NCBI GenBank assembly: GCA_035275545.1
Contig: DATEMP010000272.1
Span: 4,592 to 68,591 of the forward strand
Reading direction: 5' to 3'
Source of the DNA: Candidatus Eiseniibacteriota bacterium
GTDB lineage: Bacteria; Eisenbacteria; RBG-16-71-46
DNA length: 64,000 nt
Shown here: piece after piece, positions 1 through 64,000 of the stretch
Position numbering within the stretch: position 1 is the stretch's first letter
Layout of the letters: each line of letters starts with the position of its first letter
The notes under the pieces: generated by a model
Seen by the model: only the letters and a program-made list of their open reading frames with translations
Database searches by the model: none
What the model was told of the DNA's origin: nothing
Position numbers and translations under genes: made by a program

Positions 1-1617
1 GTCGAGCAGGAACCCGAACTTCTGGTACGCCTCTTCGCGCGAGAGTCCGATCACCTTCATCACCCGCTCCTGGATGTCGGTGCGGTGGATGCGGATCGAG
101 CCCGAGCCGAGCTCGGTGCCGTTCAGCACCATGTCGTAGAGCTGGGCGTGCACCTTGCCGGGATCGGTCTCGAGCAGCTCGAGATGCTCGGCGTTGGGCA
201 TGGTGAACATGTGGTGGCGGGGCGCCCAGCGCTTGGCTTCGGGGTCGAACTCGAAGAGCGGGAACTCGCGCACCCAGAGGAAGCGCCACTCGTTCTCCTT
301 GCCCTTGAGCAACGGCTGCCCGAGCTGAGAGCGCAGCACGCCGAGCGCCTTGAGGGTCTGCTCCCAGGGACCGGAGGTGAACAGCACGGCGTCTCCCTGC
401 TGCGCCTTCACGGCGCGCAGGAACTCGTCGAGCAGCCCGTCCGGGAAGATCACCTGCTGCTTCTCGCGGTCGGCGTCCTGCACCTTGAAGAACGTGAGGC
501 CGCCGCCGCCCGCCTCCTTGACCACGTCCTCGTACTTGCGGAGCTGGGTGCCCGAGATCTCGGCCCCGCCCGGCACCACCATCGCCGCGCCCACGCCACC
601 CTCCGCGGCGGCGCCGGAGGCGACCACGCGCCGCGGCGAGCGGGCGCAGATCGAGGTGACGTCGACGAACTCGAGGCCGAAGCGGGTGTCGGGCTTGTCG
701 GTGCCGAACCGCATCATCGACTCGCGGAAGGTGATGCGCGGGAACGGCCGCTTGACCTCGATGCCCAGGCATTCGCGCCACAGCGTCACCATCAGCCCCT
801 CGACCGCCGCGAACACCTCGTCCTCGGTCACGAACGAGAGCTCGAGATCGATCTGGGTGTGCTCGGGCTGGCGGTCGGCGCGCAGGTCCTCGTCGCGCAG
901 GCAGCGCGCGAACTGGAAGTAGCGGTCGCAGCCGGCGATCATGAGGGTCTGCTTGTAGAGCTGCGGCGACTGCGGGAGCGCGTAGAACTTCCCGGGGTGC
1001 ACGCGGCTCGGCACGATGTAGTCGCGTGCGCCCTCGGGCGTGGGCTTGACCAGCACCGGCGTCTCGACCTCGAGGAAGCTCTCGGACGACAGATGCGCGC
1101 GCGCCGCCTGCGCCGCCTTGTGGCGCAGCGCCAGCATCGAAGCGAGCTCGGGACGCCGCAGGTCGAGGAACCGATAGCGCAGCCGGAGATCCTCGTTCGC
1201 GAGGTGCATCTCCTCGTTGACCTGGAACGGCAGCGGTGCGGCCGCCGCCAGGATGCGCAGCTCGCGCGCCTCGATCTCGATCTCCCCGGTGTGCAGTTCG
1301 GGGTTCACCGAGTCGCGCGGCCGGAGCGCGGTCGGGCCGCGCGCCGCGATCACCCATTCGTTGCCGAGCAGCCCGGCGCGCGCCATGACGTCGGCGCCAC
1401 ATAGCTCAGGCCGGAACACCACCTGGGTGATGCCATAGCGGTCGCGCAGGTCCACGAACAGCACGCCGCCGTGGTCGCGCACCCGGTGCACCCAGCCCAT
1501 GAGGATCGCCTTGGTGTTCGCGTCGGAGCGGGTCAGCTCGCCGCAGGTGTGCGTGCGGCGCCAGTCGCCGAGACCTTCGAGCGTCACACCCAGGCCGGTG
1601 GTGCCGGTCTCGGTCAC
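1..1617 (-). CDS. aspS: Aspartyl-tRNA synthetase (3' end runs off the window start)
   Basis: Minus-strand translation gives VTETGTTGLGV...RTHTCGEL...FLEVETPVL...QSPQLYKQ...FDLVLNGTELGSGSIRIH, which are class II AspRS motifs. The GTG start at 1617..1615 overlaps the hisS stop as GTGA. This ORF is absent from the supplied track because its stop lies outside the window. Confidence 0.85.
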   Translation of the reverse strand, partial: MTETGTTGLGVTLEGLGDWRRTHTCGELTRSDANTKAILMGWVHRVRDHGGVLFVDLRDRYGITQVVFRPELCGADVMARAGLLGNEWVIAARGPTALRPRDSVNPELHTGEIEIEARELRILAAAAPLPFQVNEEMHLANEDLRLRYRFLDLRRPELASMLALRHKAAQAARAHLSSESFLEVETPVLVKPTPEGARDYIVPSRVHPGKFYALPQSPQLYKQTLMIAGCDRYFQFARCLRDEDLRADRQPEHTQIDLELSFVTEDEVFAAVEGLMVTLWRECLGIEVKRPFPRITFRESMMRFGTDKPDTRFGLEFVDVTSICARSPRRVVASGAAAEGGVGAAMVVPGGAEISGTQLRKYEDVVKEAGGGGLTFFKVQDADREKQQVIFPDGLLDEFLRAVKAQQGDAVLFTSGPWEQTLKALGVLRSQLGQPLLKGKENEWRFLWVREFPLFEFDPEAKRWAPRHHMFTMPNAEHLELLETDPGKVHAQLYDMVLNGTELGSGSIRIHRTDIQERVMKVIGLSREEAYQKFGFLLD

Positions 1618-2918
1618 GGCTGCTCCACGATCTGGGTCTCGCCCAGCAGCAGGCGATCGAGCGCTTCGACGATGCCTTCGAGCGAGACGGTCTGCTGGGC
1701 GCCGGACTTGAGGTCCTTGAGCACCACCTCGCCGCGCTGCCACTCCTCCTCGCCGAGGATCATCACCGCGCGCGCGCCGCTCTTGTCGGCGGCCTTCATC
1801 TGCGCGTTGACCCCGCGCGACTCGAGGTCGTAGTCGACGATGTACACCTGCCGGAGCGCGCGCGCCAGCATCGGCGCCACCAGCCGCGTGCCCTCCATCG
1901 CCACCAGGTAGACGCCGCCGCCCGCGGGCTCGGGCGCATAGCCCTTCTCCTCGACCATGAGCAGCACGCGGTCGAGCCCGATCGAGAACCCGACCCCGGG
2001 GGTGGACGGACCGCCGAGCGCCTCGATAAGCCCGTCGTAGCGCCCGCCGCCGCCCAGCGCGCTCTGGGCGCCGAGCGAGCCGTCGTGCACCTCGAACGCG
2101 GTGCGCGTGTAGTAGTCGAGCCCGCGCACCAGGCCGTGATCGAGCGTGTACGGGATGCCGAGCGCCTTGAGCCCCGCCTGCACGGCGTCGAAGTGGACGC
2201 GGCTCTCGTCGTCGAGCACGTCGAGCAGGCGCGGCAGCGGCCCCAGGTCTCCCCCGCCGTGCAGCAGCTGGATCTCCTCGGGGTCCTTGGTGTCGAGCAC
2301 GCGCAGCGGATTGGTCTCGAGCCGCGCGCGGGAATCGGCGCCCAGGCGTTCGCGCGCGGGTGCCAGCCACTCGCGCAGTCGCTCGGCGTAGCGCGCGCGC
2401 GTCTCCGGCGTGCCGAGGCTGTTGAGCGACACGGTGAGATCCTTGAAGCCCCACGCGTCGAACAGATCCACGAACAGCGCGATGATCTCGACGTCGGCGC
2501 CCGGGGCGGCGGTGCCGATGATCTCGGCGCCCACCTGCCAGAACTGGCGGTAGCGGCCCTTCTGCGGCCGGCCGTAGCGGAACATCGGCCCCAGGTACCA
2601 CAGGCGGTGGATGCGCCCCTGCTGGGCCATCCCGTGCTGGAGGTAGGCGCGGCCCACGCTCGCCGTGCCCTCGGGGCGCAGCGCCAGGTCGCGATCGCCC
2701 TGGTCGCGGAAGCGATACATCTCCTTCTGCACCACCTCGGTCGCATCTCCCGAGGTGCGGGCGAACAGATCGTACTCCTCGAACAGCGGGGTTCGGATCT
2801 CGCGGTAGCTGTAGTGCTCGAGCACCTCGCGGGCGCGCGCCTCGGCCCACTGCCAGCGCTCGATCTCGCCCGGCAGGATGTCGCGGGTGCCGCGCGGCGC
2901 CTGGTGCTTGAGGCTCAC
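1614..2918 (-). CDS. hisS: Histidyl-tRNA synthetase
   Basis: 434-aa ORF whose translation shows RGTRDILPGE, GPMFRYGRPQKGRYRQF and GGGRYDGL, the canonical HisRS motifs. Confidence 0.95.
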   Translation of the reverse strand: MSLKHQAPRGTRDILPGEIERWQWAEARAREVLEHYSYREIRTPLFEEYDLFARTSGDATEVVQKEMYRFRDQGDRDLALRPEGTASVGRAYLQHGMAQQGRIHRLWYLGPMFRYGRPQKGRYRQFWQVGAEIIGTAAPGADVEIIALFVDLFDAWGFKDLTVSLNSLGTPETRARYAERLREWLAPARERLGADSRARLETNPLRVLDTKDPEEIQLLHGGGDLGPLPRLLDVLDDESRVHFDAVQAGLKALGIPYTLDHGLVRGLDYYTRTAFEVHDGSLGAQSALGGGGRYDGLIEALGGPSTPGVGFSIGLDRVLLMVEEKGYAPEPAGGGVYLVAMEGTRLVAPMLARALRQVYIVDYDLESRGVNAQMKAADKSGARAVMILGEEEWQRGEVVLKDLKSGAQQTVSLEGIVEALDRLLLGETQIVEQP

Positions 2919-2924
2919 GGCCGG

Positions 2925-3299
2925 CTACTCCCGCACCACGAACAGGTAGAGCACCTGGGCGAACAGGAGCCCGGTGGTGTCGGCGAGCAGATCGTTGACG
3001 CTCGACTGGCGGTTCGGCACGAACTGCTGCAAGAACTCATCGGATGCTCCCACGCCCACGCCGATCGCCAGCGCGATCAGCGCGCTCCTGAGCGGTACCG
3101 GCACCCCGAAGCTCTTCCGCACCGCACGGATGAGCAGCACGCCGAGGATCAGGTACTCGAACACGTGAACCGCCTTGTCGGCGTTGGGGAACAGCATCGG
3201 CACCTGGAACGTGGGCTGCGAGCCCATGAACTGGACCAGTCCCAGGTAGGCGATGACGGGCAGCCAGTAGCGCAGGAACAGCTCCAGGCGGCGCCGCAT
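2925..3299 (-). CDS. VanZ-like family membrane protein
   Basis: The C-terminal segment DEFLQQFVPNRQSSVNDLLADTTG resembles the VanZ family signature. An internal ATG (MRRRLELF) was chosen because the listed 5' extension looks non-coding. Confidence 0.55.
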   Translation of the reverse strand: MRRRLELFLRYWLPVIAYLGLVQFMGSQPTFQVPMLFPNADKAVHVFEYLILGVLLIRAVRKSFGVPVPLRSALIALAIGVGVGASDEFLQQFVPNRQSSVNDLLADTTGLLFAQVLYLFVVRE

Positions 3300-3458
3300 C
3301 GCGATGCGATCCACCAACGCGCATTCCTCCCAAGGGTTGCGACGAAAAATGGAGCGCAGGATAGCACAGGGCCGGGTGTTACAGTCCCCGATCACGACCA
3401 GCATGACCCGTATCCGGCTCTAGCGCTTCTACCCCGCCGAGGACGTTCCCCCTCCACG

Positions 3459-5000
3459 ATGCAACCTCGGAAGCTGGTGCGTGATTCCATCGGCTACGCG
3501 TTCGCGCAGTACTTCGTGCGCGCGACGCTGATGGTGCGCGGCCTGGTCGCCGCCCGATTCCTCGGGCCCGAGGCGTGGGGCTCGTGGAACGCCATCCAGC
3601 TGCTCATGGATTCGGCGCCGCTCGCCGGGCTCGGCACGCAGCAGGGGCTGGACCAGGCGGTCCCTCCGGCGATCGTCGCCGGGGATCCGGTGGCGCTGGA
3701 CCGGGTGAAGCGCGCGGCCCTGTTCAACACCGTGCTGCTGACCGGCGGATTCGTCGTCGCCTGCCTGCTCGCCATGGCGTACGGCGGCGGCATCATCCTG
3801 CACTCCTGGGGCTACCTGGGGATCGGCGCCGCGGCGGTCTGCATCTTCACCACCAACCTCGCCTACTACCAGTCCTCGATCATGCGCTCGCATGGCAATA
3901 TCGGCACGGCAAGCGGCTGGCTGCTCATCCAGGGCGGCGTCGGGGCGAGCCTGGGATTGCTGTTGCTGCCCGGTCTGCACGTGTGGGGGTTGCTCGCGGG
4001 CTGGATGGCCGGCTGCCTGGCCGCGTTCGCCTTCTCGATCGCGCGTTCGCGCGCCCACGCACCGCTGGCCCCGCGGCCGGCGACGGAATCCCTCGAGCTC
4101 CTGCAGGTCGGATTCCCGATGTACGTCTTCAACGTCTCGTCCAAGCTCCTCATGCGGATGCTCGATCGACTCGTCATCCTGCACTACTTCAACCTCACGG
4201 CCCTCGGCTACTACAGCCTCTCCGCCACGGCGCTCGCCCTCCTCATGAACATCCCGGACTCGATCACGTTCGTGATGTACCCGCGGCTGCTGCGCCAGTT
4301 CAGCGAGGGCGGCCGGGACATCGCATCGATCCGGCCGCGGGTCGAGCGGGTGCTGTGGATGTTCGCGGTGATCCTGCCGCCAGTGTGCGGTGTCGCGTAC
4401 CTGTGCTCGCAGCCGGCGGTCGTGCTGCTCCTGCCCGGCTACGCCCCCGGCGTCACCGCCATGAAGGTGCTGTGCTTCGGTGCCGTGGGGCTCGCGTTTG
4501 CAGGGTTCGCCTCGATCGTGCTCATGACGCTCGGGCGCCAGCGGATGATGATCCCGGCGGCCCTCGCCGGCCTCGCGATCTATGCCGGGTTCGACGTGTT
4601 CGCGGCCAGGACCTGGCACACGATCACGTCGGTCGCGTGGGCGACCCTGCTCGCATATGCGACGCACAGCATCGTGGTGCTGGCGCTGGCGCTCCTGGGG
4701 CTCGGCATGAGGGACCGTCGGCTGATCACCACCATGACGGGCCTCCACCTGCCGCTGGCTCTTGCGCTCGTGCTGTCGATCGCCCTCGATCGATTCCTTC
4801 CGTGGGCCGATCGCCCGGGCGTCGCGTGGACCCTGGCGAGGCTCGGGACCAGCCTGGTGGCGTTCGTGGCCGCCTACCTCGCGGTCCTCTATCCCGCGAT
4901 CCGGGGCACGGGCATGCTGGAGGCGATCTCGGAGCTCGACCTTCCCGCGATCAGCCCGCTCGCGCGGCGGCTGGTGCGTGAGCGCCGGGGGCGATCGTGA
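3459..5000 (+). CDS. Polysaccharide biosynthesis flippase (Wzx-like, MOP superfamily)
   Basis: Polytopic membrane protein of ~513 aa starting MQPRKLVRDSIGYAFAQY, with the general features of O-antigen/EPS flippases. The ATG lies inside the 971-aa listed frame, and the upstream part is antisense to VanZ/hisS. Confidence 0.65.
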   Translation: MQPRKLVRDSIGYAFAQYFVRATLMVRGLVAARFLGPEAWGSWNAIQLLMDSAPLAGLGTQQGLDQAVPPAIVAGDPVALDRVKRAALFNTVLLTGGFVVACLLAMAYGGGIILHSWGYLGIGAAAVCIFTTNLAYYQSSIMRSHGNIGTASGWLLIQGGVGASLGLLLLPGLHVWGLLAGWMAGCLAAFAFSIARSRAHAPLAPRPATESLELLQVGFPMYVFNVSSKLLMRMLDRLVILHYFNLTALGYYSLSATALALLMNIPDSITFVMYPRLLRQFSEGGRDIASIRPRVERVLWMFAVILPPVCGVAYLCSQPAVVLLLPGYAPGVTAMKVLCFGAVGLAFAGFASIVLMTLGRQRMMIPAALAGLAIYAGFDVFAARTWHTITSVAWATLLAYATHSIVVLALALLGLGMRDRRLITTMTGLHLPLALALVLSIALDRFLPWADRPGVAWTLARLGTSLVAFVAAYLAVLYPAIRGTGMLEAISELDLPAISPLARRLVRERRGRS

Positions 5001-6157
5001 GCGCCGGCAGCCGCGGTCGGATCGCCCTGCACGTGCCGGACTGCTACCCGATCGTGAGCGGTGGCAGGATCCCGCTCGCCGGCGGCATCGAGGTGCATGC
5101 GCTCCTGCTCGCTATCGGGCTGGCACGACGCGGCTTCGACGTCAGCGTCATCGCCTGCGACTACGGCCAGCCCGACGGGCTGGTGGTCGACGGCGTGCGC
5201 CTGATTCGTACCTTCCGGCCGCGCGATGGTCTGCGGGTGCTGCGCTTCTTCCACCCCCGGCTCTCGCTGACGATCGGCGCGCTGCGCCGCGCGGACGCGG
5301 ACGTTTATGTGGCTCAGGGTGCCGGCATGTACGCGGGGCTGGTCTGCGACGTGGCCCGTGCGATGAGGCGGCCGTTCGTGTTCATGGCCGCGCACGAGTT
5401 CGACCTGCAACCCACGCTGCCGCGGATCCACGGGCCACGCGACCGGCTCTGGTACCGGCGCGCCCTGGCCGGCGCCCGCTCGATCGTCGTCCAGACCGAA
5501 AGGCAGCGCACCCTGCTCCGCACGTCGTTCGGAAGGGAGGGCATCGTGCTCATGAACCCCGTCGACATCCCGGACCAGCCGGCCGACCCGGCGGCCAGTC
5601 GGCGCGTCGTGTGGCTGGCGACCTACAAGCCCTCCAAGCGTCCCGAGTGGTTCACCCGGCTTGCGGAGCGCCATCCCGAGCTGGAATGCGTCATGGGGGG
5701 CGTGGTGCCCACGCCTCCCCTTTCGGAATACGACTACCAGGCCGCCCTCGCCGTGGCCGGGCGCTGCCGGAATCTGGAGGTGAACGGAACCATCCCCCAC
5801 GAGCGCGTCGGCGAGTTCCTGCGCGGGGCCGGGTTGTTCGCGCACTCGTCGCCCGCCGAAGGCTTCCCCAATACGTTCCTCGAGGCGTGGAGCTGCGGCC
5901 TTCCCACCGTGACCTGCTTCGATCCGGACGGAATCATCGCCCGCGAGCGGCTCGGCGAGCGCCAGGACACCTTCGAGGGCTGGGAAGCCGCGGTGCTGCG
6001 CTGGATCGACGATCCGCCGTCCCGGGCCGAGGCGGGATCACGCGCACGCACGTACGCACGCCGCGTGCACGGCTCGGGCGAGATCCTGGATCGCTTCGCC
6101 GACGAGATGGACCGACTGGTGGCGCTTCGTCGCGGCCACCGACGCGGCGCGGGTTAG
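4997..6157 (+). CDS. GT4-family glycosyltransferase
   Basis: The C-terminal EGFPNTFLEAWSCGLPTV segment is the classic GT4 E-x7-E motif. The GTG start overlaps the flippase stop as GTGA. Confidence 0.8.
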   Translation: MSAGSRGRIALHVPDCYPIVSGGRIPLAGGIEVHALLLAIGLARRGFDVSVIACDYGQPDGLVVDGVRLIRTFRPRDGLRVLRFFHPRLSLTIGALRRADADVYVAQGAGMYAGLVCDVARAMRRPFVFMAAHEFDLQPTLPRIHGPRDRLWYRRALAGARSIVVQTERQRTLLRTSFGREGIVLMNPVDIPDQPADPAASRRVVWLATYKPSKRPEWFTRLAERHPELECVMGGVVPTPPLSEYDYQAALAVAGRCRNLEVNGTIPHERVGEFLRGAGLFAHSSPAEGFPNTFLEAWSCGLPTVTCFDPDGIIARERLGERQDTFEGWEAAVLRWIDDPPSRAEAGSRARTYARRVHGSGEILDRFADEMDRLVALRRGHRRGAG

Positions 6158-6558
6158 CGGCGGTCCGCGCGGCCCAGGAGCGCGTGGGTGGCGTAGGCGA
6201 GCGCCCACAGCACCGGCAGCCAGAAGGTGAACGTGATCCCCCACCAGACCCCGAGCACGGTCTGGATCACGACCGCGTGCGGGATGCGGTTCGGGATTAA
6301 CCGCGCGGCGTCCGCGATCCCCACCGCGAGCGCGAACAATCCGGAGGCGAGGTAAAGACTCACGAGCGCGAGCGCGATCCGGGATGCAGGCGCGCGGCTC
6401 CGCCATCCGCGGAACGCCCAGGCGATGAGCGCGCCGATCAATGGCGCCGCCGCCACCCCCGCCCACACGAACGGCCCCAGCATCTGACCCGTGATCGCGA
6501 GGCCGATCGCGCCCCACACCACGCCGGCGAGAAGTCCGGGCAGCAGCGTCCGCCGCAT
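6154..6558 (-). CDS. Small integral membrane protein (hypothetical)
   Basis: Hydrophobic ~134-aa product from an internal ATG (MRRTLLPGLLAGVVWG). Its start overlaps the upstream gene's stop as ATGA. Confidence 0.4.
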   Translation of the reverse strand: MRRTLLPGLLAGVVWGAIGLAITGQMLGPFVWAGVAAAPLIGALIAWAFRGWRSRAPASRIALALVSLYLASGLFALAVGIADAARLIPNRIPHAVVIQTVLGVWWGITFTFWLPVLWALAYATHALLGRADRR

Positions 6559-6977
6559 CAGCCGGTGAGCAGCAGCCGCACGAGGCGCAGGATGTGCCAG
6601 AGGTTCAGCAGCACCGCGGCCAGGCCGCAGGCGATGAGGAGTATCCGGCGCGGGTCCGGCTGCGCGCGGGCCGAGAGCGCCACCACCGAGCCCAGGCACA
6701 CGCCGCCGACCCCGAGCGCCGCGGCCGCGAACCCCATCGCCAGCATCGCCGGCCACATCAGGATCCAGATGAAGTTCTCACTCGACACGTGCGAGAGCCG
6801 CTCGATCAACGCCACCGTCAGCCAACCGGCCACCGCGAATCCGAACGCGCCGAACAGGCCGACCTTCGCGATCTCGGCGGCGTGGCGCTTCCACCACAGC
6901 CACGCGGCGCGCCCCAGGACGAACGCAACGATCGCGAAGCCGAGCAGGAACAGCAGCTCACGCAGGGCATCGGGCAT
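6558..6977 (-). CDS. Small integral membrane protein (hypothetical)
   Basis: 139 aa with four predicted TM segments, co-oriented with the previous gene and translationally coupled to it. Confidence 0.45.
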   Translation of the reverse strand: MPDALRELLFLLGFAIVAFVLGRAAWLWWKRHAAEIAKVGLFGAFGFAVAGWLTVALIERLSHVSSENFIWILMWPAMLAMGFAAAALGVGGVCLGSVVALSARAQPDPRRILLIACGLAAVLLNLWHILRLVRLLLTG

Positions 6978-6989
6978 CGGCCCGGCAGT

Positions 6990-9950
6990 CTACCGCACGA
7001 TCGACGCTCGCACGCTCGCTTGCTGCGCGCCCTGCACCAGCCGCACGGTGTAGATGCCGGCAGGCAGATCGCGCCCGGTGTCCAGGCGGATGCGATGGGC
7101 TCCGGGGCCGAGATCGCCGACCTCGCGTGCCATCACCGATCGGCCCGCGACGTCGAACAGCTCGAGCCGGGCGTCCCCGCGCGACGGCAGCGAGAACGCG
7201 ACCTCGAGCTCGCGCGACAGCGGATTCGGGGCGATCCCGGCGATCTCGAAGCGCGCGGCCACCGGCACCTCCACCCAGGCATCGCCGGTGTAGTCGACCT
7301 CGGCGCCATGCCGCAGCTCGAGCCGGTAGGCGTAGCGCGTTCCGGGTGCGATGGTCCGGTCCTCGAAGCGAACCTCCGCCCCCGCCGGGCTTCCCTGGCC
7401 GAGGAGTGTCCATTCGGAATCGCGCGTGCGCCGCCATACGCCGGCCGGCGCCCAGGACGGGTCGCCAACCGACCACAGCAGCGTCACCCGCTCGAGCGAC
7501 GCCTGCGCCGACACCAGGGACGCGAGCACCGGCGTGGCAATGTCCCGGCACCGGATCACCGTGAAACAGGTGTCCTCGTCGCCGGGGATGAAGGGATCGG
7601 AGGTGATCCAGCGCAGGATCGACGAGTCGCCGTTGCAGCTCACGGCGTGCACCATCGCATGGAGCTGGAGCGGGGCCCCGATCGGGAGCGTCTGCGAGCC
7701 GCTGGCGGCGGGCGACACCGAGGCGATCCAGCCCCGGGTATCCTCGACACGCCACTCCAGCGTGCGCGCGTAGTTGCCGGCGTTCGTGATGCTGAAGTCC
7801 ACCAGGGTATCCACGGCCGCGACCGCGGTCGCGAGCGGCGCGCACAGCGGCGAGAGCGCGTGGTTCGACACGCTCACGAAGATGTCGGGATCGCCGTGGC
7901 GGGTGTCGTTGAACGCCGCGACCACGATGTCGCCGTCCGTGTTGATGCTCTGGTAATCCCCCATGGTGTTTCCGTTGAGCTGATTGCAGTAAGGACCGAG
8001 CCACGTGGACGCGGCGCCGGTGATCCGCCGCGAGGGGCCCCAGGTGACGCCGCCGTCACCCGAGGAGCGCATGAGCTGGCTCGAAGCGAGGCCGCACACC
8101 GGATCGTCACCGAACTCCATCCAGAACGCGTGCACGCGGCCCTTGCCGTCCACGCCGACCGTGGGGTACTGGCCTTGCACGCCCGGCGCCGAGTCGGTGA
8201 GCCGTACCGTGCTCCAGCTGACGCCGTCATCGGACCAGCTCACGAGCTGATCGCGATAGTCGAGCGCGACGTCCGACGGTGTCACCGGAATCTTGGCGGT
8301 GGTGAAGACGTAAGTCGCGGTGTCGGTGGCCGTCCCGTTCAGCTCGAGGTAATAGATCTGGCTGTGGAGCGCGCTGAACAGCACCCCGTTGCTGGTGGCG
8401 GGCGCCCGAACCACCTGCGTCAGCCCTCCCCCTCCCGACGGGCACCAGACACGGGCCTGGAGGCCCGCGCGCGTCGAATCGAGCGAGAAGTCGGGCGCGT
8501 AGATGGTCTCCATGAAGAACGTCTCGCCCGCCTGGAGATCGAGCGCGAACCAGTCGCTCTCGGCGCCGGACTTGACCCCGCGCAGACGGCCGCCGGGCAC
8601 CAGATTCATGGGGTTCGCGGTCGCGGCGGAATTGTTCGGCTCGCTCTCGAACGTGGCGGTCGTGATCGGGATGTTGTCGTCGCGGTAGTTCACGCACGCG
8701 TCGTAGCTGAGGTAGAGACGCCCGCGGTGCGGGCCGTTCGAACGATCGACCGCCATTGCGTGCGGGGTCGCCCCGAAGGCACGCAGGAATCCCATGGGAC
8801 CGTGGAACGAATTGATTCCATAGGCGACCGCAACCACCGTGGGGCCGAACGTGAGGCCGTGATCGTCGGAGCGACGCATCTTGATCTGGCCCACGAAGTC
8901 CGACTCGCACCGATACTCGAGCCAGGAGACCCACACCTCGCCGTTCGCACCGACCGCGATCTGCGACCACTGGCCGCCGCACCCGGGAGGCGCGGGCTCG
9001 GAGATCGTGTGAACCGGCCCGATCGGGGCCAGATCCGCGTTCAGCGCCTGGAACATGACCGAGTTGACGGGCGAGAAGTATGTCCAGCTCACGTACACAT
9101 TCCCGGTCAGGGAGTCGACGCTCATCCACGGCTTGTCGTGGAGCTGGATGGGAGCATTGGGCGGGATGAGCGCGCGAATGTCGGTGGTGAATCCGCCCGG
9201 CCCGAACGAGCCGCGGATCAGCCCGATGCCGCGGGTGGTGGCGGTGCCGTTGCCGATTCCGGCGAGGTAGAAGCGTCCGGTCTTCTGGTTCACCTTGACG
9301 ATCGCATCGCCGAACAAGGATGTGGGAAGCGGGTACGTGCCTCCCGCGTCGGTGAAGGTGAGCCCGCCGTCGGTGGACCAGCCGTAGTTCTGGCGGGTGT
9401 TCGTGCCGCAGTTGGTTTCGCCCTCGTTCCAGCTCGCCACGATGTTCGAGCCGAGCACCGCGACCGCACCCTCGGTCTGGATGAGGGGCAGGTTGCCGCA
9501 TCCGGGGCAGAGGGTCGGATTGCGATCGTTCGCACGGGTGTCGATGCCGACCTCGGGGCCTCCCTGGATGCCCGGAGCGATCCCGGGAGGGCCACGCGTG
9601 GCGATCTCGTCGCCCAGCAACGCGTGCGCGGCGTCCTCACGGCGCATGATCTCGGCGGCCTTCGCGTGCCGGTAGCTCATCGATGCATAGGGCCGGGACG
9701 TCGGCGCCTGGACTTCCTCCTCATCGCCGGGCGAGAGCGCCTGGACGCTCACCGTAGCAGCCACGGGCTCGATCGTGGCGCGCGGTGCGGGTGTCGCGGG
9801 TTTGTGGGCGATCGTCCCGGATGCGACCTGGGCCGGAGGTGGAATGTGCGTCGAACGACCGCGACTGCCGAACACCCAGAACGCGGCCGCGACGACGAGA
9901 ATCGAAAGCAGCGCGAGGGCGAGTGACCGGCTGGAGGGGGTGCGGGGCAT
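6990..9950 (-). CDS. Secreted BNR/sialidase-like repeat protein with C-terminal FlgD-Ig/Por-type sorting domain
   Basis: 986 aa with an N-terminal signal/TM segment and several S-x-D-x-G-x-T-W-like BNR motifs (SDDHGLTFG, SGDGGVTWG, STDGGLTF). The C-terminus LELFDVAGRSV...GIYTVRL matches the FlgD-Ig / T9SS-type sorting domain pattern. Confidence 0.7.
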   Translation of the reverse strand: MPRTPSSRSLALALLSILVVAAAFWVFGSRGRSTHIPPPAQVASGTIAHKPATPAPRATIEPVAATVSVQALSPGDEEEVQAPTSRPYASMSYRHAKAAEIMRREDAAHALLGDEIATRGPPGIAPGIQGGPEVGIDTRANDRNPTLCPGCGNLPLIQTEGAVAVLGSNIVASWNEGETNCGTNTRQNYGWSTDGGLTFTDAGGTYPLPTSLFGDAIVKVNQKTGRFYLAGIGNGTATTRGIGLIRGSFGPGGFTTDIRALIPPNAPIQLHDKPWMSVDSLTGNVYVSWTYFSPVNSVMFQALNADLAPIGPVHTISEPAPPGCGGQWSQIAVGANGEVWVSWLEYRCESDFVGQIKMRRSDDHGLTFGPTVVAVAYGINSFHGPMGFLRAFGATPHAMAVDRSNGPHRGRLYLSYDACVNYRDDNIPITTATFESEPNNSAATANPMNLVPGGRLRGVKSGAESDWFALDLQAGETFFMETIYAPDFSLDSTRAGLQARVWCPSGGGGLTQVVRAPATSNGVLFSALHSQIYYLELNGTATDTATYVFTTAKIPVTPSDVALDYRDQLVSWSDDGVSWSTVRLTDSAPGVQGQYPTVGVDGKGRVHAFWMEFGDDPVCGLASSQLMRSSGDGGVTWGPSRRITGAASTWLGPYCNQLNGNTMGDYQSINTDGDIVVAAFNDTRHGDPDIFVSVSNHALSPLCAPLATAVAAVDTLVDFSITNAGNYARTLEWRVEDTRGWIASVSPAASGSQTLPIGAPLQLHAMVHAVSCNGDSSILRWITSDPFIPGDEDTCFTVIRCRDIATPVLASLVSAQASLERVTLLWSVGDPSWAPAGVWRRTRDSEWTLLGQGSPAGAEVRFEDRTIAPGTRYAYRLELRHGAEVDYTGDAWVEVPVAARFEIAGIAPNPLSRELEVAFSLPSRGDARLELFDVAGRSVMAREVGDLGPGAHRIRLDTGRDLPAGIYTVRLVQGAQQASVRASIVR

Positions 9951-10064
9951 CGCGGGATCCTCACGAGGAATTGTGGAGTCCGCACCGGGGGGGTCTGAAA
10001 ACCTTAGCCGCGAGTGGCCCGCCGATCTACTGGAATGTCCACGAGCGGGGCATGGCGAGCGACG

Positions 10065-10931
10065 CTAAACCCAGCGATGCGGGCGATCCTTCAGCCGCTC
10101 GAACCCGAGCTCGTCGCAGAACGCGAGCCAGCGCTCCCGCGGCACACCCTTCCAGCGCAGATCCTCGAGGGTCTCGGCGAGCGGCACATCCAGGCGCAGG
10201 GTCGCGAGGCGGCGGAAGAGCAGGGCCTCCTCCATGCGGTTGCGGAGCGTTTCGGCCAGGCGGTCGGCACCCCGCACCTTGACCTCCCACGCCGCGGGCT
10301 CGGGCGGGATCGCCTCGAGGTGCTTCCAGCGGGCGAGCAGCGTGGTCGCCGACTTCTCGCCCCAGCCCGGCAGGCCGGGAAAGCCGTCGGCGCTGTCGCC
10401 GACCAGGGCGAGCCAGTCGGGAATCGAGACCGGCGACACGCCGAACTTCTCGCGCACGCCGTCCTCGTCGTAGGTGATCTGCCGGCGGCGGTCGAGCTGC
10501 ACCACCGTGCGCTCGACCACGCACTGGGCAAGGTCCTTGTCGGGCGTGCAGATCACCACCTGCTCCACGTCGCCGGTCCAGCGCGACGCGGCGGCCGCGA
10601 GCGCGTCGTCGGCCTCGAACTCGACCATGCGCCAGACCGTGACACCGATCGCCTCGAGCGCCTGCTCGGCGAGCGGGAACTGCGCCATCAGGTCCTCCGG
10701 CACGCCCTCCTCGGTCTTGTAGCCGGCCCAGAGGTCGTTGCGGAAGCTCCGGATCACGTGATCGGTCGCCGCCCCCAGGTGGGTCACCTCGGGCTCGCGC
10801 AGCAGGGCGAGCGTCGTGGCGACCAGGCCGCTGACGGCGCCGACCTGGCGCCCGTCCGGCGCCTGGTCCGGCTCCACGCCGAAGTAGGCACGGAACAGCT
10901 CGTAGGTCGCGTCGAGCAGATGGAGCTTCAT
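10065..10931 (-). CDS. 5'-3' exonuclease (FEN / Pol I 5'-nuclease family)
   Basis: N-terminal EADDALAAA acidic cluster plus an H3TH segment LVGDSADGFPGLPGWGEKSA. Confidence 0.85.
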   Translation of the reverse strand: MKLHLLDATYELFRAYFGVEPDQAPDGRQVGAVSGLVATTLALLREPEVTHLGAATDHVIRSFRNDLWAGYKTEEGVPEDLMAQFPLAEQALEAIGVTVWRMVEFEADDALAAAASRWTGDVEQVVICTPDKDLAQCVVERTVVQLDRRRQITYDEDGVREKFGVSPVSIPDWLALVGDSADGFPGLPGWGEKSATTLLARWKHLEAIPPEPAAWEVKVRGADRLAETLRNRMEEALLFRRLATLRLDVPLAETLEDLRWKGVPRERWLAFCDELGFERLKDRPHRWV

Positions 10932-11028
10932 CGCGAGCGCACTCTACGGTATTTGCGCGGCGACGGGCCCGCTTGCGTTCCCGCGGGCCGGCGTGCTAAA
11001 CGAAGGCATCCCGCTGGCGGAGGACAGG

Positions 11029-12315
11029 ATGCCCGACGCCCCCAGCCGCACCCGCAGTCCCTGGACCTGGATCCCGACGCTCTATCTCGCCGAGGGACTC
11101 CCCTACGTGGTCGTGATGACGGTCTCCGTCATCATGTACAAGGGCTTCGGGGTCTCCAACACCGACATCGCCCTCTACACGAGCTGGCTCTACCTGCCGT
11201 GGGTGATCAAGCCGCTCTGGTCGCCGGTGGTCGACATCCTCGGCACCCGTCGCCGCTGGATCTGGGTGACGCAGCTGCTGGTCGGAGGCCTGCTGGCGGG
11301 CGTCGCGTTCGCGATTCCCGGGCCGGCGATGTTCCAATGGACGCTCGCGGTCTTCTGGCTGCTGGCGTTCGACTCCGCCACCCACGACATCGCCGCCGAC
11401 GGCTTCTATCTGCTCGGGACCACCGAGGACCAGCAGGCGTTCTTCGTCGGCGTGCGCACCATGTTCTACCGCATCGCCACGATCGCCGGCCAGGGACTGC
11501 TGGTGATGCTCGCGGGCCGGATCCAGGACCAGGGCGGCACCGTGGCGCATGCGTGGACGGTGGCGATGGGCGCGCTCGCCGCGCTGTTCGTGGTCTTCGG
11601 CCTGTGGCATCGCATCATCCTGCCGCGGCCGGCCACCGATCGCCCCGGCGAGATCCACCAGATTCCGCAGTTCGTGCGCGCGTTCCTCGCCACCTTCAGC
11701 TCGTTCTTCCGCAAGCCGAGGATCGTGGTCCTGGTCCTCTTCCTGGTGCTCTACCGCTTCGGCGAGGCGCAGCTGGTGAAGATGACCTCGCCGTTCCTGC
11801 TCGACGCGCGCGCCCAGGGCGGCCTAGGCCTGAGCACGACGCAGGTCGGCTTCATCTACGGCACGATCGGCATCCTGGCGCTCACGTTCGGCGGCGTCCT
11901 GGGCGGCTGGGTCATCTCACGCCAGGGCCTCAAGACGTGGCTATGGCCCATGATGTTCGCGATCCACTTGCCCGACGCCGTGTTCATCTACCTCGCCTAC
12001 CTGCAGCCCGAGAACCTGCTGCTCACCCAGCTGTGCATCGCGGTCGAGCAGTTCGGCTACGGCTTCGGCTTCACCGCCTACCTGGTGTACATGATCTACA
12101 TCGCGCGCGGCGAGCATCAGACCGCCCACTACGCGATCTGCACCGGGTTCATGGCGCTGGGCATGATGATCCCCGGCATGTGGAGCGGGTGGCTGGCCGA
12201 CCACATCGGCTACCGCCACTTCTTCTCCTGGGTGATCCTGGCCACCATCCCGAGCTTCATCGTGGCGCTGTGGATCCCGCTCGAAGCCGGGTTCGGGAAG
12301 AGATCGACGGCCTGA
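11029..12315 (+). CDS. MFS transporter, AmpG-like muropeptide permease
   Basis: 12-TM MFS protein with the LYLAEGLPYVVV motif typical of AmpG. An ATG at 11029 is preferred over the listed GTG at 10993. Confidence 0.7.
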   Translation: MPDAPSRTRSPWTWIPTLYLAEGLPYVVVMTVSVIMYKGFGVSNTDIALYTSWLYLPWVIKPLWSPVVDILGTRRRWIWVTQLLVGGLLAGVAFAIPGPAMFQWTLAVFWLLAFDSATHDIAADGFYLLGTTEDQQAFFVGVRTMFYRIATIAGQGLLVMLAGRIQDQGGTVAHAWTVAMGALAALFVVFGLWHRIILPRPATDRPGEIHQIPQFVRAFLATFSSFFRKPRIVVLVLFLVLYRFGEAQLVKMTSPFLLDARAQGGLGLSTTQVGFIYGTIGILALTFGGVLGGWVISRQGLKTWLWPMMFAIHLPDAVFIYLAYLQPENLLLTQLCIAVEQFGYGFGFTAYLVYMIYIARGEHQTAHYAICTGFMALGMMIPGMWSGWLADHIGYRHFFSWVILATIPSFIVALWIPLEAGFGKRSTA

Positions 12316-12466
12316 GGAGGTCGGGACGCCGGCGGGCCGCGATCGAGGCTTGCAGGCGGGGCCCGGTCCGGGTAGGTTGGTCGCCGATTTGCGCCTGATG
12401 CCGGCCCTGCACCTCGGCTGGACCGGAGCCGCCACGCTCCGCACGATCCGCCGCACAAGTTCTGGC

Positions 12467-12548
<82 letters not shown>

Positions 12549-12588
12549 ACGATCGGCCAACGGGCTCTGTGCCGTCTCGTGTGCGGAT

Positions 12589-13644
12589 TCAGCCCTCGGA
12601 AGTGCGCTTCCCGAGCCTCTCGACCGCCTCGTTCAGGTCCGCCTCAGAGGTGATGTTGTACCTGTCGAAGATCGCGCGAGTCTTGTGGCCCGTGAGCTTC
12701 ATCGCCACCCGCTCGTCGATGTTGGCCCGGACGAGGTTCCGCACGGCCGTACGCCGGAAGTCGTGGACCAACTTGCCGGGCAGCTTGGCCTCCTTACAGG
12801 CAGCCTCCCACGCCTTACGGAACGTGCCGAGTTGGCTACCGTCGCTGCGCGGAAAAAGCCACGGAGTGCCACTGGCGAGGGCCCGCTCGCACTGGCGGAC
12901 GATCAGGACTCGGAGGGCCGGGTGGGCTGCGAAGGGGAAGCTCCGAGGCTCCTCATTCTTCGTCTCCCCTCTGTGGAGCAAGACCCTCGCGTTCTCGAAG
13001 TCGATGTGCTCTCGCAAAGTCAGTTGCCGCACCTCGCCAACACGCCACCCCGTGATGTACATGAACTCGACCGCCGGCCGCAGGTCCTCGGGCAGATGCG
13101 TCAGAAGCCGCTCGAACTGGTCAGGCTCGAAGAAGCCCTGTCGGGCGTTGCGGACGACGACTGTCGGTAGCGGCGGGACCGTCGCGAGCAGTTCGGCCTC
13201 CACTGCGAGCCGACACATGCGCCCCCAGATGACGAGTTCGTAGCGCACTGTGGCCGGACGTGCGCCCTCGGCGAGACGAGTGGTCACGTACTCCTTCAGG
13301 AGCCGATGGCTCACATCCACTGGGCGTAGCCGCTTGAACGCCTTACGAAGGTGCTTCACGCGGCCGAGCATGTCCTTCGTGGACTTGCGCTCGTTCGTCT
13401 TGTAGTCGGCCTCGATGAGGCGGACGAGGTCGTCGAAGGTGGTGCGCTCAATCTGGGGCCCGAGGACACGGCGCTCGATGACTTCGGTCCGGCGCTTCTC
13501 CAGCAAGGCGAGGGCAAGCTGCTGGTCGGTGGAGTGAGAGGACTCCCGATACTCGCGCCCGTTCACCGTGAACCGGATGTACCACACGCCTCTCCGGCAA
13601 TAGACCGACCCGAGCTTGGCGTCCTTCTTCTTACGGCGTGCCAT
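12589..13644 (-). CDS. int: Tyrosine-type site-specific integrase
   Basis: From the internal ATG (MARRKKKDAKLGSVY) the product has the AP2-like N-terminus of phage integrases. The C-terminal catalytic region has HDFRRT, LGH and YNITSE (R...HxxR...Y). Confidence 0.9.
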   Translation of the reverse strand: MARRKKKDAKLGSVYCRRGVWYIRFTVNGREYRESSHSTDQQLALALLEKRRTEVIERRVLGPQIERTTFDDLVRLIEADYKTNERKSTKDMLGRVKHLRKAFKRLRPVDVSHRLLKEYVTTRLAEGARPATVRYELVIWGRMCRLAVEAELLATVPPLPTVVVRNARQGFFEPDQFERLLTHLPEDLRPAVEFMYITGWRVGEVRQLTLREHIDFENARVLLHRGETKNEEPRSFPFAAHPALRVLIVRQCERALASGTPWLFPRSDGSQLGTFRKAWEAACKEAKLPGKLVHDFRRTAVRNLVRANIDERVAMKLTGHKTRAIFDRYNITSEADLNEAVERLGKRTSEG

Positions 13645-13884
13645 GTGTACTCCCGTCGTGCAAGATGTCGAGCGCGCACGTCCGGGTGGCGTTGGGTGGT
13701 CCGTCAATTCTACCGTGACCTGCGAGTCGCGCGCGAGGGCGATCGTCATTCTGAGAGCATCTACGGCGGTCGATTCTCACGCTGCACCCCGCTTTCGCCA
13801 CTTTCGGTCTCATGACCCCTGTCATCGGCCGGTTGTGCGCGGGGCTCAAGGCCGGCCGGCCAGCGAGGGCAAGTCGCGCCCGGC

Positions 13885-14037
13885 TCATTCGATTGCCTCG
13901 GCGTAGATGAAGTCGGCGTTGGGGAAGTACTCGTGCATGGAGAGGAGTAGGTGCCCGACTCCCTGACGCGTGGACAGCCTCCAATCCATGCGCGGGTAGC
14001 CCGGTCGTACGATCGTGACGCGCCACGTGGGGCTCAC
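13885..14037 (-). CDS. Small hypothetical protein (50 aa, GTG start)
   Basis: The last of four co-oriented small ORFs linked by GTGA/ATG-TGA overlaps. It sits inside a longer PR-rich frame that looks spurious. Confidence 0.25.
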   Translation of the reverse strand: MSPTWRVTIVRPGYPRMDWRLSTRQGVGHLLLSMHEYFPNADFIYAEAIE

Positions 14038-14246
14038 GCTGCCTCCACGGTGAAGCCGTCTTCGCGCATCCCAGCCACGAGGTTGAGGACGTAGCGGGGC
14101 TCGACTGCCAGCGCGCCCCCGAACCAAGTTCCGTCCGTGTGCTCCTTGAGCCACGCGGTTGCAGCGGCCGTCAGCGGCCGGACAAGCACCACGCTCCCGT
14201 GGCCATCGACTCGGGCGTCCGTGCGCGCCTTGCGGCGGGCACTCAC
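14034..14246 (-). CDS. Small hypothetical protein (~70 aa, GTG start)
   Basis: Member of the coupled small-gene chain beside the integrase. No recognisable motif. Confidence 0.3.
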   Translation of the reverse strand: MSARRKARTDARVDGHGSVVLVRPLTAAATAWLKEHTDGTWFGGALAVEPRYVLNLVAGMREDGFTVEAA

Positions 14247-14503
14247 ATGGCCTCCGCGTCGTCGTGGTGCGAGTAGATGAGGAGCGTCCCAACCGGGAAA
14301 CCGATGCCGGGCGTGAGGGTGGAGGGTTCGGCAAGCCACGCGGCCAGCGCGGACACGTGCTCGGGGGACGTGGCGAAGACGGTCTCGACGGACCCGCCAA
14401 CCGAGGGAACTTCCCGAACGAAGGCCGCAGGGATGCCACGGTCAGCGGCAGCGCGGCCGGCGGCGAAGCGGTCACCCTTGGCGACAGCGGAGATGTAGGC
14501 CAC
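14243..14503 (-). CDS. Small hypothetical protein (86 aa)
   Basis: Member of the coupled small-gene chain. Confidence 0.35.
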   Translation of the reverse strand: MAYISAVAKGDRFAAGRAAADRGIPAAFVREVPSVGGSVETVFATSPEHVSALAAWLAEPSTLTPGIGFPVGTLLIYSHHDDAEAM

Positions 14504-14506
14504 GGG

Positions 14507-14866
14507 TCACCCGACCTTCTGCGCGCACGCGCCGTTGAGGGCGAAGCCGTCCACGAAGTCCACGGCCTCGTGCCAGCGGCCGAACCGGGCAACCTTCCAC
14601 TCGCGCTTGACCGCGTAGACGCGCCAGCCGTGCGCGAGGGCCACCCGGTTGAGCCGGTCTTTCGTCGTGACCGTGTGCCACCCGCCCGTGTGGAGAGAGA
14701 TGCGGCCGTCCGGGTAGAAGCGGACAACGATCGTCGAGTGAAGCCGAAGGCCGATGCAGACGCCAAGGTCCGCGAGCGTGGTGTTGTTCGCGATGATGCG
14801 CGAGTCGCGCCCGTTGAGGGCTTCGAGTGCTTCCGCGTAGGTCGTCGGGATGTTGTTGCGTGACAC
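14507..14866 (-). CDS. Hypothetical protein (119 aa)
   Basis: First gene of the small minus-strand operon and its best-looking ORF. Confidence 0.4.
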   Translation of the reverse strand: MSRNNIPTTYAEALEALNGRDSRIIANNTTLADLGVCIGLRLHSTIVVRFYPDGRISLHTGGWHTVTTKDRLNRVALAHGWRVYAVKREWKVARFGRWHEAVDFVDGFALNGACAQKVG

Positions 14867-14955
14867 GTTGCCTCCGTCGTTGTCGTCGAGCGAGATTGCT
14901 TCGACGGAGGCGCATCACTTCACGGCGCGTGCCACGTTCGGACGTGTTCGCGAAC

Positions 14956-14972
14956 AATCGTGCAGCGAATTG
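14956..14972. promoter_or_regulatory. Inverted repeat GAATTGC-GGC-GCAATTC (candidate operator)
   Basis: Perfect 7-bp arms with a 3-nt spacer, in a ~550-bp low-coding spacer between the divergent small-gene operon and the res-mod operon. Confidence 0.25.
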
Positions 14973-15496
14973 CGGCGCAATTCCGTGCGAGGTTGTCAGC
15001 GAAGATGAACGCGAGAGGGCAAGCGTGTTTCGTGCGTGCGAATCGGGGCATCTCGCGCGGAGTGCTGCGCGAATCCGCACGACGATGAAGCCCCTCGCTG
15101 CTGCCTCGCGCGAAGGGGAACCGACGCGGGCGGAAACCGGAACCGTGCGGCAGGCGGCAATGAGAGAGGACGGGCGGGCGGGCGCGTCTTAGTCGCGGGC
15201 GCGGGCGCGTATGATTGACGCGTGGGTGCACGCGTGTGCGCGTCTTGTAGAGGGTGGGGGGACGACCCCAAGTGCGGAACGGCTCCCGCTGGGCATGGTC
15301 CGCGTCAGCGAAAACCTGACCCCTGTGCAAGCCCGCCCGGCTAGACGGAGGGGGTTCAACGTTTGATCTCAGAGCCTCCTGCCCGCACACGTATTCCTCT
15401 GCCTCGTACGACCTTGCGGTGCAGGTCCGAGACTGCGAGACTGCCACGGAAACCATTCACCCAACTGCAACTTCGTGGACTCCATGGAGCCCTGCC

Positions 15497-18484
15497 GTGG
15501 CCGATGTCGTCATCGAGAACCCGATCCTCAACTCCCCGTTCGAGGAACCCGGGCGGCACTTCAAGTTCACCGACGATGGCATCACCGACGAGGTCGTCGA
15601 GACCCGGCGCACCAGCTCCTACTTCGTCCCGATCCCGGCCGCCAAGAAGCGTGGCGGGCAGCTCGCGTTCGACACCGAGTGGACGAAGGACCGGATCGAG
15701 GAGAACCGGCAGATCAACCGCATCCGTGAGCGGGTCTCGCAGTGGCGCAAGGGCGGGCACGCGGGGAACCTGACTTCGACCACTCGTAGGCTGCTGGCCT
15801 ACTGGAGCGAGCCCGACCGCGAGAAGAAGCTGTTCTTCTGCCAGATCGAGGCGCTGGAGACTGCGATCTATCTCACCGAGGCGGCGAGGGAGTTCGGTGA
15901 CACGTGGATCGAGAACGAGCTGCGGCGAGGCAATGAAGACGCGAACCCGCTGCTGAACCGCATCGCCTTCAAGATGGCGACCGGGAGTGGAAAGACCGTC
16001 GTCATGGGGATGCTGATCGCGTGGCAGGCCCTCAACAAGCTCGCGAACCCGCAGGACGGCCGCTTCTCCGACGCCTTCCTGCTCATCACGCCCGGGATCA
16101 CCATCCGCGACCGGCTGCGCGTACTCCTGCCCAACGACCCGCAGAACTACTACCGCGAGCGCGACATCCTGCCCGGCGACCTGCTGATCGAGCTGGAGAA
16201 GGCCAAGATCAGCATCATCAACTTCCACAAGCTGAAACCACGCGAGAAGCAGGCAGTCAGCAAGTTGAACAAGAGCATCCTGCGCGCGGAGCAGACTGGG
16301 GCGTTCACCGAGACGCCGGATGAGATGGCCCGCCGCGTGTGCCGCGAGCTGGGGAACAAGAAGAACATCGTTGTGATCAACGACGAATCGCACCACTGCT
16401 ACCGCAGGCGGGTGGCAGAGGAGGACGGCGAGAAGCTCGTTGGGGACGACAGGCGGGAAGCCGAAAAGCGGAACGAGGAGGCGCGCGTCTGGATTTCCGG
16501 CATCGAGGCCATCAAGTCGAAGGTTGGCGTCAAGGTGGTCTACGACCTCTCCGCCACACCATTCTTCCTGCGCGGCTCTGGCTACTCGGAGGGCACGCTG
16601 TTCCCGTGGGTCGTATCGGACTTCTCCCTGATCGACGCCATCGAGTCCGGCATTGTGAAGGTTCCTCGCGTCCCGGTCGCGGACGACTCGGTCACGGGCA
16701 CGCAGCCGATCTACCGCGACATCTGGGTCCGTATCCGAGAAGCACTGCCCAAGAAAGGTCGAGGGAGCAACGAGCTGTCCGGCCCACCGGTCCTCCCTGC
16801 CGAGCTTGAAGGCGCTCTCCGCACTCTCTACGCCAACTACAAGAAGTACTACGAGAGCTGGGAGCAGGACGCAGAGTCCCGGGAGAAGGGCCAGACCCCG
16901 CCGGTCTTCATCGTCGTCTGTCAGAACACGAACATCTCGAAGCTGGTCTACGACTTCATCGCGGGCTGGGAGAAGAAGCTCGCTGACGGCAGTCCGGTGC
17001 TCGTTCCCGGGGCGCTGCCGATCTTCAGCAATGTTGCCGACGGGCAGTGGACCGTGCGGCCGAACACGATCCTCGTGGACAGCGAGCAGTTGGAGTCCGG
17101 TGAGGCCATGAGCGATGACTTCAAGAAGATCGCTGCCATCGAGATCGACGAGTTCAAGGCGGAGTACCGTCTGCGCTTCCCCGGCCGCGATGCCGACCAG
17201 CTCACCGACGAGGACCTCCTGAGAGAGGTCATGAACACCGTGGGCAAGCCGGGCAAGCTGGGCGAGGAGATCAAGTGCGTGGTCTCGGTGTCGATGCTCA
17301 CAGAAGGATGGGACGCGACCACCGTCACCCACATCCTCGGCGTCCGAGCGTTCGGTACGCAGCTCCTGTGCGAGCAAGTCGTGGGACGCGGGCTACGACG
17401 CCGACGGTACGTCGCCAACGCCGAGGGTAGGTTCGACCCCGAGTACGCCGAAGTGTTCGGGGTACCGTTCTCGTTCATCCCGTGCTCTGGCTCGGCTGCC
17501 AACCCGAAGCCGGGGCCGATGCCGACGCGGGTGCGGGCGCTTGAAGATCGCATCGCCTGCGAGATCACGTTCCCGCGCGTGACGGGCTACCGTTACGAGC
17601 TTCCTTCAGAGCGCCTCACTGTCACCTTCGCGGACGACTCGAAACTCGCCCTGACGACCGAAGATGTGGCGACCATCACCGAGAACGCTCCCATCGTCGG
17701 GCAGTCCACGTTTCACAACCTCGATGACCTGAAGGGACGCCGCGAGCAGGAGGTGGATTTCTGGCTCGCGAAGACGGTGCTAGAAGGCTATTTCGCAGAC
17801 CCCGAGGGCAACGTGAAACCGTGGCTGTTCCCGCAACTCCTCCTGATCGCCCGGCGATGGCGCAGCGAGTGCCTCCAGCTCAAGGACGACACGTTCCCTC
17901 AGCTCCTGCTCTTGCAAGAGCGCGCGAGGGAGGCCGCCGACCGCATCTACCACGCCATCGTCAGCTCGACCGAGGGCGAGAAACGGCTGAAGCCCATCCT
18001 ACGCCCCTACGACACGGTGGGCTCGACCCGACACGTGGACTTCGATACGACCCGTCCCGTGTACGTCACGCGCGCCGACAAGAGCCACGTCTCGCACGTC
18101 GTGGCCGACACCGAGTCGTGGGAGCAGAAGATGGCGCAGGGCCTGGAGGACATGGACGAGGTTGTCCACTACGTGAAGAACCAGAACCTCGGGTTCACGA
18201 TCCCTTACACGCTCGACGGGCAGGAGCGCGCCTACGTGCCGGACTTCATCGTGCATGTGGACGACGGCCACGGCCGCGAGGACCTGCTCAACCTGATAGT
18301 CGAGGTCAGCGGCGAGAAGAAGAAGGACAAGGCGGCGAAGGTCGCCACGGCGCGGAGCATGTGGGTCCCGGCGATCAACGCGCATGGCGGCGTCGGACGC
18401 TGGGCCTTCATCGAGGTCTCCGATCCGTGGGACGCCAAGAATACGATCCGCGCAGCGATCCAGTCGCCGACGACGGCCAGCTGA
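15497..18484 (+). CDS. res: Type III restriction enzyme Res-like subunit (SF2 helicase + C-terminal PD-(D/E)xK nuclease)
   Basis: Helicase motifs in order: FFCQIEALETAIYL (Q-motif region), ATGSGKT (I), VINDESHH (II, DExH), LSATPF (III), MLTEGWD (V), QVVGRGLRR (VI). The C-terminal PDFIVHVDDG...LIVEVSGEKK fits the PD-(D/E)xK pattern. A nuclease at the C-terminus means Type III Res rather than Type I HsdR. A GTG at 15497 is preferred because GGAG sits 7 nt upstream; the listed alternative is GTG 15419. Confidence 0.85.
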   Translation: MADVVIENPILNSPFEEPGRHFKFTDDGITDEVVETRRTSSYFVPIPAAKKRGGQLAFDTEWTKDRIEENRQINRIRERVSQWRKGGHAGNLTSTTRRLLAYWSEPDREKKLFFCQIEALETAIYLTEAAREFGDTWIENELRRGNEDANPLLNRIAFKMATGSGKTVVMGMLIAWQALNKLANPQDGRFSDAFLLITPGITIRDRLRVLLPNDPQNYYRERDILPGDLLIELEKAKISIINFHKLKPREKQAVSKLNKSILRAEQTGAFTETPDEMARRVCRELGNKKNIVVINDESHHCYRRRVAEEDGEKLVGDDRREAEKRNEEARVWISGIEAIKSKVGVKVVYDLSATPFFLRGSGYSEGTLFPWVVSDFSLIDAIESGIVKVPRVPVADDSVTGTQPIYRDIWVRIREALPKKGRGSNELSGPPVLPAELEGALRTLYANYKKYYESWEQDAESREKGQTPPVFIVVCQNTNISKLVYDFIAGWEKKLADGSPVLVPGALPIFSNVADGQWTVRPNTILVDSEQLESGEAMSDDFKKIAAIEIDEFKAEYRLRFPGRDADQLTDEDLLREVMNTVGKPGKLGEEIKCVVSVSMLTEGWDATTVTHILGVRAFGTQLLCEQVVGRGLRRRRYVANAEGRFDPEYAEVFGVPFSFIPCSGSAANPKPGPMPTRVRALEDRIACEITFPRVTGYRYELPSERLTVTFADDSKLALTTEDVATITENAPIVGQSTFHNLDDLKGRREQEVDFWLAKTVLEGYFADPEGNVKPWLFPQLLLIARRWRSECLQLKDDTFPQLLLLQERAREAADRIYHAIVSSTEGEKRLKPILRPYDTVGSTRHVDFDTTRPVYVTRADKSHVSHVVADTESWEQKMAQGLEDMDEVVHYVKNQNLGFTIPYTLDGQERAYVPDFIVHVDDGHGREDLLNLIVEVSGEKKKDKAAKVATARSMWVPAINAHGGVGRWAFIEVSDPWDAKNTIRAAIQSPTTAS

Positions 18485-18494
18485 GGGAACAGCC

Positions 18495-21203
18495 ATGCCA
18501 CTAAAGAAGCCACCGGGCCGGCCGAAGCCGGTAAAGAATGCGAAGACGGGTGTCACGTCGGTCAAACACAAGGACAAGCGGACCAACATCCCAACGCAGG
18601 AGCTAAGGGACTTCGTCGCCGAGGCCGAAACCCGCCCGAAGACGGTCCTCTACCCGCGCGATCCCTCGCTCGATCCTCAGCTCGTCTGGAAGGGCAAGGA
18701 CGAGCAGGACCAGCAGTCGCTCACGGTGCCTGCGGTTCCGGTCTACATCCAGGAGAAGATCCACCCGCAGGCGATCATCGAGGAGCTGCGCGCGCGCTCG
18801 GCAAGCGGAGCGGAACCACCCCTCGAACTGTTCGCCGACTTCAACGGGATCGCGTTCGAGCAGCTCGTGGACTTCTACCATCACGAGCAGAACTGGGCGA
18901 ACCGCATGATCCTCGGCGACTCGCTACTGGTGATGACCTCCCTCGCCGAGAAGGAGGGGCTCAAGGGCAAGGTCCAGACGATCTACTTCGACCCGCCCTA
19001 CGGGATCAAGTTCGGCTCGAACTGGCAGGTGAGCACGCGGAAGCGGGACGTGAGAGACGGCAAGGTCGAAGATGCCACGCGGCAGCCTGAGCAGATCCGC
19101 GCGTTCCGCGACACGTGGAAGCTCGGCATCCATTCGTACCTCGCCTACATGCGAGACCGGCTCATGGCGGCGCGTGACCTGCTCACGGAGACGGGCAGCC
19201 TCTTCGTCCAGATGGGTGACGAGAACATCCATCTTGTCCGTGCGGTCTTGGACGAGGTCTTCGGAAGCGAGGACTTCGTGGCACTGATCTCGTTCAAGAA
19301 GACTGGGTACCAAGCCAGTGCTCTTCTACCGAGCAACTTCGACTTCATCCTCTGGTACGCCAAGCACCGCGATCAGGTCAAGTTCCGCCAGCTACACGTC
19401 TCGAAGCTCACAAGCTCCGCGTTTGTTGGTCAAGACCTGTGGCTTGAACTGCTGGACGGAACTCGTCGCAGGTTGAGTTCGGAGGAGAGCGAGGATCTGG
19501 AGTCTGTCCCCGACGGTGGCCGCGTCTTCCGACACAAGCTGGCCGAGTCTGCCGGAGCTGCTTCCGTACGGCAGCCTTTCGAGTTCCACGGTCGGACCTT
19601 CGAGCCGAAGGATGGCAAACACTGGTCCACTACGATCGACGGCCTGCGGCGCCTTGTCGTGGCCAACCGGTTGATGGTGATCGGGAAGTCACTACGATAC
19701 GTGAACTACCTCGCTGACTTCCCCGTGACGCCACTTACGACGAACTGGACGGACACCGTGGTGAGCGGCTTCTCGGACCCGCAGAGGTACGTGGTTCAGA
19801 CGAGTCTGAAGGTTGTCGAGCGGTGCGTGCTCATGACCACCGACCCCGGCGATCTTGTGCTTGACCCGACCTGCGGCAGCGGCACGACGGCCGTCGCTGC
19901 AGAGCAGTGGGGACGACGCTGGATCACGATCGACACGAGCCGCGTGGCCCTCGCGCTCGCGCGCACCCGTCTGATGGCCGCTCGCTACCCGTACTACCTA
20001 TTGGCCGACTCACCCGAGGGACTCCGCAAGGGGGCCGAGATCACGGGGCGGGTTCCGCCCGAGCACCGAACCGACGGGGACATCCGCAAGGGCTTCGTGT
20101 ACGAACGTGTCCCGCACGTCATGCTCAAATCCATCGCGAACAACCCGGACATCAGAGAGGGCATGTCACGCGAGCAGATCGACGCGGCCATCGCCCGCCA
20201 CGCGGAGACCGAGATCCTCTTTGACCGGCCCTACGAAGACTCAAAGCGCATCCGCGTCAGCGGCCCGTTCACTGTCGAGAGCCTCTCCCCCCACCGTGTG
20301 CTCGCGACCGACGACGAGCACCCAGGTTCCGAGACGAGCCAGCACGACGGCGGTCCCCCGTTCGAGACCACGATCCTGGAGAACCTGAAGAAGGCTGGAG
20401 TCCAGAACACCTTCAAGAACGAGCGGCTGGTCTTCGAGCGGATTGAACCGTTCGCGGGTACGTGGATTCACGCGCAGGGCTTCTACACCGACAAGCTCGG
20501 CGGCTCGAAGCGCGTGGCCATCTCCATCGGCCCCGAGCACGGCACGGTCGGCCCCGAACAGCTCAAGGAGGCCGCGAAGGAGTCCATCAAGGGTGTCGGC
20601 TTCGACATGATCGTGGTCTGCGGCTTCGCGTTCGATCCACACGTCTACGAGACCGCCAAGCAGATCGAGCCGGACGCGACAGCGGGCGACGGTACCCGCA
20701 AGGTTGCCGAGCCGGGCACGCAGTACGGGCGCCTCCCGGTGCTGCTGGCGCGCATGAACCCAGACCTTCTCAACGACGACCTGCTCAAGAAGACGGGCGC
20801 AGGGAACCTCTTCATGGTCTTCGGCGAGCCCGAGATCAAGCTCGACCGCGAGAAGGACGGCAAGTGGACCGTGACCCTCAAGGGGCTCGATGTCTACGAC
20901 CCGACGACGGGCGAGGTCCGCAACTCCTCGACCGACGACATCGCGTGTTGGTTCATCGACACGGACTACAACGGCGAGAGCTTCTTCGTCAGGCACGCCT
21001 ACTTCACGGGCGCCGAAGAGCCGTACGAGAGGTTGCAGCGGGCGCTGCGAGCGGAGATCGACGAGGCGGCGTGGTCAACGCTCTACTCGACGAAGAGCCG
21101 GCCCTTCGAGCAGCCGAAGAGCGGGAAAGTCGCGATCAAGGTCATCAACCACTACGGCGACGAGGTCCTGAAGGTCGTCGAGCTAGTCTCGGGTCGGAAG
21201 TAG
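18495..21203 (+). CDS. mod: Type III Mod-like N6-adenine/N4-cytosine DNA methyltransferase (beta class) with ~400-aa C-terminal extension
   Basis: IYFDPPYG (motif IV, DPPY) precedes VLDPTCGSGTTAVAA (motif I) by ~300 aa, which is the beta-class order with an intervening target-recognition region. The N-terminus is basic and AT-hook-like (KKPPGRPKPVKNAK). The ATG has GAGGGA 6 nt upstream. The product is 902 aa, whereas a canonical Type III Mod is about 650 aa. Confidence 0.9.
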   Translation: MPLKKPPGRPKPVKNAKTGVTSVKHKDKRTNIPTQELRDFVAEAETRPKTVLYPRDPSLDPQLVWKGKDEQDQQSLTVPAVPVYIQEKIHPQAIIEELRARSASGAEPPLELFADFNGIAFEQLVDFYHHEQNWANRMILGDSLLVMTSLAEKEGLKGKVQTIYFDPPYGIKFGSNWQVSTRKRDVRDGKVEDATRQPEQIRAFRDTWKLGIHSYLAYMRDRLMAARDLLTETGSLFVQMGDENIHLVRAVLDEVFGSEDFVALISFKKTGYQASALLPSNFDFILWYAKHRDQVKFRQLHVSKLTSSAFVGQDLWLELLDGTRRRLSSEESEDLESVPDGGRVFRHKLAESAGAASVRQPFEFHGRTFEPKDGKHWSTTIDGLRRLVVANRLMVIGKSLRYVNYLADFPVTPLTTNWTDTVVSGFSDPQRYVVQTSLKVVERCVLMTTDPGDLVLDPTCGSGTTAVAAEQWGRRWITIDTSRVALALARTRLMAARYPYYLLADSPEGLRKGAEITGRVPPEHRTDGDIRKGFVYERVPHVMLKSIANNPDIREGMSREQIDAAIARHAETEILFDRPYEDSKRIRVSGPFTVESLSPHRVLATDDEHPGSETSQHDGGPPFETTILENLKKAGVQNTFKNERLVFERIEPFAGTWIHAQGFYTDKLGGSKRVAISIGPEHGTVGPEQLKEAAKESIKGVGFDMIVVCGFAFDPHVYETAKQIEPDATAGDGTRKVAEPGTQYGRLPVLLARMNPDLLNDDLLKKTGAGNLFMVFGEPEIKLDREKDGKWTVTLKGLDVYDPTTGEVRNSSTDDIACWFIDTDYNGESFFVRHAYFTGAEEPYERLQRALRAEIDEAAWSTLYSTKSRPFEQPKSGKVAIKVINHYGDEVLKVVELVSGRK

Positions 21204-21206
21204 TTG

Positions 21207-21452
21207 ATGCGGTTCACCACGCTGAGCTCGAAGACTCCAGAAGTCTTCGTCGAGCTTCGCCCCTCGGCCGACGGCTGCTACTTCTCCGCTCGCATCGAAG
21301 GAGCGCCCGACCGGCTCCCTCGCATCTTCGTGGGCGTTCTCGGCTCCCGCGATGAGGCCATCTCCCAGGCCACGCGCTGGGCGCTCGGCTGGCTGCAGAG
21401 GCTGCGAGGGCACCGCTGTCCATCAGGGGCGCAGCGATCTGTATGGCCGTGA
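21207..21452 (+). CDS. Small hypothetical protein (81 aa)
   Basis: Starts 4 nt after the mod stop and overlaps the SIR2 gene start by 10 nt. No recognisable motif. Confidence 0.4.
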   Translation: MRFTTLSSKTPEVFVELRPSADGCYFSARIEGAPDRLPRIFVGVLGSRDEAISQATRWALGWLQRLRGHRCPSGAQRSVWP

Positions 21453-22528
21453 TCGTTCTTGGAGCAGGCGCGACACGAGGCGCTTCGTTCGTGACAGCGG
21501 CCGCCGGATCAAGGCGGGTGTGCCTCCCGCCGCTTGACGGCGACTTCTTCACCCAGTTGCAGCGTGTAGGTAAGCCTTTGCACCAGGGGACCATCAACGA
21601 TGTGATCAGCAGCGCGGTCGGGCTCTTCGGGGCGAACTTCCGCGTCACGCTGGAGACGATGTTCACTACGGTCGAGCAACTCGCCGCCATGAGCGGCATG
21701 CGCCCATCAGGCGGGAAGCAGGAACGCAGGCGCTTCCAGCGGATGAGAACCTGTCTACTCCAGGCGCTGGCCGGGGTGCTGGAGGAGTCACTCACCGAGC
21801 ACGCTGAGGCTACGACAGGGTCATCCTCCCCTGCGTCGGGTACGGGCTACGCGCTGCGCACCTGCCGCTTCCACCAGAAGATCGTCGAGTCGCTGGCCTA
21901 TTCCGACAGCGTGATCAGTTTGAACTACGACTGTCTCGTCGATGTCGCACTGCGCGACCACGGGCACGGCCGGTGGAACGCGCGCTACGGCTACTGCCTA
22001 CCGATGCAGCCCGTGGGCGAGGGCGCATGGAACCCAGACCCTCCCGCGAGCCGAGGGCGGAGCATCAGTCTGTTCAAGCTGCACGGCTCGCTCCACTTCG
22101 GCAAGCACAGGAGGAACGTGCTCCGGCTGAAGGCGCGCCCCTACAGCCACATGAAGAAGAACCAGGTCTTGCAGTTCGAGATCATCCCGCCGGAGTCCCA
22201 GAAGCGCCTCACGGATCCCACCTTCCGCCACATCTGGTCTGGCGCAGGGACTGCCCTACAGAAGACGAGGACGCTCGTCTTCATCGGGTACTCGTTCCCT
22301 CCCGGCGACGTTCACACCGCGGCCTTCTTCCGACTGCGCGGGACCGGGCGCGCTGCACCCAAGCTGCGGAACCTCGTGGTCGTGAACCCGGACCGCGAGG
22401 CCCGGCACCGCACCGTAGACATCATGCGCGCCTCGATGGACCGAAAGACCCGCGTCCTGGTGTTCGACACCCTCGAAGAGTTCTCCTACGTGCCGCGCGC
22501 GCTCTGGGACAGCGGGAGGCCCAAGTGA
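21443..22528 (+). CDS. SIR2-like domain protein (SIR2_2-type, putative NAD+ hydrolase/effector)
   Basis: N-terminal VIVLGAGATRGASF matches the GAGxS Rossmann start. NYD near residue 163 and LHGS near residue 207 have the Asn/His spacing of Sir2 catalytic residues. There is no Zn-ribbon module, so this is the defence-associated SIR2 type. Confidence 0.75.
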   Translation: MAVIVLGAGATRGASFVTAAAGSRRVCLPPLDGDFFTQLQRVGKPLHQGTINDVISSAVGLFGANFRVTLETMFTTVEQLAAMSGMRPSGGKQERRRFQRMRTCLLQALAGVLEESLTEHAEATTGSSSPASGTGYALRTCRFHQKIVESLAYSDSVISLNYDCLVDVALRDHGHGRWNARYGYCLPMQPVGEGAWNPDPPASRGRSISLFKLHGSLHFGKHRRNVLRLKARPYSHMKKNQVLQFEIIPPESQKRLTDPTFRHIWSGAGTALQKTRTLVFIGYSFPPGDVHTAAFFRLRGTGRAAPKLRNLVVVNPDREARHRTVDIMRASMDRKTRVLVFDTLEEFSYVPRALWDSGRPK

Positions 22529-23181
22529 CTCCAGCAAGCAGGAAGCGGCTGTCGTTGAAGGGGCTCGCCGACTACATGACCGCGTCGCACAGGAAGCAGC
22601 GCGCGATCCTCCACTCCTACAAGTACCCAGACGAGGACGAGTCGCAGGCGAAGATCCTGTACTACCGCGAGGCGCGCGACCGCATCTTGGCCCTCCACAA
22701 GTCGGCGCATCAGCCAGCGTGGCTCCAGAGTGAGGCCCTACAACTGGAGTCGGTGGCCGCTCACGCCACCGACGCGGCGTCGCGCCGACTCATCAACAAC
22801 GCCAGAGCGCTGGTGAGCTACGCGACCCACTTCGGGAACCGGGTGTTCAAGATCCTGGATGAGGCGCACATGACCCTCACAATCGCGGGCGTCGTGATCA
22901 CCGTGCGTCCAGACATGCACGTCGAGGAGAAGCGCGCGGAGCGGCTGATCAAGCTGGAGTTCGGAGTCGAGCCACTGGCCCCAACAGCCATCCGCATCCT
23001 GACGCAGACGATGTACGAGGCCGCTCGCAACTCGGGCATGAGCATCAAGTCGAAGGACGTGCTGTGCTTCGATGTCACCAGGGGCAAGGTCCACGCCGCA
23101 GGAACGCGGATGGGTCCACGGCTGAAGGGTGAGATCAAGGCCGCCTGCCAGAACATCGCCTCGATCTGGGATGGTATCTGA
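22525..23181 (+). CDS. Hypothetical protein (218 aa), SIR2 partner
   Basis: The GTG start overlaps the SIR2 stop as GTGA; an alternative ATG lies at 22576. No recognisable domain. It sits inside a longer 402-aa frame whose upstream part is antisense garbage. Confidence 0.5.
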   Translation: MTPASRKRLSLKGLADYMTASHRKQRAILHSYKYPDEDESQAKILYYREARDRILALHKSAHQPAWLQSEALQLESVAAHATDAASRRLINNARALVSYATHFGNRVFKILDEAHMTLTIAGVVITVRPDMHVEEKRAERLIKLEFGVEPLAPTAIRILTQTMYEAARNSGMSIKSKDVLCFDVTRGKVHAAGTRMGPRLKGEIKAACQNIASIWDGI

Positions 23182-23187
23182 GCAGCG

Positions 23188-23814
23188 ATGGCACTCGAAC
23201 CAATCCAGGAACTGGTGAGGCTCGTCCTTGAGGCCGAGGGCTACTTCGTCCGCAACAACGTGCGCTACCGCATCGAGACCGCGACGAAGAAGGAGGGCGG
23301 GAAGTCGGCGGCGTACTCGGACATCGACATCCTCGCGGTGAAGATCGACCCGAAGAGCGGGTCGGTCGTGGACCGCCTCTGGGGCGAGACGAAGGGTCAC
23401 CTCACCTCGTCCCTCACGGGCGGCTACCTCCGGGCGTTCGCGCCGGACTACGCGGTGCTCCTCGGCGACGGCGCGTGGTCGGATGCCGGTTTGGCGAAGA
23501 AGCACGGGGGGAAGCTGGAGACTCTCAAGATCAGGCGCTCGCGCGCCAGGGCGAGGGCGGTGCAGGTGCTTGGGGAGCCCTTCCGGCGCGTCCTCTACTT
23601 CGGCGGGCGGAGGCCGAAGGACGGCGGCAAGGAAGCGCGGGCACTCCTCGACCCAGAGGTGGAACTCGTCTACGTCCGGGACGTCGTGAGGAAGTGGATC
23701 GGCACGCTCACGCACCTTGAGGGGAATGAGGATGTGGTTCGGGTCATCAACGCCCTCGCGGAGTACGGGTTGATCCGTGTCGCGGACCAGAAGGAGACTC
23801 TCGCTGGTCGGTAA
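23188..23814 (+). CDS. Putative PD-(D/E)xK-fold nuclease-like protein (208 aa)
   Basis: The N-terminal EAEGYFVRNNVRYRIE...YSDIDILAV...GETKGH fits a restriction-endonuclease-like core (hydrophobic strand-D ... D ... E-x-K). It begins 7 nt after the previous gene. Confidence 0.45.
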   Translation: MALEPIQELVRLVLEAEGYFVRNNVRYRIETATKKEGGKSAAYSDIDILAVKIDPKSGSVVDRLWGETKGHLTSSLTGGYLRAFAPDYAVLLGDGAWSDAGLAKKHGGKLETLKIRRSRARARAVQVLGEPFRRVLYFGGRRPKDGGKEARALLDPEVELVYVRDVVRKWIGTLTHLEGNEDVVRVINALAEYGLIRVADQKETLAGR

Positions 23815-23846
23815 TCCTTGCGAGTAGTAGCCGGCAGGAGGATGCG

Positions 23847-24521
23847 ATGGCGATTCACGATGACGAACTGTCGATGCTCAGGGAGTCACTGCCCGAGTAC
23901 GTACGGCTTGCGCGGTTGGGCATCGAGTTCAAGAAGGACAACGGCGGTGCCTTGGGCTATCCGGCGGCAACGCTGCTGTTCGCGGTCGTGGACACGATCG
24001 GGAGCCACCTGCGCAAGCGCGCGGGGCTCGAACCGTACACGGTGACCGTGGGCGGGCAACAGCAGCCCATCAAGAAGACCGCGCACCACTTCCTCGTGCT
24101 GAACAGTCCATACTTCGGCATGGACCTCAGCGCGACCGAGATCGAGAGGTTATACGACTTGAGCCGGTGCCCGCTGACGCACAACGCACTTCTCGGGCTC
24201 GGCGTCCGGCTCACCGTGGAACAAGCGATCCCGAACGTCATCGAGTTCCGAGAGGGGATCGCCACTATCTCCCTACCTGACTTCCTCAAGCGGTGCGAGC
24301 AAGCCATCGAACGGTTCCTCGCGGAGGCCGAGAAGATCGTCGCCGAGTCGGCGGCCGTGGATGAACTCCGGAAGGAGTCGTACGCGCGCGTGAACGCTGA
24401 GGCGATCAAGAAGCTGGAGGAGCTTGCGAGGTCTGGCAACTGGGGGCAGTCGGCCCAGGCGTCCGGGATGGGGAGGCCGAATCGGATTGGAACGTCGGAC
24501 CCAACAAGGAGACCCCGCTGA
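23847..24521 (+). CDS. Hypothetical protein (224 aa)
   Basis: Last gene of the plus-strand cluster. Largely helical with no recognisable motif. Confidence 0.45.
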   Translation: MAIHDDELSMLRESLPEYVRLARLGIEFKKDNGGALGYPAATLLFAVVDTIGSHLRKRAGLEPYTVTVGGQQQPIKKTAHHFLVLNSPYFGMDLSATEIERLYDLSRCPLTHNALLGLGVRLTVEQAIPNVIEFREGIATISLPDFLKRCEQAIERFLAEAEKIVAESAAVDELRKESYARVNAEAIKKLEELARSGNWGQSAQASGMGRPNRIGTSDPTRRPR

Positions 24522-24606
24522 TCGTGGTGACCAACGGGGCTCGACTCGCAGGCGAACGGGCGTGACCAAGAGCCCAGGGCCACGATGGAGTATACGAGAC
24601 CTGCAA

Positions 24607-25437
24607 TCAGGGACTGGTCCCCGAACCTGTGCAGGACACCGTAGCTCCCCAACCAAGGTCCAACGTGCAATCACGCTGCCCGGTGGCGGTTGGTGTGAAG
24701 CGTACGATGAAGACGATCGTGCCCCCAAGCAGGTAACTAGCTTCTCCCCCGGGCACCGGGTTGCCATTCATGTAGACGATGCGGAAGTCGGGACAGGGCG
24801 ACGACACTGTGCCCGTTAGTTCGCATCCGCTTTCGTTCCTCAACTGGAAGGACATGTCCACACTCGATCCCAGTGGGACGCTCCCGAAGTCCAGAGCGTT
24901 GGGGACCGTGGAGACCCGCGGCGTGCATACCACAACGTCAGGGGGCCAATGAGCGGTGGAGGGATAGCTGTTCATCGCACTCATGATCCTCCCCGGCCCA
25001 AGGATGATCGTTGCAGGAACGCACTGGCAATCGACGGGTTGCTCCTCGCACGTGTGAGGCCAGACGCGAGCAAGTGAATCTCGCGGAGGATACGTGTACG
25101 AGGTATCAACGCCATACCCATCCGCATTGCTCCTGATGACCCGGATTGTGAGGGGCAGATTGCTGTCGAAGGTTCGCTGGAAGTCTCGCCACTCACAGAA
25201 TGTGGGTGGGCGATTGTTGTTGTCGAGCACAAAGCTATCCCTTGCTGCACCGGAAAGGATGACGGTCCACTTGGGGTAGGAGTAGTTGCAATCTCCCTGC
25301 CCAATGTCCTCGTTCCACGAGAACGTGACCCTGCTAGTGCTGGCCGGCGGTGGCCCGCTCTCAGTGGGGGCTGTCTTATTGCCGCATCCCGCCGCGCAGA
25401 GGGCGACGAGGCACACGGTGAAGGCGAACGACCGCAT
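24607..25437 (-). CDS. Lipoprotein (hypothetical, Cys-rich)
   Basis: Signal peptide with a lipobox (LVALCAAGCG) and many paired Cys. Convergent with the plus-strand cluster. Confidence 0.55.
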   Translation of the reverse strand: MRSFAFTVCLVALCAAGCGNKTAPTESGPPPASTSRVTFSWNEDIGQGDCNYSYPKWTVILSGAARDSFVLDNNNRPPTFCEWRDFQRTFDSNLPLTIRVIRSNADGYGVDTSYTYPPRDSLARVWPHTCEEQPVDCQCVPATIILGPGRIMSAMNSYPSTAHWPPDVVVCTPRVSTVPNALDFGSVPLGSSVDMSFQLRNESGCELTGTVSSPCPDFRIVYMNGNPVPGGEASYLLGGTIVFIVRFTPTATGQRDCTLDLGWGATVSCTGSGTSP

Positions 25438-25584
25438 CGACGGCTCCTCCCTCTGATCGCCCCAGGCAGGGCGGACACGTGCGGCAGGGAATCAGATCGA
25501 GGCGAGTTATCGGCGGGGCGCACGAGGCGCTTGAGGGCACGGAGAGGACCTTCCGGCCAGATCGCGCTGCGGGATGCTCGCAGC

Positions 25585-26052
25585 TCATGACTCGTCGCCG
25601 TCGAGCGCGTCGAAGACTTCGTCCGGGTCAGCGCCCACGATCTCGCACGCGGCGGTCACGCCATCTCGAAAGCACGGGCAGTCGGTGCAGGACTCGATGA
25701 CTTCCTCCGGGTGTTGCTCAGCGAGCTGCTCTGCACCCCCGGTGTGGCCTTCGGTGCCGGCGGTGAGCGTGGCGATCATGTTGGACGCGATCACATCGCG
25801 GCGTCGGGCGAGAAGCGCCTCCTCGATGCTATGTTGGATCGCTAGAATGTCCGCGTCAGGACCGTGCTGCTGGCGAAGGCGGTGCAGGCTGTATAAGGCG
25901 CTCAAGCGCCCTGCCCTGAAGCCGTCGTTGCCGAGGTCGCTCTCCTCCCCCGTTCGCAGCCGCCGCGCGAGCGCGGGGTCGAAGCTGGCGAGCCAGAGGA
26001 GGAACCCACTCTCTGTCGGGTCCGGTGACGGGGTCGGGATCGGGGCGATCAC
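25585..26052 (-). CDS. Hypothetical protein (155 aa)
   Basis: First listed ORF of the minus-strand island block; it contains a CxxC pair (SCTDCPC). Confidence 0.4.
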   Translation of the reverse strand: MIAPIPTPSPDPTESGFLLWLASFDPALARRLRTGEESDLGNDGFRAGRLSALYSLHRLRQQHGPDADILAIQHSIEEALLARRRDVIASNMIATLTAGTEGHTGGAEQLAEQHPEEVIESCTDCPCFRDGVTAACEIVGADPDEVFDALDGDES

Positions 26053-26339
26053 TGTCGCCTCCGAAGACCGGCCTTCGCGAACAGAGATTGGACCCCGTAG
26101 GCGAGGCGGGCTGCGAGTGCATCGTCGGTGAGACGCTCGTCGGTTCGGAGGGCGTCGAGTTCGGCGATGAACTCCCTCGCTTCGACTTCGGACAGAACGG
26201 GGTAGCCGAAGCTGCTCAGGGTCGCCGCGATCACGATGTACGCAGCTGCCTGCTCGGCGAGAGCGGACTGGCGTGCGAGGTTCGTCGGCGCAGTCGAAAG
26301 CATCGAGGGCGCGACGGGGATTGCGGTGGGCTTGCTCAT
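26049..26339 (-). CDS. Hypothetical protein (96 aa)
   Basis: Coupled to its neighbours by a 4-nt overlap. Confidence 0.4.
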   Translation of the reverse strand: MSKPTAIPVAPSMLSTAPTNLARQSALAEQAAAYIVIAATLSSFGYPVLSEVEAREFIAELDALRTDERLTDDALAARLAYGVQSLFAKAGLRRRQ

Positions 26340-26533
26340 GACTTCACCTCCAGCTTGCGGACGTTGATCGCCCTGTTCATGTTGCTCGGGAGCGCCTCGA
26401 TGTCGAACTCGATGTGGTCACCCTTGCTGAGGCCGCCAACCTGCGAGTGGGGCAGGTAGATGTCGCCGCTGCCGTCGTCGGCGATGACGAAGCCGTAGCC
26501 CTGTGCGGCGACCAGTTTGACGATGCCGGTCAC
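26336..26533 (-). CDS. Cold-shock domain protein (CspA family)
   Basis: 65 aa; GIVKLVAAQGYGFVIADDGSGDIYLPHSQV matches the RNP1/RNP2 region of the cold-shock domain. Confidence 0.7.
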   Translation of the reverse strand: MTGIVKLVAAQGYGFVIADDGSGDIYLPHSQVGGLSKGDHIEFDIEALPSNMNRAINVRKLEVKS

Positions 26534-26886
26534 GACTCGTCACTCCTGCGAAGGAAGGCCCGATCCGCGTCCGTCAACTCAGGGTTGGCGGCGATGAAGG
26601 CTTCCGTTGCTTCGCGTGCTGCCTGCTTGCGTGCTTCGGGCGTGGACAGGTCGCCGAGGCGCTCCGCTTCACGGGAGGTGATGGCGGCCACTGCTCCCTC
26701 GATGCCGTTCGCGATCCGCGCGAAGGTCGGCAGAAGGGGCAGGCCGTCACGCCCGAGTGACACGGGCTTCACCAGCGGCTTGGCTGGCGGTGCGGGCTTG
26801 GGGGCGGGTGTGGGCTCAATGGGTGGCGGGGGTGGTACGGAACGTCCTGCGCCGAATCCAGAACCGTACGGCATGAATGTGCTCAT
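26530..26886 (-). CDS. Hypothetical Pro-rich protein (118 aa)
   Basis: Coupled ORF; PPPPPIEPTPAPKPAPPAKP low-complexity linker followed by a helical C-terminus. Confidence 0.35.
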   Translation of the reverse strand: MSTFMPYGSGFGAGRSVPPPPPIEPTPAPKPAPPAKPLVKPVSLGRDGLPLLPTFARIANGIEGAVAAITSREAERLGDLSTPEARKQAAREATEAFIAANPELTDADRAFLRRSDES

Positions 26887-26941
26887 TGTGATGTTCCCCT
26901 TGTACTGCTGATGGTTGGATGGTGATGGGGCGAAAGGTGGG

Positions 26942-27508
26942 CTACTTCTTGTCGCGCTTCCTTGCGTTGCGACGTTGCTGCGCGAGCATGCGTTTGCGGG
27001 ATGCGGGATCTGCGGCAGCCAGGCGCTCCTCGAACTGGGCCTGCTTGACTGCGCGTGCCCTGCTCATCGACGCACGCTTCTCGGTGAGTTCGGCATCGCG
27101 CTCTGCGTGCTTGGCCTCTGCTACTTCTGCACGGTACCGCTGCGCGAGGTCGAAGCCGGCGGCCGACAGGCTGTTGATCCCGAGAAGGTCGACCTCGTCT
27201 GCTTTGTTGGCGAGCCAGTCGGCGATCTGCGCGAGCGTGTACGTCGAGGTCCACCAGTCGCGGAGCCGGTCGCTGCCGATCTCGCGGACGAAGTCCCTCG
27301 CGATTTCTTCCTCACGAGAGAGCTTCTCGGCAGCAGGGTTGTTCGCGGTCGAGGGGCTGGCGTGCGGTTCGTCGTCGCGTTCGCGGGCCCAGAGGAATGG
27401 GCGCACGAGGCTCGCTGTCGCGGGGTGCAGCCCGGCGAGGTCGCGACGATGCAGCTTGCCGTGGATCGCGCGGTTGATCAGGTCGTGGATGTTCTGTTCG
27501 TTCTTCAT
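26942..27508 (-). CDS. Hypothetical protein (188 aa)
   Basis: Charged, helical ORF; no motif recognised. Confidence 0.4.
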   Translation of the reverse strand: MKNEQNIHDLINRAIHGKLHRRDLAGLHPATASLVRPFLWARERDDEPHASPSTANNPAAEKLSREEEIARDFVREIGSDRLRDWWTSTYTLAQIADWLANKADEVDLLGINSLSAAGFDLAQRYRAEVAEAKHAERDAELTEKRASMSRARAVKQAQFEERLAAADPASRKRMLAQQRRNARKRDKK

Positions 27509-27610
27509 GATTCCTCGTGCCCCGCAAGGGCGGTAAGCGCGACAGGCCCGCCGACGGAGATCGGCGAGCCCGCCATGCCCGGGGGCAGCCCGGGCGCGCT
27601 TCGGGTCGTA

Positions 27611-29152
27611 CTACTGCTGGTCTTCGTCGGTGAGCTTGGAGACTTCGACCCGGAATGAGAGAGACGTGTACTCGCTGTGCCCCTTCTCGGTCAGTTCGTA
27701 CTCGCCCTTCTTGCCGGTCGGAGCTATGAGCCCCAGCTTGGTGAGGTCACCGCGACAGTTCTTGTAGTACCCGTCCGCCTTCTTCACCGACGCTTCGCTG
27801 TCGCTAAGGCCGAGGAAGTCCGTCGCCCATTCGCGTCCGAGGGTCACGTCGATCCGCGAGTCGGGGGTGCCGCCGATGAACAGGAGAAGCTGCTCGACCT
27901 TGTTGGGGCCTGCGTTGGCGGGGACGATCTTGGCGCGCGAGAATCTGTGCTCATTCGGGTCGAGGACCAATGGGGTACCGGCCTTGCGCGCGGCGTTGAT
28001 CTTGTCCTTGATCGAGAGCAGGTAGTCGATGTCCTGATCGAGCCCGTCTTCAGCGTCGAGGCAGATGTAGAAGTCCGGCTGCTCCTTGCCTCGGACCTTC
28101 GGGAACGTCAGCTTCGATTTCGGTTCTCCCTTGGAGCGGATGAAGTTGATGATCGTATCAGCGCCGTCGGGGATGCGAGATGCACCACGGCCACTGTGAA
28201 TGCTGCCGTCGCCTTCGTTGCCTTTGCCCCAGTGGTGGAGGAGGACGACCGCGATCCCCGTCCTGCGCGCAAGCATCTGGAAGAAGTTGACGACATACTC
28301 CATCTCATTGTTCGAGTTCTCGTCGAGCCCGTGAATCTTCGAGAGAGAGTCGATCACGAGAAGCTGCTTGCCCTGCGTCGCGAACGCTCCGCCGTCCATC
28401 CACTTCGCCAACTCACCTTTCAGCCGGAGGAGTTCCTCAGGGGCAGGCTTCGTATCGCGGACGCCGACACGATTGGGCGTGGCCTCAAGAATGACATCCA
28501 GTTCGCGCGAGAACTGGGCGTTCAGTTTCGGGGTGCGCGGGTCGTTCGGGTCCGGCGCGTAGATGTGCGGCGACTCCGGCCACCAGAAGTGCACAAGGTC
28601 GTTGAAGGGCGAGTAGTACGCCTCGTCGGCCGGGAACGCGGGTTCGGCGTCCGGGTCTTCCTCCGATGGGACGGGGATGCCCTCGGTCGTCATCTCCTGC
28701 TCGATCAGAGCATCGCGCGCGAACTGCTCCTCCTGCTCCTGCGTCAGCCGACGCCACTGACCGGCGAGGTCCTCAGGCGAGGAATCGAGGAAGATGCCAA
28801 CTGAGGCGACTTGGTCGGTGGGGAACTTGCCCAGCCACTTGGTCCCGGTAGCAGTCGCACGGAGCAGGTCCAAAGCTGCCCACGTCTTGAGGGACGAGGC
28901 CGCTCCTTGGAACAGGGTGACCGTGCCGGGGCGAATGATCCGGTGGACGAGGTAGTCGTTGGGGCGTGCCTCCATCGACTTGAACCGAGCCCGAACCAGC
29001 TTCGGGGAGTTGAGAAGGGCCCGCTTGCGTTCCTCCTTCTCCTTCTCGATGCGGGCGCGTTCGGCGACCTCATGTTGCGTGACCAGTTCTTCAACCGTTG
29101 GGGACGGGAATGCTTGCCCTTCGGCTGCTGCTGCAGGTGTATCGTGCGACAT
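27611..29152 (-). CDS. RecA-superfamily ATPase, AAA_25/RepA-like (island replication/mobilisation candidate)
   Basis: Walker B-like LLVIDSLSKI plus IAVVLLHHWGKG are typical of AAA_25/RepA-like proteins. The P-loop is degenerate (QGAASSLKT in place of GxxGxGK[ST]). The 3' part carries a long helical/basic C-terminal domain. Confidence 0.55.
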   Translation of the reverse strand: MSHDTPAAAAEGQAFPSPTVEELVTQHEVAERARIEKEKEERKRALLNSPKLVRARFKSMEARPNDYLVHRIIRPGTVTLFQGAASSLKTWAALDLLRATATGTKWLGKFPTDQVASVGIFLDSSPEDLAGQWRRLTQEQEEQFARDALIEQEMTTEGIPVPSEEDPDAEPAFPADEAYYSPFNDLVHFWWPESPHIYAPDPNDPRTPKLNAQFSRELDVILEATPNRVGVRDTKPAPEELLRLKGELAKWMDGGAFATQGKQLLVIDSLSKIHGLDENSNNEMEYVVNFFQMLARRTGIAVVLLHHWGKGNEGDGSIHSGRGASRIPDGADTIINFIRSKGEPKSKLTFPKVRGKEQPDFYICLDAEDGLDQDIDYLLSIKDKINAARKAGTPLVLDPNEHRFSRAKIVPANAGPNKVEQLLLFIGGTPDSRIDVTLGREWATDFLGLSDSEASVKKADGYYKNCRGDLTKLGLIAPTGKKGEYELTEKGHSEYTSLSFRVEVSKLTDEDQQ

Positions 29153-29408
29153 GGTGAAACTCCTCGGCCCATGAGGGCCGTGCACCAGAGGGTAGTCCTA
29201 CGGTCGGCTGGTGCGCCTGTCGGGGAAAGTTCCCCTGCCGTGGGATGCCCGGGCGACCCCCCGGGCTGGGGGTGGTTTCTGCTGCTTGAGTTTCGAGCCG
29301 CTCCGCCTACTGCTGCAGCAAAGCCGGCGTCAGCCTGCTGCCGCCTGCTGCCGTCTCGGGCGGCAATAGCGAGCGTAGCGACCGCAGTGTGTCTCTCTTA
29401 GATAACGG

Positions 29409-29666
29409 TTACTGAGGCGTAAGCGGTTGTGACGGGCGGGCACTCGTAAGCGGTCGAATGGTGCCCCGCAGCTTCTGGAGATGGGCCGGCCGCCATGAAC
29501 AGCCGCAGCCCTGCGACAGGCTGGAGAGCAGGTTGCCCCCCTGCACCTCGCGGGTGACTCCGCAGGCGCACTGGCAGAGCCAGTAGGCCCGCCCGTAGCG
29601 GCTTGGAGCCCGGCTCAGGACGGTCCAGTGACCGAAGGTCCGGCCGGTCAGGTCGGTCGCCCTCAC
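29409..29666 (-). CDS. Phage-type zinc-ribbon protein (HNH-associated Cys4 motif)
   Basis: GRTFGHWTVL...YWLCQCACGVTREV...SQGCGCS is the pattern common in phage/island small proteins. A GTG start was chosen inside the listed ORF. Confidence 0.4.
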   Translation of the reverse strand: MRATDLTGRTFGHWTVLSRAPSRYGRAYWLCQCACGVTREVQGGNLLSSLSQGCGCSWRPAHLQKLRGTIRPLTSARPSQPLTPQ

Positions 29667-29899
29667 GCGGCCTCCGGGCTGGAGTGATCGGGCCAGCTCT
29701 CGCACGGCTTCGTCCTGATCAGCCGGTCGAGGCGCTCCCACTCCGATATGGATTCCCGGACGGGGATGACTGTGATGACGACTTGGACGGGATGGCTAGG
29801 GTTTTCGGATGACATGCTTCCTCCGGTACTGATCTGGTTGACCGCCTGCTGGATGACTGCCTCGACGGCGGCGTCTCCTACAACGTCTCGTGCTCTCAC
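29663..29899 (-). CDS. Small hypothetical protein
   Basis: Weak ORF upstream of the Zn-ribbon gene, joined to it by a GTGA overlap. Confidence 0.2.
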   Translation of the reverse strand: MRARDVVGDAAVEAVIQQAVNQISTGGSMSSENPSHPVQVVITVIPVRESISEWERLDRLIRTKPCESWPDHSSPEAA

Positions 29900-30090
29900 T
29901 GCGTACTCCTTTCTCCGGCCTCAGCGGCCGGCGTCTACACGCTGCTTGGTCTCTCGCCTCACGATGGAGATGGTGTCGCCGACCACCAGTACGACGAAGG
30001 CCAGTAGGAACAGCGCGGCCGGCGGCATGATGGTCGCGCACAGAACGGCGGCGGCCACCAGCGCTGCGGTTGAAGGGCTCACGCTCACGC

Positions 30091-30396
30091 CTACGCCTCG
30101 AAGACGTTCGGGTCGTTCGGGTCGTGGACGCCATGCATGAAGGGCACGACGCCACGCGGGCCCTTGTACCAGAGACGCCCCTTCCGGCCGCCCGCGATCG
30201 GGTTGCCCTCAGCACCTCGGCCGCCGGTGATGTGGCCCGGCGAAGAATCGCGAGGTGGCATGAAGCGCGCGTCACCCTCGATGGCGGACTTGGCCCGGCG
30301 CTGAAGCACTGCGAGGTCGACGCCCTCGACGGCCTTCTGGCGAGCACGGTATTCGTTGTCGCCGTCAGGCGGGGGAAGCGCGGGTCTGTCACTCAT
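30091..30396 (-). CDS. Hypothetical protein (101 aa)
   Basis: ATG-initiated ORF with decent coding look; no motif recognised. Confidence 0.35.
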   Translation of the reverse strand: MSDRPALPPPDGDNEYRARQKAVEGVDLAVLQRRAKSAIEGDARFMPPRDSSPGHITGGRGAEGNPIAGGRKGRLWYKGPRGVVPFMHGVHDPNDPNVFEA

Positions 30397-30573
30397 GGTC
30401 GTTACCTCCTGCTCGCCTTCGCGAGCGTGTGCCGCACGTTGCGGCTGGTTGTTCTGCGTTGGAGCACACCTACGTCTCGGTGGTGTTCGTGAGGGAGAAG
30501 TACGAGCCGAGGGGCTCGCTCAACGCGACCCGGGGTGGGCCGCCCTGCGCCTCGGGGAACGCGCGGGTTGTTG

Positions 30574-30813
30574 CTAGGCTGCTGTGGTCTGCCCCGCTGC
30601 CGCGATCGCGTTGGTGGACACGTCGCGGGCACGGCGGAGTTCTGCGCGGATCGCGACGACCGTGGCCGGGCGCACGAGATTGCCGTCGTAGGCGCGCTTG
30701 AGCGTCCGGTAGCTGATGCCGGTGAAGGCGGAGAAGCTGACGACGGACATACGGGTGGCAGCAAGGGTACGACGCATCTCGTCAGCAAGCCCTTCGATGG
30801 TGGAGGTGGTCAT
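30574..30813 (-). CDS. Putative HTH DNA-binding protein (excisionase/regulator-like)
   Basis: 79 aa; the segment FSAFTGISYRTLKRAYDG looks like a helix-turn-helix. Sits near attR. Confidence 0.35.
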   Translation of the reverse strand: MTTSTIEGLADEMRRTLAATRMSVVSFSAFTGISYRTLKRAYDGNLVRPATVVAIRAELRRARDVSTNAIAAAGQTTAA

Positions 30814-30917
30814 TGGGAGACCTCCGGTGTTGGGGGGAAAACAAGTAGACCCCGCCGCCGTGATGGCAGCCGGGCCGCTGATCGGGGACCGTGTGCTCTC
30901 GATCCGAGGTGATAACT

Positions 30918-31066
30918 ATACCACATCTGCGGGGCTTTAGGGGCTTCGCATTTGCAAAATCGACGGAGCCTTTGAAGACCTGTGCGAGTGGGACAGGTGA
31001 CCATGATACCACATCGCGCGCCCTTTAGGGGCTTCACAGTTGTCAAATCGACTAAGCCTTTGAAAT
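30918..31066. repeat. Two ~60-bp imperfect direct repeats (period 88 bp) inside the island right end
   Basis: Repeat 1 starts ATACCACATCTGCGGGGCTTTAGGGGCTTCGCATTTGCAAAATCGAC and repeat 2 starts ATACCACATCGCGCGCCCTTTAGGGGCTTCACAGTTGTCAAATCGAC. About 80% identity, in a ~700-bp non-coding, lower-GC stretch. Confidence 0.5.
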
Positions 31067-31500
31067 AAGATTCATATTTCGCCGGATCGCGCGACGCCTT
31101 AGTGGGACGACTGAGTCACTGACCTCCTCATCAGCACAAACGCCCCGGCCGCCAGTCCAACCCTCAGCAGCCCCCAGAACATGCAACCGTTCCCGGCTAT
31201 CTCGGGGACGATCGTGGCTACACGGGGCTGCAGCGTATCCTAGCGCGGGTTTACCGGGGTCCCAACGCTCCCCGCCTAGAATCACCAGCGAGGGCACCCG
31301 CTCCAGCGTGTGCCGTCTGGTGTGCGGGCTGGGTCACCGAGAACCAGGTCAGCGAGGCAGTCCGTGGCGGAGGCGCTGGTGCTCTTGAGGAGGAGCGAGG
31401 GACCGAGCTAGGGCGCTGAGTCCGCACACGATCCGGCACACGAAAGCGACCTGCGTGCGCCGCGCGTCAATCGCGCTCGGGACGAGGGTCGAGCCGCTGG

Positions 31501-31557
31501 AAACTGACTCTTAATCAGTAGGTTGAAGGTTCGATTCCTTCGCGGCGCACCAACTTA
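31501..31557 (+). repeat. attR (second copy of tRNA-Lys 3' half, 57 bp)
   Basis: Identical to 12492-12548; the preceding bases differ from the tRNA sequence. Confidence 0.8.
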
Positions 31558-31746
31558 CCTCTCATCACCACCTGCTTTGTCGGCAGCGTCACAGCTGGTG
31601 ATTCAACCCGGGTGACGCTCCAACGGGTCGGAAGCTCGGCACCCTGAGTAGGGCAACGGACGGCGGGTGACGCTTCGGACGATCGGAGTCGTGGGGCTTC
31701 TTCGGTTCGATGACGGAGCCGCCTCCCTCCGCACCAACCGGCTGCG

Positions 31747-32379
31747 TTAGCCGAAGAACGGGTCGACAATCCAGTCGAGGCTCATGTGCGCAATCCATGC
31801 GGACCAGATGCTGCCGGTGCGCCTCACGATCCAGCACCAGGCCAGGCCGAAGACCGAGATGATCGCCTGGAATTCCAGCGGGTATTGGGCATGCGTGGCG
31901 CCGAACGCGACGCTTGACAGGATCGCTGCCGGCCAGAAGCCGAACACCGCGGTCAACGCGGCCAAGAGGAATCCACGAAAGACGAACTCCTCGTAGAAGT
32001 TCGAGAAGAGATTGGCCGTTGCAACCCATGGATTGAATTGGGCTGCATGAACCATCCCTGGCTGCAGGCCGGCGAAAACGCCGAACGCCGCGACGGCGCC
32101 GACGATTCCGCAAATCAAGCCCCAGATCACGACTGATCTGGAAAACGCAGACGGAATCGGCGCCAGCCACTTCAACTGGATCAACGCGAGCCAGAGGATG
32201 AGGCACGTCAGAGCGCTCAGGGTGGTGTAAAGAAAGACGTGCGGGATGAGGATCCACACGCCCTGGTAGGCGGGGTTCCCAAACGCCTTGAGGACTGCGT
32301 CGCGGACCCACCACGTCGGCCAGAACCCGACAACATACGCTCCCGCTGCGATCATCAGGATTGCAACCTTCTTGACCAT
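31747..32379 (-). CDS. CPBP-family intramembrane metalloprotease (CAAX protease/Abi-like)
   Basis: The three family motifs are present: EEFVFRGFL, FGATH and AHMSLD. Confidence 0.7.
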   Translation of the reverse strand: MVKKVAILMIAAGAYVVGFWPTWWVRDAVLKAFGNPAYQGVWILIPHVFLYTTLSALTCLILWLALIQLKWLAPIPSAFSRSVVIWGLICGIVGAVAAFGVFAGLQPGMVHAAQFNPWVATANLFSNFYEEFVFRGFLLAALTAVFGFWPAAILSSVAFGATHAQYPLEFQAIISVFGLAWCWIVRRTGSIWSAWIAHMSLDWIVDPFFG

Positions 32380-32472
32380 GTCGTGGCTCCCGTGGGGAGT
32401 GAGATAAGACAGACAGGTTCCGCAGACGATGCGTCCCTCCGCTCCGAAATGTTCCTGTGGACGCGACGTGCG

Positions 32473-33411
32473 TCACTTGGGGACCTCCGAGCCCCGTAAG
32501 TGCATGAAGGCCTCGGCGATCCCGCGGTTCACAGCTTCGGCGCCAGGAAAGCCATGCATGACGTGGAACTCCGCGAGACGACGCGCGCGCTCCACCGGAT
32601 CGGCCGCCGAGCACGCCATCAGCTTGGCGAGGCACGGCGGGCAGAGGTAGAGCGGGCGCTGATCGAGCTCCTCGAGGTGGTTGCTACCGTTCATGAGGCA
32701 CTCGTAGGCGATGCAATGGGAGATCGGCAGCAGGTGCGCGATCTCGTGGGTCGCGGTCACCATCGTGCGCTGCAGGCAAAGCCGCTCCGCTGCGAGCGAC
32801 TCGTCAGGGTTGCCGAACCGGAACACCGACCAGACCCCCGCGCGCGCCGCCGGCGAGGCCTGGCCGAACACGAAGTTCCAGGTCGGCGCGGGATAGAGAT
32901 CGAACGCGCTGAGCGCGATTGTCGCGAAAACCTGTGTGTCGCGGCGCGCGGCAAGCCACTCGAGCACCCAGCGGCTGGAGAGTTGGCGCCCTCCCAGGTC
33001 GGGCCGACTACGAAACGCAGAGTCGGGCAGATCAGATTCCTGCACGGCCGGGCGTAGGCGAACGGAGGTTCCGAAGAACCGGCCTAGATAGTCGGCCGTC
33101 AGCGCGACGATGCGCTGCCGGGCGCGGCCAGGCTCGCCGATGAACACCACGTCGATCGTGTCGTGCGGTGGCGCGATACGAATGCGCGGGGCCGCTAGGA
33201 ACGCAGCGAGGGACTGCCCTGGTTCGGGATGCGAGGCGAGCCAGTCATTGGGACCTGGCGGGCCGAGCGGCTTCGCAATCGCCTTCATCGACTCGAACGG
33301 ACGCGGCAGGCGCTCGTGGCGCAAACGCTCTGCGGGGGTCCGCGGCGCGGCGCATCCGGTCACGAACGCGAGCATGGCGAGCGTCCACGTCGACCTTGCG
33401 AACATCCGCAT
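32473..33411 (-). CDS. Archaemetzincin-like zinc metallopeptidase (M54-like), putative lipoprotein
   Basis: HEIAHLLPISHCIAYECLMNGSNHLEELD fits HExxHxxGxxHCxxxxCxM. The N-terminus MRMFARSTWTLAMLAFVTGCAAP is a lipoprotein-type signal. The listed 560-aa frame has a PR-rich 5' extension that looks spurious. Confidence 0.65.
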   Translation of the reverse strand: MRMFARSTWTLAMLAFVTGCAAPRTPAERLRHERLPRPFESMKAIAKPLGPPGPNDWLASHPEPGQSLAAFLAAPRIRIAPPHDTIDVVFIGEPGRARQRIVALTADYLGRFFGTSVRLRPAVQESDLPDSAFRSRPDLGGRQLSSRWVLEWLAARRDTQVFATIALSAFDLYPAPTWNFVFGQASPAARAGVWSVFRFGNPDESLAAERLCLQRTMVTATHEIAHLLPISHCIAYECLMNGSNHLEELDQRPLYLCPPCLAKLMACSAADPVERARRLAEFHVMHGFPGAEAVNRGIAEAFMHLRGSEVPK

Positions 33412-33443
33412 CACCCGTTCCCGAGGAGCGTCCCGGACTGTGC

Positions 33444-34343
33444 TCATGGCATCCACAACGTGTCGAGCCAGCTCCCCAGGCTCGCGTGGCCTGCGTCCCG
33501 CATCATGATCGCGACGTGGCCGTAGCGGTGGAGCACGGCCCAGCAGCGAAGCGTGGCGAATAGCTCGGGCGTCGCCTCGACGCCGCGGCCCGCAAGGAGC
33601 GCGCGTTGCGAGCGCCGATCGCCCTGCGTCACGAAGCAGGAGGTCGCCGCCAGCTCGTACGTCCACGGGCCCACGAACGCGTCCGCAAAGTCGATGAACC
33701 CGGCGAGCCGGCCGTCGTGCAGGAGAATGTTGTCCGACGTCAGGTCGGCGTGCAGCAGGACGCTCTCGGCCGGCGGCAGCGGCGGCAGCGCGTCGAGGAA
33801 CGCCCGCAGCTGCGCCTCCAACGCGTCGTCGCCGCCCCGCTCCCGCTGATCCTGAAGCAGCCGCGGCCGCCGCTCGGCCAGCAGCGCCTCCTGTGGGGCG
33901 CGTAATGCGTCGAGCCCGGTCACGGGCAGCGCGGCGAGGCGCGCGATCGTCGCCCCGATGTCGTGCGCCAGCCGCTCGCGCGCGTCTGCATCGAGCCCGG
34001 GCCAAACCTCGGGAACGCGCCGGCCCGGCAGGCGGCTCATCACGACGTATGGCCAGCCGGCGACTTCGCCGCGCGCTTCGAGCTGTGGCACCGGCAGCCC
34101 CGCACCGACGAGTCGCTCGAGCATCAACATCTCGATGCGCGTGTCCTCGGGCCACGTGGGCACGAACAGCTTGATGACCGAGCGCTGCGTGCCCCAGACG
34201 ATCTGCGTGCCCTGCGAGAACGGCGCGAGCTCGCCGCGCGGCAGCCCGTGCCGCGCCGCGATCGTCTCGATGGCCGGGCGCTGCGCTTCGACGTCGCGGC
34301 GGAACGGGCGGTAAGCGTCAAGCGGAAGCGTCGCCGGGAGCAT
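33444..34343 (-). CDS. Phosphotransferase enzyme family protein (APH/choline-kinase-like)
   Basis: VLLHADLTSDNILL and GFIDFADAFVGP match the Brenner/APH catalytic and DFG-like motifs. Confidence 0.7.
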   Translation of the reverse strand: MLPATLPLDAYRPFRRDVEAQRPAIETIAARHGLPRGELAPFSQGTQIVWGTQRSVIKLFVPTWPEDTRIEMLMLERLVGAGLPVPQLEARGEVAGWPYVVMSRLPGRRVPEVWPGLDADARERLAHDIGATIARLAALPVTGLDALRAPQEALLAERRPRLLQDQRERGGDDALEAQLRAFLDALPPLPPAESVLLHADLTSDNILLHDGRLAGFIDFADAFVGPWTYELAATSCFVTQGDRRSQRALLAGRGVEATPELFATLRCWAVLHRYGHVAIMMRDAGHASLGSWLDTLWMP

Positions 34344-34352
34344 CGAGTGAAC

Positions 34353-35213
34353 CTACCGGCCGGCGCCGCCCGCAGACAAGGCCACGCGGACGGGCTTGAT
34401 GCCCAGGACCGCCTCGCGTGAGAGTGGTCGCAATCGTGCGCGGAATTCTTTGGGCGTGCAGTGCGTGAGACGCCGGAACGTCCGCGTGAAGTGCGCATGG
34501 TCCGCAAAGCCGGCTCTCAGGGCGATGGCGGCAACCGTCTGCGATTCGTCCACCAGCTCCCCGCATGCCCACGCGATCCGCCGGCGCCGCACGTATTCAC
34601 CCATCGAACAGCCAAACCGCCGGCGAAAGAGCTTGGCCAGATGCATCGGGTGAACGCCCACCACGCGAGCGACCTCGACGAGTCCGGGCAGGGGCCGTAC
34701 GCCGTCGCCGATGTATTCCGCCGCTGCCTCCAGCCGGCGCGCCGCCAAGCTGACCGCACGGTCGGCTTCGGCGATCGCGGCCGAGCAGAGGATGGCGATG
34801 GCATCTTCCATGGCCAGCGCGCTGGCGTGGTCGTCGCGATGGAACTCACGCCAGACCCCGAGCGCGTGCCACTCCAGGTCACCGCGGAACACCCGCCCGT
34901 CGAGGCATCCGCGCTCGGTGAGCGCATCCCACGTTTCGCAGCTGATCTCCACGTTCAGGGAGGCAGTGCCTCGATCACCGACGACGTTGCTGTGACTCTC
35001 CCGTGGCGCACGGAAGATCACATCCCCCCGGCGGCACAATCGTGTCGTGCCGGCCGCGCGCTCGTCGAACCCGCCGCGGAGTACCAGGGTGAAGATCGGA
35101 CGTACGTGCTCGTGCTCCTCGAGAACTGCGTGCGGCGCGTACGTTGCCTCGAAAGCGCGCAGGCCGGACCAGGCTCGGTTGCGCGAAACGTTACGTGCCA
35201 GAAGGGTGCTCAT
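34353..35213 (-). CDS. AraC-family transcriptional regulator
   Basis: C-terminal HTH_18 region IALRAGFADHAHFTRTFRRLTHCTPKEFR preceded by a cupin-like N-terminal domain. Confidence 0.75.
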   Translation of the reverse strand: MSTLLARNVSRNRAWSGLRAFEATYAPHAVLEEHEHVRPIFTLVLRGGFDERAAGTTRLCRRGDVIFRAPRESHSNVVGDRGTASLNVEISCETWDALTERGCLDGRVFRGDLEWHALGVWREFHRDDHASALAMEDAIAILCSAAIAEADRAVSLAARRLEAAAEYIGDGVRPLPGLVEVARVVGVHPMHLAKLFRRRFGCSMGEYVRRRRIAWACGELVDESQTVAAIALRAGFADHAHFTRTFRRLTHCTPKEFRARLRPLSREAVLGIKPVRVALSAGGAGR

Positions 35214-35376
35214 GAGCACTCAGGATGGGACGAAATGGGCCCAGCAGGCTTCTCCCGTTCAAGACTTGCCCGACATGGGTGAGATAGGGTTTGCGTCCAC
35301 AGCTTGAGGCAAGCGGTGCGGATGCTCAAGCAGACGGAAGTGACTCGTCACATAAACCCCTCGAGGTTGCCCCGAC

Positions 35377-37083
35377 ATGCGGCCCAAGTCTTCCAGACAT
35401 GAGACGAGCCTGACCTTGATTCCGTTGGGTACGGCCCTTTGCCTGTTCATATCCTCGATGAGCAGCGCGCAGTCCATCGTCGCTGGCGACTCCCTTGCGC
35501 GACGCGTCGCGCCGCGCGCGACCGACAGCGTGCGGGTGGCGCTTCGCGATGGCGATTACGCGAGGCTGATCATCGCGCATCCTCTGGGGCTCGATGTCCG
35601 AGTGATTCGGCCCGGCGGGGAGGAACTGCGGCTCTTCGCCCTACCGAGCATGAAGGGACTCTCGCCGATCGCCTTCGTGGCGGAGGGGACCGGCAGCTAC
35701 ACCGTCACGGCGAAGAACACGGGCGAAGCGCTCGCGGACTACGGTCTCAAGTTCGTCGAGCGCGCATCGCTGGACGAGAGGACGCGCCCCGCGTCGATCC
35801 CGGATGCGCTCACGAGTCCACGCATCGAGGCGCTGCGGCGCCAGGTGCAGAGCGGCGACGCGAGCACGGCTCCGTTCTGGAGCCAACTCACCGCCGAAGG
35901 CACTCCGATCGTCGAGCCGCTGGACGCGAAATATGACCTGGTGACGTTCGTGTGGCGGACGCAGTACGACACGCGGAACGTGTATCTGAGGGCGTCGTTC
36001 GGGCGGATCGAGGGAGTCAACGATGTGCTCCGGCTGATACCGGGCACCGACGTGTGGTACCTCACGGAGAAACTGCCCAAGGGCGCGCGCTTCACATACC
36101 ATCTTGAGCCGAACCGGCCGGCGTCGCCCACTGCGGCGCGTATGTCCGCGCAGCTCGACCCGCTCAATCGCGGGCAGCGCTCGAATTGTCCGGCCGGCGC
36201 GAGCAAGTATCGCTGCCGCAGCATCGGTGAGCTGCCCGAGGTGCCGCCGGAACCGTGGATCGTGGCACGGCCGTCGGTGCCGCAGGGCAGGATCGAAAAG
36301 CGGAGCATTCGGAGCGACATCCAGCTCGTGACGCGCGACCTAACGGTGTATACGCCCGCAGGCTATTCGCGCACGGGGAAGCCGCTGCCTCTCGTCGTGT
36401 TGTTCGACGGCGCGGATTACCTCGATGAGGATTGGCACGGGCCGGCGATCTGGAACAACCTGATTGCGGAGATGCGGGTGTCGCCGATGGTGATCGTGAT
36501 GGTGCACAACCTTCCGGGCCGGAGACTGTTCGATCTGGTGGCGAACGAGAAGTTCGGCCGGTTCATGGCCACGGAACTCGTGCCCTGGGCCCGGCGTGAG
36601 TACAACGTCGCGCGCGACGCGAGGCAGACGGTAGCTGGCGGGGCGAGCGCCGGCGGTTTTGCCGCCACCTACCTGGGTCTCGCGCACCCCGAGGTGTTTG
36701 GAAACGTGCTGAGCATTTCCGGCGCTTTCTGGTGGTCGCCGGAACACAACGGTGGCATTTGTGCCGGGGCATGCCCCGATTCGTCCGGGCAACCCGCGGT
36801 CGTGAATCAGGACGCGACCACCGAGCCGAATTGGCTGGCGCAGTTGGCGCTCGAGCGCCCCGCGTCGAAAACGCGGTTCTATCTGTCCGCCGGTACATTC
36901 GAGGTCGATCGCGACGCGACGGGCGCCGCGATCCTCGAAGAAAACCGGCATCTGCGCGACATCCTTCGGGCGAAGCGAGTCGACGTCATCTTCAACCAGT
37001 TCGTGGGCGCGCACGATCAGGTGGTTCGGCCCGGCGTAATGGCCGACGGGCTGCAGAAGTTGCTGCCGCCGCATGGCCGTTGA
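35377..37083 (+). CDS. Enterochelin-esterase-like secreted esterase (N-terminal Ig-like domain + esterase D fold)
   Basis: N-terminal signal peptide. LVVLFDGADY plus GGASAGGFAATYLGLAHPEVFGNVLSISGAFWW match the putative esterase family (Fes-like). Confidence 0.7.
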   Translation: MRPKSSRHETSLTLIPLGTALCLFISSMSSAQSIVAGDSLARRVAPRATDSVRVALRDGDYARLIIAHPLGLDVRVIRPGGEELRLFALPSMKGLSPIAFVAEGTGSYTVTAKNTGEALADYGLKFVERASLDERTRPASIPDALTSPRIEALRRQVQSGDASTAPFWSQLTAEGTPIVEPLDAKYDLVTFVWRTQYDTRNVYLRASFGRIEGVNDVLRLIPGTDVWYLTEKLPKGARFTYHLEPNRPASPTAARMSAQLDPLNRGQRSNCPAGASKYRCRSIGELPEVPPEPWIVARPSVPQGRIEKRSIRSDIQLVTRDLTVYTPAGYSRTGKPLPLVVLFDGADYLDEDWHGPAIWNNLIAEMRVSPMVIVMVHNLPGRRLFDLVANEKFGRFMATELVPWARREYNVARDARQTVAGGASAGGFAATYLGLAHPEVFGNVLSISGAFWWSPEHNGGICAGACPDSSGQPAVVNQDATTEPNWLAQLALERPASKTRFYLSAGTFEVDRDATGAAILEENRHLRDILRAKRVDVIFNQFVGAHDQVVRPGVMADGLQKLLPPHGR

Positions 37084-37307
37084 AGCCTGCGAACTGCGCA
37101 TCCCAGATGAGACATTCGGAGCAAGTTCCTGCCAATCTTCGTGGTGCACTCCACGAATAATCTGGCTGGAGTCGGGCGCACGCCCCGGAGTAGCCTCCGC
37201 TCCCCCGCACACGATGTCCCACCCTGGGAGGAGACGGAGAACCTCAGGCCGCACAGCAGTGATTCGTCCCGGCCGCCGCACTACCCCCGGATTGCGGAGG
37301 TTGAGTC

Positions 37308-38147
37308 ATGCGAAGCACGCGACCTTGGTTCTTCTCGTCCCCGGCCCGCGCATTCTCGAAGCACCCCGCTACATGTCTCGTCGCGATAGTAATGTTGTCA
37401 CTGTGCGCGGCGGCCCCGTCATGGGCAGTGCTCCAATCGATTACCTGGAGCACGGAAACCCAGACGACTGCGGTCTCATATAATCAGCGCGCAGATCTCG
37501 TGTTCGAGACTTCCGGCGGGGCCCTGCATGTCTTCGAAGTCATTGATTTGGACCCGATGGGGATCGAACAGCGCATCTGCCTTCCAAACCTTCCCGGCAC
37601 CTTCGTTCTCGATCTGCCCGATGAATCCACGACTTACACCTGGACGGCTCTTACAGAACAATGCGACGAGGAACTCGGCCCTCTCGATGACGACAATACG
37701 CCCAACAGATTCGAGATCGTTGTCCGGGTCCTCAACAATCCACAAATGCATAGTCCTGTGCTCGAGATCAACATTCCCTCGGGCGGCGACGATGATCCGT
37801 GGCACGAAGGTGCCCGGGCTCGCCAAGTGCGGCCGGAGGGGGAAGTGGCCGGCAGCGCGACCCCGTCCGCGGTCACGCTGCATGTACTGCGTGATATGCC
37901 GTTGGGCACCGGCGTCAACCTGCGGGTCGGCCTCCCCGCGGAGACCCAGGCGCGCGTCGATCTCTTCGACATCACGGGACGCCGGCTGCGCACGCTATCG
38001 AACGGCGTGATGTCGAGCGGCGAAACCGTGCTGTGGTGGGACGGCCGTGATGACGCCGGGCGGAACGCGCCCGCGGGAGTCGTGTTCGCGAGGCTGTCGA
38101 CTCCGAGGGAGGCGCGTACCGCGCGCTTCCTGGCTGGCATTCGCTGA
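37308..38147 (+). CDS. Secreted hypothetical protein with C-terminal FlgD-Ig/Por-type sorting domain
   Basis: Signal peptide. The C-terminus VDLFDITGRRLRTL...VLWWDGRDDAGRNAPAGVVFARL fits the sorting-domain pattern. Confidence 0.5.
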   Translation: MRSTRPWFFSSPARAFSKHPATCLVAIVMLSLCAAAPSWAVLQSITWSTETQTTAVSYNQRADLVFETSGGALHVFEVIDLDPMGIEQRICLPNLPGTFVLDLPDESTTYTWTALTEQCDEELGPLDDDNTPNRFEIVVRVLNNPQMHSPVLEINIPSGGDDDPWHEGARARQVRPEGEVAGSATPSAVTLHVLRDMPLGTGVNLRVGLPAETQARVDLFDITGRRLRTLSNGVMSSGETVLWWDGRDDAGRNAPAGVVFARLSTPREARTARFLAGIR

Positions 38148-38249
38148 GGCCCGCGGCTAGGGTCGAACCTCGCAACCGCTGGTGACGACCGCGACCACCT
38201 CCGTCGAGGTGGTCGCGGTCGCAAAGTCGGCGCATAGGGAGAGAATCGA

Positions 38250-38645
38250 ATGGCCGATCTGCCCAAAGCAGCGCAAGGCACCTTCGACGAGCTGCTCGCG
38301 GGAGTCGAGCCCGACCTCGCCGCCATCGCTCGGCGCTTGCGGGCCATCATCCGTGCCGTCGACGTGAACACGGTTGAGACCGTGCGGCTCGGCGACAACG
38401 CCGCCACCTATGGCGTCGGGCCGAAGAAGATGACCGACGGCTACGCCTACATCATGCCGATGCGCGGGTACGTCAATCTCGGCTTCTATCAAGGGGCGAT
38501 GTTGGCGGACCCCGAACGGCTGCTGGAAGGCACCGGCAAGGGGCTGCGTCACGTCAAGACCCGCACCTTGGCCGACGCCAACCGCCCTGCGGTTCGGGCT
38601 CTGGTGGCGGCGGCGCTCGCCCGGCGACGGAGTGGTGCCAAATGA
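38250..38645 (+). CDS. DUF1801 (YdhG-like) domain protein
   Basis: 131 aa; fold and length fit the YdhG/DUF1801 family (AAIARRLRAIIRAV...VRLGDNAATYGVGP). Confidence 0.5.
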   Translation: MADLPKAAQGTFDELLAGVEPDLAAIARRLRAIIRAVDVNTVETVRLGDNAATYGVGPKKMTDGYAYIMPMRGYVNLGFYQGAMLADPERLLEGTGKGLRHVKTRTLADANRPAVRALVAAALARRRSGAK

Positions 38646-39196
38646 CCGTCCCCAAGTCGACCGACGCCACGCTCCCGCTTGAGGCGTTCACGGGGCCGCT
38701 CAAGAACCAGTATCACCAGGCGCTCGCCACGCTCCGCGAGGCCATCGAGCTGTGTCCTGACGATTTGTGGCTAGATACCGGGCCCACGAACGCGTTCTGG
38801 CAGGTGGCCTATCACGCGCTGTTCTTCGCGCATTTCTATCTGGGCCAGAACGCAGCGTCCTTCCGGCCATGGGCCGAGCATCAGCGCGACAATCAGAACG
38901 AAGACGGCATCGCGGGCGATCCCGATCCCAAGAGCACGCTGCCGCTCATCCCGCGGCCGTATTCCAAGGAGCAGGTCCTTCGTTACTGGGCGACTGTCGA
39001 TGACATGGTGGATGGCGCGGTGGACGCCATGGACCTGACGAGGAGCGAAAGCGGCTTCCACTACCGGATGTCGAAACTGGAGCACCAGCTCGTGAACCTT
39101 CGCCACATCCAGCATCACGCTGCACAGCTCGCGGATCGACTGCGCGACGCGCTGGACATCGGCGTGAAGTGGAAGGGCGGAAGCCGCCCGGCGTAG
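38642..39196 (+). CDS. DinB/YfiT-like (DinB_2) four-helix-bundle protein
   Basis: Spaced His residues (HALFFAHFY ... HIQHHAAQLADRL) are typical of the DinB superfamily. Overlaps the previous gene by 4 nt. Confidence 0.55.
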   Translation: MTVPKSTDATLPLEAFTGPLKNQYHQALATLREAIELCPDDLWLDTGPTNAFWQVAYHALFFAHFYLGQNAASFRPWAEHQRDNQNEDGIAGDPDPKSTLPLIPRPYSKEQVLRYWATVDDMVDGAVDAMDLTRSESGFHYRMSKLEHQLVNLRHIQHHAAQLADRLRDALDIGVKWKGGSRPA

Positions 39197-39214
39197 CTCC
39201 GTCGGGTCGCGGGA

Positions 39215-39751
39215 TCAGGGGATCGACATGGCCGTCGACTCGGCAAGGGCTTTCAGGCGCGCCAGATCTGAGTCGACCTTGGCCTGCGCCGACCCTTGTG
39301 CGAGAGGGGCGAAGAGCGCCATCAGGCCCTTGAATCGCAACTCGACCTCGTAGACGAGAGTGGTGCCGCCGGTCGCCTCGTCGAGCGTGTACCGCACGAG
39401 CCCCTGCGCATCGGCTCCCGCGAGGGTGACGGCGATCAGCCGGGGCGGATCGAGTTCCACCACTTCGCTGTCCATCGCCATCCGCCGGCCGCCCTCGACC
39501 ACCGTCTCCCGCGATCGGGCACCGAGACGGAGTCCGCCTTCAGTGAGCGGAACCGAGCTCTCCAGCCCTCCGATCCACCGTTTCAACTGCTCCGGTTCGG
39601 TCAACAGCGGAAAGATGGCCGCGGCGGGTCGTGCGATGGCAGTCGTGGAGGTGTAACGCATGCGAGATCCTCTCTGGCTGATGGCAACGCCGATGCAGGC
39701 AACGACGACAATAGTGAGACCCAGCGCGAGCAGCCACTTATGACGCGGCAT
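39215..39751 (-). CDS. SRPBCC-family protein (polyketide cyclase/AHSA1-like) with N-terminal membrane anchor
   Basis: From the internal ATG (MPRHKWLLALGLTIVVVA): a hydrophobic anchor followed by an SRPBCC-like domain. Confidence 0.5.
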   Translation of the reverse strand: MPRHKWLLALGLTIVVVACIGVAISQRGSRMRYTSTTAIARPAAAIFPLLTEPEQLKRWIGGLESSVPLTEGGLRLGARSRETVVEGGRRMAMDSEVVELDPPRLIAVTLAGADAQGLVRYTLDEATGGTTLVYEVELRFKGLMALFAPLAQGSAQAKVDSDLARLKALAESTAMSIP

Positions 39752-40652
39752 CCCGATCCTCCAATGGCAGTCGGATCTCCGTGCGCAGATCGTGTGGGGC
39801 GGTGCTCTGCGGGTCACTCAGGTAGATCTCGACCGCCGGACGTTTGGCCATCACGCGGCGTGTCGGCGGGAGGTACTCGGCCCCGAGCCACCGATACGTT
39901 TCGATCAGGGTCTCGAACGGACCGTAGTGCGTGCCGACGGCGTAGTCGCCCGCGGGGATCTCCTGCATGCCGATGATCCCTTCGCCCTTCACATCTGCAG
40001 CGACCGTCAGGCAGGTATCGAAGCGGAGCTTGTCCGGCGGAGTCACCGACGGATCGTCATGCGCCATGCCCATGAGTCGCGTATCGGGGCCACAGAGTCC
40101 TCGCGCCATGGCCCACTCCATCAGTTGCCCGAAGACCGGCGTGACCTCCTCATACGGGCCAATGTGACGGATGAACGCCACGCGAGTTGCCGGATAACGG
40201 TGAATCGCGCCGTCGAGAGACTCGTGCTCGCGCGCGAGGAGTTGACGCACCTCCCTCCCGCCATCGAAATGGAGAGCGAGCGGGGCCGCGATGCGCGAGC
40301 TGAGCCCGCTGGTCTCGCGAAACTCCGACGGGGACGTTCCAAACGTCCGGGTGAAGGCCCGGGTGAACGCCTCATGTGAGTCATAGCCGGCCTCCAGCGC
40401 GACCTCCATGATCGAAGTCGAACCGACCTTGAGGCGATGGGCAGCGCGCTCCAGACGGAGCCGTCGGATGTGCTCGGCGGGAGCTTCGCCCACGAGCGCA
40501 CGAAAGAGCCGATGGAAGTGATGCGGTGCCGTTGCAGTCAGGCGTGCGAGATCCTCGAACGTCAGTGGGTCGTCGAGGTGCTCCTGGATGTGGATGAGCG
40601 CCGCGAGGACTCGCTCCTGATGGCTGGCTTGGGTCTTGGGGTTCGGCATCAC
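39738..40652 (-). CDS. AraC-family regulator with GyrI-like effector-binding domain
   Basis: N-terminal HTH_18 (FEDLARLTATAPHHFHRLFRALVGEAPAE...EVALEAGYDSHEAFTRAFTRTFGTSPSEFR) with a C-terminal GyrI-like domain. Confidence 0.7.
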   Translation of the reverse strand: MMPNPKTQASHQERVLAALIHIQEHLDDPLTFEDLARLTATAPHHFHRLFRALVGEAPAEHIRRLRLERAAHRLKVGSTSIMEVALEAGYDSHEAFTRAFTRTFGTSPSEFRETSGLSSRIAAPLALHFDGGREVRQLLAREHESLDGAIHRYPATRVAFIRHIGPYEEVTPVFGQLMEWAMARGLCGPDTRLMGMAHDDPSVTPPDKLRFDTCLTVAADVKGEGIIGMQEIPAGDYAVGTHYGPFETLIETYRWLGAEYLPPTRRVMAKRPAVEIYLSDPQSTAPHDLRTEIRLPLEDRDAAS

Positions 40653-40742
40653 GCGAGATGCTAGGCGAATGGAGTCACGGACGCTTGATCGTTCTTGCGA
40701 AAGTGGTCAGCGCGTCCGTGATGTGCGAGGACTCGCTGCACT

Positions 40743-41216
40743 TCAATCCCCTGCGGGCTCCCCGGTCCAGCGATAGAGCCACCAGTGCCCTTCGAGAGGT
40801 CGGATACGCCGACCGGGCCGCACCAGGTCCCGGTCATCGATCGTATCGAGGCTCGCCAGCGTGTCGAACGTGACGCCTGGCGGCATGATCGAATCGAGCC
40901 AGGCGAATCCCTTGGAGTCGGCCAGGCGGCCAAGCCGCCGCCCGCCCGCCGGGATGAAGATCCGGTGCGTCGACTCCACCGCTCCGCCCCCCGGGAGTTC
41001 GAGCCGGCCCATGATCCGCAGCCACTGCCGGACCAACTCGGGGTCGCGATCGTTCACGCCGTAGCGAAGCTGCGCCTGGTGGTTGTCCCGCAATGAGTCG
41101 AGGTCGGCTCGATGAGCACGGAAGAACGCGATCAATCGTTCGTCCGTCGGAAGTGCCCGAGGCGGTGCTTGAGGACCGCACCCGCCGGCGAGCGCGCCCA
41201 CGAGCGCGATAGCCAT
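40743..41216 (-). CDS. Hypothetical lipoprotein
   Basis: From the internal ATG: MAIALVGALAGGCG lipobox. Divergent from the dehydrogenase gene. Confidence 0.4.
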   Translation of the reverse strand: MAIALVGALAGGCGPQAPPRALPTDERLIAFFRAHRADLDSLRDNHQAQLRYGVNDRDPELVRQWLRIMGRLELPGGGAVESTHRIFIPAGGRRLGRLADSKGFAWLDSIMPPGVTFDTLASLDTIDDRDLVRPGRRIRPLEGHWWLYRWTGEPAGD

Positions 41217-41334
41217 GAGCGTCCCGCGATGCCTTCTCACGACCTGGAATGTAAGCCATCGGCTCGTCCGTGGCATTGCGGCCGAAATGGATCGCCGGAT
41301 AGACTGGCGGCGCATGTTGCGATCCGCCGTTCTC

Positions 41335-42312
41335 ATGAGAGCCGCTGTCGCCACGCGCTACGGGCTGCCGGATGGGCTCGAGATGAGAGACGTTCCGCAG
41401 CCTCAGCCCGCGAAGGGCGAGGTGCTGGTCGCGGTGCATGCGACGACAGTCACGCGCAGCGATTGCGGCTTTCTGGCGCCGCATCCGAGCCTTCTCCGGT
41501 TGTTCTATGGCTGGAGCCGACCGCGGCAGCCGATCCTCGGCATGGATTTCGCCGGCACGGTCGAGGCGATCGGCGAAGGCGTCAGCGCCTTCCACCCGGG
41601 CGACCGCGTGTTCGGCATGTTGCGCTGGCACGAGCTCGGCGCGCACGCAGAGTACGTGTGCGTGCCTGAGGACGGCTACATCGCGCCGATGCCGGCGGAT
41701 GCGCGCTTCGGGGAGGTCGTTGTGTGCGAGGGGGCTTTCTATGCCTTCAACTCACTCAAGGCGCTGAAGCTGAAAGCAGGTGACAGGATCTTGATCTACG
41801 GTGCGTCGGGCGCAATCGGCACAGCAGCGGTGCAGCTCGCACAGATCATGGGCGCGAGGGTGACAGCGGTCGTCGCGACGCAACACGTCGAGCTCCTGAA
41901 GTCGCTCGGCGCCGAGCGCGTCATCGATTACACACGCGAAGACTTCACGCGTATCGGCGAAACCTTCGACTGCATGCTCGACGCCGTCGGTAAGACGACA
42001 TACTCGCGCAGCCGCCGGCTCATGAAGCCCGGCGCGGTGTTCGCCGGCACCGATATCGGGCCCTGGGCACAGACGCTGGTCTTGGTGATGTGGTTCGCGA
42101 TCACAGGCAGCCGTCGCGTAATTGTCGCGATGCCGCGCCCGATCGCGGGCTTCGCTCAGCTCATGCGAGAGCACATCCAGGCCGGCACGTTTTGCGCGGT
42201 GATCGACCGACGCTATCCGCTCGAACAGATCCGCGAGGCGTACGCCTATGTCGAGACCGGCCAGAAAACCGGTATCGTCGTGATCAACGTCCGGCCGGAC
42301 GAAGCCGCCTGA
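41335..42312 (+). CDS. Zinc-binding / medium-chain dehydrogenase-reductase (quinone oxidoreductase-like)
   Basis: MRAAVATRYG...GEVLVAVHATTV, nucleotide-binding GASGAIGTAAVQLA, and C-terminal GKTGIVVI: the MDR family pattern. Confidence 0.75.
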   Translation: MRAAVATRYGLPDGLEMRDVPQPQPAKGEVLVAVHATTVTRSDCGFLAPHPSLLRLFYGWSRPRQPILGMDFAGTVEAIGEGVSAFHPGDRVFGMLRWHELGAHAEYVCVPEDGYIAPMPADARFGEVVVCEGAFYAFNSLKALKLKAGDRILIYGASGAIGTAAVQLAQIMGARVTAVVATQHVELLKSLGAERVIDYTREDFTRIGETFDCMLDAVGKTTYSRSRRLMKPGAVFAGTDIGPWAQTLVLVMWFAITGSRRVIVAMPRPIAGFAQLMREHIQAGTFCAVIDRRYPLEQIREAYAYVETGQKTGIVVINVRPDEAA

Positions 42313-42336
42313 TGATGATGGGTCGCCAATCGAACC

Positions 42337-43053
42337 ATGATCGACAAACCGATCCTGATCGTCGGAGGCACAAGAGGCACCGGGCTTTTGATCGCTCGGC
42401 TTCTCGAACAGCGTGTACTGCCCGTTCGAGTGTTGGCTCGAGACCCTGCACGTGCCAAGGCGACGCTCGGGCCCGGCGTTCAAGTGATCGCCGGAGATGT
42501 TACGAAGAAGGAGACGTTGCCGCGCGCGATCGAAGGAACGTGTCACATCATCTTCACCGCGGGCTGTCGAAGCGGGCATCCGGCGAGCGAAACACAGATC
42601 AAGGCGACTGAGTACGATGGAGTACTCAATGCTCTGGCATCGGCGCAACGGGCCGGACCTACCGGCCGCTTCATGTACATGACATCCAGTGGGGTCGCAA
42701 CCCGCTCACTCGTATCAGCCTGTCTCAATCTCTACAAAGGCAACACGCTCGTGTGGCGGCGGCGCGCAGAAGATGCCATCCGCGGGAGCGGCCTGGACTA
42801 CACGATCATTCGCACCGGCATGCTGCAGAATGGCGCGGCCGGCCGACGCGTGATCGAGCTCACCCAGGAGGCTCTGCCACTCTCGATTCGGTACCGCATT
42901 GCCCGTGCCGATGTGGCGGAGGCGTTCGCGGCAGCTCTGGACCATCCTCGCGCTTCACGTGCGACGTTTGAAATCGTATGGGCTGGCCGCGGTCGACCAG
43001 CGCCCTGGCCTGCGCTGTTCGAGCGGCTCAAGCCAGATGCGCCCCTGCCCTAG
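42337..43053 (+). CDS. NAD(P)-binding NmrA/atypical-SDR-like protein
   Basis: N-terminal ILIVGGTRGTGLLIARLL Rossmann motif. Confidence 0.65.
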   Translation: MIDKPILIVGGTRGTGLLIARLLEQRVLPVRVLARDPARAKATLGPGVQVIAGDVTKKETLPRAIEGTCHIIFTAGCRSGHPASETQIKATEYDGVLNALASAQRAGPTGRFMYMTSSGVATRSLVSACLNLYKGNTLVWRRRAEDAIRGSGLDYTIIRTGMLQNGAAGRRVIELTQEALPLSIRYRIARADVAEAFAAALDHPRASRATFEIVWAGRGRPAPWPALFERLKPDAPLP

Positions 43054-43484
43054 GAGCGATCTGCGCGCACGCGGGCCGCAAGAGCGTCGAGGCTGCGCTC
43101 GAGCTGCGGTCGTGTGAGCCAGACGAACACGCCCATCAGGCCCGGAATCCAGGCGGACATGTCGACCGTCCAGCGGAGTTGCGTGGTGCCGTCCGGCCGC
43201 GAAGCGAGCTGCTGCTCGGCACGGTGCGCGCGGACGAAGGGGTTGCGTGCGACGGTATAGACGTATCGATGCGGACGCTCGGCCACGAGCACACGTTCGA
43301 CGAGCCGCGCCCGGACGCCCAGGTTCTTCACCGTGACAATGCGCTCGAAACCCTCCGTGTCGGGATCACCCCCGCCCGCGACGACCGGCGCCGACGACCA
43401 CTCGCTCATGCGCTCTGGCCTGGTGATCCACTCCCACACGACGCCGGGCGGTGCGTCTAGAACGCGCTCAAACACGATCCGCAT
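43050..43484 (-). CDS. SRPBCC-family protein
   Basis: 144 aa, FERVLDAPPGVVWEWITRPERMSEWS: the polyketide-cyclase/AHSA1-like START fold. Confidence 0.55.
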   Translation of the reverse strand: MRIVFERVLDAPPGVVWEWITRPERMSEWSSAPVVAGGGDPDTEGFERIVTVKNLGVRARLVERVLVAERPHRYVYTVARNPFVRAHRAEQQLASRPDGTTQLRWTVDMSAWIPGLMGVFVWLTRPQLERSLDALAARVRADRS

Positions 43485-44150
43485 CTACTCACCCGCCCGG
43501 TCGAGCGTGATTCGACTTCGAAGCTCTGGTGTCATCGCGCACCCGAACGTAACGCCAACCACACTCCACGCCCAGGCGCTCGCGATGAAAAACCCAACAA
43601 CGAGGAACACCACCGCGGCGCAGGACAATGCAATGCTGGCCGCCCCTACGCACCACGCCCAAAGGTAATCGCGCCCTGCACGCCGCATGTGCACGAATGC
43701 CTGGTCGGGTCGGTGCAGGATCGTGGTGTTGCCGTCGCGCACGAAGGTATTGATCGCGGCAGGGAATAAAAACAAGCCAATCGCGAACGCTACAACTCCC
43801 ACGACCAGCAGCACGAGCGTTGCGGTCGTGCGCATGCCGATCACCCACGGTATGAGCAGCGGCATCGCGATGCCGAGATACCACAACCCACCCCACATGA
43901 CGATCGCGCTCGCACGGGCTGTTACCAGAATGGGGCGAAACCCACGAAAGTACGGCGGATCGTTGCGGTAGACGCGCCGCATCACCAGGTAGCGATGCCC
44001 CAGGTTGAGCGCCCAGCCGACGAACGGCACGAGCAGGAACAGCAGTCCCCCGACGACGATGTCACGGCGCGACTGCTGTGAACGAAGCGGAAACCCGAAG
44101 AGGTCGCGCACCGACGGCATGGGCAGATGGTCGGGCGCCGGCCTCGTCAT
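43485..44150 (-). CDS. DUF4013-like integral membrane protein
   Basis: From the internal ATG (MTRPAPDHLPMPSVRDLFGFPL): four or five TM helices. The listed 295-aa frame has a spurious Arg-rich extension. The start overlaps the epimerase stop as ATGA. Confidence 0.45.
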   Translation of the reverse strand: MTRPAPDHLPMPSVRDLFGFPLRSQQSRRDIVVGGLLFLLVPFVGWALNLGHRYLVMRRVYRNDPPYFRGFRPILVTARASAIVMWGGLWYLGIAMPLLIPWVIGMRTTATLVLLVVGVVAFAIGLFLFPAAINTFVRDGNTTILHRPDQAFVHMRRAGRDYLWAWCVGAASIALSCAAVVFLVVGFFIASAWAWSVVGVTFGCAMTPELRSRITLDRAGE

Positions 44151-45070
44151 CGGGGCGCTCCGTGACGGGTCTGGCGACGAACGTATCGCCTGCCGACGGT
44201 CTCGGCGTGTTCGTGCAGCCAGTCGGCGAGCCGCATTGTGCCCAGCGGCGGGTGAGGCGACGCGAGGGTTCCCGCGCGCAGCGCTGCCATCTCGTCGTTC
44301 GTGACGATGGTGTCGCCGATGACCTTGCCCAACATCCACGCGGCCGACATCACCGCAGGCCCCGGCAGACACACGATCTGTGAGCGGGAGTCGATCGCAT
44401 CGTGAATCAGCCGTACGAACTCGAGATACGTGTACCGCTCGCTTCCGCCCACATCGACGATGCTGCCCTCGAGCGGCCCCTCAGCAATATCGGCCGTTAC
44501 GCGCGCGACATCCTCGCCCGCGACGGGTTGCACCTCGTAGCCGCCATCGCCGGCAACGAGGAACACCGGCAGCCGCCGAAGCAGCCACGCGTGGTTGGTG
44601 ATGAGCACGTCACCGTCGCCGAAGATCAGGGTTGGCTGCACGATGGCGTGCGGCAGGCCCGAGGCACGCACCACTTCGTCTGCGCGCCATTTCCAGACGA
44701 GGTAGGGATGGGGTGAATCCGGGGCAGCACTAACGACACCGATGTGCACGACGCCGCCCACCTGCGCGCGCACGGCGGCGTCGAGCAACACGCGCGTGTT
44801 GTCGACTGCGGTCTCGAACGTCATCCCTGCATGCGGGTAGCGAATCCAGTACGTGTTGACGAACAGGTCGGCGCCGCGCATGCACGTCACGAGCTCCTCT
44901 CGCCGCGAGAAACCGAGTGGATGCGCAGCTACCTGGAGGGCCAACGGGTCGCCCGGGTATCGCGAGTTGGTGAGGGTTCGCACCGACCAGCCGCGGGCGA
45001 TGAGTTCACGGGCGATGAACCGCCCGGTGAACGAAAACGCGCCGGTCACCACGGCTGTGCGCGAGGCCAT
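44147..45070 (-). CDS. NAD-dependent epimerase/dehydratase family (atypical SDR)
   Basis: N-terminal AVVTGAFSFTGRFIARELIARGW Rossmann motif. Confidence 0.7.
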   Translation of the reverse strand: MASRTAVVTGAFSFTGRFIARELIARGWSVRTLTNSRYPGDPLALQVAAHPLGFSRREELVTCMRGADLFVNTYWIRYPHAGMTFETAVDNTRVLLDAAVRAQVGGVVHIGVVSAAPDSPHPYLVWKWRADEVVRASGLPHAIVQPTLIFGDGDVLITNHAWLLRRLPVFLVAGDGGYEVQPVAGEDVARVTADIAEGPLEGSIVDVGGSERYTYLEFVRLIHDAIDSRSQIVCLPGPAVMSAAWMLGKVIGDTIVTNDEMAALRAGTLASPHPPLGTMRLADWLHEHAETVGRRYVRRQTRHGAPR

Positions 45071-45105
45071 GAGCGTGCCAGCACCCCGTTACGGAGCGGG
45101 GTCGC

Positions 45106-46221
45106 TCACGTCGTTCCGCCGGGCTCTTCGCCGCGCCTCCTGAGACCCGCACTCGCGATGGCCCAGCTCCGGCAGCGGTGCCAGAATCCGGCGTCGTCGT
45201 TCCAGGCGGCGAGATCCACGCGCTTGCCCAGCTCGCGGAACGCATTCCGGCACTCCCCCGGTCGATTGGCCTGGGCGGCAAAGCGAGCCAGGAGACTGAG
45301 CGGAAGCGCCGACTCCGGGCACCGCTTCCGCCACGCCTCGAGCCCCACGCGCACGCGCTCCCAGGTCACGGCCGGAGAGTCTTCGAAGACATTGTTCGTA
45401 TAGCCCGACTGGAAGTAGATGATGCGCGCGTAGAGCTCCGGTCCGCGCCCGCCGGGATTGCGATCGGCCACCTCGGCCGCGAAGCGCTCCCAGTCCCCCG
45501 GCTCCCCGAACCACCGTGGCATCAATCGCCTGGACTTGGCGGTGTAGAGCTCGGCATGGGTGGGGAATGCCGCCACTCCTTCGTCGAATATCCGGTCGTA
45601 TTCCTGGTCGCTGGCACTCGAACACAGCGCCACCTCGAGCATCGCCTCATACCAGCCGGGGCAGTCGTGCCCGATGCGCTCGGCGCGCCGAAGGAGCTGC
45701 CTCGCCTCCGCGATGTCGTCGGCGAACTTCGGCCACTGGCTCGCCTTCACGGTGTGCGCATAGCCGCCACCACGCGCCGCCCATCCCCGCTGGATGAGCG
45801 CGTTCGCGAGGGCAATCGTCGCCGTCGCCGAGCGTGGCTGCCCCTCACGCCACTGACGGAGGTTGTGGAGGAGCTGCTCCCACGTTTCCGCAGGGAGATC
45901 CGAGTCATCGGCGCTTTGGAATGCCCAATAGTAGAAGCTCGACACCATGGAGCTTCCGGAAGGGAACGACGCGTTCGTCGATCGCGTGGAGTCCGCCAGC
46001 GCCTCGAGCTCGATGTAGCGACGCTCGAGCAGCAGCGTGCGCACGCGCAGCCCGAACCGGGCGCGATCGAGCTTCGCGTTCGAAACCGCGAAGTGAAGTC
46101 GGAGCTCCTCGTCAGCCTGGGCCTGGACCCGGGCCTGAGCCGCATGGCTGTGGCGGCTGGGCACACAGCCAGTCGTCAGAGCGGCAGACAGAATCAGGGC
46201 GAGGACAGCGTATGGGCGCAT
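45106..46221 (-). CDS. Hypothetical lipoprotein (DUF4034-like, helical repeat)
   Basis: Internal ATG MRPYAVLALILSAALTTGC (lipobox), then a helical/TPR-like body. Confidence 0.45.
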   Translation of the reverse strand: MRPYAVLALILSAALTTGCVPSRHSHAAQARVQAQADEELRLHFAVSNAKLDRARFGLRVRTLLLERRYIELEALADSTRSTNASFPSGSSMVSSFYYWAFQSADDSDLPAETWEQLLHNLRQWREGQPRSATATIALANALIQRGWAARGGGYAHTVKASQWPKFADDIAEARQLLRRAERIGHDCPGWYEAMLEVALCSSASDQEYDRIFDEGVAAFPTHAELYTAKSRRLMPRWFGEPGDWERFAAEVADRNPGGRGPELYARIIYFQSGYTNNVFEDSPAVTWERVRVGLEAWRKRCPESALPLSLLARFAAQANRPGECRNAFRELGKRVDLAAWNDDAGFWHRCRSWAIASAGLRRRGEEPGGTT

Positions 46222-46329
46222 GGGGCCTCCCTGGGGCCTCCGAGATTGTCGGCGGGACAGGGCGCGGGCTTGAGGCGTGCCGGCGGGCGCGGGGTCCATT
46301 TCGCGCAGCGCGTCGATGCGACCGGTGGC

Positions 46330-46908
46330 TCAGCGGGCGGGATCGCCCTCGCGGGCCCCGAAGCGCCGCTCGAACATCACGTGCACCACATTCGCCGGGA
46401 TCACGACACGGGGCATGATCACCACTTGCAGCGTGCTTCGCGGCGACAGGCGCCAGCCCAGACTCGGCACCGCCACCAGGTCGACCGGAGACGATTCCGA
46501 ATAGCCGGTGATCACTCCCGTCATCAGCTCGAGCCGGAATGCGCGAACCTCGAGAACCGGCAGCACGAGTCCCCCGTACCAGCTCGGCCGGCCGTAGCTA
46601 TTGGCGAAGCCGCCGACCGCGAGCCCGCCGTTCCAGAGCAGCGCCGCGCCCAGGTTCGCGTTGTTGAATCCGGCACGATCGTGCCATGAAGCGAGGTGAA
46701 GGCGGACGGTCTGCGGCAGAGCGTTGGGCGGCAAGTTGGGCCGCGCAAACGCGCCTCGCGGGAATGCCAGCATGCTCGTGAGCACCAGAGCGAAGCATCC
46801 CAGCCGCAGGGCACCGATGCGCCCCGAGCCGGCACGCCCGCACGGCGGCACGACTCGCCTGTTGCACTCTCCGGATTCACCGTCGAGTTCCAGCGGTTGC
46901 TGTGACAT
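46330..46908 (-). CDS. Hypothetical outer-membrane beta-barrel-like protein (192 aa)
   Basis: Internal ATG with signal peptide (LRLGCFALVLTSMLAFPRGAFA) and alternating hydrophobic strands. The listed 331-aa ORF fuses it to a duplicated sorting-domain fragment. Confidence 0.35.
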   Translation of the reverse strand: MSQQPLELDGESGECNRRVVPPCGRAGSGRIGALRLGCFALVLTSMLAFPRGAFARPNLPPNALPQTVRLHLASWHDRAGFNNANLGAALLWNGGLAVGGFANSYGRPSWYGGLVLPVLEVRAFRLELMTGVITGYSESSPVDLVAVPSLGWRLSPRSTLQVVIMPRVVIPANVVHVMFERRFGAREGDPAR

Positions 46909-46950
46909 CTCGGCCCGATTGTACGCCGTCGCGGCGGCCGCCGCCCCAAT

Positions 46951-47437
46951 CGACCGCCTGGCGTCCCGCGGGACGCGGCTCGTCGAGCACGCGGCGCACC
47001 AGACGCCGGAGGCGTCGAACACGTTGAGCGCGACCCGACCCGCCGCCGGGAGCTCGAAGTCGAAGCGCGTCGAGCGCGCGAACGGGTTCGGCGCGTTCTG
47101 CGCAAACACGACGCAACGCCCGGCCGGCGGCTCGACCGCGACCGGGCCCGCCGGTGAGACGTGGTAGTGGCCGGAGCGGCCGTCGTCGAAGTCGAGCCGC
47201 AGCACGATCTCGCCCGACGCGTTCATGGCGCCAAACTGGATGAGCGTGATCGTGCGCAGATCGCCGCCGGGGCCGCCGGTGCCCTGCACGTCGAACAGGT
47301 CGCCGGTCGCCACTACCTCGCGCACGTCTCCCGTGGGCTCGGCGAGGTAGACCGCGGTGCGCTGCCCGCCGAACGGCGATGAACCGCCGCGTGAACGAGA
47401 ACGCGCCGGTCACCACCGCTGTGCGCGAGGGCATGAG
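46951..47437 (-). pseudogene. Mosaic gene fragment: duplicated 3' end of the sorting-domain gene (ca. 49177-49602) joined to duplicated 5' end of the epimerase gene (45011-45072)
   Basis: Near-identical nucleotide stretches. The protein-level copy reads REVVATGDLFDVQGTGG...ALNVFDA, and MPSRTAVVTGAFSFT is a copy of the epimerase N-terminus MASRTAVVTGAFSFT. The junction is at about 47375. Confidence 0.55.
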
Positions 47438-47545
47438 CCCCCACTCAACAGCACCCGCCGATTCCCAGCCAGCGCTATCGAGCGGGCTTGCGCTACGACG
47501 TCAGCCGGGTCGTGATTCGCTGGCAGCGCTTACTGATTGCTACGA

Positions 47546-48061
47546 CTAGCGACTGGCGACCGCTCCCTTCGGCTGCCCGGGTCCCTTCACGGCGCCTTCC
47601 ATCCCGGCGATGCGTCGAGCGATGCCCAGCTGGCCTGAGTGATACGCCTGGTGGAACGCGAGCAGGCTCAACAGCTCGGCGCGGCTCGTCGTTCCCTCGA
47701 AGGGATGCGGAACCTGTTCCTCCATCTGCTGGTCGCTCAGACGCGAGATCGCCGCCACGCAGCGGTCCCGCGAGCGCAGGATCCGATCACGCATCGTCTC
47801 CCAGGCGATCGCCTGGCCCGGGCCTGTGATCGGCTCCCACCCCGCGTGTGCGAGCTGGTCACTCTCCCACACCGGCGCCTCACCGATCAGTCTCATCACG
47901 TTGTTCTGCAGGCTCGTGAGGTGGCCCACGATCCAATTCGCGCAGTTGCCGCCGGGAGCAGGCTGGGCGAGCGACTGCTCGGCCGTCATCCCGTCCAAAT
48001 TGACTTCGATCATCCGATACACGAGCCCGAACTGGTGGGCGATCGATTGCTGGGTCTTCAT
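47546..48061 (-). CDS. DinB-family protein (DinB_2)
   Basis: 171 aa from the internal ATG (MKTQQSIAHQ...). His-containing helices WIVGHLTS...AFHQAYHSGQL are typical of DinB/mycothiol-transferase-like proteins. Confidence 0.6.
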   Translation of the reverse strand: MKTQQSIAHQFGLVYRMIEVNLDGMTAEQSLAQPAPGGNCANWIVGHLTSLQNNVMRLIGEAPVWESDQLAHAGWEPITGPGQAIAWETMRDRILRSRDRCVAAISRLSDQQMEEQVPHPFEGTTSRAELLSLLAFHQAYHSGQLGIARRIAGMEGAVKGPGQPKGAVASR

Positions 48062-48102
48062 CTGCTGACTCCTTCCAAGGTGAAAGGTCATCGGCCGGGC
48101 AT

Positions 48103-48558
48103 TCACTTCCGCGCGGTACGCTCCGCAGTCTTCTTGATGCGCTCGTGTGAGTAGTTCCAGCCGCTGCCGACCCCCGTTCGGACATCGTCGGGGATGAGTC
48201 CGATCGCGGTGTGGACGAAGGTGATCAGCGTTCCGCCCTCGATCGGCGTCAGGCGATATTGAAGATTGGACACGGCGGCAAACGACATGAAGAGCGGCCC
48301 CCAGATCTCGAGGAGCGTAGGTCGCTTGATCGCCTGGACGTGGCCCCACAGATGTCCGTTGCCCTCCCCCAGGTCGCGGAACCAACGTCCGCCGGGCCGG
48401 GCCTCGAGCTTCATGGGGAGCGGGCGGTCGTCGGCGACCTGATGGCTGGGTCCGAGCTCCTCTAGCAGGGCGTCGAACGTCACTTCGAGAGGTGCTTGCA
48501 CTCGGATCTCCTGCGTGATCCGGAGCGACAGGTCGTTGGCGGTTGCGGTGGGCTGCAT
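48103..48558 (-). CDS. SRPBCC/AHSA1-like protein
   Basis: About 150 aa; an Activator-of-Hsp90-ATPase-homologue-like domain that usually pairs with ArsR. Confidence 0.55.
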   Translation of the reverse strand: MQPTATANDLSLRITQEIRVQAPLEVTFDALLEELGPSHQVADDRPLPMKLEARPGGRWFRDLGEGNGHLWGHVQAIKRPTLLEIWGPLFMSFAAVSNLQYRLTPIEGGTLITFVHTAIGLIPDDVRTGVGSGWNYSHERIKKTAERTARK

Positions 48559-48590
48559 GTTCCTTCTCCTTCCTGAGGGTGTGCGAGTCG

Positions 48591-48917
48591 TCATCGGTTG
48601 ATCGATTCGGCTCGTTGCTTGATCCGTCGAAGCTGATGACGCCAGTAGCGCTCGAAGGCGCCGGCCCAGACATGTAGCGGCTGGAGCCCGGACGCGTTCG
48701 TTCGATACATCATGTTCCGTCCGTGGCGCCTTACATCCACCAGACCCACGTCGCGAAGCACCCGCAGGTGTTTCGACACCGAGGGCTGGGCGACTCCGAG
48801 CAGGCGCACGAGCTCCCCGACCGGACGCTCCTCCGATGCGAGCAGCTCGAGGATGACCCGCCTTTGCGGCTCTGCGACCGCGTTGAAGACGTCGGAGCGC
48901 GTGGTGGCGCGTGGCAT
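48591..48917 (-). CDS. ArsR/SmtB-family transcriptional regulator
   Basis: ILELLASEERPVGELVRLLGVAQPSVSKHLRVLRDVGLV is the canonical ArsR winged-HTH segment. Confidence 0.75.
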   Translation of the reverse strand: MPRATTRSDVFNAVAEPQRRVILELLASEERPVGELVRLLGVAQPSVSKHLRVLRDVGLVDVRRHGRNMMYRTNASGLQPLHVWAGAFERYWRHQLRRIKQRAESINR

Positions 48918-49063
48918 GCGTGCATTATATTCCCATATCGGAATGTGTCAAGCGGCAAGAATCGGCCGGGAGGACCGGCGACCAGGTGGTCGTGCTCCGC
49001 CCGCCGCAGCGCATGACCGCGCGCGCGCGGGAAGTCGCGCGCGGTCGCTTGCTCCGGTCGGGC

Positions 49064-50977
49064 CTAGCGCTCCAGCCGCACCATCCGGATCGCCCGCGAC
49101 AGGCCGGCCGACTGGAAACGCGCCCAGTAGATCCCCGGGGCGAGCGGCGCCCCGGCCTGGTCGCGGCCGTCCCACTCGACCGCCTGGCGTCCCGCGAGGC
49201 GAGGCTCGTCGAGCACGCGGCGCACCAGGCGGCCGGTGGCGTCGAACACATTGAGCGCGACCCGACCCGCCGCCGGGAGCTCGAAGTCGAAGCGCGTCGA
49301 GCGCGCGAACGGGTTCGGCGCGTTCTGCGCGAACACGACGCCGCGCCCGGCCGGCGGCTCGACCGCCACCGGGCCCGCCGGTGAGACGAGGTAGTGGCCG
49401 GAACGGCCGTCGTCGAAGTCGAGCCGCAGCGCGATCTCGCCCGACGCGTTCATGGCGCCGAACTGGATGAGCGTGATCGTGCGCAGATCGCCGCCGGATC
49501 CGCCGGTGCCCTGCACGTCGAACAGGTCGCCGGTCGCCACCACCTCGCGGACGTCTCCCGAGGGCTCGGCGAGGTAGACCGCGGTGCGCTGCCCGCCGAA
49601 CGCCGGATCGTCGAGCACCACGACGAACGCGAGCCGGCCGGACTCGGTGAACGTGCGCAGGAAGTTGACGCTCGCGATCGTCGCGCCCGGCCGGCCCGGT
49701 GCGGGCGCGCCCGGAACGGCGAGCGCCGCGAGCTGGCCTGGCGCGTTCGGCTGGTCCCACCACACGCCGAGCGGCGGCCACGAGCCGGCGTTCGAGAGGC
49801 TGGCGCGGAACGCGATGCGCCCGCCGTCGCTCAGGACCGGGCCGACGATGATGCCAAACGCTTGGCCGGTGCCGGGCGCCGGATCGCCGGCGCGCGCGAC
49901 CGGCAGGAGCGTGCCGGTGTGATTCGAGTACAGCACGTACTCGGTCGCGCCGCCGCCGGCGACACGGGCGGTGAATGCCGCCTGGTCGAGACGGTTGTTG
50001 ATGACCTCGCCAAAGTCGGCGGTGACGCTGTTGCCGCCGAACGTCCGCCCCGGGATGCCGGGGGCGGCCATGCCTTCCCGCACCAGCAGCGCCATGCCGC
50101 CGGCGCGCTCGACGAACAGTGCCTCGTTGTTGAACGTGTTCACGTTGTTGCCCGTCAGGTTGCCCTGGAAGGCCGCGCGCGAAGCGTTGCTCCAGCTCGT
50201 CGACTCGAACGTGTAGCCGGTCCCGATGAACTCGCCGGCGCCGCCGAATACCACACCCGCACCGACGTTCGGTGCGGGATCGCCTTCACGCAAGATCGCC
50301 GCGAGCGCCCCGCCGCGATTCGTCCAGAACGCTTCGTCGTTCGTGCTGCCGATGCCGGGGCCGACCACCGACCCGCGTACGAACGCGTGCCGCGCCTGGT
50401 TCAGCTCGAGCCCGAACGGCACCGAGCTGTATCGAACGCCAGCTGCGAATCCGGCCGCCGGATCGCCCTCGCGCACCAGGATGACGCTCGGTCCCGAGCC
50501 CATCGACCACAGGCCTTCGTTGTTGTTCTCGGTAACGCCCGTGCCCGTGAGCGACGCGCTGAACCCGAGCCGGCCGTCGCCCATCGCCGGCGGCATCAGT
50601 GCGAAGTCGAACGGGAAGCTGTTGAACACGCCGCCCCCCGCACCCGGGGCCGCGTTGCCCGCCCGCGCCTGGAGCTGGAGCCCGCCGGCCGGCTGCCACG
50701 TCCAGATGCCGCTGCGGTTCGACGACGTGACCGCAGGGCCTTCGAGCAGGGCCGTGAACGAGACCTTGCCGGTCTCGTCGAGCGACGGTACGGCGGTGAC
50801 GTAGATGTCGGAGAACGGGCCGAACACCGTGCCCGGCTCGGTGCCGGGGACCGGCTCGCCCCGGAGCGCCACCTTCTGGAAGACGAAACCCGGTGACGCT
50901 GCTGCCGCCGCCGCGAGCGCCAGCGACACCGCGATCGTGAGGACGAGGACGAAGAACCGTGGCTCGACGCGTTTCAT
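49064..50977 (-). CDS. Secreted repeat protein with C-terminal FlgD-Ig/Por-type sorting domain
   Basis: Signal peptide from the internal ATG (MKRVEPRFFVLVLTIAVSLALAAA); about ten degenerate ~45-aa repeats (GDPAPG...G.VF.); C-terminus AAGRVALNVFDATGRLVRRVL...GIYWARF. Confidence 0.65.
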   Translation of the reverse strand: MKRVEPRFFVLVLTIAVSLALAAAAAASPGFVFQKVALRGEPVPGTEPGTVFGPFSDIYVTAVPSLDETGKVSFTALLEGPAVTSSNRSGIWTWQPAGGLQLQARAGNAAPGAGGGVFNSFPFDFALMPPAMGDGRLGFSASLTGTGVTENNNEGLWSMGSGPSVILVREGDPAAGFAAGVRYSSVPFGLELNQARHAFVRGSVVGPGIGSTNDEAFWTNRGGALAAILREGDPAPNVGAGVVFGGAGEFIGTGYTFESTSWSNASRAAFQGNLTGNNVNTFNNEALFVERAGGMALLVREGMAAPGIPGRTFGGNSVTADFGEVINNRLDQAAFTARVAGGGATEYVLYSNHTGTLLPVARAGDPAPGTGQAFGIIVGPVLSDGGRIAFRASLSNAGSWPPLGVWWDQPNAPGQLAALAVPGAPAPGRPGATIASVNFLRTFTESGRLAFVVVLDDPAFGGQRTAVYLAEPSGDVREVVATGDLFDVQGTGGSGGDLRTITLIQFGAMNASGEIALRLDFDDGRSGHYLVSPAGPVAVEPPAGRGVVFAQNAPNPFARSTRFDFELPAAGRVALNVFDATGRLVRRVLDEPRLAGRQAVEWDGRDQAGAPLAPGIYWARFQSAGLSRAIRMVRLER

Positions 50978-51015
50978 GACGCACCGCCTTTCTACTTTGG
51001 CGGCCATTCCGTTGT

Positions 51016-51070
51016 TGAGCTGCACGGACCCACCTTCTTAGTCCCACCGGGAGGCGATTCATTACGATGG
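51016..51070 (-). promoter_or_regulatory. Conserved upstream leader/promoter element (copy B)
   Basis: Sense strand reads GTAATGAA-N14-GACTAAGAAGGTGGGTCCGTGCAGCTC. The same element with identical spacing lies upstream of the 57174..58766 gene. Confidence 0.45.
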
Positions 51071-51144
51071 GAGCCCACAGGCGGGAGCGGTCCGGCTCGA
51101 ATCCATTGGGCGACAATCGCTTCGTGTTGACCGCTGTCAGGGTC

Positions 51145-51187
51145 TCTTAGGTTGAAGGTCCGATTCCTTCGCGGCGCACCCACTTAG
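51145..51187 (+). repeat. Degenerate third copy of tRNA-Lys 3' half / att
   Basis: GGTTGAAGGTCCGATTCCTTCGCGGCGCACC matches the T-arm plus acceptor 3' strand of the tRNA at 30/31 positions. The anticodon-arm part carries a 7-nt deletion and the flank has changed from AACTTAC to CACTTAG. Confidence 0.5.
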
Positions 51188-51239
51188 TTGCAGCATTGGG
51201 AGCGGACGGCGTTGAATCGTGGCGGAACTCGTCCCGTCG

Positions 51240-51614
51240 TTACGTCCCACTCACGGGCAGGCGCCTTCCCGCAGGTCGCGTGAAATAGGACACCGCGAGC
51301 AGGACCAGAGTAATGGGCGGGAGCATCCAGGTTTGAGGGCTCTCGCCTGAGGCCCGGGCGGCGATGAACGCCATGACCAGCGCATAGGTCACCCCCGCAT
51401 AGGCCCACTCCTTGAGCAGCGCGAACCCCGGGAGCAGGAGGACGACCGCGGCCAGCGGCTTGACGATGCCGAGGACAATTCGGAGGTGCTGTGGATAGCC
51501 CTGTTTGGCGAACCCGTTCACGACCTCAGGGCTGCCCGTGAGGTACGTGAGGGCTCCGAAGAGCGAGAGCGAGACGAGTCCGGTGCATACCCAGTACCCG
51601 ATCTTTCGGACCAT
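51240..51614 (-). CDS. DoxX-family membrane protein
   Basis: 124 aa with four TM helices (DoxX-like topology). Confidence 0.6.
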   Translation of the reverse strand: MVRKIGYWVCTGLVSLSLFGALTYLTGSPEVVNGFAKQGYPQHLRIVLGIVKPLAAVVLLLPGFALLKEWAYAGVTYALVMAFIAARASGESPQTWMLPPITLVLLAVSYFTRPAGRRLPVSGT

Positions 51615-51626
51615 GTGCCCTCCGAT

Positions 51627-52142
51627 TCAGGGTTTCAGGTTGTAGGAGTCCGCCATCCGGCCGGCGTCGGCCTGGTACTTGCGAGCGCGGGCCAGCTCGG
51701 CGATCTGGCGGATGTGGCCGAGGTCGTGGAGCGCCCATTCGTTCAACATCTGCGACAGGGTGATCTCGCCGTACTCCTTGTGCAGGGCGAGGCGGTCGCC
51801 CGCGCCGGCGGGGAGATCGCGCAGGAATGCGATGTTGTTCCCGCGCTGCTCCTCGAACTGATCGAAGGCATCCTCGGGGTCGGCATCGCGATAGAGGTCG
51901 AGATACATCTGCGCGTCGTCGGGCTCGAACTCCGGACGGGTCTCCGCCATGAAACGGTCGAGGCGCATGCGGTAGCAGTGGCCTTCGGAGTGCGACAGGT
52001 GGGCCAGCACCTCCGCGACCGAGAAGCGTTCGGGCGCCGGCTTCCAGCGGGCATCCGCGTCGGTCAGCTCGATCATCAGGGAGCGGAGAATCCCGGGGGT
52101 GGCCTCGAGCAGGTCCAGGCAGGGCAGTCCGTTTTCCGCCAT
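51627..52142 (-). CDS. DinB-family protein (DinB_2)
   Basis: SVAEVLAHLSHSEGH...ALHDLGHIRQIAEL: a His triad on a helical bundle. Confidence 0.65.
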   Translation of the reverse strand: MAENGLPCLDLLEATPGILRSLMIELTDADARWKPAPERFSVAEVLAHLSHSEGHCYRMRLDRFMAETRPEFEPDDAQMYLDLYRDADPEDAFDQFEEQRGNNIAFLRDLPAGAGDRLALHKEYGEITLSQMLNEWALHDLGHIRQIAELARARKYQADAGRMADSYNLKP

Positions 52143-52219
52143 GCGCTCATCCTACGACGTTCTCGCCGCCATCGACATGGCGGGTCCGTCCCGCACTGGT
52201 TTCGGCGAGCGGCTGTGCG

Positions 52220-54967
52220 TTACCGGACCAGGCAGGCTTTGGCGGTGAACGTACGACGCGCCTGGGTCAGGCGCACCAGGTAGACGCCTGCCGGGAGGCT
52301 CGGCGAGTCGGTCATCGGGACGAGATGCTCTCCGGCGCCGAGCGAGCCCACTTCGCGGTATGCCACGCGCCGACCTTTGAGGTCGAACAGCTCCAAGGTC
52401 GCCGGCTCGGCCCCCGGCAGCGAGAGTCTCACCGTCACCCCGTTCTCGGACGGATTAGGCGAGGCGCCGGCCAGGCTCAGGATCGCCCGAACGGGGATCG
52501 TCACCCACGTCGGGTCCCACGTGGTCTCCAGCCCGTGCTCCCGGACCACGAGGCGATACCCATAGCGGGCGCCCGGGGCCACGGCCCGGTCCTCGAACTC
52601 CAGGCGGTCGTCGCCCACCAAGCGGGGGCTTCTGACCTCGGCCCACTCTCCTGCGGCCGCGTCGGAGCGTTGAACGATGGCTTCCAGATTCGCGGCGTTC
52701 TCGACCGACCAGGTGAGGCGCACGAGATCCGAGTGGACTTCGACATTGGCCAGCGACACCACGACCGGAGTGGTGCCGGAGCTCTGGTTGAGAAGGACGT
52801 CGACCGCTGCTCCGTACCCGGAGTACACCACTCCATCACTAGGGTAACCGGCATCCTCCATGGCCCCGGCGCTGGCGATCGTGAGGTCGGGGCGATCGTC
52901 TCCGTTCCGGTCTTCGATGCCCACCCAGCGTGGCGACCTGCCACCCGTCGAGCAGAAGAGCGCGGTGCCCAGGGTTCCATCGCCCAAGCCAGGAACGATA
53001 GCCACTTGCGCGGTGCCGCCCACCGCAACGACATCCAGGTCGCCATCCCCGTTGAGATCCCCTACCACGGACGAACCCAGCCCTTCTACGTCCAGGTGAT
53101 CGGCAACCGAGAATCTCCCTGCGCCGTCCCCGAGCATCGTCGACAACCGGGGGGTGCCTGTCGTGACCAGGTCCAGGTTGCCATCTCCGTTCAAATCGCC
53201 CGCGGCGAGACCCCACGCGCCTTCTGCGGGCGAGTCGATGCGCGGCCCGAGCCCCGTCGGGCCGCCGACCATGACGGACACCGTTTGGCCTCTCCCCAGA
53301 ACCAGGTCCGGACGCCCGTCGCCGTTGACGTCCCCAATCAAGACGGACCCGTACACTCCCGGCGCGTACGCCTGGGGGGCCGCGAAGGTTCCGTCCCCGT
53401 TCCCGCGAAGTACTGTGCCACCAGATCCCAACACCAGGTCGTTGTGCGTGTCGCCATCCAGATCGCCGATAGCCACCGATGCATCGCCACTCGCGACCAT
53501 CGTAGGCAGCCCAAAGTTTCCCGCCCCGTCGCCCAGCAGCACCGAGGTTCGCAATTCACAGGCGACCGCGAGGTCGAGTTGCCCGTCTCCATTCAGGTCG
53601 CCGAGGGCCACCGCCTGTGGAGTCTCGCCGACTTCGAAGGGGCCGCCCGGAACGAGCGTCCCAGTCCCGTCGTCGAGAATCACATGGGCCTCATGATCCA
53701 GGATGTCCACGGTGGCACCACCGTGGGCGATGACGAGATCCGACCGACCGTCCCCGTTGAGATCCCCGCTTGCCGCGGGTCCCGAGTTGAAGTTCAACGC
53801 GCGCGAGATGCGGGGACCGAACGTGCCGTCGCCGTTTCCTTTTGCCACCCAGACATGGGCACCACCATTGACCGTCGCCATGTCGGGCAGACCATCCCGG
53901 TCGAGATCGCCGAACGCGACCTCGGCCGCCCATGCGGCGGCAATGCTGGGCCCAAGGAAATCGCCACCACTGTTCTTCCGGACGAAGGTCGCGCCCGGCC
54001 CCCGGGAGAGCAGCTCCCCGCGACCGTCACCGTCGAGATCGACGAACCACGGGTTTTCACCTTCTATGTAGGCACTGCTCCCGTAGCGAAACGTCCCGTC
54101 GCCATTCCCAAGCAATACGAAGCCGTAGCTGGAGCTCGGGCAGCCCCGAAAGCAGTCCGCCTGGAAGACCGCCACATCGGGAATGCCATCCCCATTCACC
54201 TCGCCGATCGCAGCGCCCTTGAAACGGTTGTCCGGGTAGATCTCATCAATGTCGGGACCCGGCGAGAACGAACCGTCTCCGTTCCCCAGCATGATGCTGA
54301 TGGTCTCGAGATCGTCGACGGGGTCATACCGCAAAGTCACGAGGTCCATGCGCCGGTCACCACTCAAGTCCCCAAAGGCAACAGGCCGCGCGGGAATCGC
54401 CAATCCCTGGGGTGGGGCGAACGAGCCGCCTCCCAGATTGAACCGAACGACCGGATCATTCCTGAACGCGAACAAGTCGGGGGCTCCATCTCCATTCACA
54501 TCGTCGAACTGCCAATCGGCCCAAGGCGAGGTGACCGCCGGTTGGAGAGTGCCGTCCCCGTTCGAGAGCAGAGTGGAAAACGTGCCAATGTTGTTCCATG
54601 CCGCCACATCGAGCAGGCCGTCGCCGCTCAGATCCATCAGTCGGACCGTAGTCGGCCAGGCATCGGTCGGATAGTCGCCGTTCGGTTGCAGCGAACCGTC
54701 CTCGGCTCCGATCAGGACGGAGATGCCTCCTCCGTAGTAGTTCGCGGTCACGACGTCCGGGATACCGTCGGCGTTGAGGTCGCCGATCGCGACCGACGTG
54801 GAACCAGGTCCGGTCGCATAAGGCGTGGCGTAGCTGCCGGAGAATCGCGGGGTGGCGGCCACCGGATTCGGGCCCACTGCCAACGCGATCATCAAAACGG
54901 TGGCCATCGCCGGAGCAAAGGGGTAAGAGCTCCGAATGCGAGACTGCGCCATGTGTGGGTGCTTCAT
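52220..54967 (-). CDS. FG-GAP/VCBS-repeat secreted protein with C-terminal sorting domain
   Basis: At least twelve repeats of (A/G)xGDLNGDGxxDLV. The C-terminus LELFDLKGRRVAYREVG...AGVYLVRL fits the sorting-domain pattern. Confidence 0.75.
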   Translation of the reverse strand: MKHPHMAQSRIRSSYPFAPAMATVLMIALAVGPNPVAATPRFSGSYATPYATGPGSTSVAIGDLNADGIPDVVTANYYGGGISVLIGAEDGSLQPNGDYPTDAWPTTVRLMDLSGDGLLDVAAWNNIGTFSTLLSNGDGTLQPAVTSPWADWQFDDVNGDGAPDLFAFRNDPVVRFNLGGGSFAPPQGLAIPARPVAFGDLSGDRRMDLVTLRYDPVDDLETISIMLGNGDGSFSPGPDIDEIYPDNRFKGAAIGEVNGDGIPDVAVFQADCFRGCPSSSYGFVLLGNGDGTFRYGSSAYIEGENPWFVDLDGDGRGELLSRGPGATFVRKNSGGDFLGPSIAAAWAAEVAFGDLDRDGLPDMATVNGGAHVWVAKGNGDGTFGPRISRALNFNSGPAASGDLNGDGRSDLVIAHGGATVDILDHEAHVILDDGTGTLVPGGPFEVGETPQAVALGDLNGDGQLDLAVACELRTSVLLGDGAGNFGLPTMVASGDASVAIGDLDGDTHNDLVLGSGGTVLRGNGDGTFAAPQAYAPGVYGSVLIGDVNGDGRPDLVLGRGQTVSVMVGGPTGLGPRIDSPAEGAWGLAAGDLNGDGNLDLVTTGTPRLSTMLGDGAGRFSVADHLDVEGLGSSVVGDLNGDGDLDVVAVGGTAQVAIVPGLGDGTLGTALFCSTGGRSPRWVGIEDRNGDDRPDLTIASAGAMEDAGYPSDGVVYSGYGAAVDVLLNQSSGTTPVVVSLANVEVHSDLVRLTWSVENAANLEAIVQRSDAAAGEWAEVRSPRLVGDDRLEFEDRAVAPGARYGYRLVVREHGLETTWDPTWVTIPVRAILSLAGASPNPSENGVTVRLSLPGAEPATLELFDLKGRRVAYREVGSLGAGEHLVPMTDSPSLPAGVYLVRLTQARRTFTAKACLVR

Positions 54968-55208
54968 TGCGACGCGGAACGTCCGGCGAGGGTCCCGGGC
55001 CTGCCTTCCGTCCGGGATGGGTGGAAATGGACTTCTGGCCGTCCGTGAAAGTGACTCAGCCTACCACTCGCTAGCTCGCCGACATAGCGTGCATCTCGTC
55101 ATTCATATTGCGATTTACATTAACACCGGCTGACCATGCAATAGGCCGTTTTCAAGCGAGACAGTCACTCATATCGCATGGGGATGGAACGGGCGCCGCC
55201 GCCCGCGT

Positions 55209-57041
55209 TCAGAATCGGAAGCGGATCAGATCCCACTGCGCGAGCCAGGCGACGAAGCCCAACCCCGCGGCCGCCACCAGCGTGTAGCCGAACCGCCATC
55301 CGCGACTCGCCGCGGAGTCGCTCCACACGACCCGCATGCCGAGTAGGCAGACGAAAGCGGCGCCGATCAGCACGAGTGGGAGCGCCATCACCACCGTGAA
55401 CCAGGGCGGCACGCCGTACTCGAGGCCCGAGCCGATACCGGCGGCGAGCCCGGCGAGGAAGAGAACGCCCAGCGCCGAGACGGTGATCGCGACGCGGCGG
55501 GGTCCGGGACGCGGCTTGGCGCCCGCGACCTCCGCTCGACCGCGGCGAACGAGTGCTGCGACCGGCGCGCTCACGAGCATCGCGAGGAACACCAGGATGC
55601 AATACCCGAGCAGGATCGCCTGGGCAATAGCGGTTGCATACCAGGGCACGCGCTCGTAGACGCGGGCGATGCCGCCGCCGGTAAACATGTGGCGCACGCT
55701 CCCGCCGGCCGCGGGATCGAACGCCACGACGCTGTGCCCGTCCGTCCGCTGGAACAATCCCGGCGCGATGGCGGTGAATCGGGTGCCGCGAAGCGACAGC
55801 GTGCCGCCCGAGTCGACGCGGACCTCGATGCGGTTGCTGAGGCTGACGAACCGCTCGATGCCGCGATGACCGTATCGGTTGAAGGCGTAGGTGCCCGCGC
55901 AGCGACGCGCTTCGCGCGCGGCGTCGGCCATGGCGGTCGGCCGCGCGATGGGACGCTGGTCCGGGAAGAAGCGATCGAGGAGCGCGGCGAGCACCTCCTC
56001 GCGCGCCGCTCCCCCGCCGCTGCCGTTGAACGCGAGGAAGAACCCGGTCCCCTGCTCGGGTAGCAGGTAGAGCAGGCTCGCGAAGCCGGCGCCGTCCCCG
56101 TCGTGCCACAGCGCGCGCTCGCCGTTCTGGAAGCGCTCCCAGAAGCCGAGCGCGACCCCCGGCAGCCGTTCGTGCTGGGCGAACTGGCGCCGGTGCATCT
56201 CCCCGACCGCGGCCGCTCCGAGCATCCGTCGGCCGCGATACTCGCCGCCCTCGAGGTGGGCGATCATGAACCGCGCCACGTCGGAGCCGGTCGAGGTCAT
56301 CATCGATGCGGGTGCGGTCTGGACGTAGTCGAATGCGATCGGGTGCGGCGGATCGGAGTCGTCGTGCCCCACGGCGAGGTCGGCCGGCATCATGGGGCGC
56401 GGCGCGAAGCTGCTGCGCGTCATGCCGAGCGGCGCGAAGAGGCTGTCCTGCATGAACCGGGCGAACGGGATCCCGGAGACCTCCTCGACCAGGTACCCCG
56501 CGAGCGCCATGCCGTGGTTCGAGTAGCAGAGGAACCGGCCCGGCGGCTGGATGCGATCGGGCAGCCGGCGTGCGAGGTACTCGCCGAGCGGCAACGCGCC
56601 TTCGGGGCCGCGCGCTTTGCGCGCGATGTTGCGGTCGTCGAATCCCGCGGTGTGCGTGAGGAGATGGAGCAGCGTCACCGGCGGGTCGGAGTTCTCAGGC
56701 ACGTGGAACCGCCGCAGGTGCCGGTTGACGTCCTCATCGAGCGCGAGCCGGCCCCGCTCGACCAGCCGCATCGCGGCCGTCGCCGTGAAGACCTTGGACA
56801 CCGACGCGACGCGGAAGATCGTACGCTCGGGGTCGACCCGGGTGCCACGGTCGTCGGCGACGCCGTAGCCGCGGGCCAGGAGCACGGCCGTGTCGCGCAC
56901 GGCTACCAGGACGCCGCCCGGCACATGGTTCCGCGCCATGGCGGCCGTCATCGCGGAATCCGCCAGCCGCTCGAGCGCCCCGACGTCATCCAGGCCCCGC
57001 GCTTGGGCGGAAGGCACACCGGGGCCGCACGCGCCGGCCAA
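55209..57041 (-). CDS. Class-C beta-lactamase/PBP-family serine hydrolase with C-terminal membrane region
   Basis: ASVSKVFTATAAM (S-x-x-K) and YSNHG (Y-x-N). The last ~150 aa form multi-TM helices. The track begins at a TTG, but an in-frame signal peptide (IRRCVVLLASGALALAGAC) is encoded just upstream, after a GGAGG and an ATT codon. The true start is probably non-canonical, at about 57083. Confidence 0.7.
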   Translation of the reverse strand: MAGACGPGVPSAQARGLDDVGALERLADSAMTAAMARNHVPGGVLVAVRDTAVLLARGYGVADDRGTRVDPERTIFRVASVSKVFTATAAMRLVERGRLALDEDVNRHLRRFHVPENSDPPVTLLHLLTHTAGFDDRNIARKARGPEGALPLGEYLARRLPDRIQPPGRFLCYSNHGMALAGYLVEEVSGIPFARFMQDSLFAPLGMTRSSFAPRPMMPADLAVGHDDSDPPHPIAFDYVQTAPASMMTSTGSDVARFMIAHLEGGEYRGRRMLGAAAVGEMHRRQFAQHERLPGVALGFWERFQNGERALWHDGDGAGFASLLYLLPEQGTGFFLAFNGSGGGAAREEVLAALLDRFFPDQRPIARPTAMADAAREARRCAGTYAFNRYGHRGIERFVSLSNRIEVRVDSGGTLSLRGTRFTAIAPGLFQRTDGHSVVAFDPAAGGSVRHMFTGGGIARVYERVPWYATAIAQAILLGYCILVFLAMLVSAPVAALVRRGRAEVAGAKPRPGPRRVAITVSALGVLFLAGLAAGIGSGLEYGVPPWFTVVMALPLVLIGAAFVCLLGMRVVWSDSAASRGWRFGYTLVAAAGLGFVAWLAQWDLIRFRF

Positions 57042-57173
57042 AGCCAGCGCGCCCGACGCGAGGAGTACGACGCATCGGCGAATGGTGGCGACCTCCGAGA
57101 CGGTGTGGGCGACGGTTGGGCAGACGCTTGGATGGGCCGCCGCGCCGGAACGTTGGAAGCGTCGCCCGCCGGC

Positions 57174-58766
57174 TTACCTCACGTGGACGATCTTCCGCGT
57201 CTCGGAGAGGGCTCCCGCCTGGAGCCGTGACCAGTAAACCCCTGTCGCGAGCGTGCTTCCGTTCAGTTCTCGTTCGTAGGTCCCCGGCGCGAGCACCTCG
57301 TTCACGAGCAATGCGATCTCATCGCCGCGAACATCGTACACGGCGAGCCGGACGTGATTCCGACCGGTTCCCGGCGGGATCGTGAAGCGAATCATCGTGG
57401 CGGGCGTGAAGGGATTCGGGTCGCTCCGGAGCGCGAAGACGCCACGCGGCGCGCTTCCGGGCTCCACGGAGGCGCTCACGCCCGCGTACTTGATCGTCAC
57501 GTAGTCGAGCCCGGTCCCGCTCCCGCCGCTCGAACCGGTCACATAGACAGCGCCGGACGAGTGGACGGCGATCGAATACGGAGTGTCATAGAAGTTCGCC
57601 GAGCCGTTGTAGCGCTCGGTCCAGCGCACCGTGCCTGATGGATCATAGGAAAGCGTTGCGAAGTCGTACTGGGTCGTGGCGTTGCCGTAGCTCGACCCGG
57701 TCACGTAGGCGTTACCCGACGCATCGACCGCAATCGCGGTGGCCCAATCGGCGCCGGCGGCCGGACCGTTGTACCGGCGCACCCAGAGCTCCGTGCCCGC
57801 GGCGTTGTACTTGACGGTAGCGAAGTCATCCGAGCTGTTGCCGGTGACGAACACGTTGCCGTTCCCGTCGACCGCGAGGGCCGCGGCACGATCGTAGTCG
57901 TTGGCGGGCACGGTCGACGGCCCGTCATAGCGGCGGACCCATTGTTCTGTTCCCGCGGCGTCGTACTTGATCGTCGCGTAATCGTGGTTGGTGCCGTTCC
58001 CGGTGCTCAGCCCGGTGACGTAGACATTGCCGGCCGAGTCCAAGGTCAACGCTGCCGGAGCATCAGAACCGAATCCGCCGTGGTAGGTCCGCACCCACTG
58101 CTGGACTCCGTCGAAGTCGTACTTGATCGTGGTGTAGCCGGAATTGGTCCGGCCCGTCACGTAGATGCCGGAAGCGTCGCAGGCAATCGCCGCGGGCACG
58201 TCCTCTCCATTTCCCGAATCAAATCGCCGCACCCAGACCTCGGCGCCACCCGGGCTGTACTTGATCGTGATGATATCGAGGCCGGTGAGGGTTTCGACGT
58301 TGTAGCCCGTCACGTAGACATTGCCATCGTGATCGACGGCGATGTCGACGCCGGCGTCGCCCTCGCCGATGGTTGTGAAAAACTGTTGCCAGAGCTTGTC
58401 GCCGGCGGCGTTGTATTTCGCGGTCATGAAATAGAATGCGCCGGCACTACTTCCAGTCACGTAAACATTGCCGGCATCGTCGGTCGTGATCGCGGCCGCG
58501 GCATCGTTCCCGCCTCCATCCAGCGGCCGGAGCCACTCCTGAACTCCTGCCGAGTTGTACTTGATCGTTGTCCAGTCGTCCGCGCCCGACGTGGCCGTGG
58601 TTCCGGTGACGTAGACGTGGCCGTCGGCACCCACGGTCATCGCATACGCAACGTCGCTGTAGGGGGTCGGGCTGGCGTATCGCGCCACCCATTCTTGTGT
58701 GACCTGCGCCTGAGCAGTCGAAATCACGGACCCGAGAATCAGGAGTGCCAGGAACGGAGTCTTCAT
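57174..58766 (-). CDS. SBBP beta-propeller-repeat secreted protein with C-terminal sorting domain
   Basis: Signal peptide MKTPFLALLILGSVISTAQA. Many repeats of the form DxxGNVYVTG....DYxTIKY. The C-terminus LAVYDVRGDEIALL...GVYWSRL fits the sorting-domain pattern. Confidence 0.7.
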   Translation of the reverse strand: MKTPFLALLILGSVISTAQAQVTQEWVARYASPTPYSDVAYAMTVGADGHVYVTGTTATSGADDWTTIKYNSAGVQEWLRPLDGGGNDAAAAITTDDAGNVYVTGSSAGAFYFMTAKYNAAGDKLWQQFFTTIGEGDAGVDIAVDHDGNVYVTGYNVETLTGLDIITIKYSPGGAEVWVRRFDSGNGEDVPAAIACDASGIYVTGRTNSGYTTIKYDFDGVQQWVRTYHGGFGSDAPAALTLDSAGNVYVTGLSTGNGTNHDYATIKYDAAGTEQWVRRYDGPSTVPANDYDRAAALAVDGNGNVFVTGNSSDDFATVKYNAAGTELWVRRYNGPAAGADWATAIAVDASGNAYVTGSSYGNATTQYDFATLSYDPSGTVRWTERYNGSANFYDTPYSIAVHSSGAVYVTGSSGGSGTGLDYVTIKYAGVSASVEPGSAPRGVFALRSDPNPFTPATMIRFTIPPGTGRNHVRLAVYDVRGDEIALLVNEVLAPGTYERELNGSTLATGVYWSRLQAGALSETRKIVHVR

Positions 58767-58799
58767 GACGGTACCTCGTGGAAGGTTCTCGGTCGGCTC

Positions 58800-58850
58800 G
58801 AGCTGCACGGACCCGCCTTCTTAGTCTCTCAGAGAGTCGGTTCATTACAA
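58800..58850 (-). promoter_or_regulatory. Conserved upstream leader/promoter element (copy A)
   Basis: Sense strand reads GTAATGAA-N14-GACTAAGAAGGCGGGTCCGTGCAGCTC, about 35 nt upstream of the start codon. Confidence 0.45.
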
Positions 58851-58865
58851 GGGGAGTCGAACCCC

Positions 58866-60377
58866 TCACGTGCCGGAACCGGTCGACCCCTCCAAAGGCG
58901 TGCGACGTTCGCTCTCCTCCACCCAACCCGTCGGTCTTTGGAATGCGTTGGGCGACAGCCGCTTCGGGCCGGCGGCCTCAGGTCCGATCCACTCGGTTTC
59001 CGCCTCGCGCCGGATGTGCTCCAGCACGCGGAGATGGATCGTCCCCACGAAGCCGTCCGCCCACAGCGACCAATAACTCCGCGGCTGGATGCGCAGCACG
59101 TACCACGTGCTGCCGGCGAGGCGCGTGCCCCCGTCCGGTAGCGCCGAGAGACGGAACTCGCCGCGGATCGCGCGGAAGCCGTCGGCCATGTGCGGCGCCA
59201 CGACGTGGCGCCATGGACTCAGCTCCCGCATCGGATCCGGTTGCTCAGTCACGTCGAACGTCAATCGTCGTGGCGCGTCCCAGGCGGTGATCGGCTCCAC
59301 GAACGCGCCGGTCGAGAACTCGCACCGCCTCAGCGCGCCGACGCCGTGGCCCCGGATCGTCGCCCGCTGTGGATAGGCGACGCCCAGGCGGAACAGCAGC
59401 TCGTGCGGCGGTGGCAGCTCGTCGAACGACACGACGTGCCGCCACACGACCTCGGGCGGCGCCGCCACGTCGACGCTCGACACGACTTCGTGAACCGGCG
59501 GCGGCAGCGCGGGCAAACGCGTCTCGAGCCCGGCGAGCAAGGGGATCGCGAGCACCGCCAACGTCGCGGGGGCGAGGTTCCCGCGGCGCTGGCGCGCGAG
59601 CTGGCGGCCGAACAGCCCGCCCATCGCCGCGATCGGAACCGCGAGCGGGAACCCCATGACCACGCACACCATGCCCTCGACCGCGAACAGGAGCAGCGCG
59701 CCCGCGACCAGCAGCAACCCCGTCGTCGCGACCAGCACCGTCTCGCGGACCGGGCGTGTCCGGTAGCGGTTGTGAACGAACCCGGAGACCACGCTCGCGA
59801 CGAACGGCGTGCCGAAGAACACCGAGAGGCCATAGCTCTTGAATACCACCGTGCAAAGGACCGCGAGTGTGAGCCCGATCGCCAGGCTCACCCCGAGGCC
59901 GAGCATCGCGCTGCGAAGGCGCCGATCGATCGCGGGCGTCGCGGGTCCGCTCGGGGCCGGCACGTCGGACGGCGCGATCGGCGGACGCGAGGGCATGAAG
60001 CACAGGATGATCATCACCACGTAGTTGAGGACCGGCACGAAGAACATCAGCCCGCTCCATGCGGAGCGGCCGGCATCCACGGCGCGGCGCACCGTCATGC
60101 TGGCGCCGATCCAGAGGAACGGCAACGTCCACAGGAACAGCGGGGTGCGAATCCATGGCGTCAGCTCCGTGCGTACGTCGCGCACCGTGCCCGTCGGATT
60201 GAGGTAGTCGATCGGCGACCAGAAGACGTTCGCGGCGAGACGCATCACGGTGGCATCGACGAGGTACTTCGCGACCATCAAGGTGAGGCCCCACACGAGG
60301 TAGTCGCGGCGCCCGACGGGCAGGCGTAGCGAGAACCACAGCCGCAGCGTGTCGCGGACTCGGCGCATGAGCGACAC
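58866..60377 (-). CDS. Membrane protein with C-terminal SRPBCC-like domain
   Basis: 503 aa: N-terminal multi-TM region, then a soluble domain EVVWRHVVSFDELPPPHEL...FRLSALPDGGTRLAGSTWY that resembles the START/polyketide-cyclase fold. Alternative frames here are RP-rich and look spurious. Confidence 0.5.
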   Translation of the reverse strand: MSLMRRVRDTLRLWFSLRLPVGRRDYLVWGLTLMVAKYLVDATVMRLAANVFWSPIDYLNPTGTVRDVRTELTPWIRTPLFLWTLPFLWIGASMTVRRAVDAGRSAWSGLMFFVPVLNYVVMIILCFMPSRPPIAPSDVPAPSGPATPAIDRRLRSAMLGLGVSLAIGLTLAVLCTVVFKSYGLSVFFGTPFVASVVSGFVHNRYRTRPVRETVLVATTGLLLVAGALLLFAVEGMVCVVMGFPLAVPIAAMGGLFGRQLARQRRGNLAPATLAVLAIPLLAGLETRLPALPPPVHEVVSSVDVAAPPEVVWRHVVSFDELPPPHELLFRLGVAYPQRATIRGHGVGALRRCEFSTGAFVEPITAWDAPRRLTFDVTEQPDPMRELSPWRHVVAPHMADGFRAIRGEFRLSALPDGGTRLAGSTWYVLRIQPRSYWSLWADGFVGTIHLRVLEHIRREAETEWIGPEAAGPKRLSPNAFQRPTGWVEESERRTPLEGSTGSGT

Positions 60378-60532
60378 CCTGCCACGCGCGAGGCGCCGCG
60401 ACTAGATTGGAGTTGTTGCCTTCTTCGCGGCGCACCATCCTGGCAAGGTGGGCATCGTTTCCGTCGAGCGGCCCCGAGGCGTAGATTCCAGCGATGCACC
60501 TCGGTTCCGGTGACAAGCCCGGCTCCTGCGAG

Positions 60533-61561
60533 ATGACCGCGCGGCCCACGCTAGATCAGCCGCTGTTGTGGCTGGCGCCGGTCCTGCTCCTGCTCGCGTC
60601 GCCCGCGTTCGCGCAGCCGGGTGCACTTCAGGATTCGACCCTCGACAACCTCGTCCACGCCACGAACTACGTGACCGCAGCGCCCGGCACGCTGGGAGCG
60701 GTCCTCGAGCGTGGCAAGGGTCCCATCGACATGGTGCTGGTTTCGGGATTCGGCGTCGGCGCCTCGGCGTTCGAGGGGTTCATGCGGCGCAACCAGGGTC
60801 GCTACCGCATGTTCGCGGTGACGCTGCCGGGGTTCGAGGGCTCGCCTGCGCCGCCCATGCCCGCGCCGGGCACGAGCTACGGCGACCAGACCTGGACGCG
60901 CGCGGCGATCGAGGCGGTCGTGAAGCTGATCCGCGAGAGGAAGCTCGCCCGGCCGGTGCTGGTGGGGCACTTCATCAACGGGACGCAGGTGACGATGCGC
61001 ATCGCCATCGATCACCCTGAGCTGGTGCGGGCGGTCGTGCTGCTCGCCGGCACGCCCCGTTTCGAGCCGGTAAAGCCGTCGCGGTTCTGGCCGAAGGACC
61101 TCACCCTCGAGCGGAAGGTGCAGGCCGTGGATCAATTCAGCGCGCCCCGCTGGTTCAAGACCGTCACGCGAGCGACCTGGGTGAAGGGAAACTTCGTCGC
61201 CACCGATTACTCGGCGGACTCCGCGCTCGGTGCGCGCTTCGCGGATCGCGCCAACGAGCCCCCGCTCCCGGTGCTGGTGCGGTACCTGTGCGAGTTCCAC
61301 GCTTCGGATCTATGGCCGGAGTTGGATCGCGTGCGCTCGCCGTTGCTCGTGATTCAGCCCTCGTTCACCACGGCGGTGCGGTCCGACACCACACGGAGCT
61401 ATCTCCAGGGGTACTTCGAGGAGCCCTGGAGGGGAAGGCTCGAAGGCCGGCCCCGCACGGAAACGACGTTTCTCGAGAACGCCGGCATCCTGGTGATGGA
61501 GGATCAGCCGGTGAAGGTCGATCGCGCGATCGCCGACTTCCTGAAGCGCATGGGCAAGTAG
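60533..61561 (+). CDS. Secreted alpha/beta-hydrolase-fold protein
   Basis: Signal peptide MTARPTLDQPLLWLAPVLLLLASPAFA, then VLVGHFINGTQVTMRIA (nucleophile-elbow-like, His in the Ser position) and the a/b-hydrolase topology. Confidence 0.55.
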   Translation: MTARPTLDQPLLWLAPVLLLLASPAFAQPGALQDSTLDNLVHATNYVTAAPGTLGAVLERGKGPIDMVLVSGFGVGASAFEGFMRRNQGRYRMFAVTLPGFEGSPAPPMPAPGTSYGDQTWTRAAIEAVVKLIRERKLARPVLVGHFINGTQVTMRIAIDHPELVRAVVLLAGTPRFEPVKPSRFWPKDLTLERKVQAVDQFSAPRWFKTVTRATWVKGNFVATDYSADSALGARFADRANEPPLPVLVRYLCEFHASDLWPELDRVRSPLLVIQPSFTTAVRSDTTRSYLQGYFEEPWRGRLEGRPRTETTFLENAGILVMEDQPVKVDRAIADFLKRMGK

Positions 61562-62379
61562 GCGGACGCGGCGATCAGGAGAAACGCCAGGACGCAGAAG
61601 TAGAGGATCGTCTCCCTGGGCTCCTGGAGCTGCAGCACGGCGGGGGTGGCTTCCTGCGCCTCCGGATGGAGCAGCGTGTAGAGGCGGGTCACCTTCCAGT
61701 AGCTGACCACGCAGCAGAGCGCTGGGATGAGCGCCGGGTGCGGCAGCCACAGCACGGAGCGCAGGCGCTGGATCCGGTGAAGCCCGGTCATCCAAAGGGC
61801 CGCGCTGGCGAACACGATCGAGGAAACCACCGCGTTCGTGAGGCTGCTCAATCTTCCGTCCGTGTTTCCGAGGTTGTGCAGGTTCATTTCCTGCTGGACG
61901 TTGTGTGCCTCGAACCACGCCGGCGTTGCCAGGTGCAGGAGGCGCTGTCCCCAGCTGATCTCTTCGCCGGCGGCCCAGAAGAGGGCGAGCGTCAACACCA
62001 GATAGCCGAGCGCCCAGACGCGCTGCCGGTCCTTCCAGAGCGACCAGGCCAGCCAGCCGGCGGTGAGCGAGCCGAGGCTCAGCAGCAGCACCTGCCCGTA
62101 CTCCATCCAACCGTCTTCGTCGGTGATGGTCAGGAAGAACTCGGGCCGATGAAACGCTGCCCAGATGCTCCACAGCCACCAGGCGACCGGCACGAGCGCG
62201 ACGGCCCATGCCGTTGCAAGGGGCAGGTTGCGCTGAGGGTCGGTGGGTCCCAGGCGGCCGCCGCTGACCGCGCGCCGGACCGGCCAGGCGGCCACCGCCA
62301 CCGCTGCCAGGACCATCAGGCCGGCGCCGTAATCCGGGAGCCCGTCCTTCAGCCACGTCAGGACGCGCGGATCGATCAC
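61504..62379 (-). CDS. Hypothetical integral membrane protein
   Basis: A GTG start forms a GTGA overlap with the stop of the esterase gene. Seven or eight TM helices. The 3' end overlaps the convergent hydrolase gene by ~58 nt. Confidence 0.35.
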   Translation of the reverse strand: MIDPRVLTWLKDGLPDYGAGLMVLAAVAVAAWPVRRAVSGGRLGPTDPQRNLPLATAWAVALVPVAWWLWSIWAAFHRPEFFLTITDEDGWMEYGQVLLLSLGSLTAGWLAWSLWKDRQRVWALGYLVLTLALFWAAGEEISWGQRLLHLATPAWFEAHNVQQEMNLHNLGNTDGRLSSLTNAVVSSIVFASAALWMTGLHRIQRLRSVLWLPHPALIPALCCVVSYWKVTRLYTLLHPEAQEATPAVLQLQEPRETILYFCVLAFLLIAASAYLPMRFRKSAIARSTFTG

Positions 62380-63659
62380 CTCTGCTTCCGACCCAGGACC
62401 GAGATCAGCCCGTCCGCGATCGAGCCGCGCCAATTCTCAGAGTTGTGCCCCCCGGCGAACTCGCGATAGTCCACGTCGTACCCTTTGAGCTGCAGGACGT
62501 CTCTCAGCTCGCGGTTCGTTCCGAGCAACGCCGCGCCCATGTCGTAGATGCCGATATCCATGTAGAACCGGATCGGCAGTCGTGGGCTCGCCTTGAAGGC
62601 TTCGATCAACAGCCCGGTCTCGCGCGGATACAATCGGTGTGTGAAATCGGCATCGACGGTCTGCCACGTCTTGCTGACCCAGTACGACCCGGACAGCGAG
62701 ACCACATTGCCGATCGTGCCGGGGTGCGTGAAGGCGCAGTAGCTGGAGCAAAAGCCGCCCAGGCTGGAGCCTGCGACCGCGACGTTCTTCGGCCCGGGAA
62801 GAATCGTGTACCGCGAACGCGCCCACGGCACCACCTCGGTGGCGATGAAGTCTGCGAACGGCTTGCTCCCGGGCAGGTCCCGATTGCGCTTGCCCATCGA
62901 CCAGACCATGACCGCGATGGTGGGGCCGAGCTTTCCGTCGGCGATCAGGTTGTCCAGGATGGTCGGCGTCGGGATTTCCACCTGTGCGGTGTCGGGATTG
63001 CCGCCGAAGATTCCACCGTCGAAGACCACCAGCAGGTTGCACGCGGTCTTCGCTTCGTAGGCGGCCGGCACGTAGATCGAGATCTTGCGCTCCTCGTTGA
63101 GCAGCGCGCTCTTGATGGTGGTCTGAACGACCTTCCCCTTCCGCACACCCGCGCGCGGCGTGATGTAGGGCTGTGCCGGAGCGTTAGGCATCTCGAGAAG
63201 CGCGTCGACGGTGTGAATCTCCTCGGTGGTCTCGACGCCGCCGGCGCCCGTCCTCCGTACTTGCGTGAGGTTGAACGCGTACACGAAGCGGGCATCGGTG
63301 GGCACCACCTGGGTCGCAAAGAACAGACGCGTCCTGCCCAGGCGGGTCATCGCGAGGCCCATGAAGTCCGGGCCCCCGACGAGCTCGGCGCTCCGGGTGC
63401 TGTCGGTGCCCAGGCACACGAAGGTGACCTGCATCTCCGACGGGTTCCCGGCAATGGAGTCGATGAGAGGGCCGTGCCGCCTGCGTTCGGTAGCGAACGC
63501 CTGCACGGCATTCGGATCGTCGAGCGACGCCTCCCACAAGTCATAGAGCGCTCGCGTCGGATAGACCTGCCTTGCGAGCTGCTTCTCCTCCGGAGACGGC
63601 ACTCCCGCGCTGCCCGTTGCGGCGACGACCATGAGGCAGACGAGAACCAGGACGCTCAT
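62376..63659 (-). CDS. Enterochelin-esterase-like esterase (paralogue of 35377..37083)
   Basis: Signal peptide. LLVVFDGGIFG plus GSSLGGFCSSYCAFTHPGTIGNVVSLSGSYW align with the same motifs in the first esterase. Confidence 0.7.
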   Translation of the reverse strand: MSVLVLVCLMVVAATGSAGVPSPEEKQLARQVYPTRALYDLWEASLDDPNAVQAFATERRRHGPLIDSIAGNPSEMQVTFVCLGTDSTRSAELVGGPDFMGLAMTRLGRTRLFFATQVVPTDARFVYAFNLTQVRRTGAGGVETTEEIHTVDALLEMPNAPAQPYITPRAGVRKGKVVQTTIKSALLNEERKISIYVPAAYEAKTACNLLVVFDGGIFGGNPDTAQVEIPTPTILDNLIADGKLGPTIAVMVWSMGKRNRDLPGSKPFADFIATEVVPWARSRYTILPGPKNVAVAGSSLGGFCSSYCAFTHPGTIGNVVSLSGSYWVSKTWQTVDADFTHRLYPRETGLLIEAFKASPRLPIRFYMDIGIYDMGAALLGTNRELRDVLQLKGYDVDYREFAGGHNSENWRGSIADGLISVLGRKQR

Positions 63660-64000
63660 GGGCCCGTGTAACCCGTGCCGACCTCGCGCTCCGGGCTCTC
63701 CGCCGCCGTGGAGAAACGCCAGGAGTCCGAGACGAAGTTGAAGGCTCCGACGAACTCTGCCCCGGCGGGCCGCGGCTGTGCACCGTGTGTCATCGCGATC
63801 GGCTGGGCGTCGACCGTGCCCGCCGCAACGTCGATCAGGTACTGACGATTCCCCTGGGTGGTGACTACATAGCGTTGGGGGCCGAGGCGATACAGGTTGA
63901 CCAGCGCATAGCCACCGGTGTCGGGCCAGAGGTCGACCCTGGGTTGGGGACCGGTGCCACCCTCGAGAACGAGGACGCGATCGAATTCGGCCAGCACCGG
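63656..64000 (-). CDS. Hypothetical protein (5' end beyond window)
   Basis: The ORF is coupled to the esterase gene by a 4-nt overlap and continues past 64000. Confidence 0.3.
   Translation of the reverse strand, partial: PVLAEFDRVLVLEGGTGPQPRVDLWPDTGGYALVNLYRLGPQRYVVTTQGNRQYLIDVAAGTVDAQPIAMTHGAQPRPAGAEFVGAFNFVSDSWRFSTAAESPEREVGTGYTGP

Follow-up and report, generated by a model that had tools for sequence, protein, structure and literature searches.

[quoted passage not shown] We examined the pair and its surroundings in the window, i.e., the whole 64,000-nucleotide stretch of DNA that was analysed.

The gene pair and its Res subunit

The two genes and their junction were placed as follows.
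15497..18484, + strand: res, for a putative helicase-nuclease subunit of 995 aa (BPTD_3080 family); GTG start at 15497, TGA stop at 18482-18484
18483..18494, + strand: res-mod junction, with a GAGGGA Shine-Dalgarno-like run at 18483-18488 that overlaps the res stop, then the gap (read from the sequence)
18495..21203, + strand: mod, for a beta-class amino-methyltransferase of 902 aa (long Type III Mod family); ATG start at 18495

The pair described in the initial annotation was recovered in full, with a Res of 995 aa, a Mod of 902 aa, a gap of exactly 10 nt (18485-18494), and every quoted motif present in the translations. Both starts were supported by homologs, which open with M-x-x-VVIENPILNSPF (Res) and with MP-KK... 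(Mod) at the same points, and GC3 was 0.84-0.87 in both frames. Res and Mod each aligned with their homologs from end to end; therefore, neither is truncated. The 10-nt gap, which had been taken to imply co-translation, supports co-transcription of res and mod, and translational coupling is possible; however, tight coupling is not required by the family because 44 of 69 relatives carry genes between the two. A promoter and terminator scan around the operon gave nothing exceeding shuffled expectation. No simple repeats suited to phase variation were found at res-mod, and phase variation of the pair was rejected on that account.

Translation of res located all of the motifs attributed to it (ATGSGKT, DESHH, TEGWD, QVVGRGLRR, and PDF...EVSGEKK) at these positions.
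15977..16396, + strand: motif I ATGSGKT (aa 161-167) and motif II DESHH (aa 296-300)
17294..17401, + strand: motifs V-VI, MLTEGWD ... QVVGRGLRR (aa 600-635), with TEGWD at 602-606 and QVVGRGLRR at 627-635
18083..18340, + strand: PD-(D/E)xK-type nuclease-like domain (aa 863-948), with PDF at 915-917 and EVSGEKK at 936-942

A helicase family outside R-M systems had been considered as another possible identity of Res. Instead, the protein was a full-length match to the NCBIfam equivalog NF046055, "BPTD_3080 family restriction endonuclease" (1199 bits against a curated cut-off of 800 bits; residues 6-987 versus profile positions 1-969 of 970), and Pfam ResIII matched residues 116-355 with 41.5 bits (cut-off 22.5). 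Motifs I, II, V, and VI were invariant among 25 family members from two clades, including residues G163, G165, K166, T167, D296, E297, H299, and H300, and D916 and E936 were invariant in the family alignments. Nothing credible was found in Pfam at E<=10 for residues 1-116 and 650-862. These features suggest that Res carries an SF2 ATPase of the ResIII type and, behind it, a C-terminal PD-(D/E)xK-type domain, in the domain order of EcoP1I Res.

The nuclease-type domain was the more divergent part of this comparison. Pfam RE_endonuc gave it 18.9 bits, under the cut-off of 23.4, and matched 12 of 17 close homologs weakly; two proteobacterial family members reached the cut-off (23.6 and 23.5 bits), and P1 Res matched at 88 bits in the same C-terminal position as the family members. 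The position of the ExK lysine is Ser/Thr in the clade of the window's Res (E-V-S here), whereas the proteobacterial clade retains E-I-K. Because this lysine is replaced in the clade and the Pfam nuclease score lies under its cut-off, the nuclease activity of Res is putative. Alignment of Res profiles with canonical EcoP1I (P1) Res by hhalign was confined to motifs V-VI (residues 589-635 versus 492-538; probability 64%, E 6e-5). Searches of the PDB returned no significant match, whether with the single sequence or with profiles built from 17 sequences, from 25 sequences of two clades, or from the nuclease domain only; T7 endonuclease I, at E 0.4, was dismissed as noise.

These results bear on an alternative in which Res is a helicase-like accessory ATPase, not a nuclease, and the pair is a methyltransferase-translocase system that interferes with DNA without cutting or uses a nuclease encoded elsewhere. 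The model for such a protein is the extra ATPase of Type III systems of the Eco86II/BspHIV group, encoded on the 5' side of mod (PMC8259958). The 995-aa gene holds the same position, its product resembles canonical Res in motifs V-VI only, the ExK lysine is absent in its clade, and the Pfam nuclease score is sub-threshold. The Eco86II/BspHIV version, however, is reported to have no PD-ExK motif and to accompany a separate Res always (PMC8259958), whereas no third conserved gene was detected here among the downstream flanks of 57 related loci and the upstream flanks of 51. Moreover, the PD and E residues do not vary, E-I-K is retained in the proteobacterial clade, which attains the RE_endonuc cut-off where P1 Res is matched strongly, and the NCBIfam curators call the family a restriction endonuclease. 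We regard a purely accessory Res as improbable.

The Mod subunit

Five features were distinguished in Mod.
18495..18584, + strand: basic, disordered N-terminal tail (aa 1-30), with PPGRPKP (pLDDT 31-34)
18990..19001, + strand: catalytic motif IV DPPY (aa 166-169), from the translation
19302..19814, + strand: variable target-recognition domain (TRD; about aa 270-440), from column conservation
19863..19889, + strand: AdoMet-binding motif I DPTCGSGTT (aa 457-465), from the translation
19983..21200, + strand: conserved C-terminal module (aa 497-902), from conservation; without a Pfam or PDB match

The order of the motifs, with DPPY preceding DPTCGSGTT, agrees with the earlier assignment of Mod as a beta-class amino-methyltransferase, and Pfam N6_N4_Mtase matched residues 160-487 at 104 bits (cut-off 26.7). 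The best PADLOC model was MTase_III PDLC03632 (983 positions; 871 bits, E 3.5e-262). In an alignment of 22 sequences, D166, P167, P168, Y169, and the DPTCGSGTT columns were invariant. Among 120 homologs, column conservation was 0.28-0.45 in the TRD compared to 0.8-0.93 in the flanking core, and rapid variation in Mod is confined to this central domain.

Profile comparison of Mod with the PDB identified EcoP15I Mod (4zcf, 6.4e-23, positions 114-461) and the Mod of 6k0w (4e-25). We used an AF2 model made from 37 aligned sequences, among them representatives of 41-54% identity (pTM 0.79), and set aside an earlier model from 22 close homologs (pLDDT 50.8). The best Foldseek matches of the model were EcoP15I Mod (4zcf_A, 8.5e-19), 6k0w, and 7dsu, all of which are Type III Mods. 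The superposition on EcoP15I Mod had a high rmsd and low TM scores (0.27/0.37), which a model with several domains would be expected to give, and the match is not proof of an equal quaternary design. Taken together, the sequence profile and the predicted fold indicate that the N-terminal ~500 aa of Mod are homologous to Type III Mods (EcoP15I, Mbo45V).

The N-terminus had been described as AT-hook-like. PPGRPKP is indeed present, and a basic tail is common to the family (median K/R content of homolog tails, 32%), but the tail reads P-G-R-P without the first Arg of the AT-hook core R-G-R-P, and GRP was found in the tail of only 1 of 118 Mod homologs. We rejected the AT-hook as a functional feature. 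Residues 1-135 gave nothing credible in Pfam at E<=10.

The C-terminal extension of ~400 aa proved to be real. Residues 497-902 had no Pfam match even at E<=10 and no PDB sequence match by profile search; in Foldseek searches of PDB and BFVD with the whole of Mod, the best 50 matches of each were all methyltransferases, in an output that does not state the aligned residues. The module was modelled as folded (mostly pLDDT 70-90), had conservation values of 0.67-0.91 except in two linkers (120 homologs), was present in 4850 representative clusters, and formed the C-terminal end of every full-length (~830-1057 aa) protein among the matches listed. As the most conserved part of Mod outside the catalytic core, it is not a lineage-specific addition. 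We infer that the module is a structural component that the holoenzyme always contains; it would most plausibly serve as a platform that holds the divergent Res or as an extra DNA clamp. The sensor or second-activity role suggested initially is speculation, and a sensor is unlikely because nothing co-varies with the module, whose conservation nearly equals that of the catalytic core.

Family, island, and proposed function

Mod belongs to a family of >8000 homolog clusters with lengths of 863-942 aa that align end to end (97-100% coverage). Members with 60-78% identity occur in Acidobacteriota, Chloroflexota, Planctomycetota, Nitrospirota, Cyanobacteriota, and Actinomycetota; the family is present in no fewer than 582 species genomes, and the cultured carriers include Picosynechococcus PCC 7002 (plasmid pAQ5), Pseudomonas avellanae, and Burkholderia. 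The source annotations of relatives read "type III restriction enzyme". We collected 80 related loci and scored gene order in the 69 with enough upstream DNA. In all 69, which represent many phyla, res preceded mod on one and the same strand, and the Res homologs were 63-74% identical; the same order was seen in annotated plasmids of Picosynechococcus, Pseudomonas, and Rhodococcus. The res-first order that had been regarded as atypical is what this family invariably shows. Similarly, Mod does exceed EcoP15I Mod (644 aa, PDB chain) by ~250 aa, but such a length is the family norm (about 870-940 aa). Because both the gene order and the ~900-residue methyltransferase are the norm, the locus is ordinary: on sequence grounds, the pair is a regular member of a widespread, already curated Type III-like family (NF046055; PDLC03632). 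The initial reading as a two-gene Type III-like R-M pair was thus upheld by the PADLOC, NCBIfam, and Pfam matches, whereas its atypical status was not.

Between res and mod, 44 of the 69 relatives contain 0.6-3.7 kb of other genes, which are unrelated defence or toxin genes. The presence of such genes at this site in two-thirds of relatives could be a marker for new defence genes.

Few R-M lineages of environmental bacteria are as widespread or as strongly conserved as this family, and PDB profile searches and the literature provided no biochemically characterised or structurally solved member. We found no paper on "BPTD_3080" or on systems in which res precedes mod. The methylome of PCC 7002, a carrier of the family, includes the asymmetric motifs TGG(6mA)GG and CCC(4mC)GC, which are not assigned to an enzyme and serve as a lead only (PMC12362590); the PCC 7002 methylome papers tie neither to the pAQ5 enzyme. 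Bpe564I (AGCCGCC), a putative m4C Type III enzyme (PMC8259958), has a possible link to the Bordetella namesake of the family, and we found no tie between the B. pseudomallei Type III motif CACAG and the BPTD_3080 family.

The surroundings of the pair in the window contain the following elements.
12467..12542, + strand: tRNA-Lys(CTT), the island integration site (attL), detected by ARAGORN
12589..13749, - strand: tyrosine integrase of the island (Pfam Phage_integrase, 77 bits)
21443..22528, + strand: SIR2_2-domain gene, 239 nt downstream of mod
31502..31558, + strand: attR, an exact 57-nt repeat of the tRNA-Lys 3' part (12492-12548)

The exact repeat delimits an island at about 12549-31558 (19 kb), in which the neighbours of the pair are the integrase, the SIR2 gene, and unknowns. 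Near 12 kb, at the left boundary formed by the tRNA, the GC content dropped to about 0.64 from 0.70; the attR repeat was not marked by any shift, and values of about 0.63-0.68 persisted to roughly 46 kb. We consider it probable that the pair is an intact two-gene R-M operon from a large family of Type III architecture, horizontally acquired on this 19-kb tRNA-Lys island in Candidatus Eisenbacteria.

The position of the SIR2_2 gene, on the same strand and close behind mod, could point to a composite defence in which Res, Mod, and the SIR2-domain protein act together and the restriction or methylation status triggers NAD+ depletion; relatives of the pair often have other defence genes inside or beside the operon. 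A homolog of the SIR2 protein was nevertheless encoded in none of the 80 related loci, and the downstream genes differed from locus to locus (the largest cluster spanned 3 of 57 loci), a pattern that fits a defence island and not a fixed system. We rejected the composite system, to which we assign hardly any likelihood.

The mobility of the locus invites a further alternative, namely that selfish stabilisation of the island is the main role of the pair, or that the pair works as an epigenetic methyltransferase with a disused Res, instead of an active barrier to phage. The pair rides on an integrase-bearing tRNA island, the family was found on 49 plasmids, 17 of them conjugative, and Type III mod genes can turn into regulators, as in phasevarions (PMC3874151). 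Opposed to this, Res is full length with all of its ATPase and nuclease-type invariants intact, the locus has no simple repeats for phase variation, and the 63-74% identity that Res keeps across phyla argues for selection on its function; furthermore, stabilisation and defence can coexist. We consider this alternative unlikely.

By analogy, ATP-dependent Type III-like R-M remains the most likely function of the pair. As inferred from Type III enzymes, a Mod dimer would recognise a short asymmetric site via the TRD and methylate one strand of it, forming m6A or m4C; the DPPY motif does not settle which. Res would dock on Mod, with ATP acting as the switch to quit the site and travel along the DNA, and the meeting of complexes would lead to cleavage of unmodified foreign DNA. 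Cleavage of the Type III kind depends on ATP and on both Mod and Res, and usually on a pair of unmodified sites in inverse orientation. The res-first order would be tolerable because Res without Mod cannot find DNA targets. More tentatively, and with greater doubt than confidence, the family may be viewed as a mechanistically distinct Type III-like subtype, in which the Mod module would have a new function (Res docking, DNA clamping, or a second activity), the res-mod junction would be a recurrent slot for co-expressed cargo (unrelated toxin, Abi, or defence genes), and the window copy would be a minimal, cargo-free version. The window's locus is itself a routine R-M pair on a mobile island, both proteins of which are already named in public annotation; the large conserved module in Mod could matter at the level of the family.

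Comparison with known systems

BREX (PglX) and DISARM (DrmMI) share with this locus a large methyltransferase that adjoins a helicase-like gene in a defence island, and the initial annotation had singled them out for comparison. The PADLOC score of Mod with MTase_III far exceeded that of the next best model (121 bits), neither PglX nor DrmMI was among the best 25 models, and no PglZ, BrxC, or Drm partner genes were conserved near the related loci. We rejected a BREX or DISARM identity for the pair.

Among Type III systems, some DPPY-type Mods make m4C, and some require Res to methylate (PMC8259958). Certain m4C or three-gene variants resemble the present locus in having a helicase-like gene 5' of mod; however, these variants keep the mod-then-res order and add an ATPase that lacks a nuclease motif (PMC8259958), whereas two conserved genes are found here and the 5' gene encodes a putative nuclease-type domain.

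Like EcoP1I and EcoP15I (PDB 4zcf), the pair comprises two subunits, a beta-class Mod with an internal variable TRD and a Res (995 versus 970 aa) with an N-terminal ResIII ATPase and a putative C-terminal RE_endonuc-type domain. It differs in that the genes are arranged as res-then-mod, whereas mod is upstream of res in P1 and its counterparts; in that Mod continues for about 400 more conserved residues at its C-terminus, a region that those enzymes lack; and in that Res has diverged so far from EcoP1I that only motifs V-VI align. The mod-then-res order is a habit of classical Type III systems and not a defining feature.

The NF046055 relatives on plasmids of Picosynechococcus PCC 7002 (pAQ5), Pseudomonas avellanae (p1NCPPB4222), and Rhodococcus DN22 (p4) match both proteins end to end at 46-68% identity, with the res-then-mod order and similar sizes as in the window; the methyltransferase that adjoins an NF046055 Res is annotated as "site-specific DNA-methyltransferase" and has ~870-960 aa. 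The intergenic gap is 1 nt for the Pseudomonas pair and 17 nt for the Rhodococcus pair; in PCC 7002, two small genes lie between res and mod. Nothing essential differs between the window copy and these relatives; its particulars are GRP in the Mod tail, S at the ExK position (as in most of its clade), and a res-mod junction free of cargo.

A res-first pair of a curated family

The interval 15497-21203, in a window with a GC content of 0.63-0.71, was filled by two long open reading frames (GC3 of 0.84-0.87):

15497-18484, + strand: res, GTG start at 15497, TGA stop at 18482-18484, 995 aa
18495-21203, + strand: mod, ATG start at 18495, 902 aa

The Res start was backed by homologs that open with M-x-x-VVIENPILNSPF at the same residue. 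A longer mod reading frame from 18384, overlapping res, was not supported because the homologs open with MP-KK at 18495. The two genes are separated by exactly 10 nt, and the res stop codon is overlapped by a GAGGGA run. All Res and Mod motifs quoted in the initial annotation were found in the sequence, and its recognition of an R-M pair from two ORFs, a 10-nt gap, and these motifs was correct. No phase-variation repeats were detected at the pair, and a promoter and terminator scan around the operon gave no informative match.

Res matched NCBIfam NF046055 ("BPTD_3080 family restriction endonuclease") with 1199 bits (cut-off 800 bits) over profile positions 1-969 of 970, as a full-length member, and also contains a Pfam ResIII domain. 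Residues 160-487 of Mod form a Pfam N6_N4_Mtase domain. Mod was further matched in two stretches (871 bits) by PDLC03632, a PADLOC model of Type III methyltransferases; as this model spans 983 positions, the long form of Mod is already covered by that collection's models for this enzyme type. When 5.8 billion proteins were searched, at least 8000 matches to Mod were returned, including one protein from a Candidatus Eisenbacteria MAG at 100% identity; the best 120 were 863-942 aa in length, were 63-78% identical, and covered 97-100% of Mod. The window pair is a newly found member of an already known, curated family, for which no experimental paper was found in the literature.

A scan using one genome per species revealed relatives in at least 582 species, and 80 loci were fetched. 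Among the 69 loci with enough upstream DNA to count gene order, every one (69/69) has mod preceded, in the same orientation, by a gene for a Res homolog (63-74% identity). The same order is shared by annotated plasmids of Picosynechococcus PCC 7002, Pseudomonas avellanae, and Rhodococcus, with Mod proteins of 937, 959, and 911 aa, respectively. Within this family, the res-first order and the ~900-aa Mod, both initially regarded as atypical, are thus the norm and no oddity of the window locus. Clustering of the flanking ORFs of the related loci revealed no further gene conserved with the pair: at most 6 loci shared a cluster, and this largest cluster included the window's own upstream ORF.

Possible junction cargo and the integrative island

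The res and mod genes are adjacent in 18/69 related loci, as in the window, and are separated by 0.6-3.7 kb in 44/69. The inserted genes are unrelated and mostly on the same strand (e.g., L003:7883-10000, L001:1196-4881, and L026:8234-10000). Their families include DUF5131 (6), AAA_15/AAA_21 ATPases (6), GmrSD (3), DUF3800 (3), Fic (2), HepT (2), and PIN (2), along with IS200, AIPR, YhcG, and DUF559; the junction on plasmid pAQ5 of PCC 7002 holds UPF0175 and DUF3368 genes (L081:9112-9856). The junction appears to serve as a recurrent slot for cargo within the operon; the window locus is the compact 10-nt form without cargo. The genes directly 3' of mod are variable too, at times overlapping its stop codon, as illustrated by two plasmid loci:

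L083:12968-15061, Pseudomonas avellanae plasmid: 697-aa "3'-5' exonuclease" directly after mod
L081:12717-14591, Picosynechococcus PCC 7002: 624-aa hypothetical protein directly after mod

The 3' end of the operon may be a further attachment point for accessory genes.

The surroundings of the pair in the window contained the following features:

12467-12542: tRNA-Lys(CTT)
12589-13749, - strand: tyrosine integrase, next after the tRNA
14507-14866, - strand: small ORF of 119 aa between the integrase and res, matching Pfam Kyano_Gp96, a cyanophage protein family (30 bits, cut-off 27)
21443-22528, + strand: SIR2_2-domain protein of 361 aa, 239 nt downstream of mod (PADLOC SIR2 models, E 2.6e-10)
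23188-23814 and 23847-24521: two ORFs after the SIR2 gene, no family match
27611-29185, - strand: AAA_25 (RepA/primase-helicase-like) protein of 524 aa

The 57-nt 3' part of the tRNA has an exact copy at 31502-31558, 19 kb downstream, and the GC content falls from 0.70 to about 0.64 near 12 kb, where the tRNA marks the left boundary. Together with the integrase, these features place the R-M pair on a ~19-kb integrative island, which also carries the SIR2 and AAA_25 genes; proteins of the latter type are typically found in the replication or mobilisation modules that integrative elements carry. A degenerate third copy of the repeat (39 nt, 2 mismatches) is located another 19.6 kb on, at 51148-51186, and along with the exact copy points to a tandem pair of integrative islands at a single tRNA. 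The GC content stays at about 0.63-0.68 until roughly 46 kb, across both proposed islands. The SIR2 gene had no counterpart in any of the 80 fetched loci; it therefore probably represents an independent defence gene carried by the island.

Constant and variable parts of Mod

Column conservation across 120 homologs was 0.8-0.93 for the catalytic core; between motifs IV and I, residues ~270-440 scored 0.28-0.45. Such variability is what a specificity-determining target-recognition domain (TRD) would show. The long C-terminal region noted initially (residues 497-902) is a genuine part of the protein: it is predicted to fold and shows high conservation (0.67-0.91, two linkers excepted). When used as the sole query, the C-terminal 403 aa matched 4850 representative clusters, and the module sits at the C-terminal end of every full-length protein (~830-1057 aa) among the matches listed. 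It had no match in Pfam, even at E≤10, or by sequence in the PDB, and the best Foldseek matches listed for Mod were methyltransferases only. Because the module is constant while the TRD varies, we infer that it might be fixed machinery, for Res docking or as a DNA clamp, rather than a sensor.

The N-terminal tail of Mod was modelled as disordered (pLDDT about 33). Homolog tails are all basic (median 23 aa, 32% K/R), and a GRP core occurs in 1/118, namely the window protein, where the first Arg of RGRP is missing; the AT-hook proposed earlier is incidental and no family feature.

Proposed activity and comparison with classical Type III enzymes

The best-supported reading of the pair is a Type III-like, ATP-dependent R-M system. 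By analogy with classical enzymes (PMC3874151, PMC8259958), from which we infer all biochemical steps, Mod would bind an asymmetric site and methylate one strand, and Res would provide both the ATP switch and the nuclease. The DPPY motif is also carried by published m4C Type III Mods (PMC8259958), so the modified base is not callable from the motif. Methylation depends on Res in some published Type III systems (PMC8259958), a dependence that may have a bearing on an operon in which res comes first. A family member is present in a model cyanobacterium, on pAQ5 of PCC 7002 (L081:5989-12673). The nanopore methylome of this organism includes asymmetric TGG(6mA)GG and CCC(4mC)GC motifs with no enzyme assigned (PMC12362590); both are candidate products of the pAQ5 Mod.

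The Mod family profile matched the solved structures of EcoP15I Mod (4zcf, 6.4e-23, positions 114-461) and the 6k0w Mod (4e-25). These two and Mbo45V Mod were the best PDB matches of the AF2 model (37-sequence alignment, pLDDT 73.7, pTM 0.79). In contrast, Res is far more divergent from the classical enzymes: it matched no solved structure by single sequence or by profile, and hhalign aligned only motifs V-VI with P1 Res. The two proteins nevertheless appear to have a common domain order, ResIII followed by a RE_endonuc-type C-terminus, which is putative in the window Res. Residues 849-954 of P1 Res match Pfam RE_endonuc with 88 bits (cut-off 23.4 bits); at the matching C-terminal position, proteobacterial members scored 23.6 and 23.5 bits, the window Res a sub-cut-off 18.9 bits, and 12/17 close Res homologs matched weakly. 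The PD (915-916) and E936 residues of Res are invariant. The ExK position reads E-I-K in the proteobacterial clade (L083:9575-10084) and E-V-S/T followed by a lysine-rich stretch in the window's clade (Res aa 936-942, window 18302-18322), where the catalytic lysine may have migrated. The apparently shared domain order, the weak RE_endonuc signal, and the invariant PD and E936 make a nuclease function of Res likely.

Follow-up and report, generated by a model that had tools for sequence, protein, structure and literature searches.

To our knowledge, every SIR2_2-type defence protein examined to date (ThsA, DSR1/2, SIR2-HerA and SPARSA) is an NADase. In Thoeris, the SIR2-SLOG protein ThsA is accompanied by the TIR protein ThsB; the DSRs are proteins of about 1000 amino acids with a large C-terminal sensor, in which the SIR2 effector can occur as a single gene with no fixed partner; and SPARSA consists of a SIR2-APAZ protein and a short pAgo. 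PrrC and RloC, anticodon nucleases found in type I restriction-modification (R-M) operons, form an abortive-infection back-up layer there. SIR2-HerA systems (Nezha, or GAO_19) can also occur within or behind R-M loci (PMC11514479), and in one system of this type the NADase is gated by DNA ends (PMC13434337). Kongming combines a SIR2 effector (KomC) with small partner proteins, the deaminase KomA and the HAM1-like KomB (PMC13454610).

Here we describe a small SIR2 gene and its neighbours in a 64,000-nucleotide stretch of DNA from a Candidatus Eiseniibacteriota bacterium, referred to as the window. The defence cargo of a 19-kb mobile island integrated at tRNA-Lys has its far end in the region between 21.2 and 24.5 kb; the borders of the island are marked by the tRNA gene, an integrase, a perfect 57-nt direct repeat and a dip in G+C content (0.62-0.66 within the island versus 0.68-0.72 outside). 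Both components of a Type III R-M system, the Mod methyltransferase and the Res helicase-nuclease, were recognised by PADLOC and Pfam; the classical order is mod then res, whereas res precedes mod in the window. The original prediction had placed a SIR2 gene behind this Type III-like pair, within a string of tightly packed genes, and the PADLOC match of Mod to MTase_III bears this out. All five predicted ORFs lie where they had been placed, on the + strand. Their overlaps of 10 and 4 nt are as described, but the two gaps given as 7 and 33 nt measure 6 and 32 nt.

Table 1. Features of the island, with positions in the window.
Feature	Position	Strand	Basis
tRNA-Lys(CTT) gene	12467..12548	+	ARAGORN; Rfam tRNA, 73.8 bits
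attL, left copy of the 57-nt direct repeat	12492-12548, within the 3' part of tRNA-Lys(CTT)		Repeat family D2, copies 100% identical
Tyrosine integrase of the island	12589..13749	-	Pfam Phage_integrase, 1.4e-21
Res, Type III-like R-M, helicase and C-terminal endonuclease (995 aa, counted from the start as annotated)	15497..18484	+	Pfam ResIII, 1.8e-10; weak RE_endonuc match; PADLOC REase_III, 5.2e-10; gene call
Mod methyltransferase, 902 aa	18495..21203	+	Pfam N6_N4_Mtase, 1.4e-29; PADLOC MTase_III, 4.7e-262
orf81, doubtful small ORF	21207..21452	+	No family match; uncalled in the source assembly; atypical codon-position GC
SIR2, single-domain SIR2_2 protein, 361 aa, predicted NAD+ hydrolase effector	21443..22528	+	Pfam, PADLOC
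p218, Cas4/RecB/Dna2-fold protein, GTGA overlap with SIR2 (translational coupling)	22525..23181	+	Predicted structure
p208, rare small protein with PD-(D/E)xK nuclease motif, a cargo gene in its own right	23188..23814	+	Conserved motif; contexts of homologues
p224, HEPN-like, disordered C-terminal tail, independent cargo gene	23847..24521	+	R107-x4-H112 motif
Hairpin, 12-bp stem, where p224 stops and two genes converge	24512..24540	.	Terminator-like scan
attR, right copy of the 57-nt repeat, island end	31502..31558	+	Repeat D2, 100% identity; partial tRNA match in Rfam

The first of the five ORFs is probably not a gene. It starts at an ATG 4 nt past the mod TAG (an alternative TTG lies at 21204), had no family match in Pfam, PADLOC, NCBIfam or PHROGs, yielded no viral relatives and is missing from the gene calls of the contig's ENA record. 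Its GC2 of 0.60 and GC3 of 0.78 compare with 0.42-0.50 and 0.84-0.89 in its neighbours, and it is missing from two distant metagenome contigs (L062 and L067) in which a res-mod pair 47-49% identical to that of the window ends 9-12 nt upstream of SIR2. In the window, SIR2 lies 239 nt from mod, and this interval may be a spacer instead of a gene. The other four are real genes, all with a GC3-rich coding signature and with homologues in other organisms (at least 570 for SIR2, at least 61 for p218, at least 16 for p208 and at least 25 for p224).

The SIR2 protein matched Pfam SIR2_2 (PF13289) with 36.4 bits against a cut-off of 24.5 (E 6.8e-9), and its best PADLOC SIR2 model scored 2.6e-10. It carries the motifs G7AGATRGASF, N161-Y-D163 and K212-L-H214-G-S, and among 30 family members conservation of GAGATRG, N161/Y162/D163 and H214 is complete or reaches at least 90%; the Asn and His that had been proposed near positions 163 and 207 are N161 and H214. 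As anticipated, the protein has no Zn-ribbon (five cysteines, no CxxC). The SIR2 domain takes up all 361 residues and leaves no sensor domain, and homologues are of similar size (about 340-360 aa, with ~335-390 aa for the family as a whole). From family membership, the protein is predicted to be an NAD+ hydrolase. The closest solved relatives by sequence are SIR2 subunits of 12-chain assemblies, 8yhx (E 1e-4) and, with weaker matches, 8j4u and 8w9l, which we take to be SIR2-HerA complexes.

SIR2-HerA resembles the locus in its small, sensorless, single-domain SIR2 (350-430 aa) beside a DNA-processing partner. The SIR2 profile reached only SIR2 chains of 12-chain assemblies among PDB sequences, and the closest PADLOC models were the generic 'SIR2' models of similar length. 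However, a HerA/DUF87 gene is missing both from the cluster and from the island's called genes, the partner in the window is a 218-aa protein of Cas4/RecB fold rather than a hexameric ATPase, and the matches to the solved SIR2-HerA SIR2s are weak (E 1e-4 to 0.2). Thoeris shares the SIR2_2-type catalytic domain with its N/H motif, but Pfam and PADLOC found no SLOG domain, TIR protein or signalling-nucleotide component in the cluster, orf81, p218, p208 and p224 included. The window SIR2, like a DSR, can occur as a single gene with no fixed partner, although at 361 aa it is SIR2 domain throughout. It also lacks the APAZ extension of SPARSA (Aga_SIR2 of PADLOC matched only the SIR2 core, residues 149-293), and no Argonaute was found among the called genes; the Argonaute-associated Cas4-like ACE1 differs in the same respect and because p218 lacks the Fe-S cysteine cluster. 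Kongming differs in that the four neighbours had no deaminase or HAM1/NTP-pyrophosphatase match in Pfam, NCBIfam or PADLOC, and in that p218 has a predicted nuclease fold. The expected absence of described SIR2 partners was therefore confirmed, with no TIR, SLOG, HerA, pAgo or STAND among the neighbours in Pfam and PADLOC searches. Current defence-finder rules demand HerA, TIR, pAgo or a large DSR architecture, and the SIR2 family goes uncalled.

Neighbourhood statistics cover 43 non-redundant SIR2-family loci flanked by 2.5 kb or more. In 18 of the 43 (a raw count, made within this family alone) R-M genes of type I, IIG or III occurred within 5 kb, and in 12 such a gene was directly adjacent and co-oriented. 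The immediate upstream neighbours (n=30) included Eco57I/MmeI-type genes (5), HsdR (2), Mod (2), HsdS (1) and Mrr (1). Members of the family repeatedly close R-M operons of types I, IIG/ISP and III at their 3' end or lie within them, co-oriented and often 0-15 nt from the R-M genes. Such adjacency might simply reflect gene clustering within defence islands. The placement is of the same kind as that of PrrC and RloC, as a functional analogy only: the NADase and tRNA nuclease chemistries are unrelated, the SIR2 association spans types I, IIG and III, and binding or silencing of SIR2 by an R-M enzyme would be an extension of the analogy.

The gene downstream of SIR2 had been described as without a recognisable domain. 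This holds at the level of sequence, since p218 had no match in Pfam (including the PDDEXK/Cas4 models), PADLOC, NCBIfam, PHROGs or PDB sequences, but not at that of structure, where the predicted model (pLDDT 93) adopts a Cas4/RecB-type nuclease fold. In the p218 family, P129-D130 is invariant and the next strand carries K143-x-E145, reversed in order relative to the canonical (D/E)xK; Q161 is followed by Y/F at +3 (the canonical motif is QxxxY). The four-cysteine Fe-S cluster of Cas4/AddB is absent, with C208 the sole invariant cysteine. The SIR2-linked partner of the L001 clade, discussed below, has kept neither E145 nor Q161, and nuclease chemistry may therefore not be conserved. Homologues of p218 are mostly solitary, with gaps of 100-400 nt on either side. 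Of 16 genomic homologues, 15 had no adjoining SIR2 gene, and none of the 16 adjoined a SIR2 of the window's family. Their neighbours include kinase, Schlafen, HATPase_c_3, STAND, RmuC, GIY-YIG and HsdS genes; at one locus (L011), a separate, true SIR2-HerA pair lies ~0.9 kb downstream. Four of the 16 were frameshifted or truncated.

The SIR2 and p218 genes do recur together. In the closest relative, both proteins are 88% identical to those of the window and are encoded on one contig in the order SIR2 then p218, with different genes upstream and an opposite-strand glutaredoxin gene downstream. In L001-L004, L022-L024 and L030, whose SIR2s are 49-51% identical to that of the window, SIR2 is also followed by a gene distantly resembling p218 (E 1e-9 to 1e-10 in a profile search); the called genes of L001-L004 overlap by 4 nt, as do SIR2 and p218 in the window (there GTGA). 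Between the L001 group and the window, SIR2 is ~51% identical and the partner 17%, barely alignable. All partnered SIR2s fall within one clade of a neighbour-joining tree. Among 80 metagenome SIR2 loci, the profile search found a distant p218-like partner in four. Most members of the family, including relatives of 50-53% identity (L021, L108 and L109), lack a p218-like neighbour, and SIR2 is therefore not generally dependent on p218. The same pair of AAA_21-type ATPase genes follows the p218-like gene in L001, L023, L024 and the SIR2-less L005, which hints at a different partnership for this gene.

The remaining two genes appear elsewhere without SIR2. For p208, with 16 matches among 1.84 billion representatives, the motif of the predicted PD-(D/E)xK-like core is conserved, E15, D45-x-D47 and E67-x-K69 being kept in all full-length homologues; no match was found in Pfam, PADLOC, NCBIfam or PHROGs, and two sampled loci with homologues (85% and 52% identity) have unrelated neighbours and no SIR2. 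The p224 motif R107-x4-H112, corresponding to the HEPN Rx4-6H motif, is invariant in 24 sequences, again with no match in Pfam, PADLOC, NCBIfam or PHROGs. Its homologues (45-70% identity) adjoin RadC, HATPase_c_3, Abi_C or HNH genes, and those loci for which DNA was available contain no SIR2, p218 or p208.

The claim that the five genes form one conserved new system did not survive these comparisons: the neighbourhoods of SIR2, p218, p208 and p224 homologues show no such unit, and what recurs elsewhere is only the SIR2-partner pair and the placement of SIR2 at the ends of restriction operons. A five-component SIR2 system physically fused to the R-M operon would explain the co-orientation and tight junctions, the defence-typical character of all recognisable folds and the lack of sequence-level matches between the partners and known systems. 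Yet the unit is absent in the closest relative and in 80 SIR2, 16 p218, two p208 and the DNA-backed p224 loci, none of the 80 metagenome SIR2 loci had a tblastn match to p218, p208, p224 or orf81, and orf81 is probably no gene; we regard this reading as extremely improbable. Our best explanation, to which we would give even odds, is a defence island in which an R-M operon has gained a second layer, namely a small SIR2 NADase that in this case comes with a Cas4-like partner. Taken as a whole, that explanation includes a division of the cargo into four separable modules (res-mod; SIR2 with p218; p208; p224). R-M plus an NAD+-depletion layer is the most plausible functional reading. SIR2 would hydrolyse NAD+ as a second abortive-infection layer behind restriction; as it carries no sensor domain, activation would have to come from a partner or the R-M context. 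DNA ends or DNA-processing intermediates are the likeliest candidate signal, and in the lineage of the window the Cas4-like p218 might read or produce it, by analogy with HerA. The data show the gene content, the folds, the conserved motifs, the neighbourhood counts and the borders of the island; that SIR2 consumes NAD+, what triggers it and whether it makes physical contact with p218, Res or Mod are matters of inference.

A possible, though doubtful, alternative is that the island has accumulated SIR2, p218, p208 and p224 one by one, each a single-gene module for defence or addiction that works independently of the rest, and that the SIR2-p218 overlap and the R-M adjacency mean nothing beyond co-transcription. 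Each of the four families does occur without the others, SIR2 and p218 both have a very mixed set of defence genes as neighbours, and the damaged p218 homologues are as expected of dispensable cargo. Against such accumulation, gene order and the 4-nt overlap have been kept across two groups in which the partners are barely alignable, SIR2 sits 0-15 nt from R-M genes of three types on many unrelated contigs, and a sensorless SIR2 of this size needs some activating input. The two-gene translational coupling on a mobile island, the fast evolution of the partner relative to SIR2 and the partner's unconserved catalytic residues would also fit a pair of the toxin-antitoxin or addiction kind, which would serve to stabilise the island or the R-M operon instead of sensing phage, with SIR2 as toxin and p218 as neutraliser or vice versa. 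However, the many partnerless SIR2s would then be unneutralised toxins, and p218 homologues are mostly solitary, with wide gaps on both sides; we consider such a pair quite improbable. The sirtuin fold supports deacylase or ADP-ribosyltransferase chemistry in other families, and the consistent location of SIR2 inside R-M operons could reflect modulation of the adjoining enzymes or of DNA rather than an NADase effector. This we judge very improbable, given that the protein matches SIR2_2 and not classical SIR2, has no zinc ribbon and is associated with mechanistically unrelated R-M types.

A bolder form of the second-layer explanation, which we put forward as unlikely, is that the ~350-aa SIR2 family serves R-M enzymes of types I, IIG and III as a dedicated back-up module, sharing their transcripts and perhaps binding them. 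Its trigger would be either DNA ends, whether made by restriction or belonging to phage, or anti-restriction proteins that put the R-M enzyme out of action. The family would be the SIR2 counterpart of PrrC, and in one clade the Cas4-like protein would serve as DNA-end adaptor in a previously undescribed two-gene SIR2-Cas4-like system. If SIR2, with or without this partner, is truly wired to restriction enzymes, this would be a simple and widespread layered immunity in which an NAD+-depleting suicide module guards the first-line nuclease, and the Cas4/RecB fold would be a new partner class for SIR2 effectors. Hundreds of family members are spread over many phyla, in environmental metagenomes. 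Should the genes share nothing but their location, we would be looking at an ordinary defence island on an integrative element, of value only for its four unannotated, fold-assignable defence-type genes.

Two details of the gene string concern its annotation. The hairpin at the p224 stop is a possible terminator closing the + strand genes, from a scan whose sites are no commoner than in shuffled sequence. The public annotation of SIR2, at 345 aa, starts too late and loses the glycine-rich motif.

The five ORFs that the original prediction had combined into one novel SIR2-centred defence system are all present on the plus strand, and the 361-aa SIR2 product scores above the Pfam SIR2_2 cut-off and also matches generic PADLOC SIR2 models; as an observation, the prediction was largely right. 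The window comes from a Candidatus Eisenbacteria MAG contig, and its SIR2 product shows 100% identity to a named NCBI protein. In gene order, orf81 overlaps SIR2 by 10 nt and SIR2 overlaps p218 by 4 nt (GTGA); p218 and p208 are 6 nt apart, and p208 and p224 32 nt. Homologues elsewhere and a normal codon-position G+C were found for SIR2, p218, p208 and p224. By these sequence measures orf81 is unconfirmed as a gene, since it has no detected homologues and an abnormal codon-position G+C, does not appear among the gene calls of the contig's ENA copy, and is missing from other contigs where mod abuts SIR2. Searches of Pfam, PADLOC, NCBIfam and PHROGs gave no match to orf81, p218, p208 or p224. A promoter scan identified no sigma-70-like sites, and terminator-like sites occurred at chance level.

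Features of the island and its SIR2 region (window positions)
Feature	Position	Strand	Remark
Integrative island	12467-31558		19 kb
tRNA-Lys(CTT)	12467-12542		left island end
att repeats	12492-12548 and 31502-31558		perfect 57-nt direct repeat
Tyrosine integrase	12589-13749	-	next to tRNA-Lys
119-aa ORF	14507-14866	-	beside integrase; Pfam Kyano_Gp96 (cyanophage protein family), 5.8e-7
orf81	21207-21452	+	ORF call
SIR2	21443-22528	+	ORF call
p218	22525-23181	+	ORF call
p208	23188-23814	+	ORF call
p224	23847-24521	+	ORF call
AAA_25 RepA-like gene	27611-29185	-	

The reading of the five genes as a single system was not supported. Co-occurrence was searched from SIR2 (80 metagenome loci), from p218 (16 genome loci) and from p224 and p208 (contig look-ups), with negative results for each anchor. 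None of the 80 SIR2 loci contained a tblastn match to p218, p208, p224 or orf81, and no member of the window's SIR2 family was present in the 16 p218 loci, which span at least eight phyla. Homologues of p224 (45-70% identity) adjoin RadC, HATPase_c_3, Abi_C, HNH and Schlafen-helicase genes, and the four p224 loci with DNA have nothing else in common with the window; the neighbours of p208 homologues at 85% and 52% identity are likewise unrelated. In two of the p224 loci (L101, 611-5684; L103, 2265-4252), HEPN-like p224 homologues lie a few small ORFs downstream of RadC, and in L101 also after a HATPase_c_3 protein; these RadC-linked loci look like mobile-element accessory regions.

A smaller association, between SIR2 and p218, does recur. 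In the closest relative, both proteins are 88% identical to those of the window and are encoded on one 11.8-kb contig (JGI 3300047160), where the order SIR2 then p218 is kept and the genes on both sides differ from those of the window. This contig also carries 81-aa and 223-aa genes directly upstream of SIR2, and, 1-6 kb upstream, an unannotated 384-aa gene, a 715-aa DUF87/HerA gene and a type II-like N6_N4 methylase. The 81-aa and 223-aa genes were considered as candidate counterparts of orf81 and p224, but no p224 homologue maps there. A p218-family profile detects a 202-206-aa gene after SIR2 in eight further loci (L001-L004, L022-L024 and L030; E-values 1e-9 to 1e-10), with alignments collinear over the full length. 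In L001-L004 the called p218-like and SIR2 genes overlap by 4 nt, and the p218-like partner of the L001 clade has lost E145 and Q161. All partnered SIR2 proteins fall into one clade of the neighbor-joining tree, which also includes the partner-less SIR2 proteins of L021, L109, L025-L027 and L108, indicating that the pairing is clade-restricted and has been repeatedly lost or replaced. In a Gemmatimonadaceae MAG (L011, 9950-14239), about 0.9 kb separates a p218 homologue from a canonical SIR2-HerA pair downstream of it (SIR2, 342 aa; DUF87 HerA, 562 aa); this locus was rejected as a second co-occurrence, because its SIR2 is distant and paired with HerA.

Outside the SIR2 context, the upstream neighbours of p218 homologues in the 16 genome loci comprise HsdS, a protein kinase, Schlafen/AlbA_2, HATPase_c_3, a STAND-TPR NTPase, RmuC and GIY-YIG, and many copies stand alone, with gaps of 100-400 nt. 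Frameshifted, split or truncated homologues account for 4 of the 16 (L016, L017, L019 and L020), which suggests that the p218 gene decays frequently. Three of the p218-like genes (L001, L023 and L024) belong to SIR2-containing type I R-M loci. After the p218-like gene, these loci (9074-12336 in L001) and also L005 (9995-13302), which lacks SIR2, all carry a member of the same AAA_21/SMC-like ATPase family (507-573 aa) and a 307-345-aa gene, with this ATPase pair as a possible alternative partner of the p218 superfamily.

The three small partner proteins are predicted to have defence-typical folds that sequence profiles miss. For p218, an AlphaFold2 model built with 35 sequences reached a pLDDT of 93, and PDB sequence profiles gave no match. 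Its family keeps P129-D130, K143-x-E145-F146 and Q161, so that '(D/E)xK' appears reversed as 'KxE', and lacks the Fe-S cysteine set. The very rare p208 (16 matches among 1.84 billion representatives) retains E15, D45-x-D47 and E67-x-K69, a classical PD-(D/E)xK signature.

In the SIR2 protein, the GAGATRG loop, N161-Y-D163 and H214 vary little or not at all among 30 relatives, and there are no CxxC pairs. The public annotation gives 345 aa, with a start placed 16 codons too late (region 21443-21490) that costs the protein its conserved GAGATRGASF NAD-binding loop; the 361-aa start is supported by homologues that align from residue 1. PDB sequence profiles gave only weak matches to SIR2, and its closest solved relatives by sequence are the SIR2 chains of dodecameric assemblies. 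Neither SIR2 nor p218 was matched in plasmid collections, where relatives of p224 are also absent. A phage-encoded or anti-defence origin was not supported, since viral contigs hold only remote SIR2 relatives (23-38% identity) and none of p218, p224 or orf81.

R-M genes beside SIR2 also recur. Non-redundant SIR2 loci flanked by at least 2.5 kb number 43, and 18 of them have an R-M gene within 5 kb; as a raw count with no matched control, this does not establish an enrichment relative to other genes of defence islands. In 12 of the 43 the R-M gene is directly adjacent and co-oriented, several of these with spacings from a 14-nt overlap to a gap of about 12 nt. Upstream neighbours include Eco57I/MmeI/Type ISP enzymes, HsdR, HsdS, Mod and Mrr, and downstream neighbours are methylases, UvrD/Lhr/Schlafen-group-3 helicases or SMC-like ATPases. 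Two loci (L062 and L067) carry members of the window's res-mod family (47-49% identical) 9-12 nt upstream of SIR2 proteins that fall in a distant clade. These two distant contigs share the order mod, SIR2, UvrD-like helicase of about 700 aa (L062, 1-10165; L067, 17-5553), with res and a 637-aa gene upstream of mod in L062.

The SIR2_2 defence proteins ThsA, DSR and SIR2-HerA are NAD+ hydrolase effectors, and the window's SIR2 is most likely an effector of this kind. As it is without a sensor domain, it would have to be switched on from outside. The NADase of one SIR2-HerA system is gated by DNA ends, according to a recent report (PMC13434337). Taken with the dodecameric SIR2 relatives and the recurrent DNA-processing neighbours, this points to DNA ends or intermediates of DNA processing as the likeliest trigger, and p218 would be the candidate adaptor in the window's lineage. 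A more novel alternative is that SIR2 guards the R-M enzyme in a PrrC-like manner.

A defence-island SIR2 acting as an NADase, with DNA ends or processing intermediates as the likely trigger and p218 as candidate adaptor, is the best explanation, and we give it about an even chance of being correct. Pure co-location of the genes is a possible but distinctly weaker candidate. An addiction pair appears improbable, a sirtuin activity other than NAD+ hydrolysis more improbable still, and the original five-gene model, with its negative co-occurrence searches, the least probable of all. With the five-gene system set aside, the region is a defence island in which the SIR2 gene, joined in a single clade by a Cas4-like partner, represents a form of SIR2-based defence not described before and shows a marked affinity for R-M operons. 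Among the papers searched in full text, none described a SIR2 plus Cas4-like system or an R-M-embedded small-SIR2 system, which is weak negative evidence.

All of these genes are carried by an integrative island at tRNA-Lys(CTT), its limits marked by the perfect direct repeat and by a G+C lower within than in the flanks. The cargo is the R-M pair together with SIR2, p218, p208 and p224, and the remainder consists of the AAA_25 RepA-like protein and small ORFs. Apart from the tRNA and its att copy, an Rfam scan detected nothing. Just inside attR (30907-31064) lies a pair of 70-nt direct repeats (repeat family D1) that share 77% identity and are separated by 88 nt; they could serve the island as a regulatory element or a replication origin.
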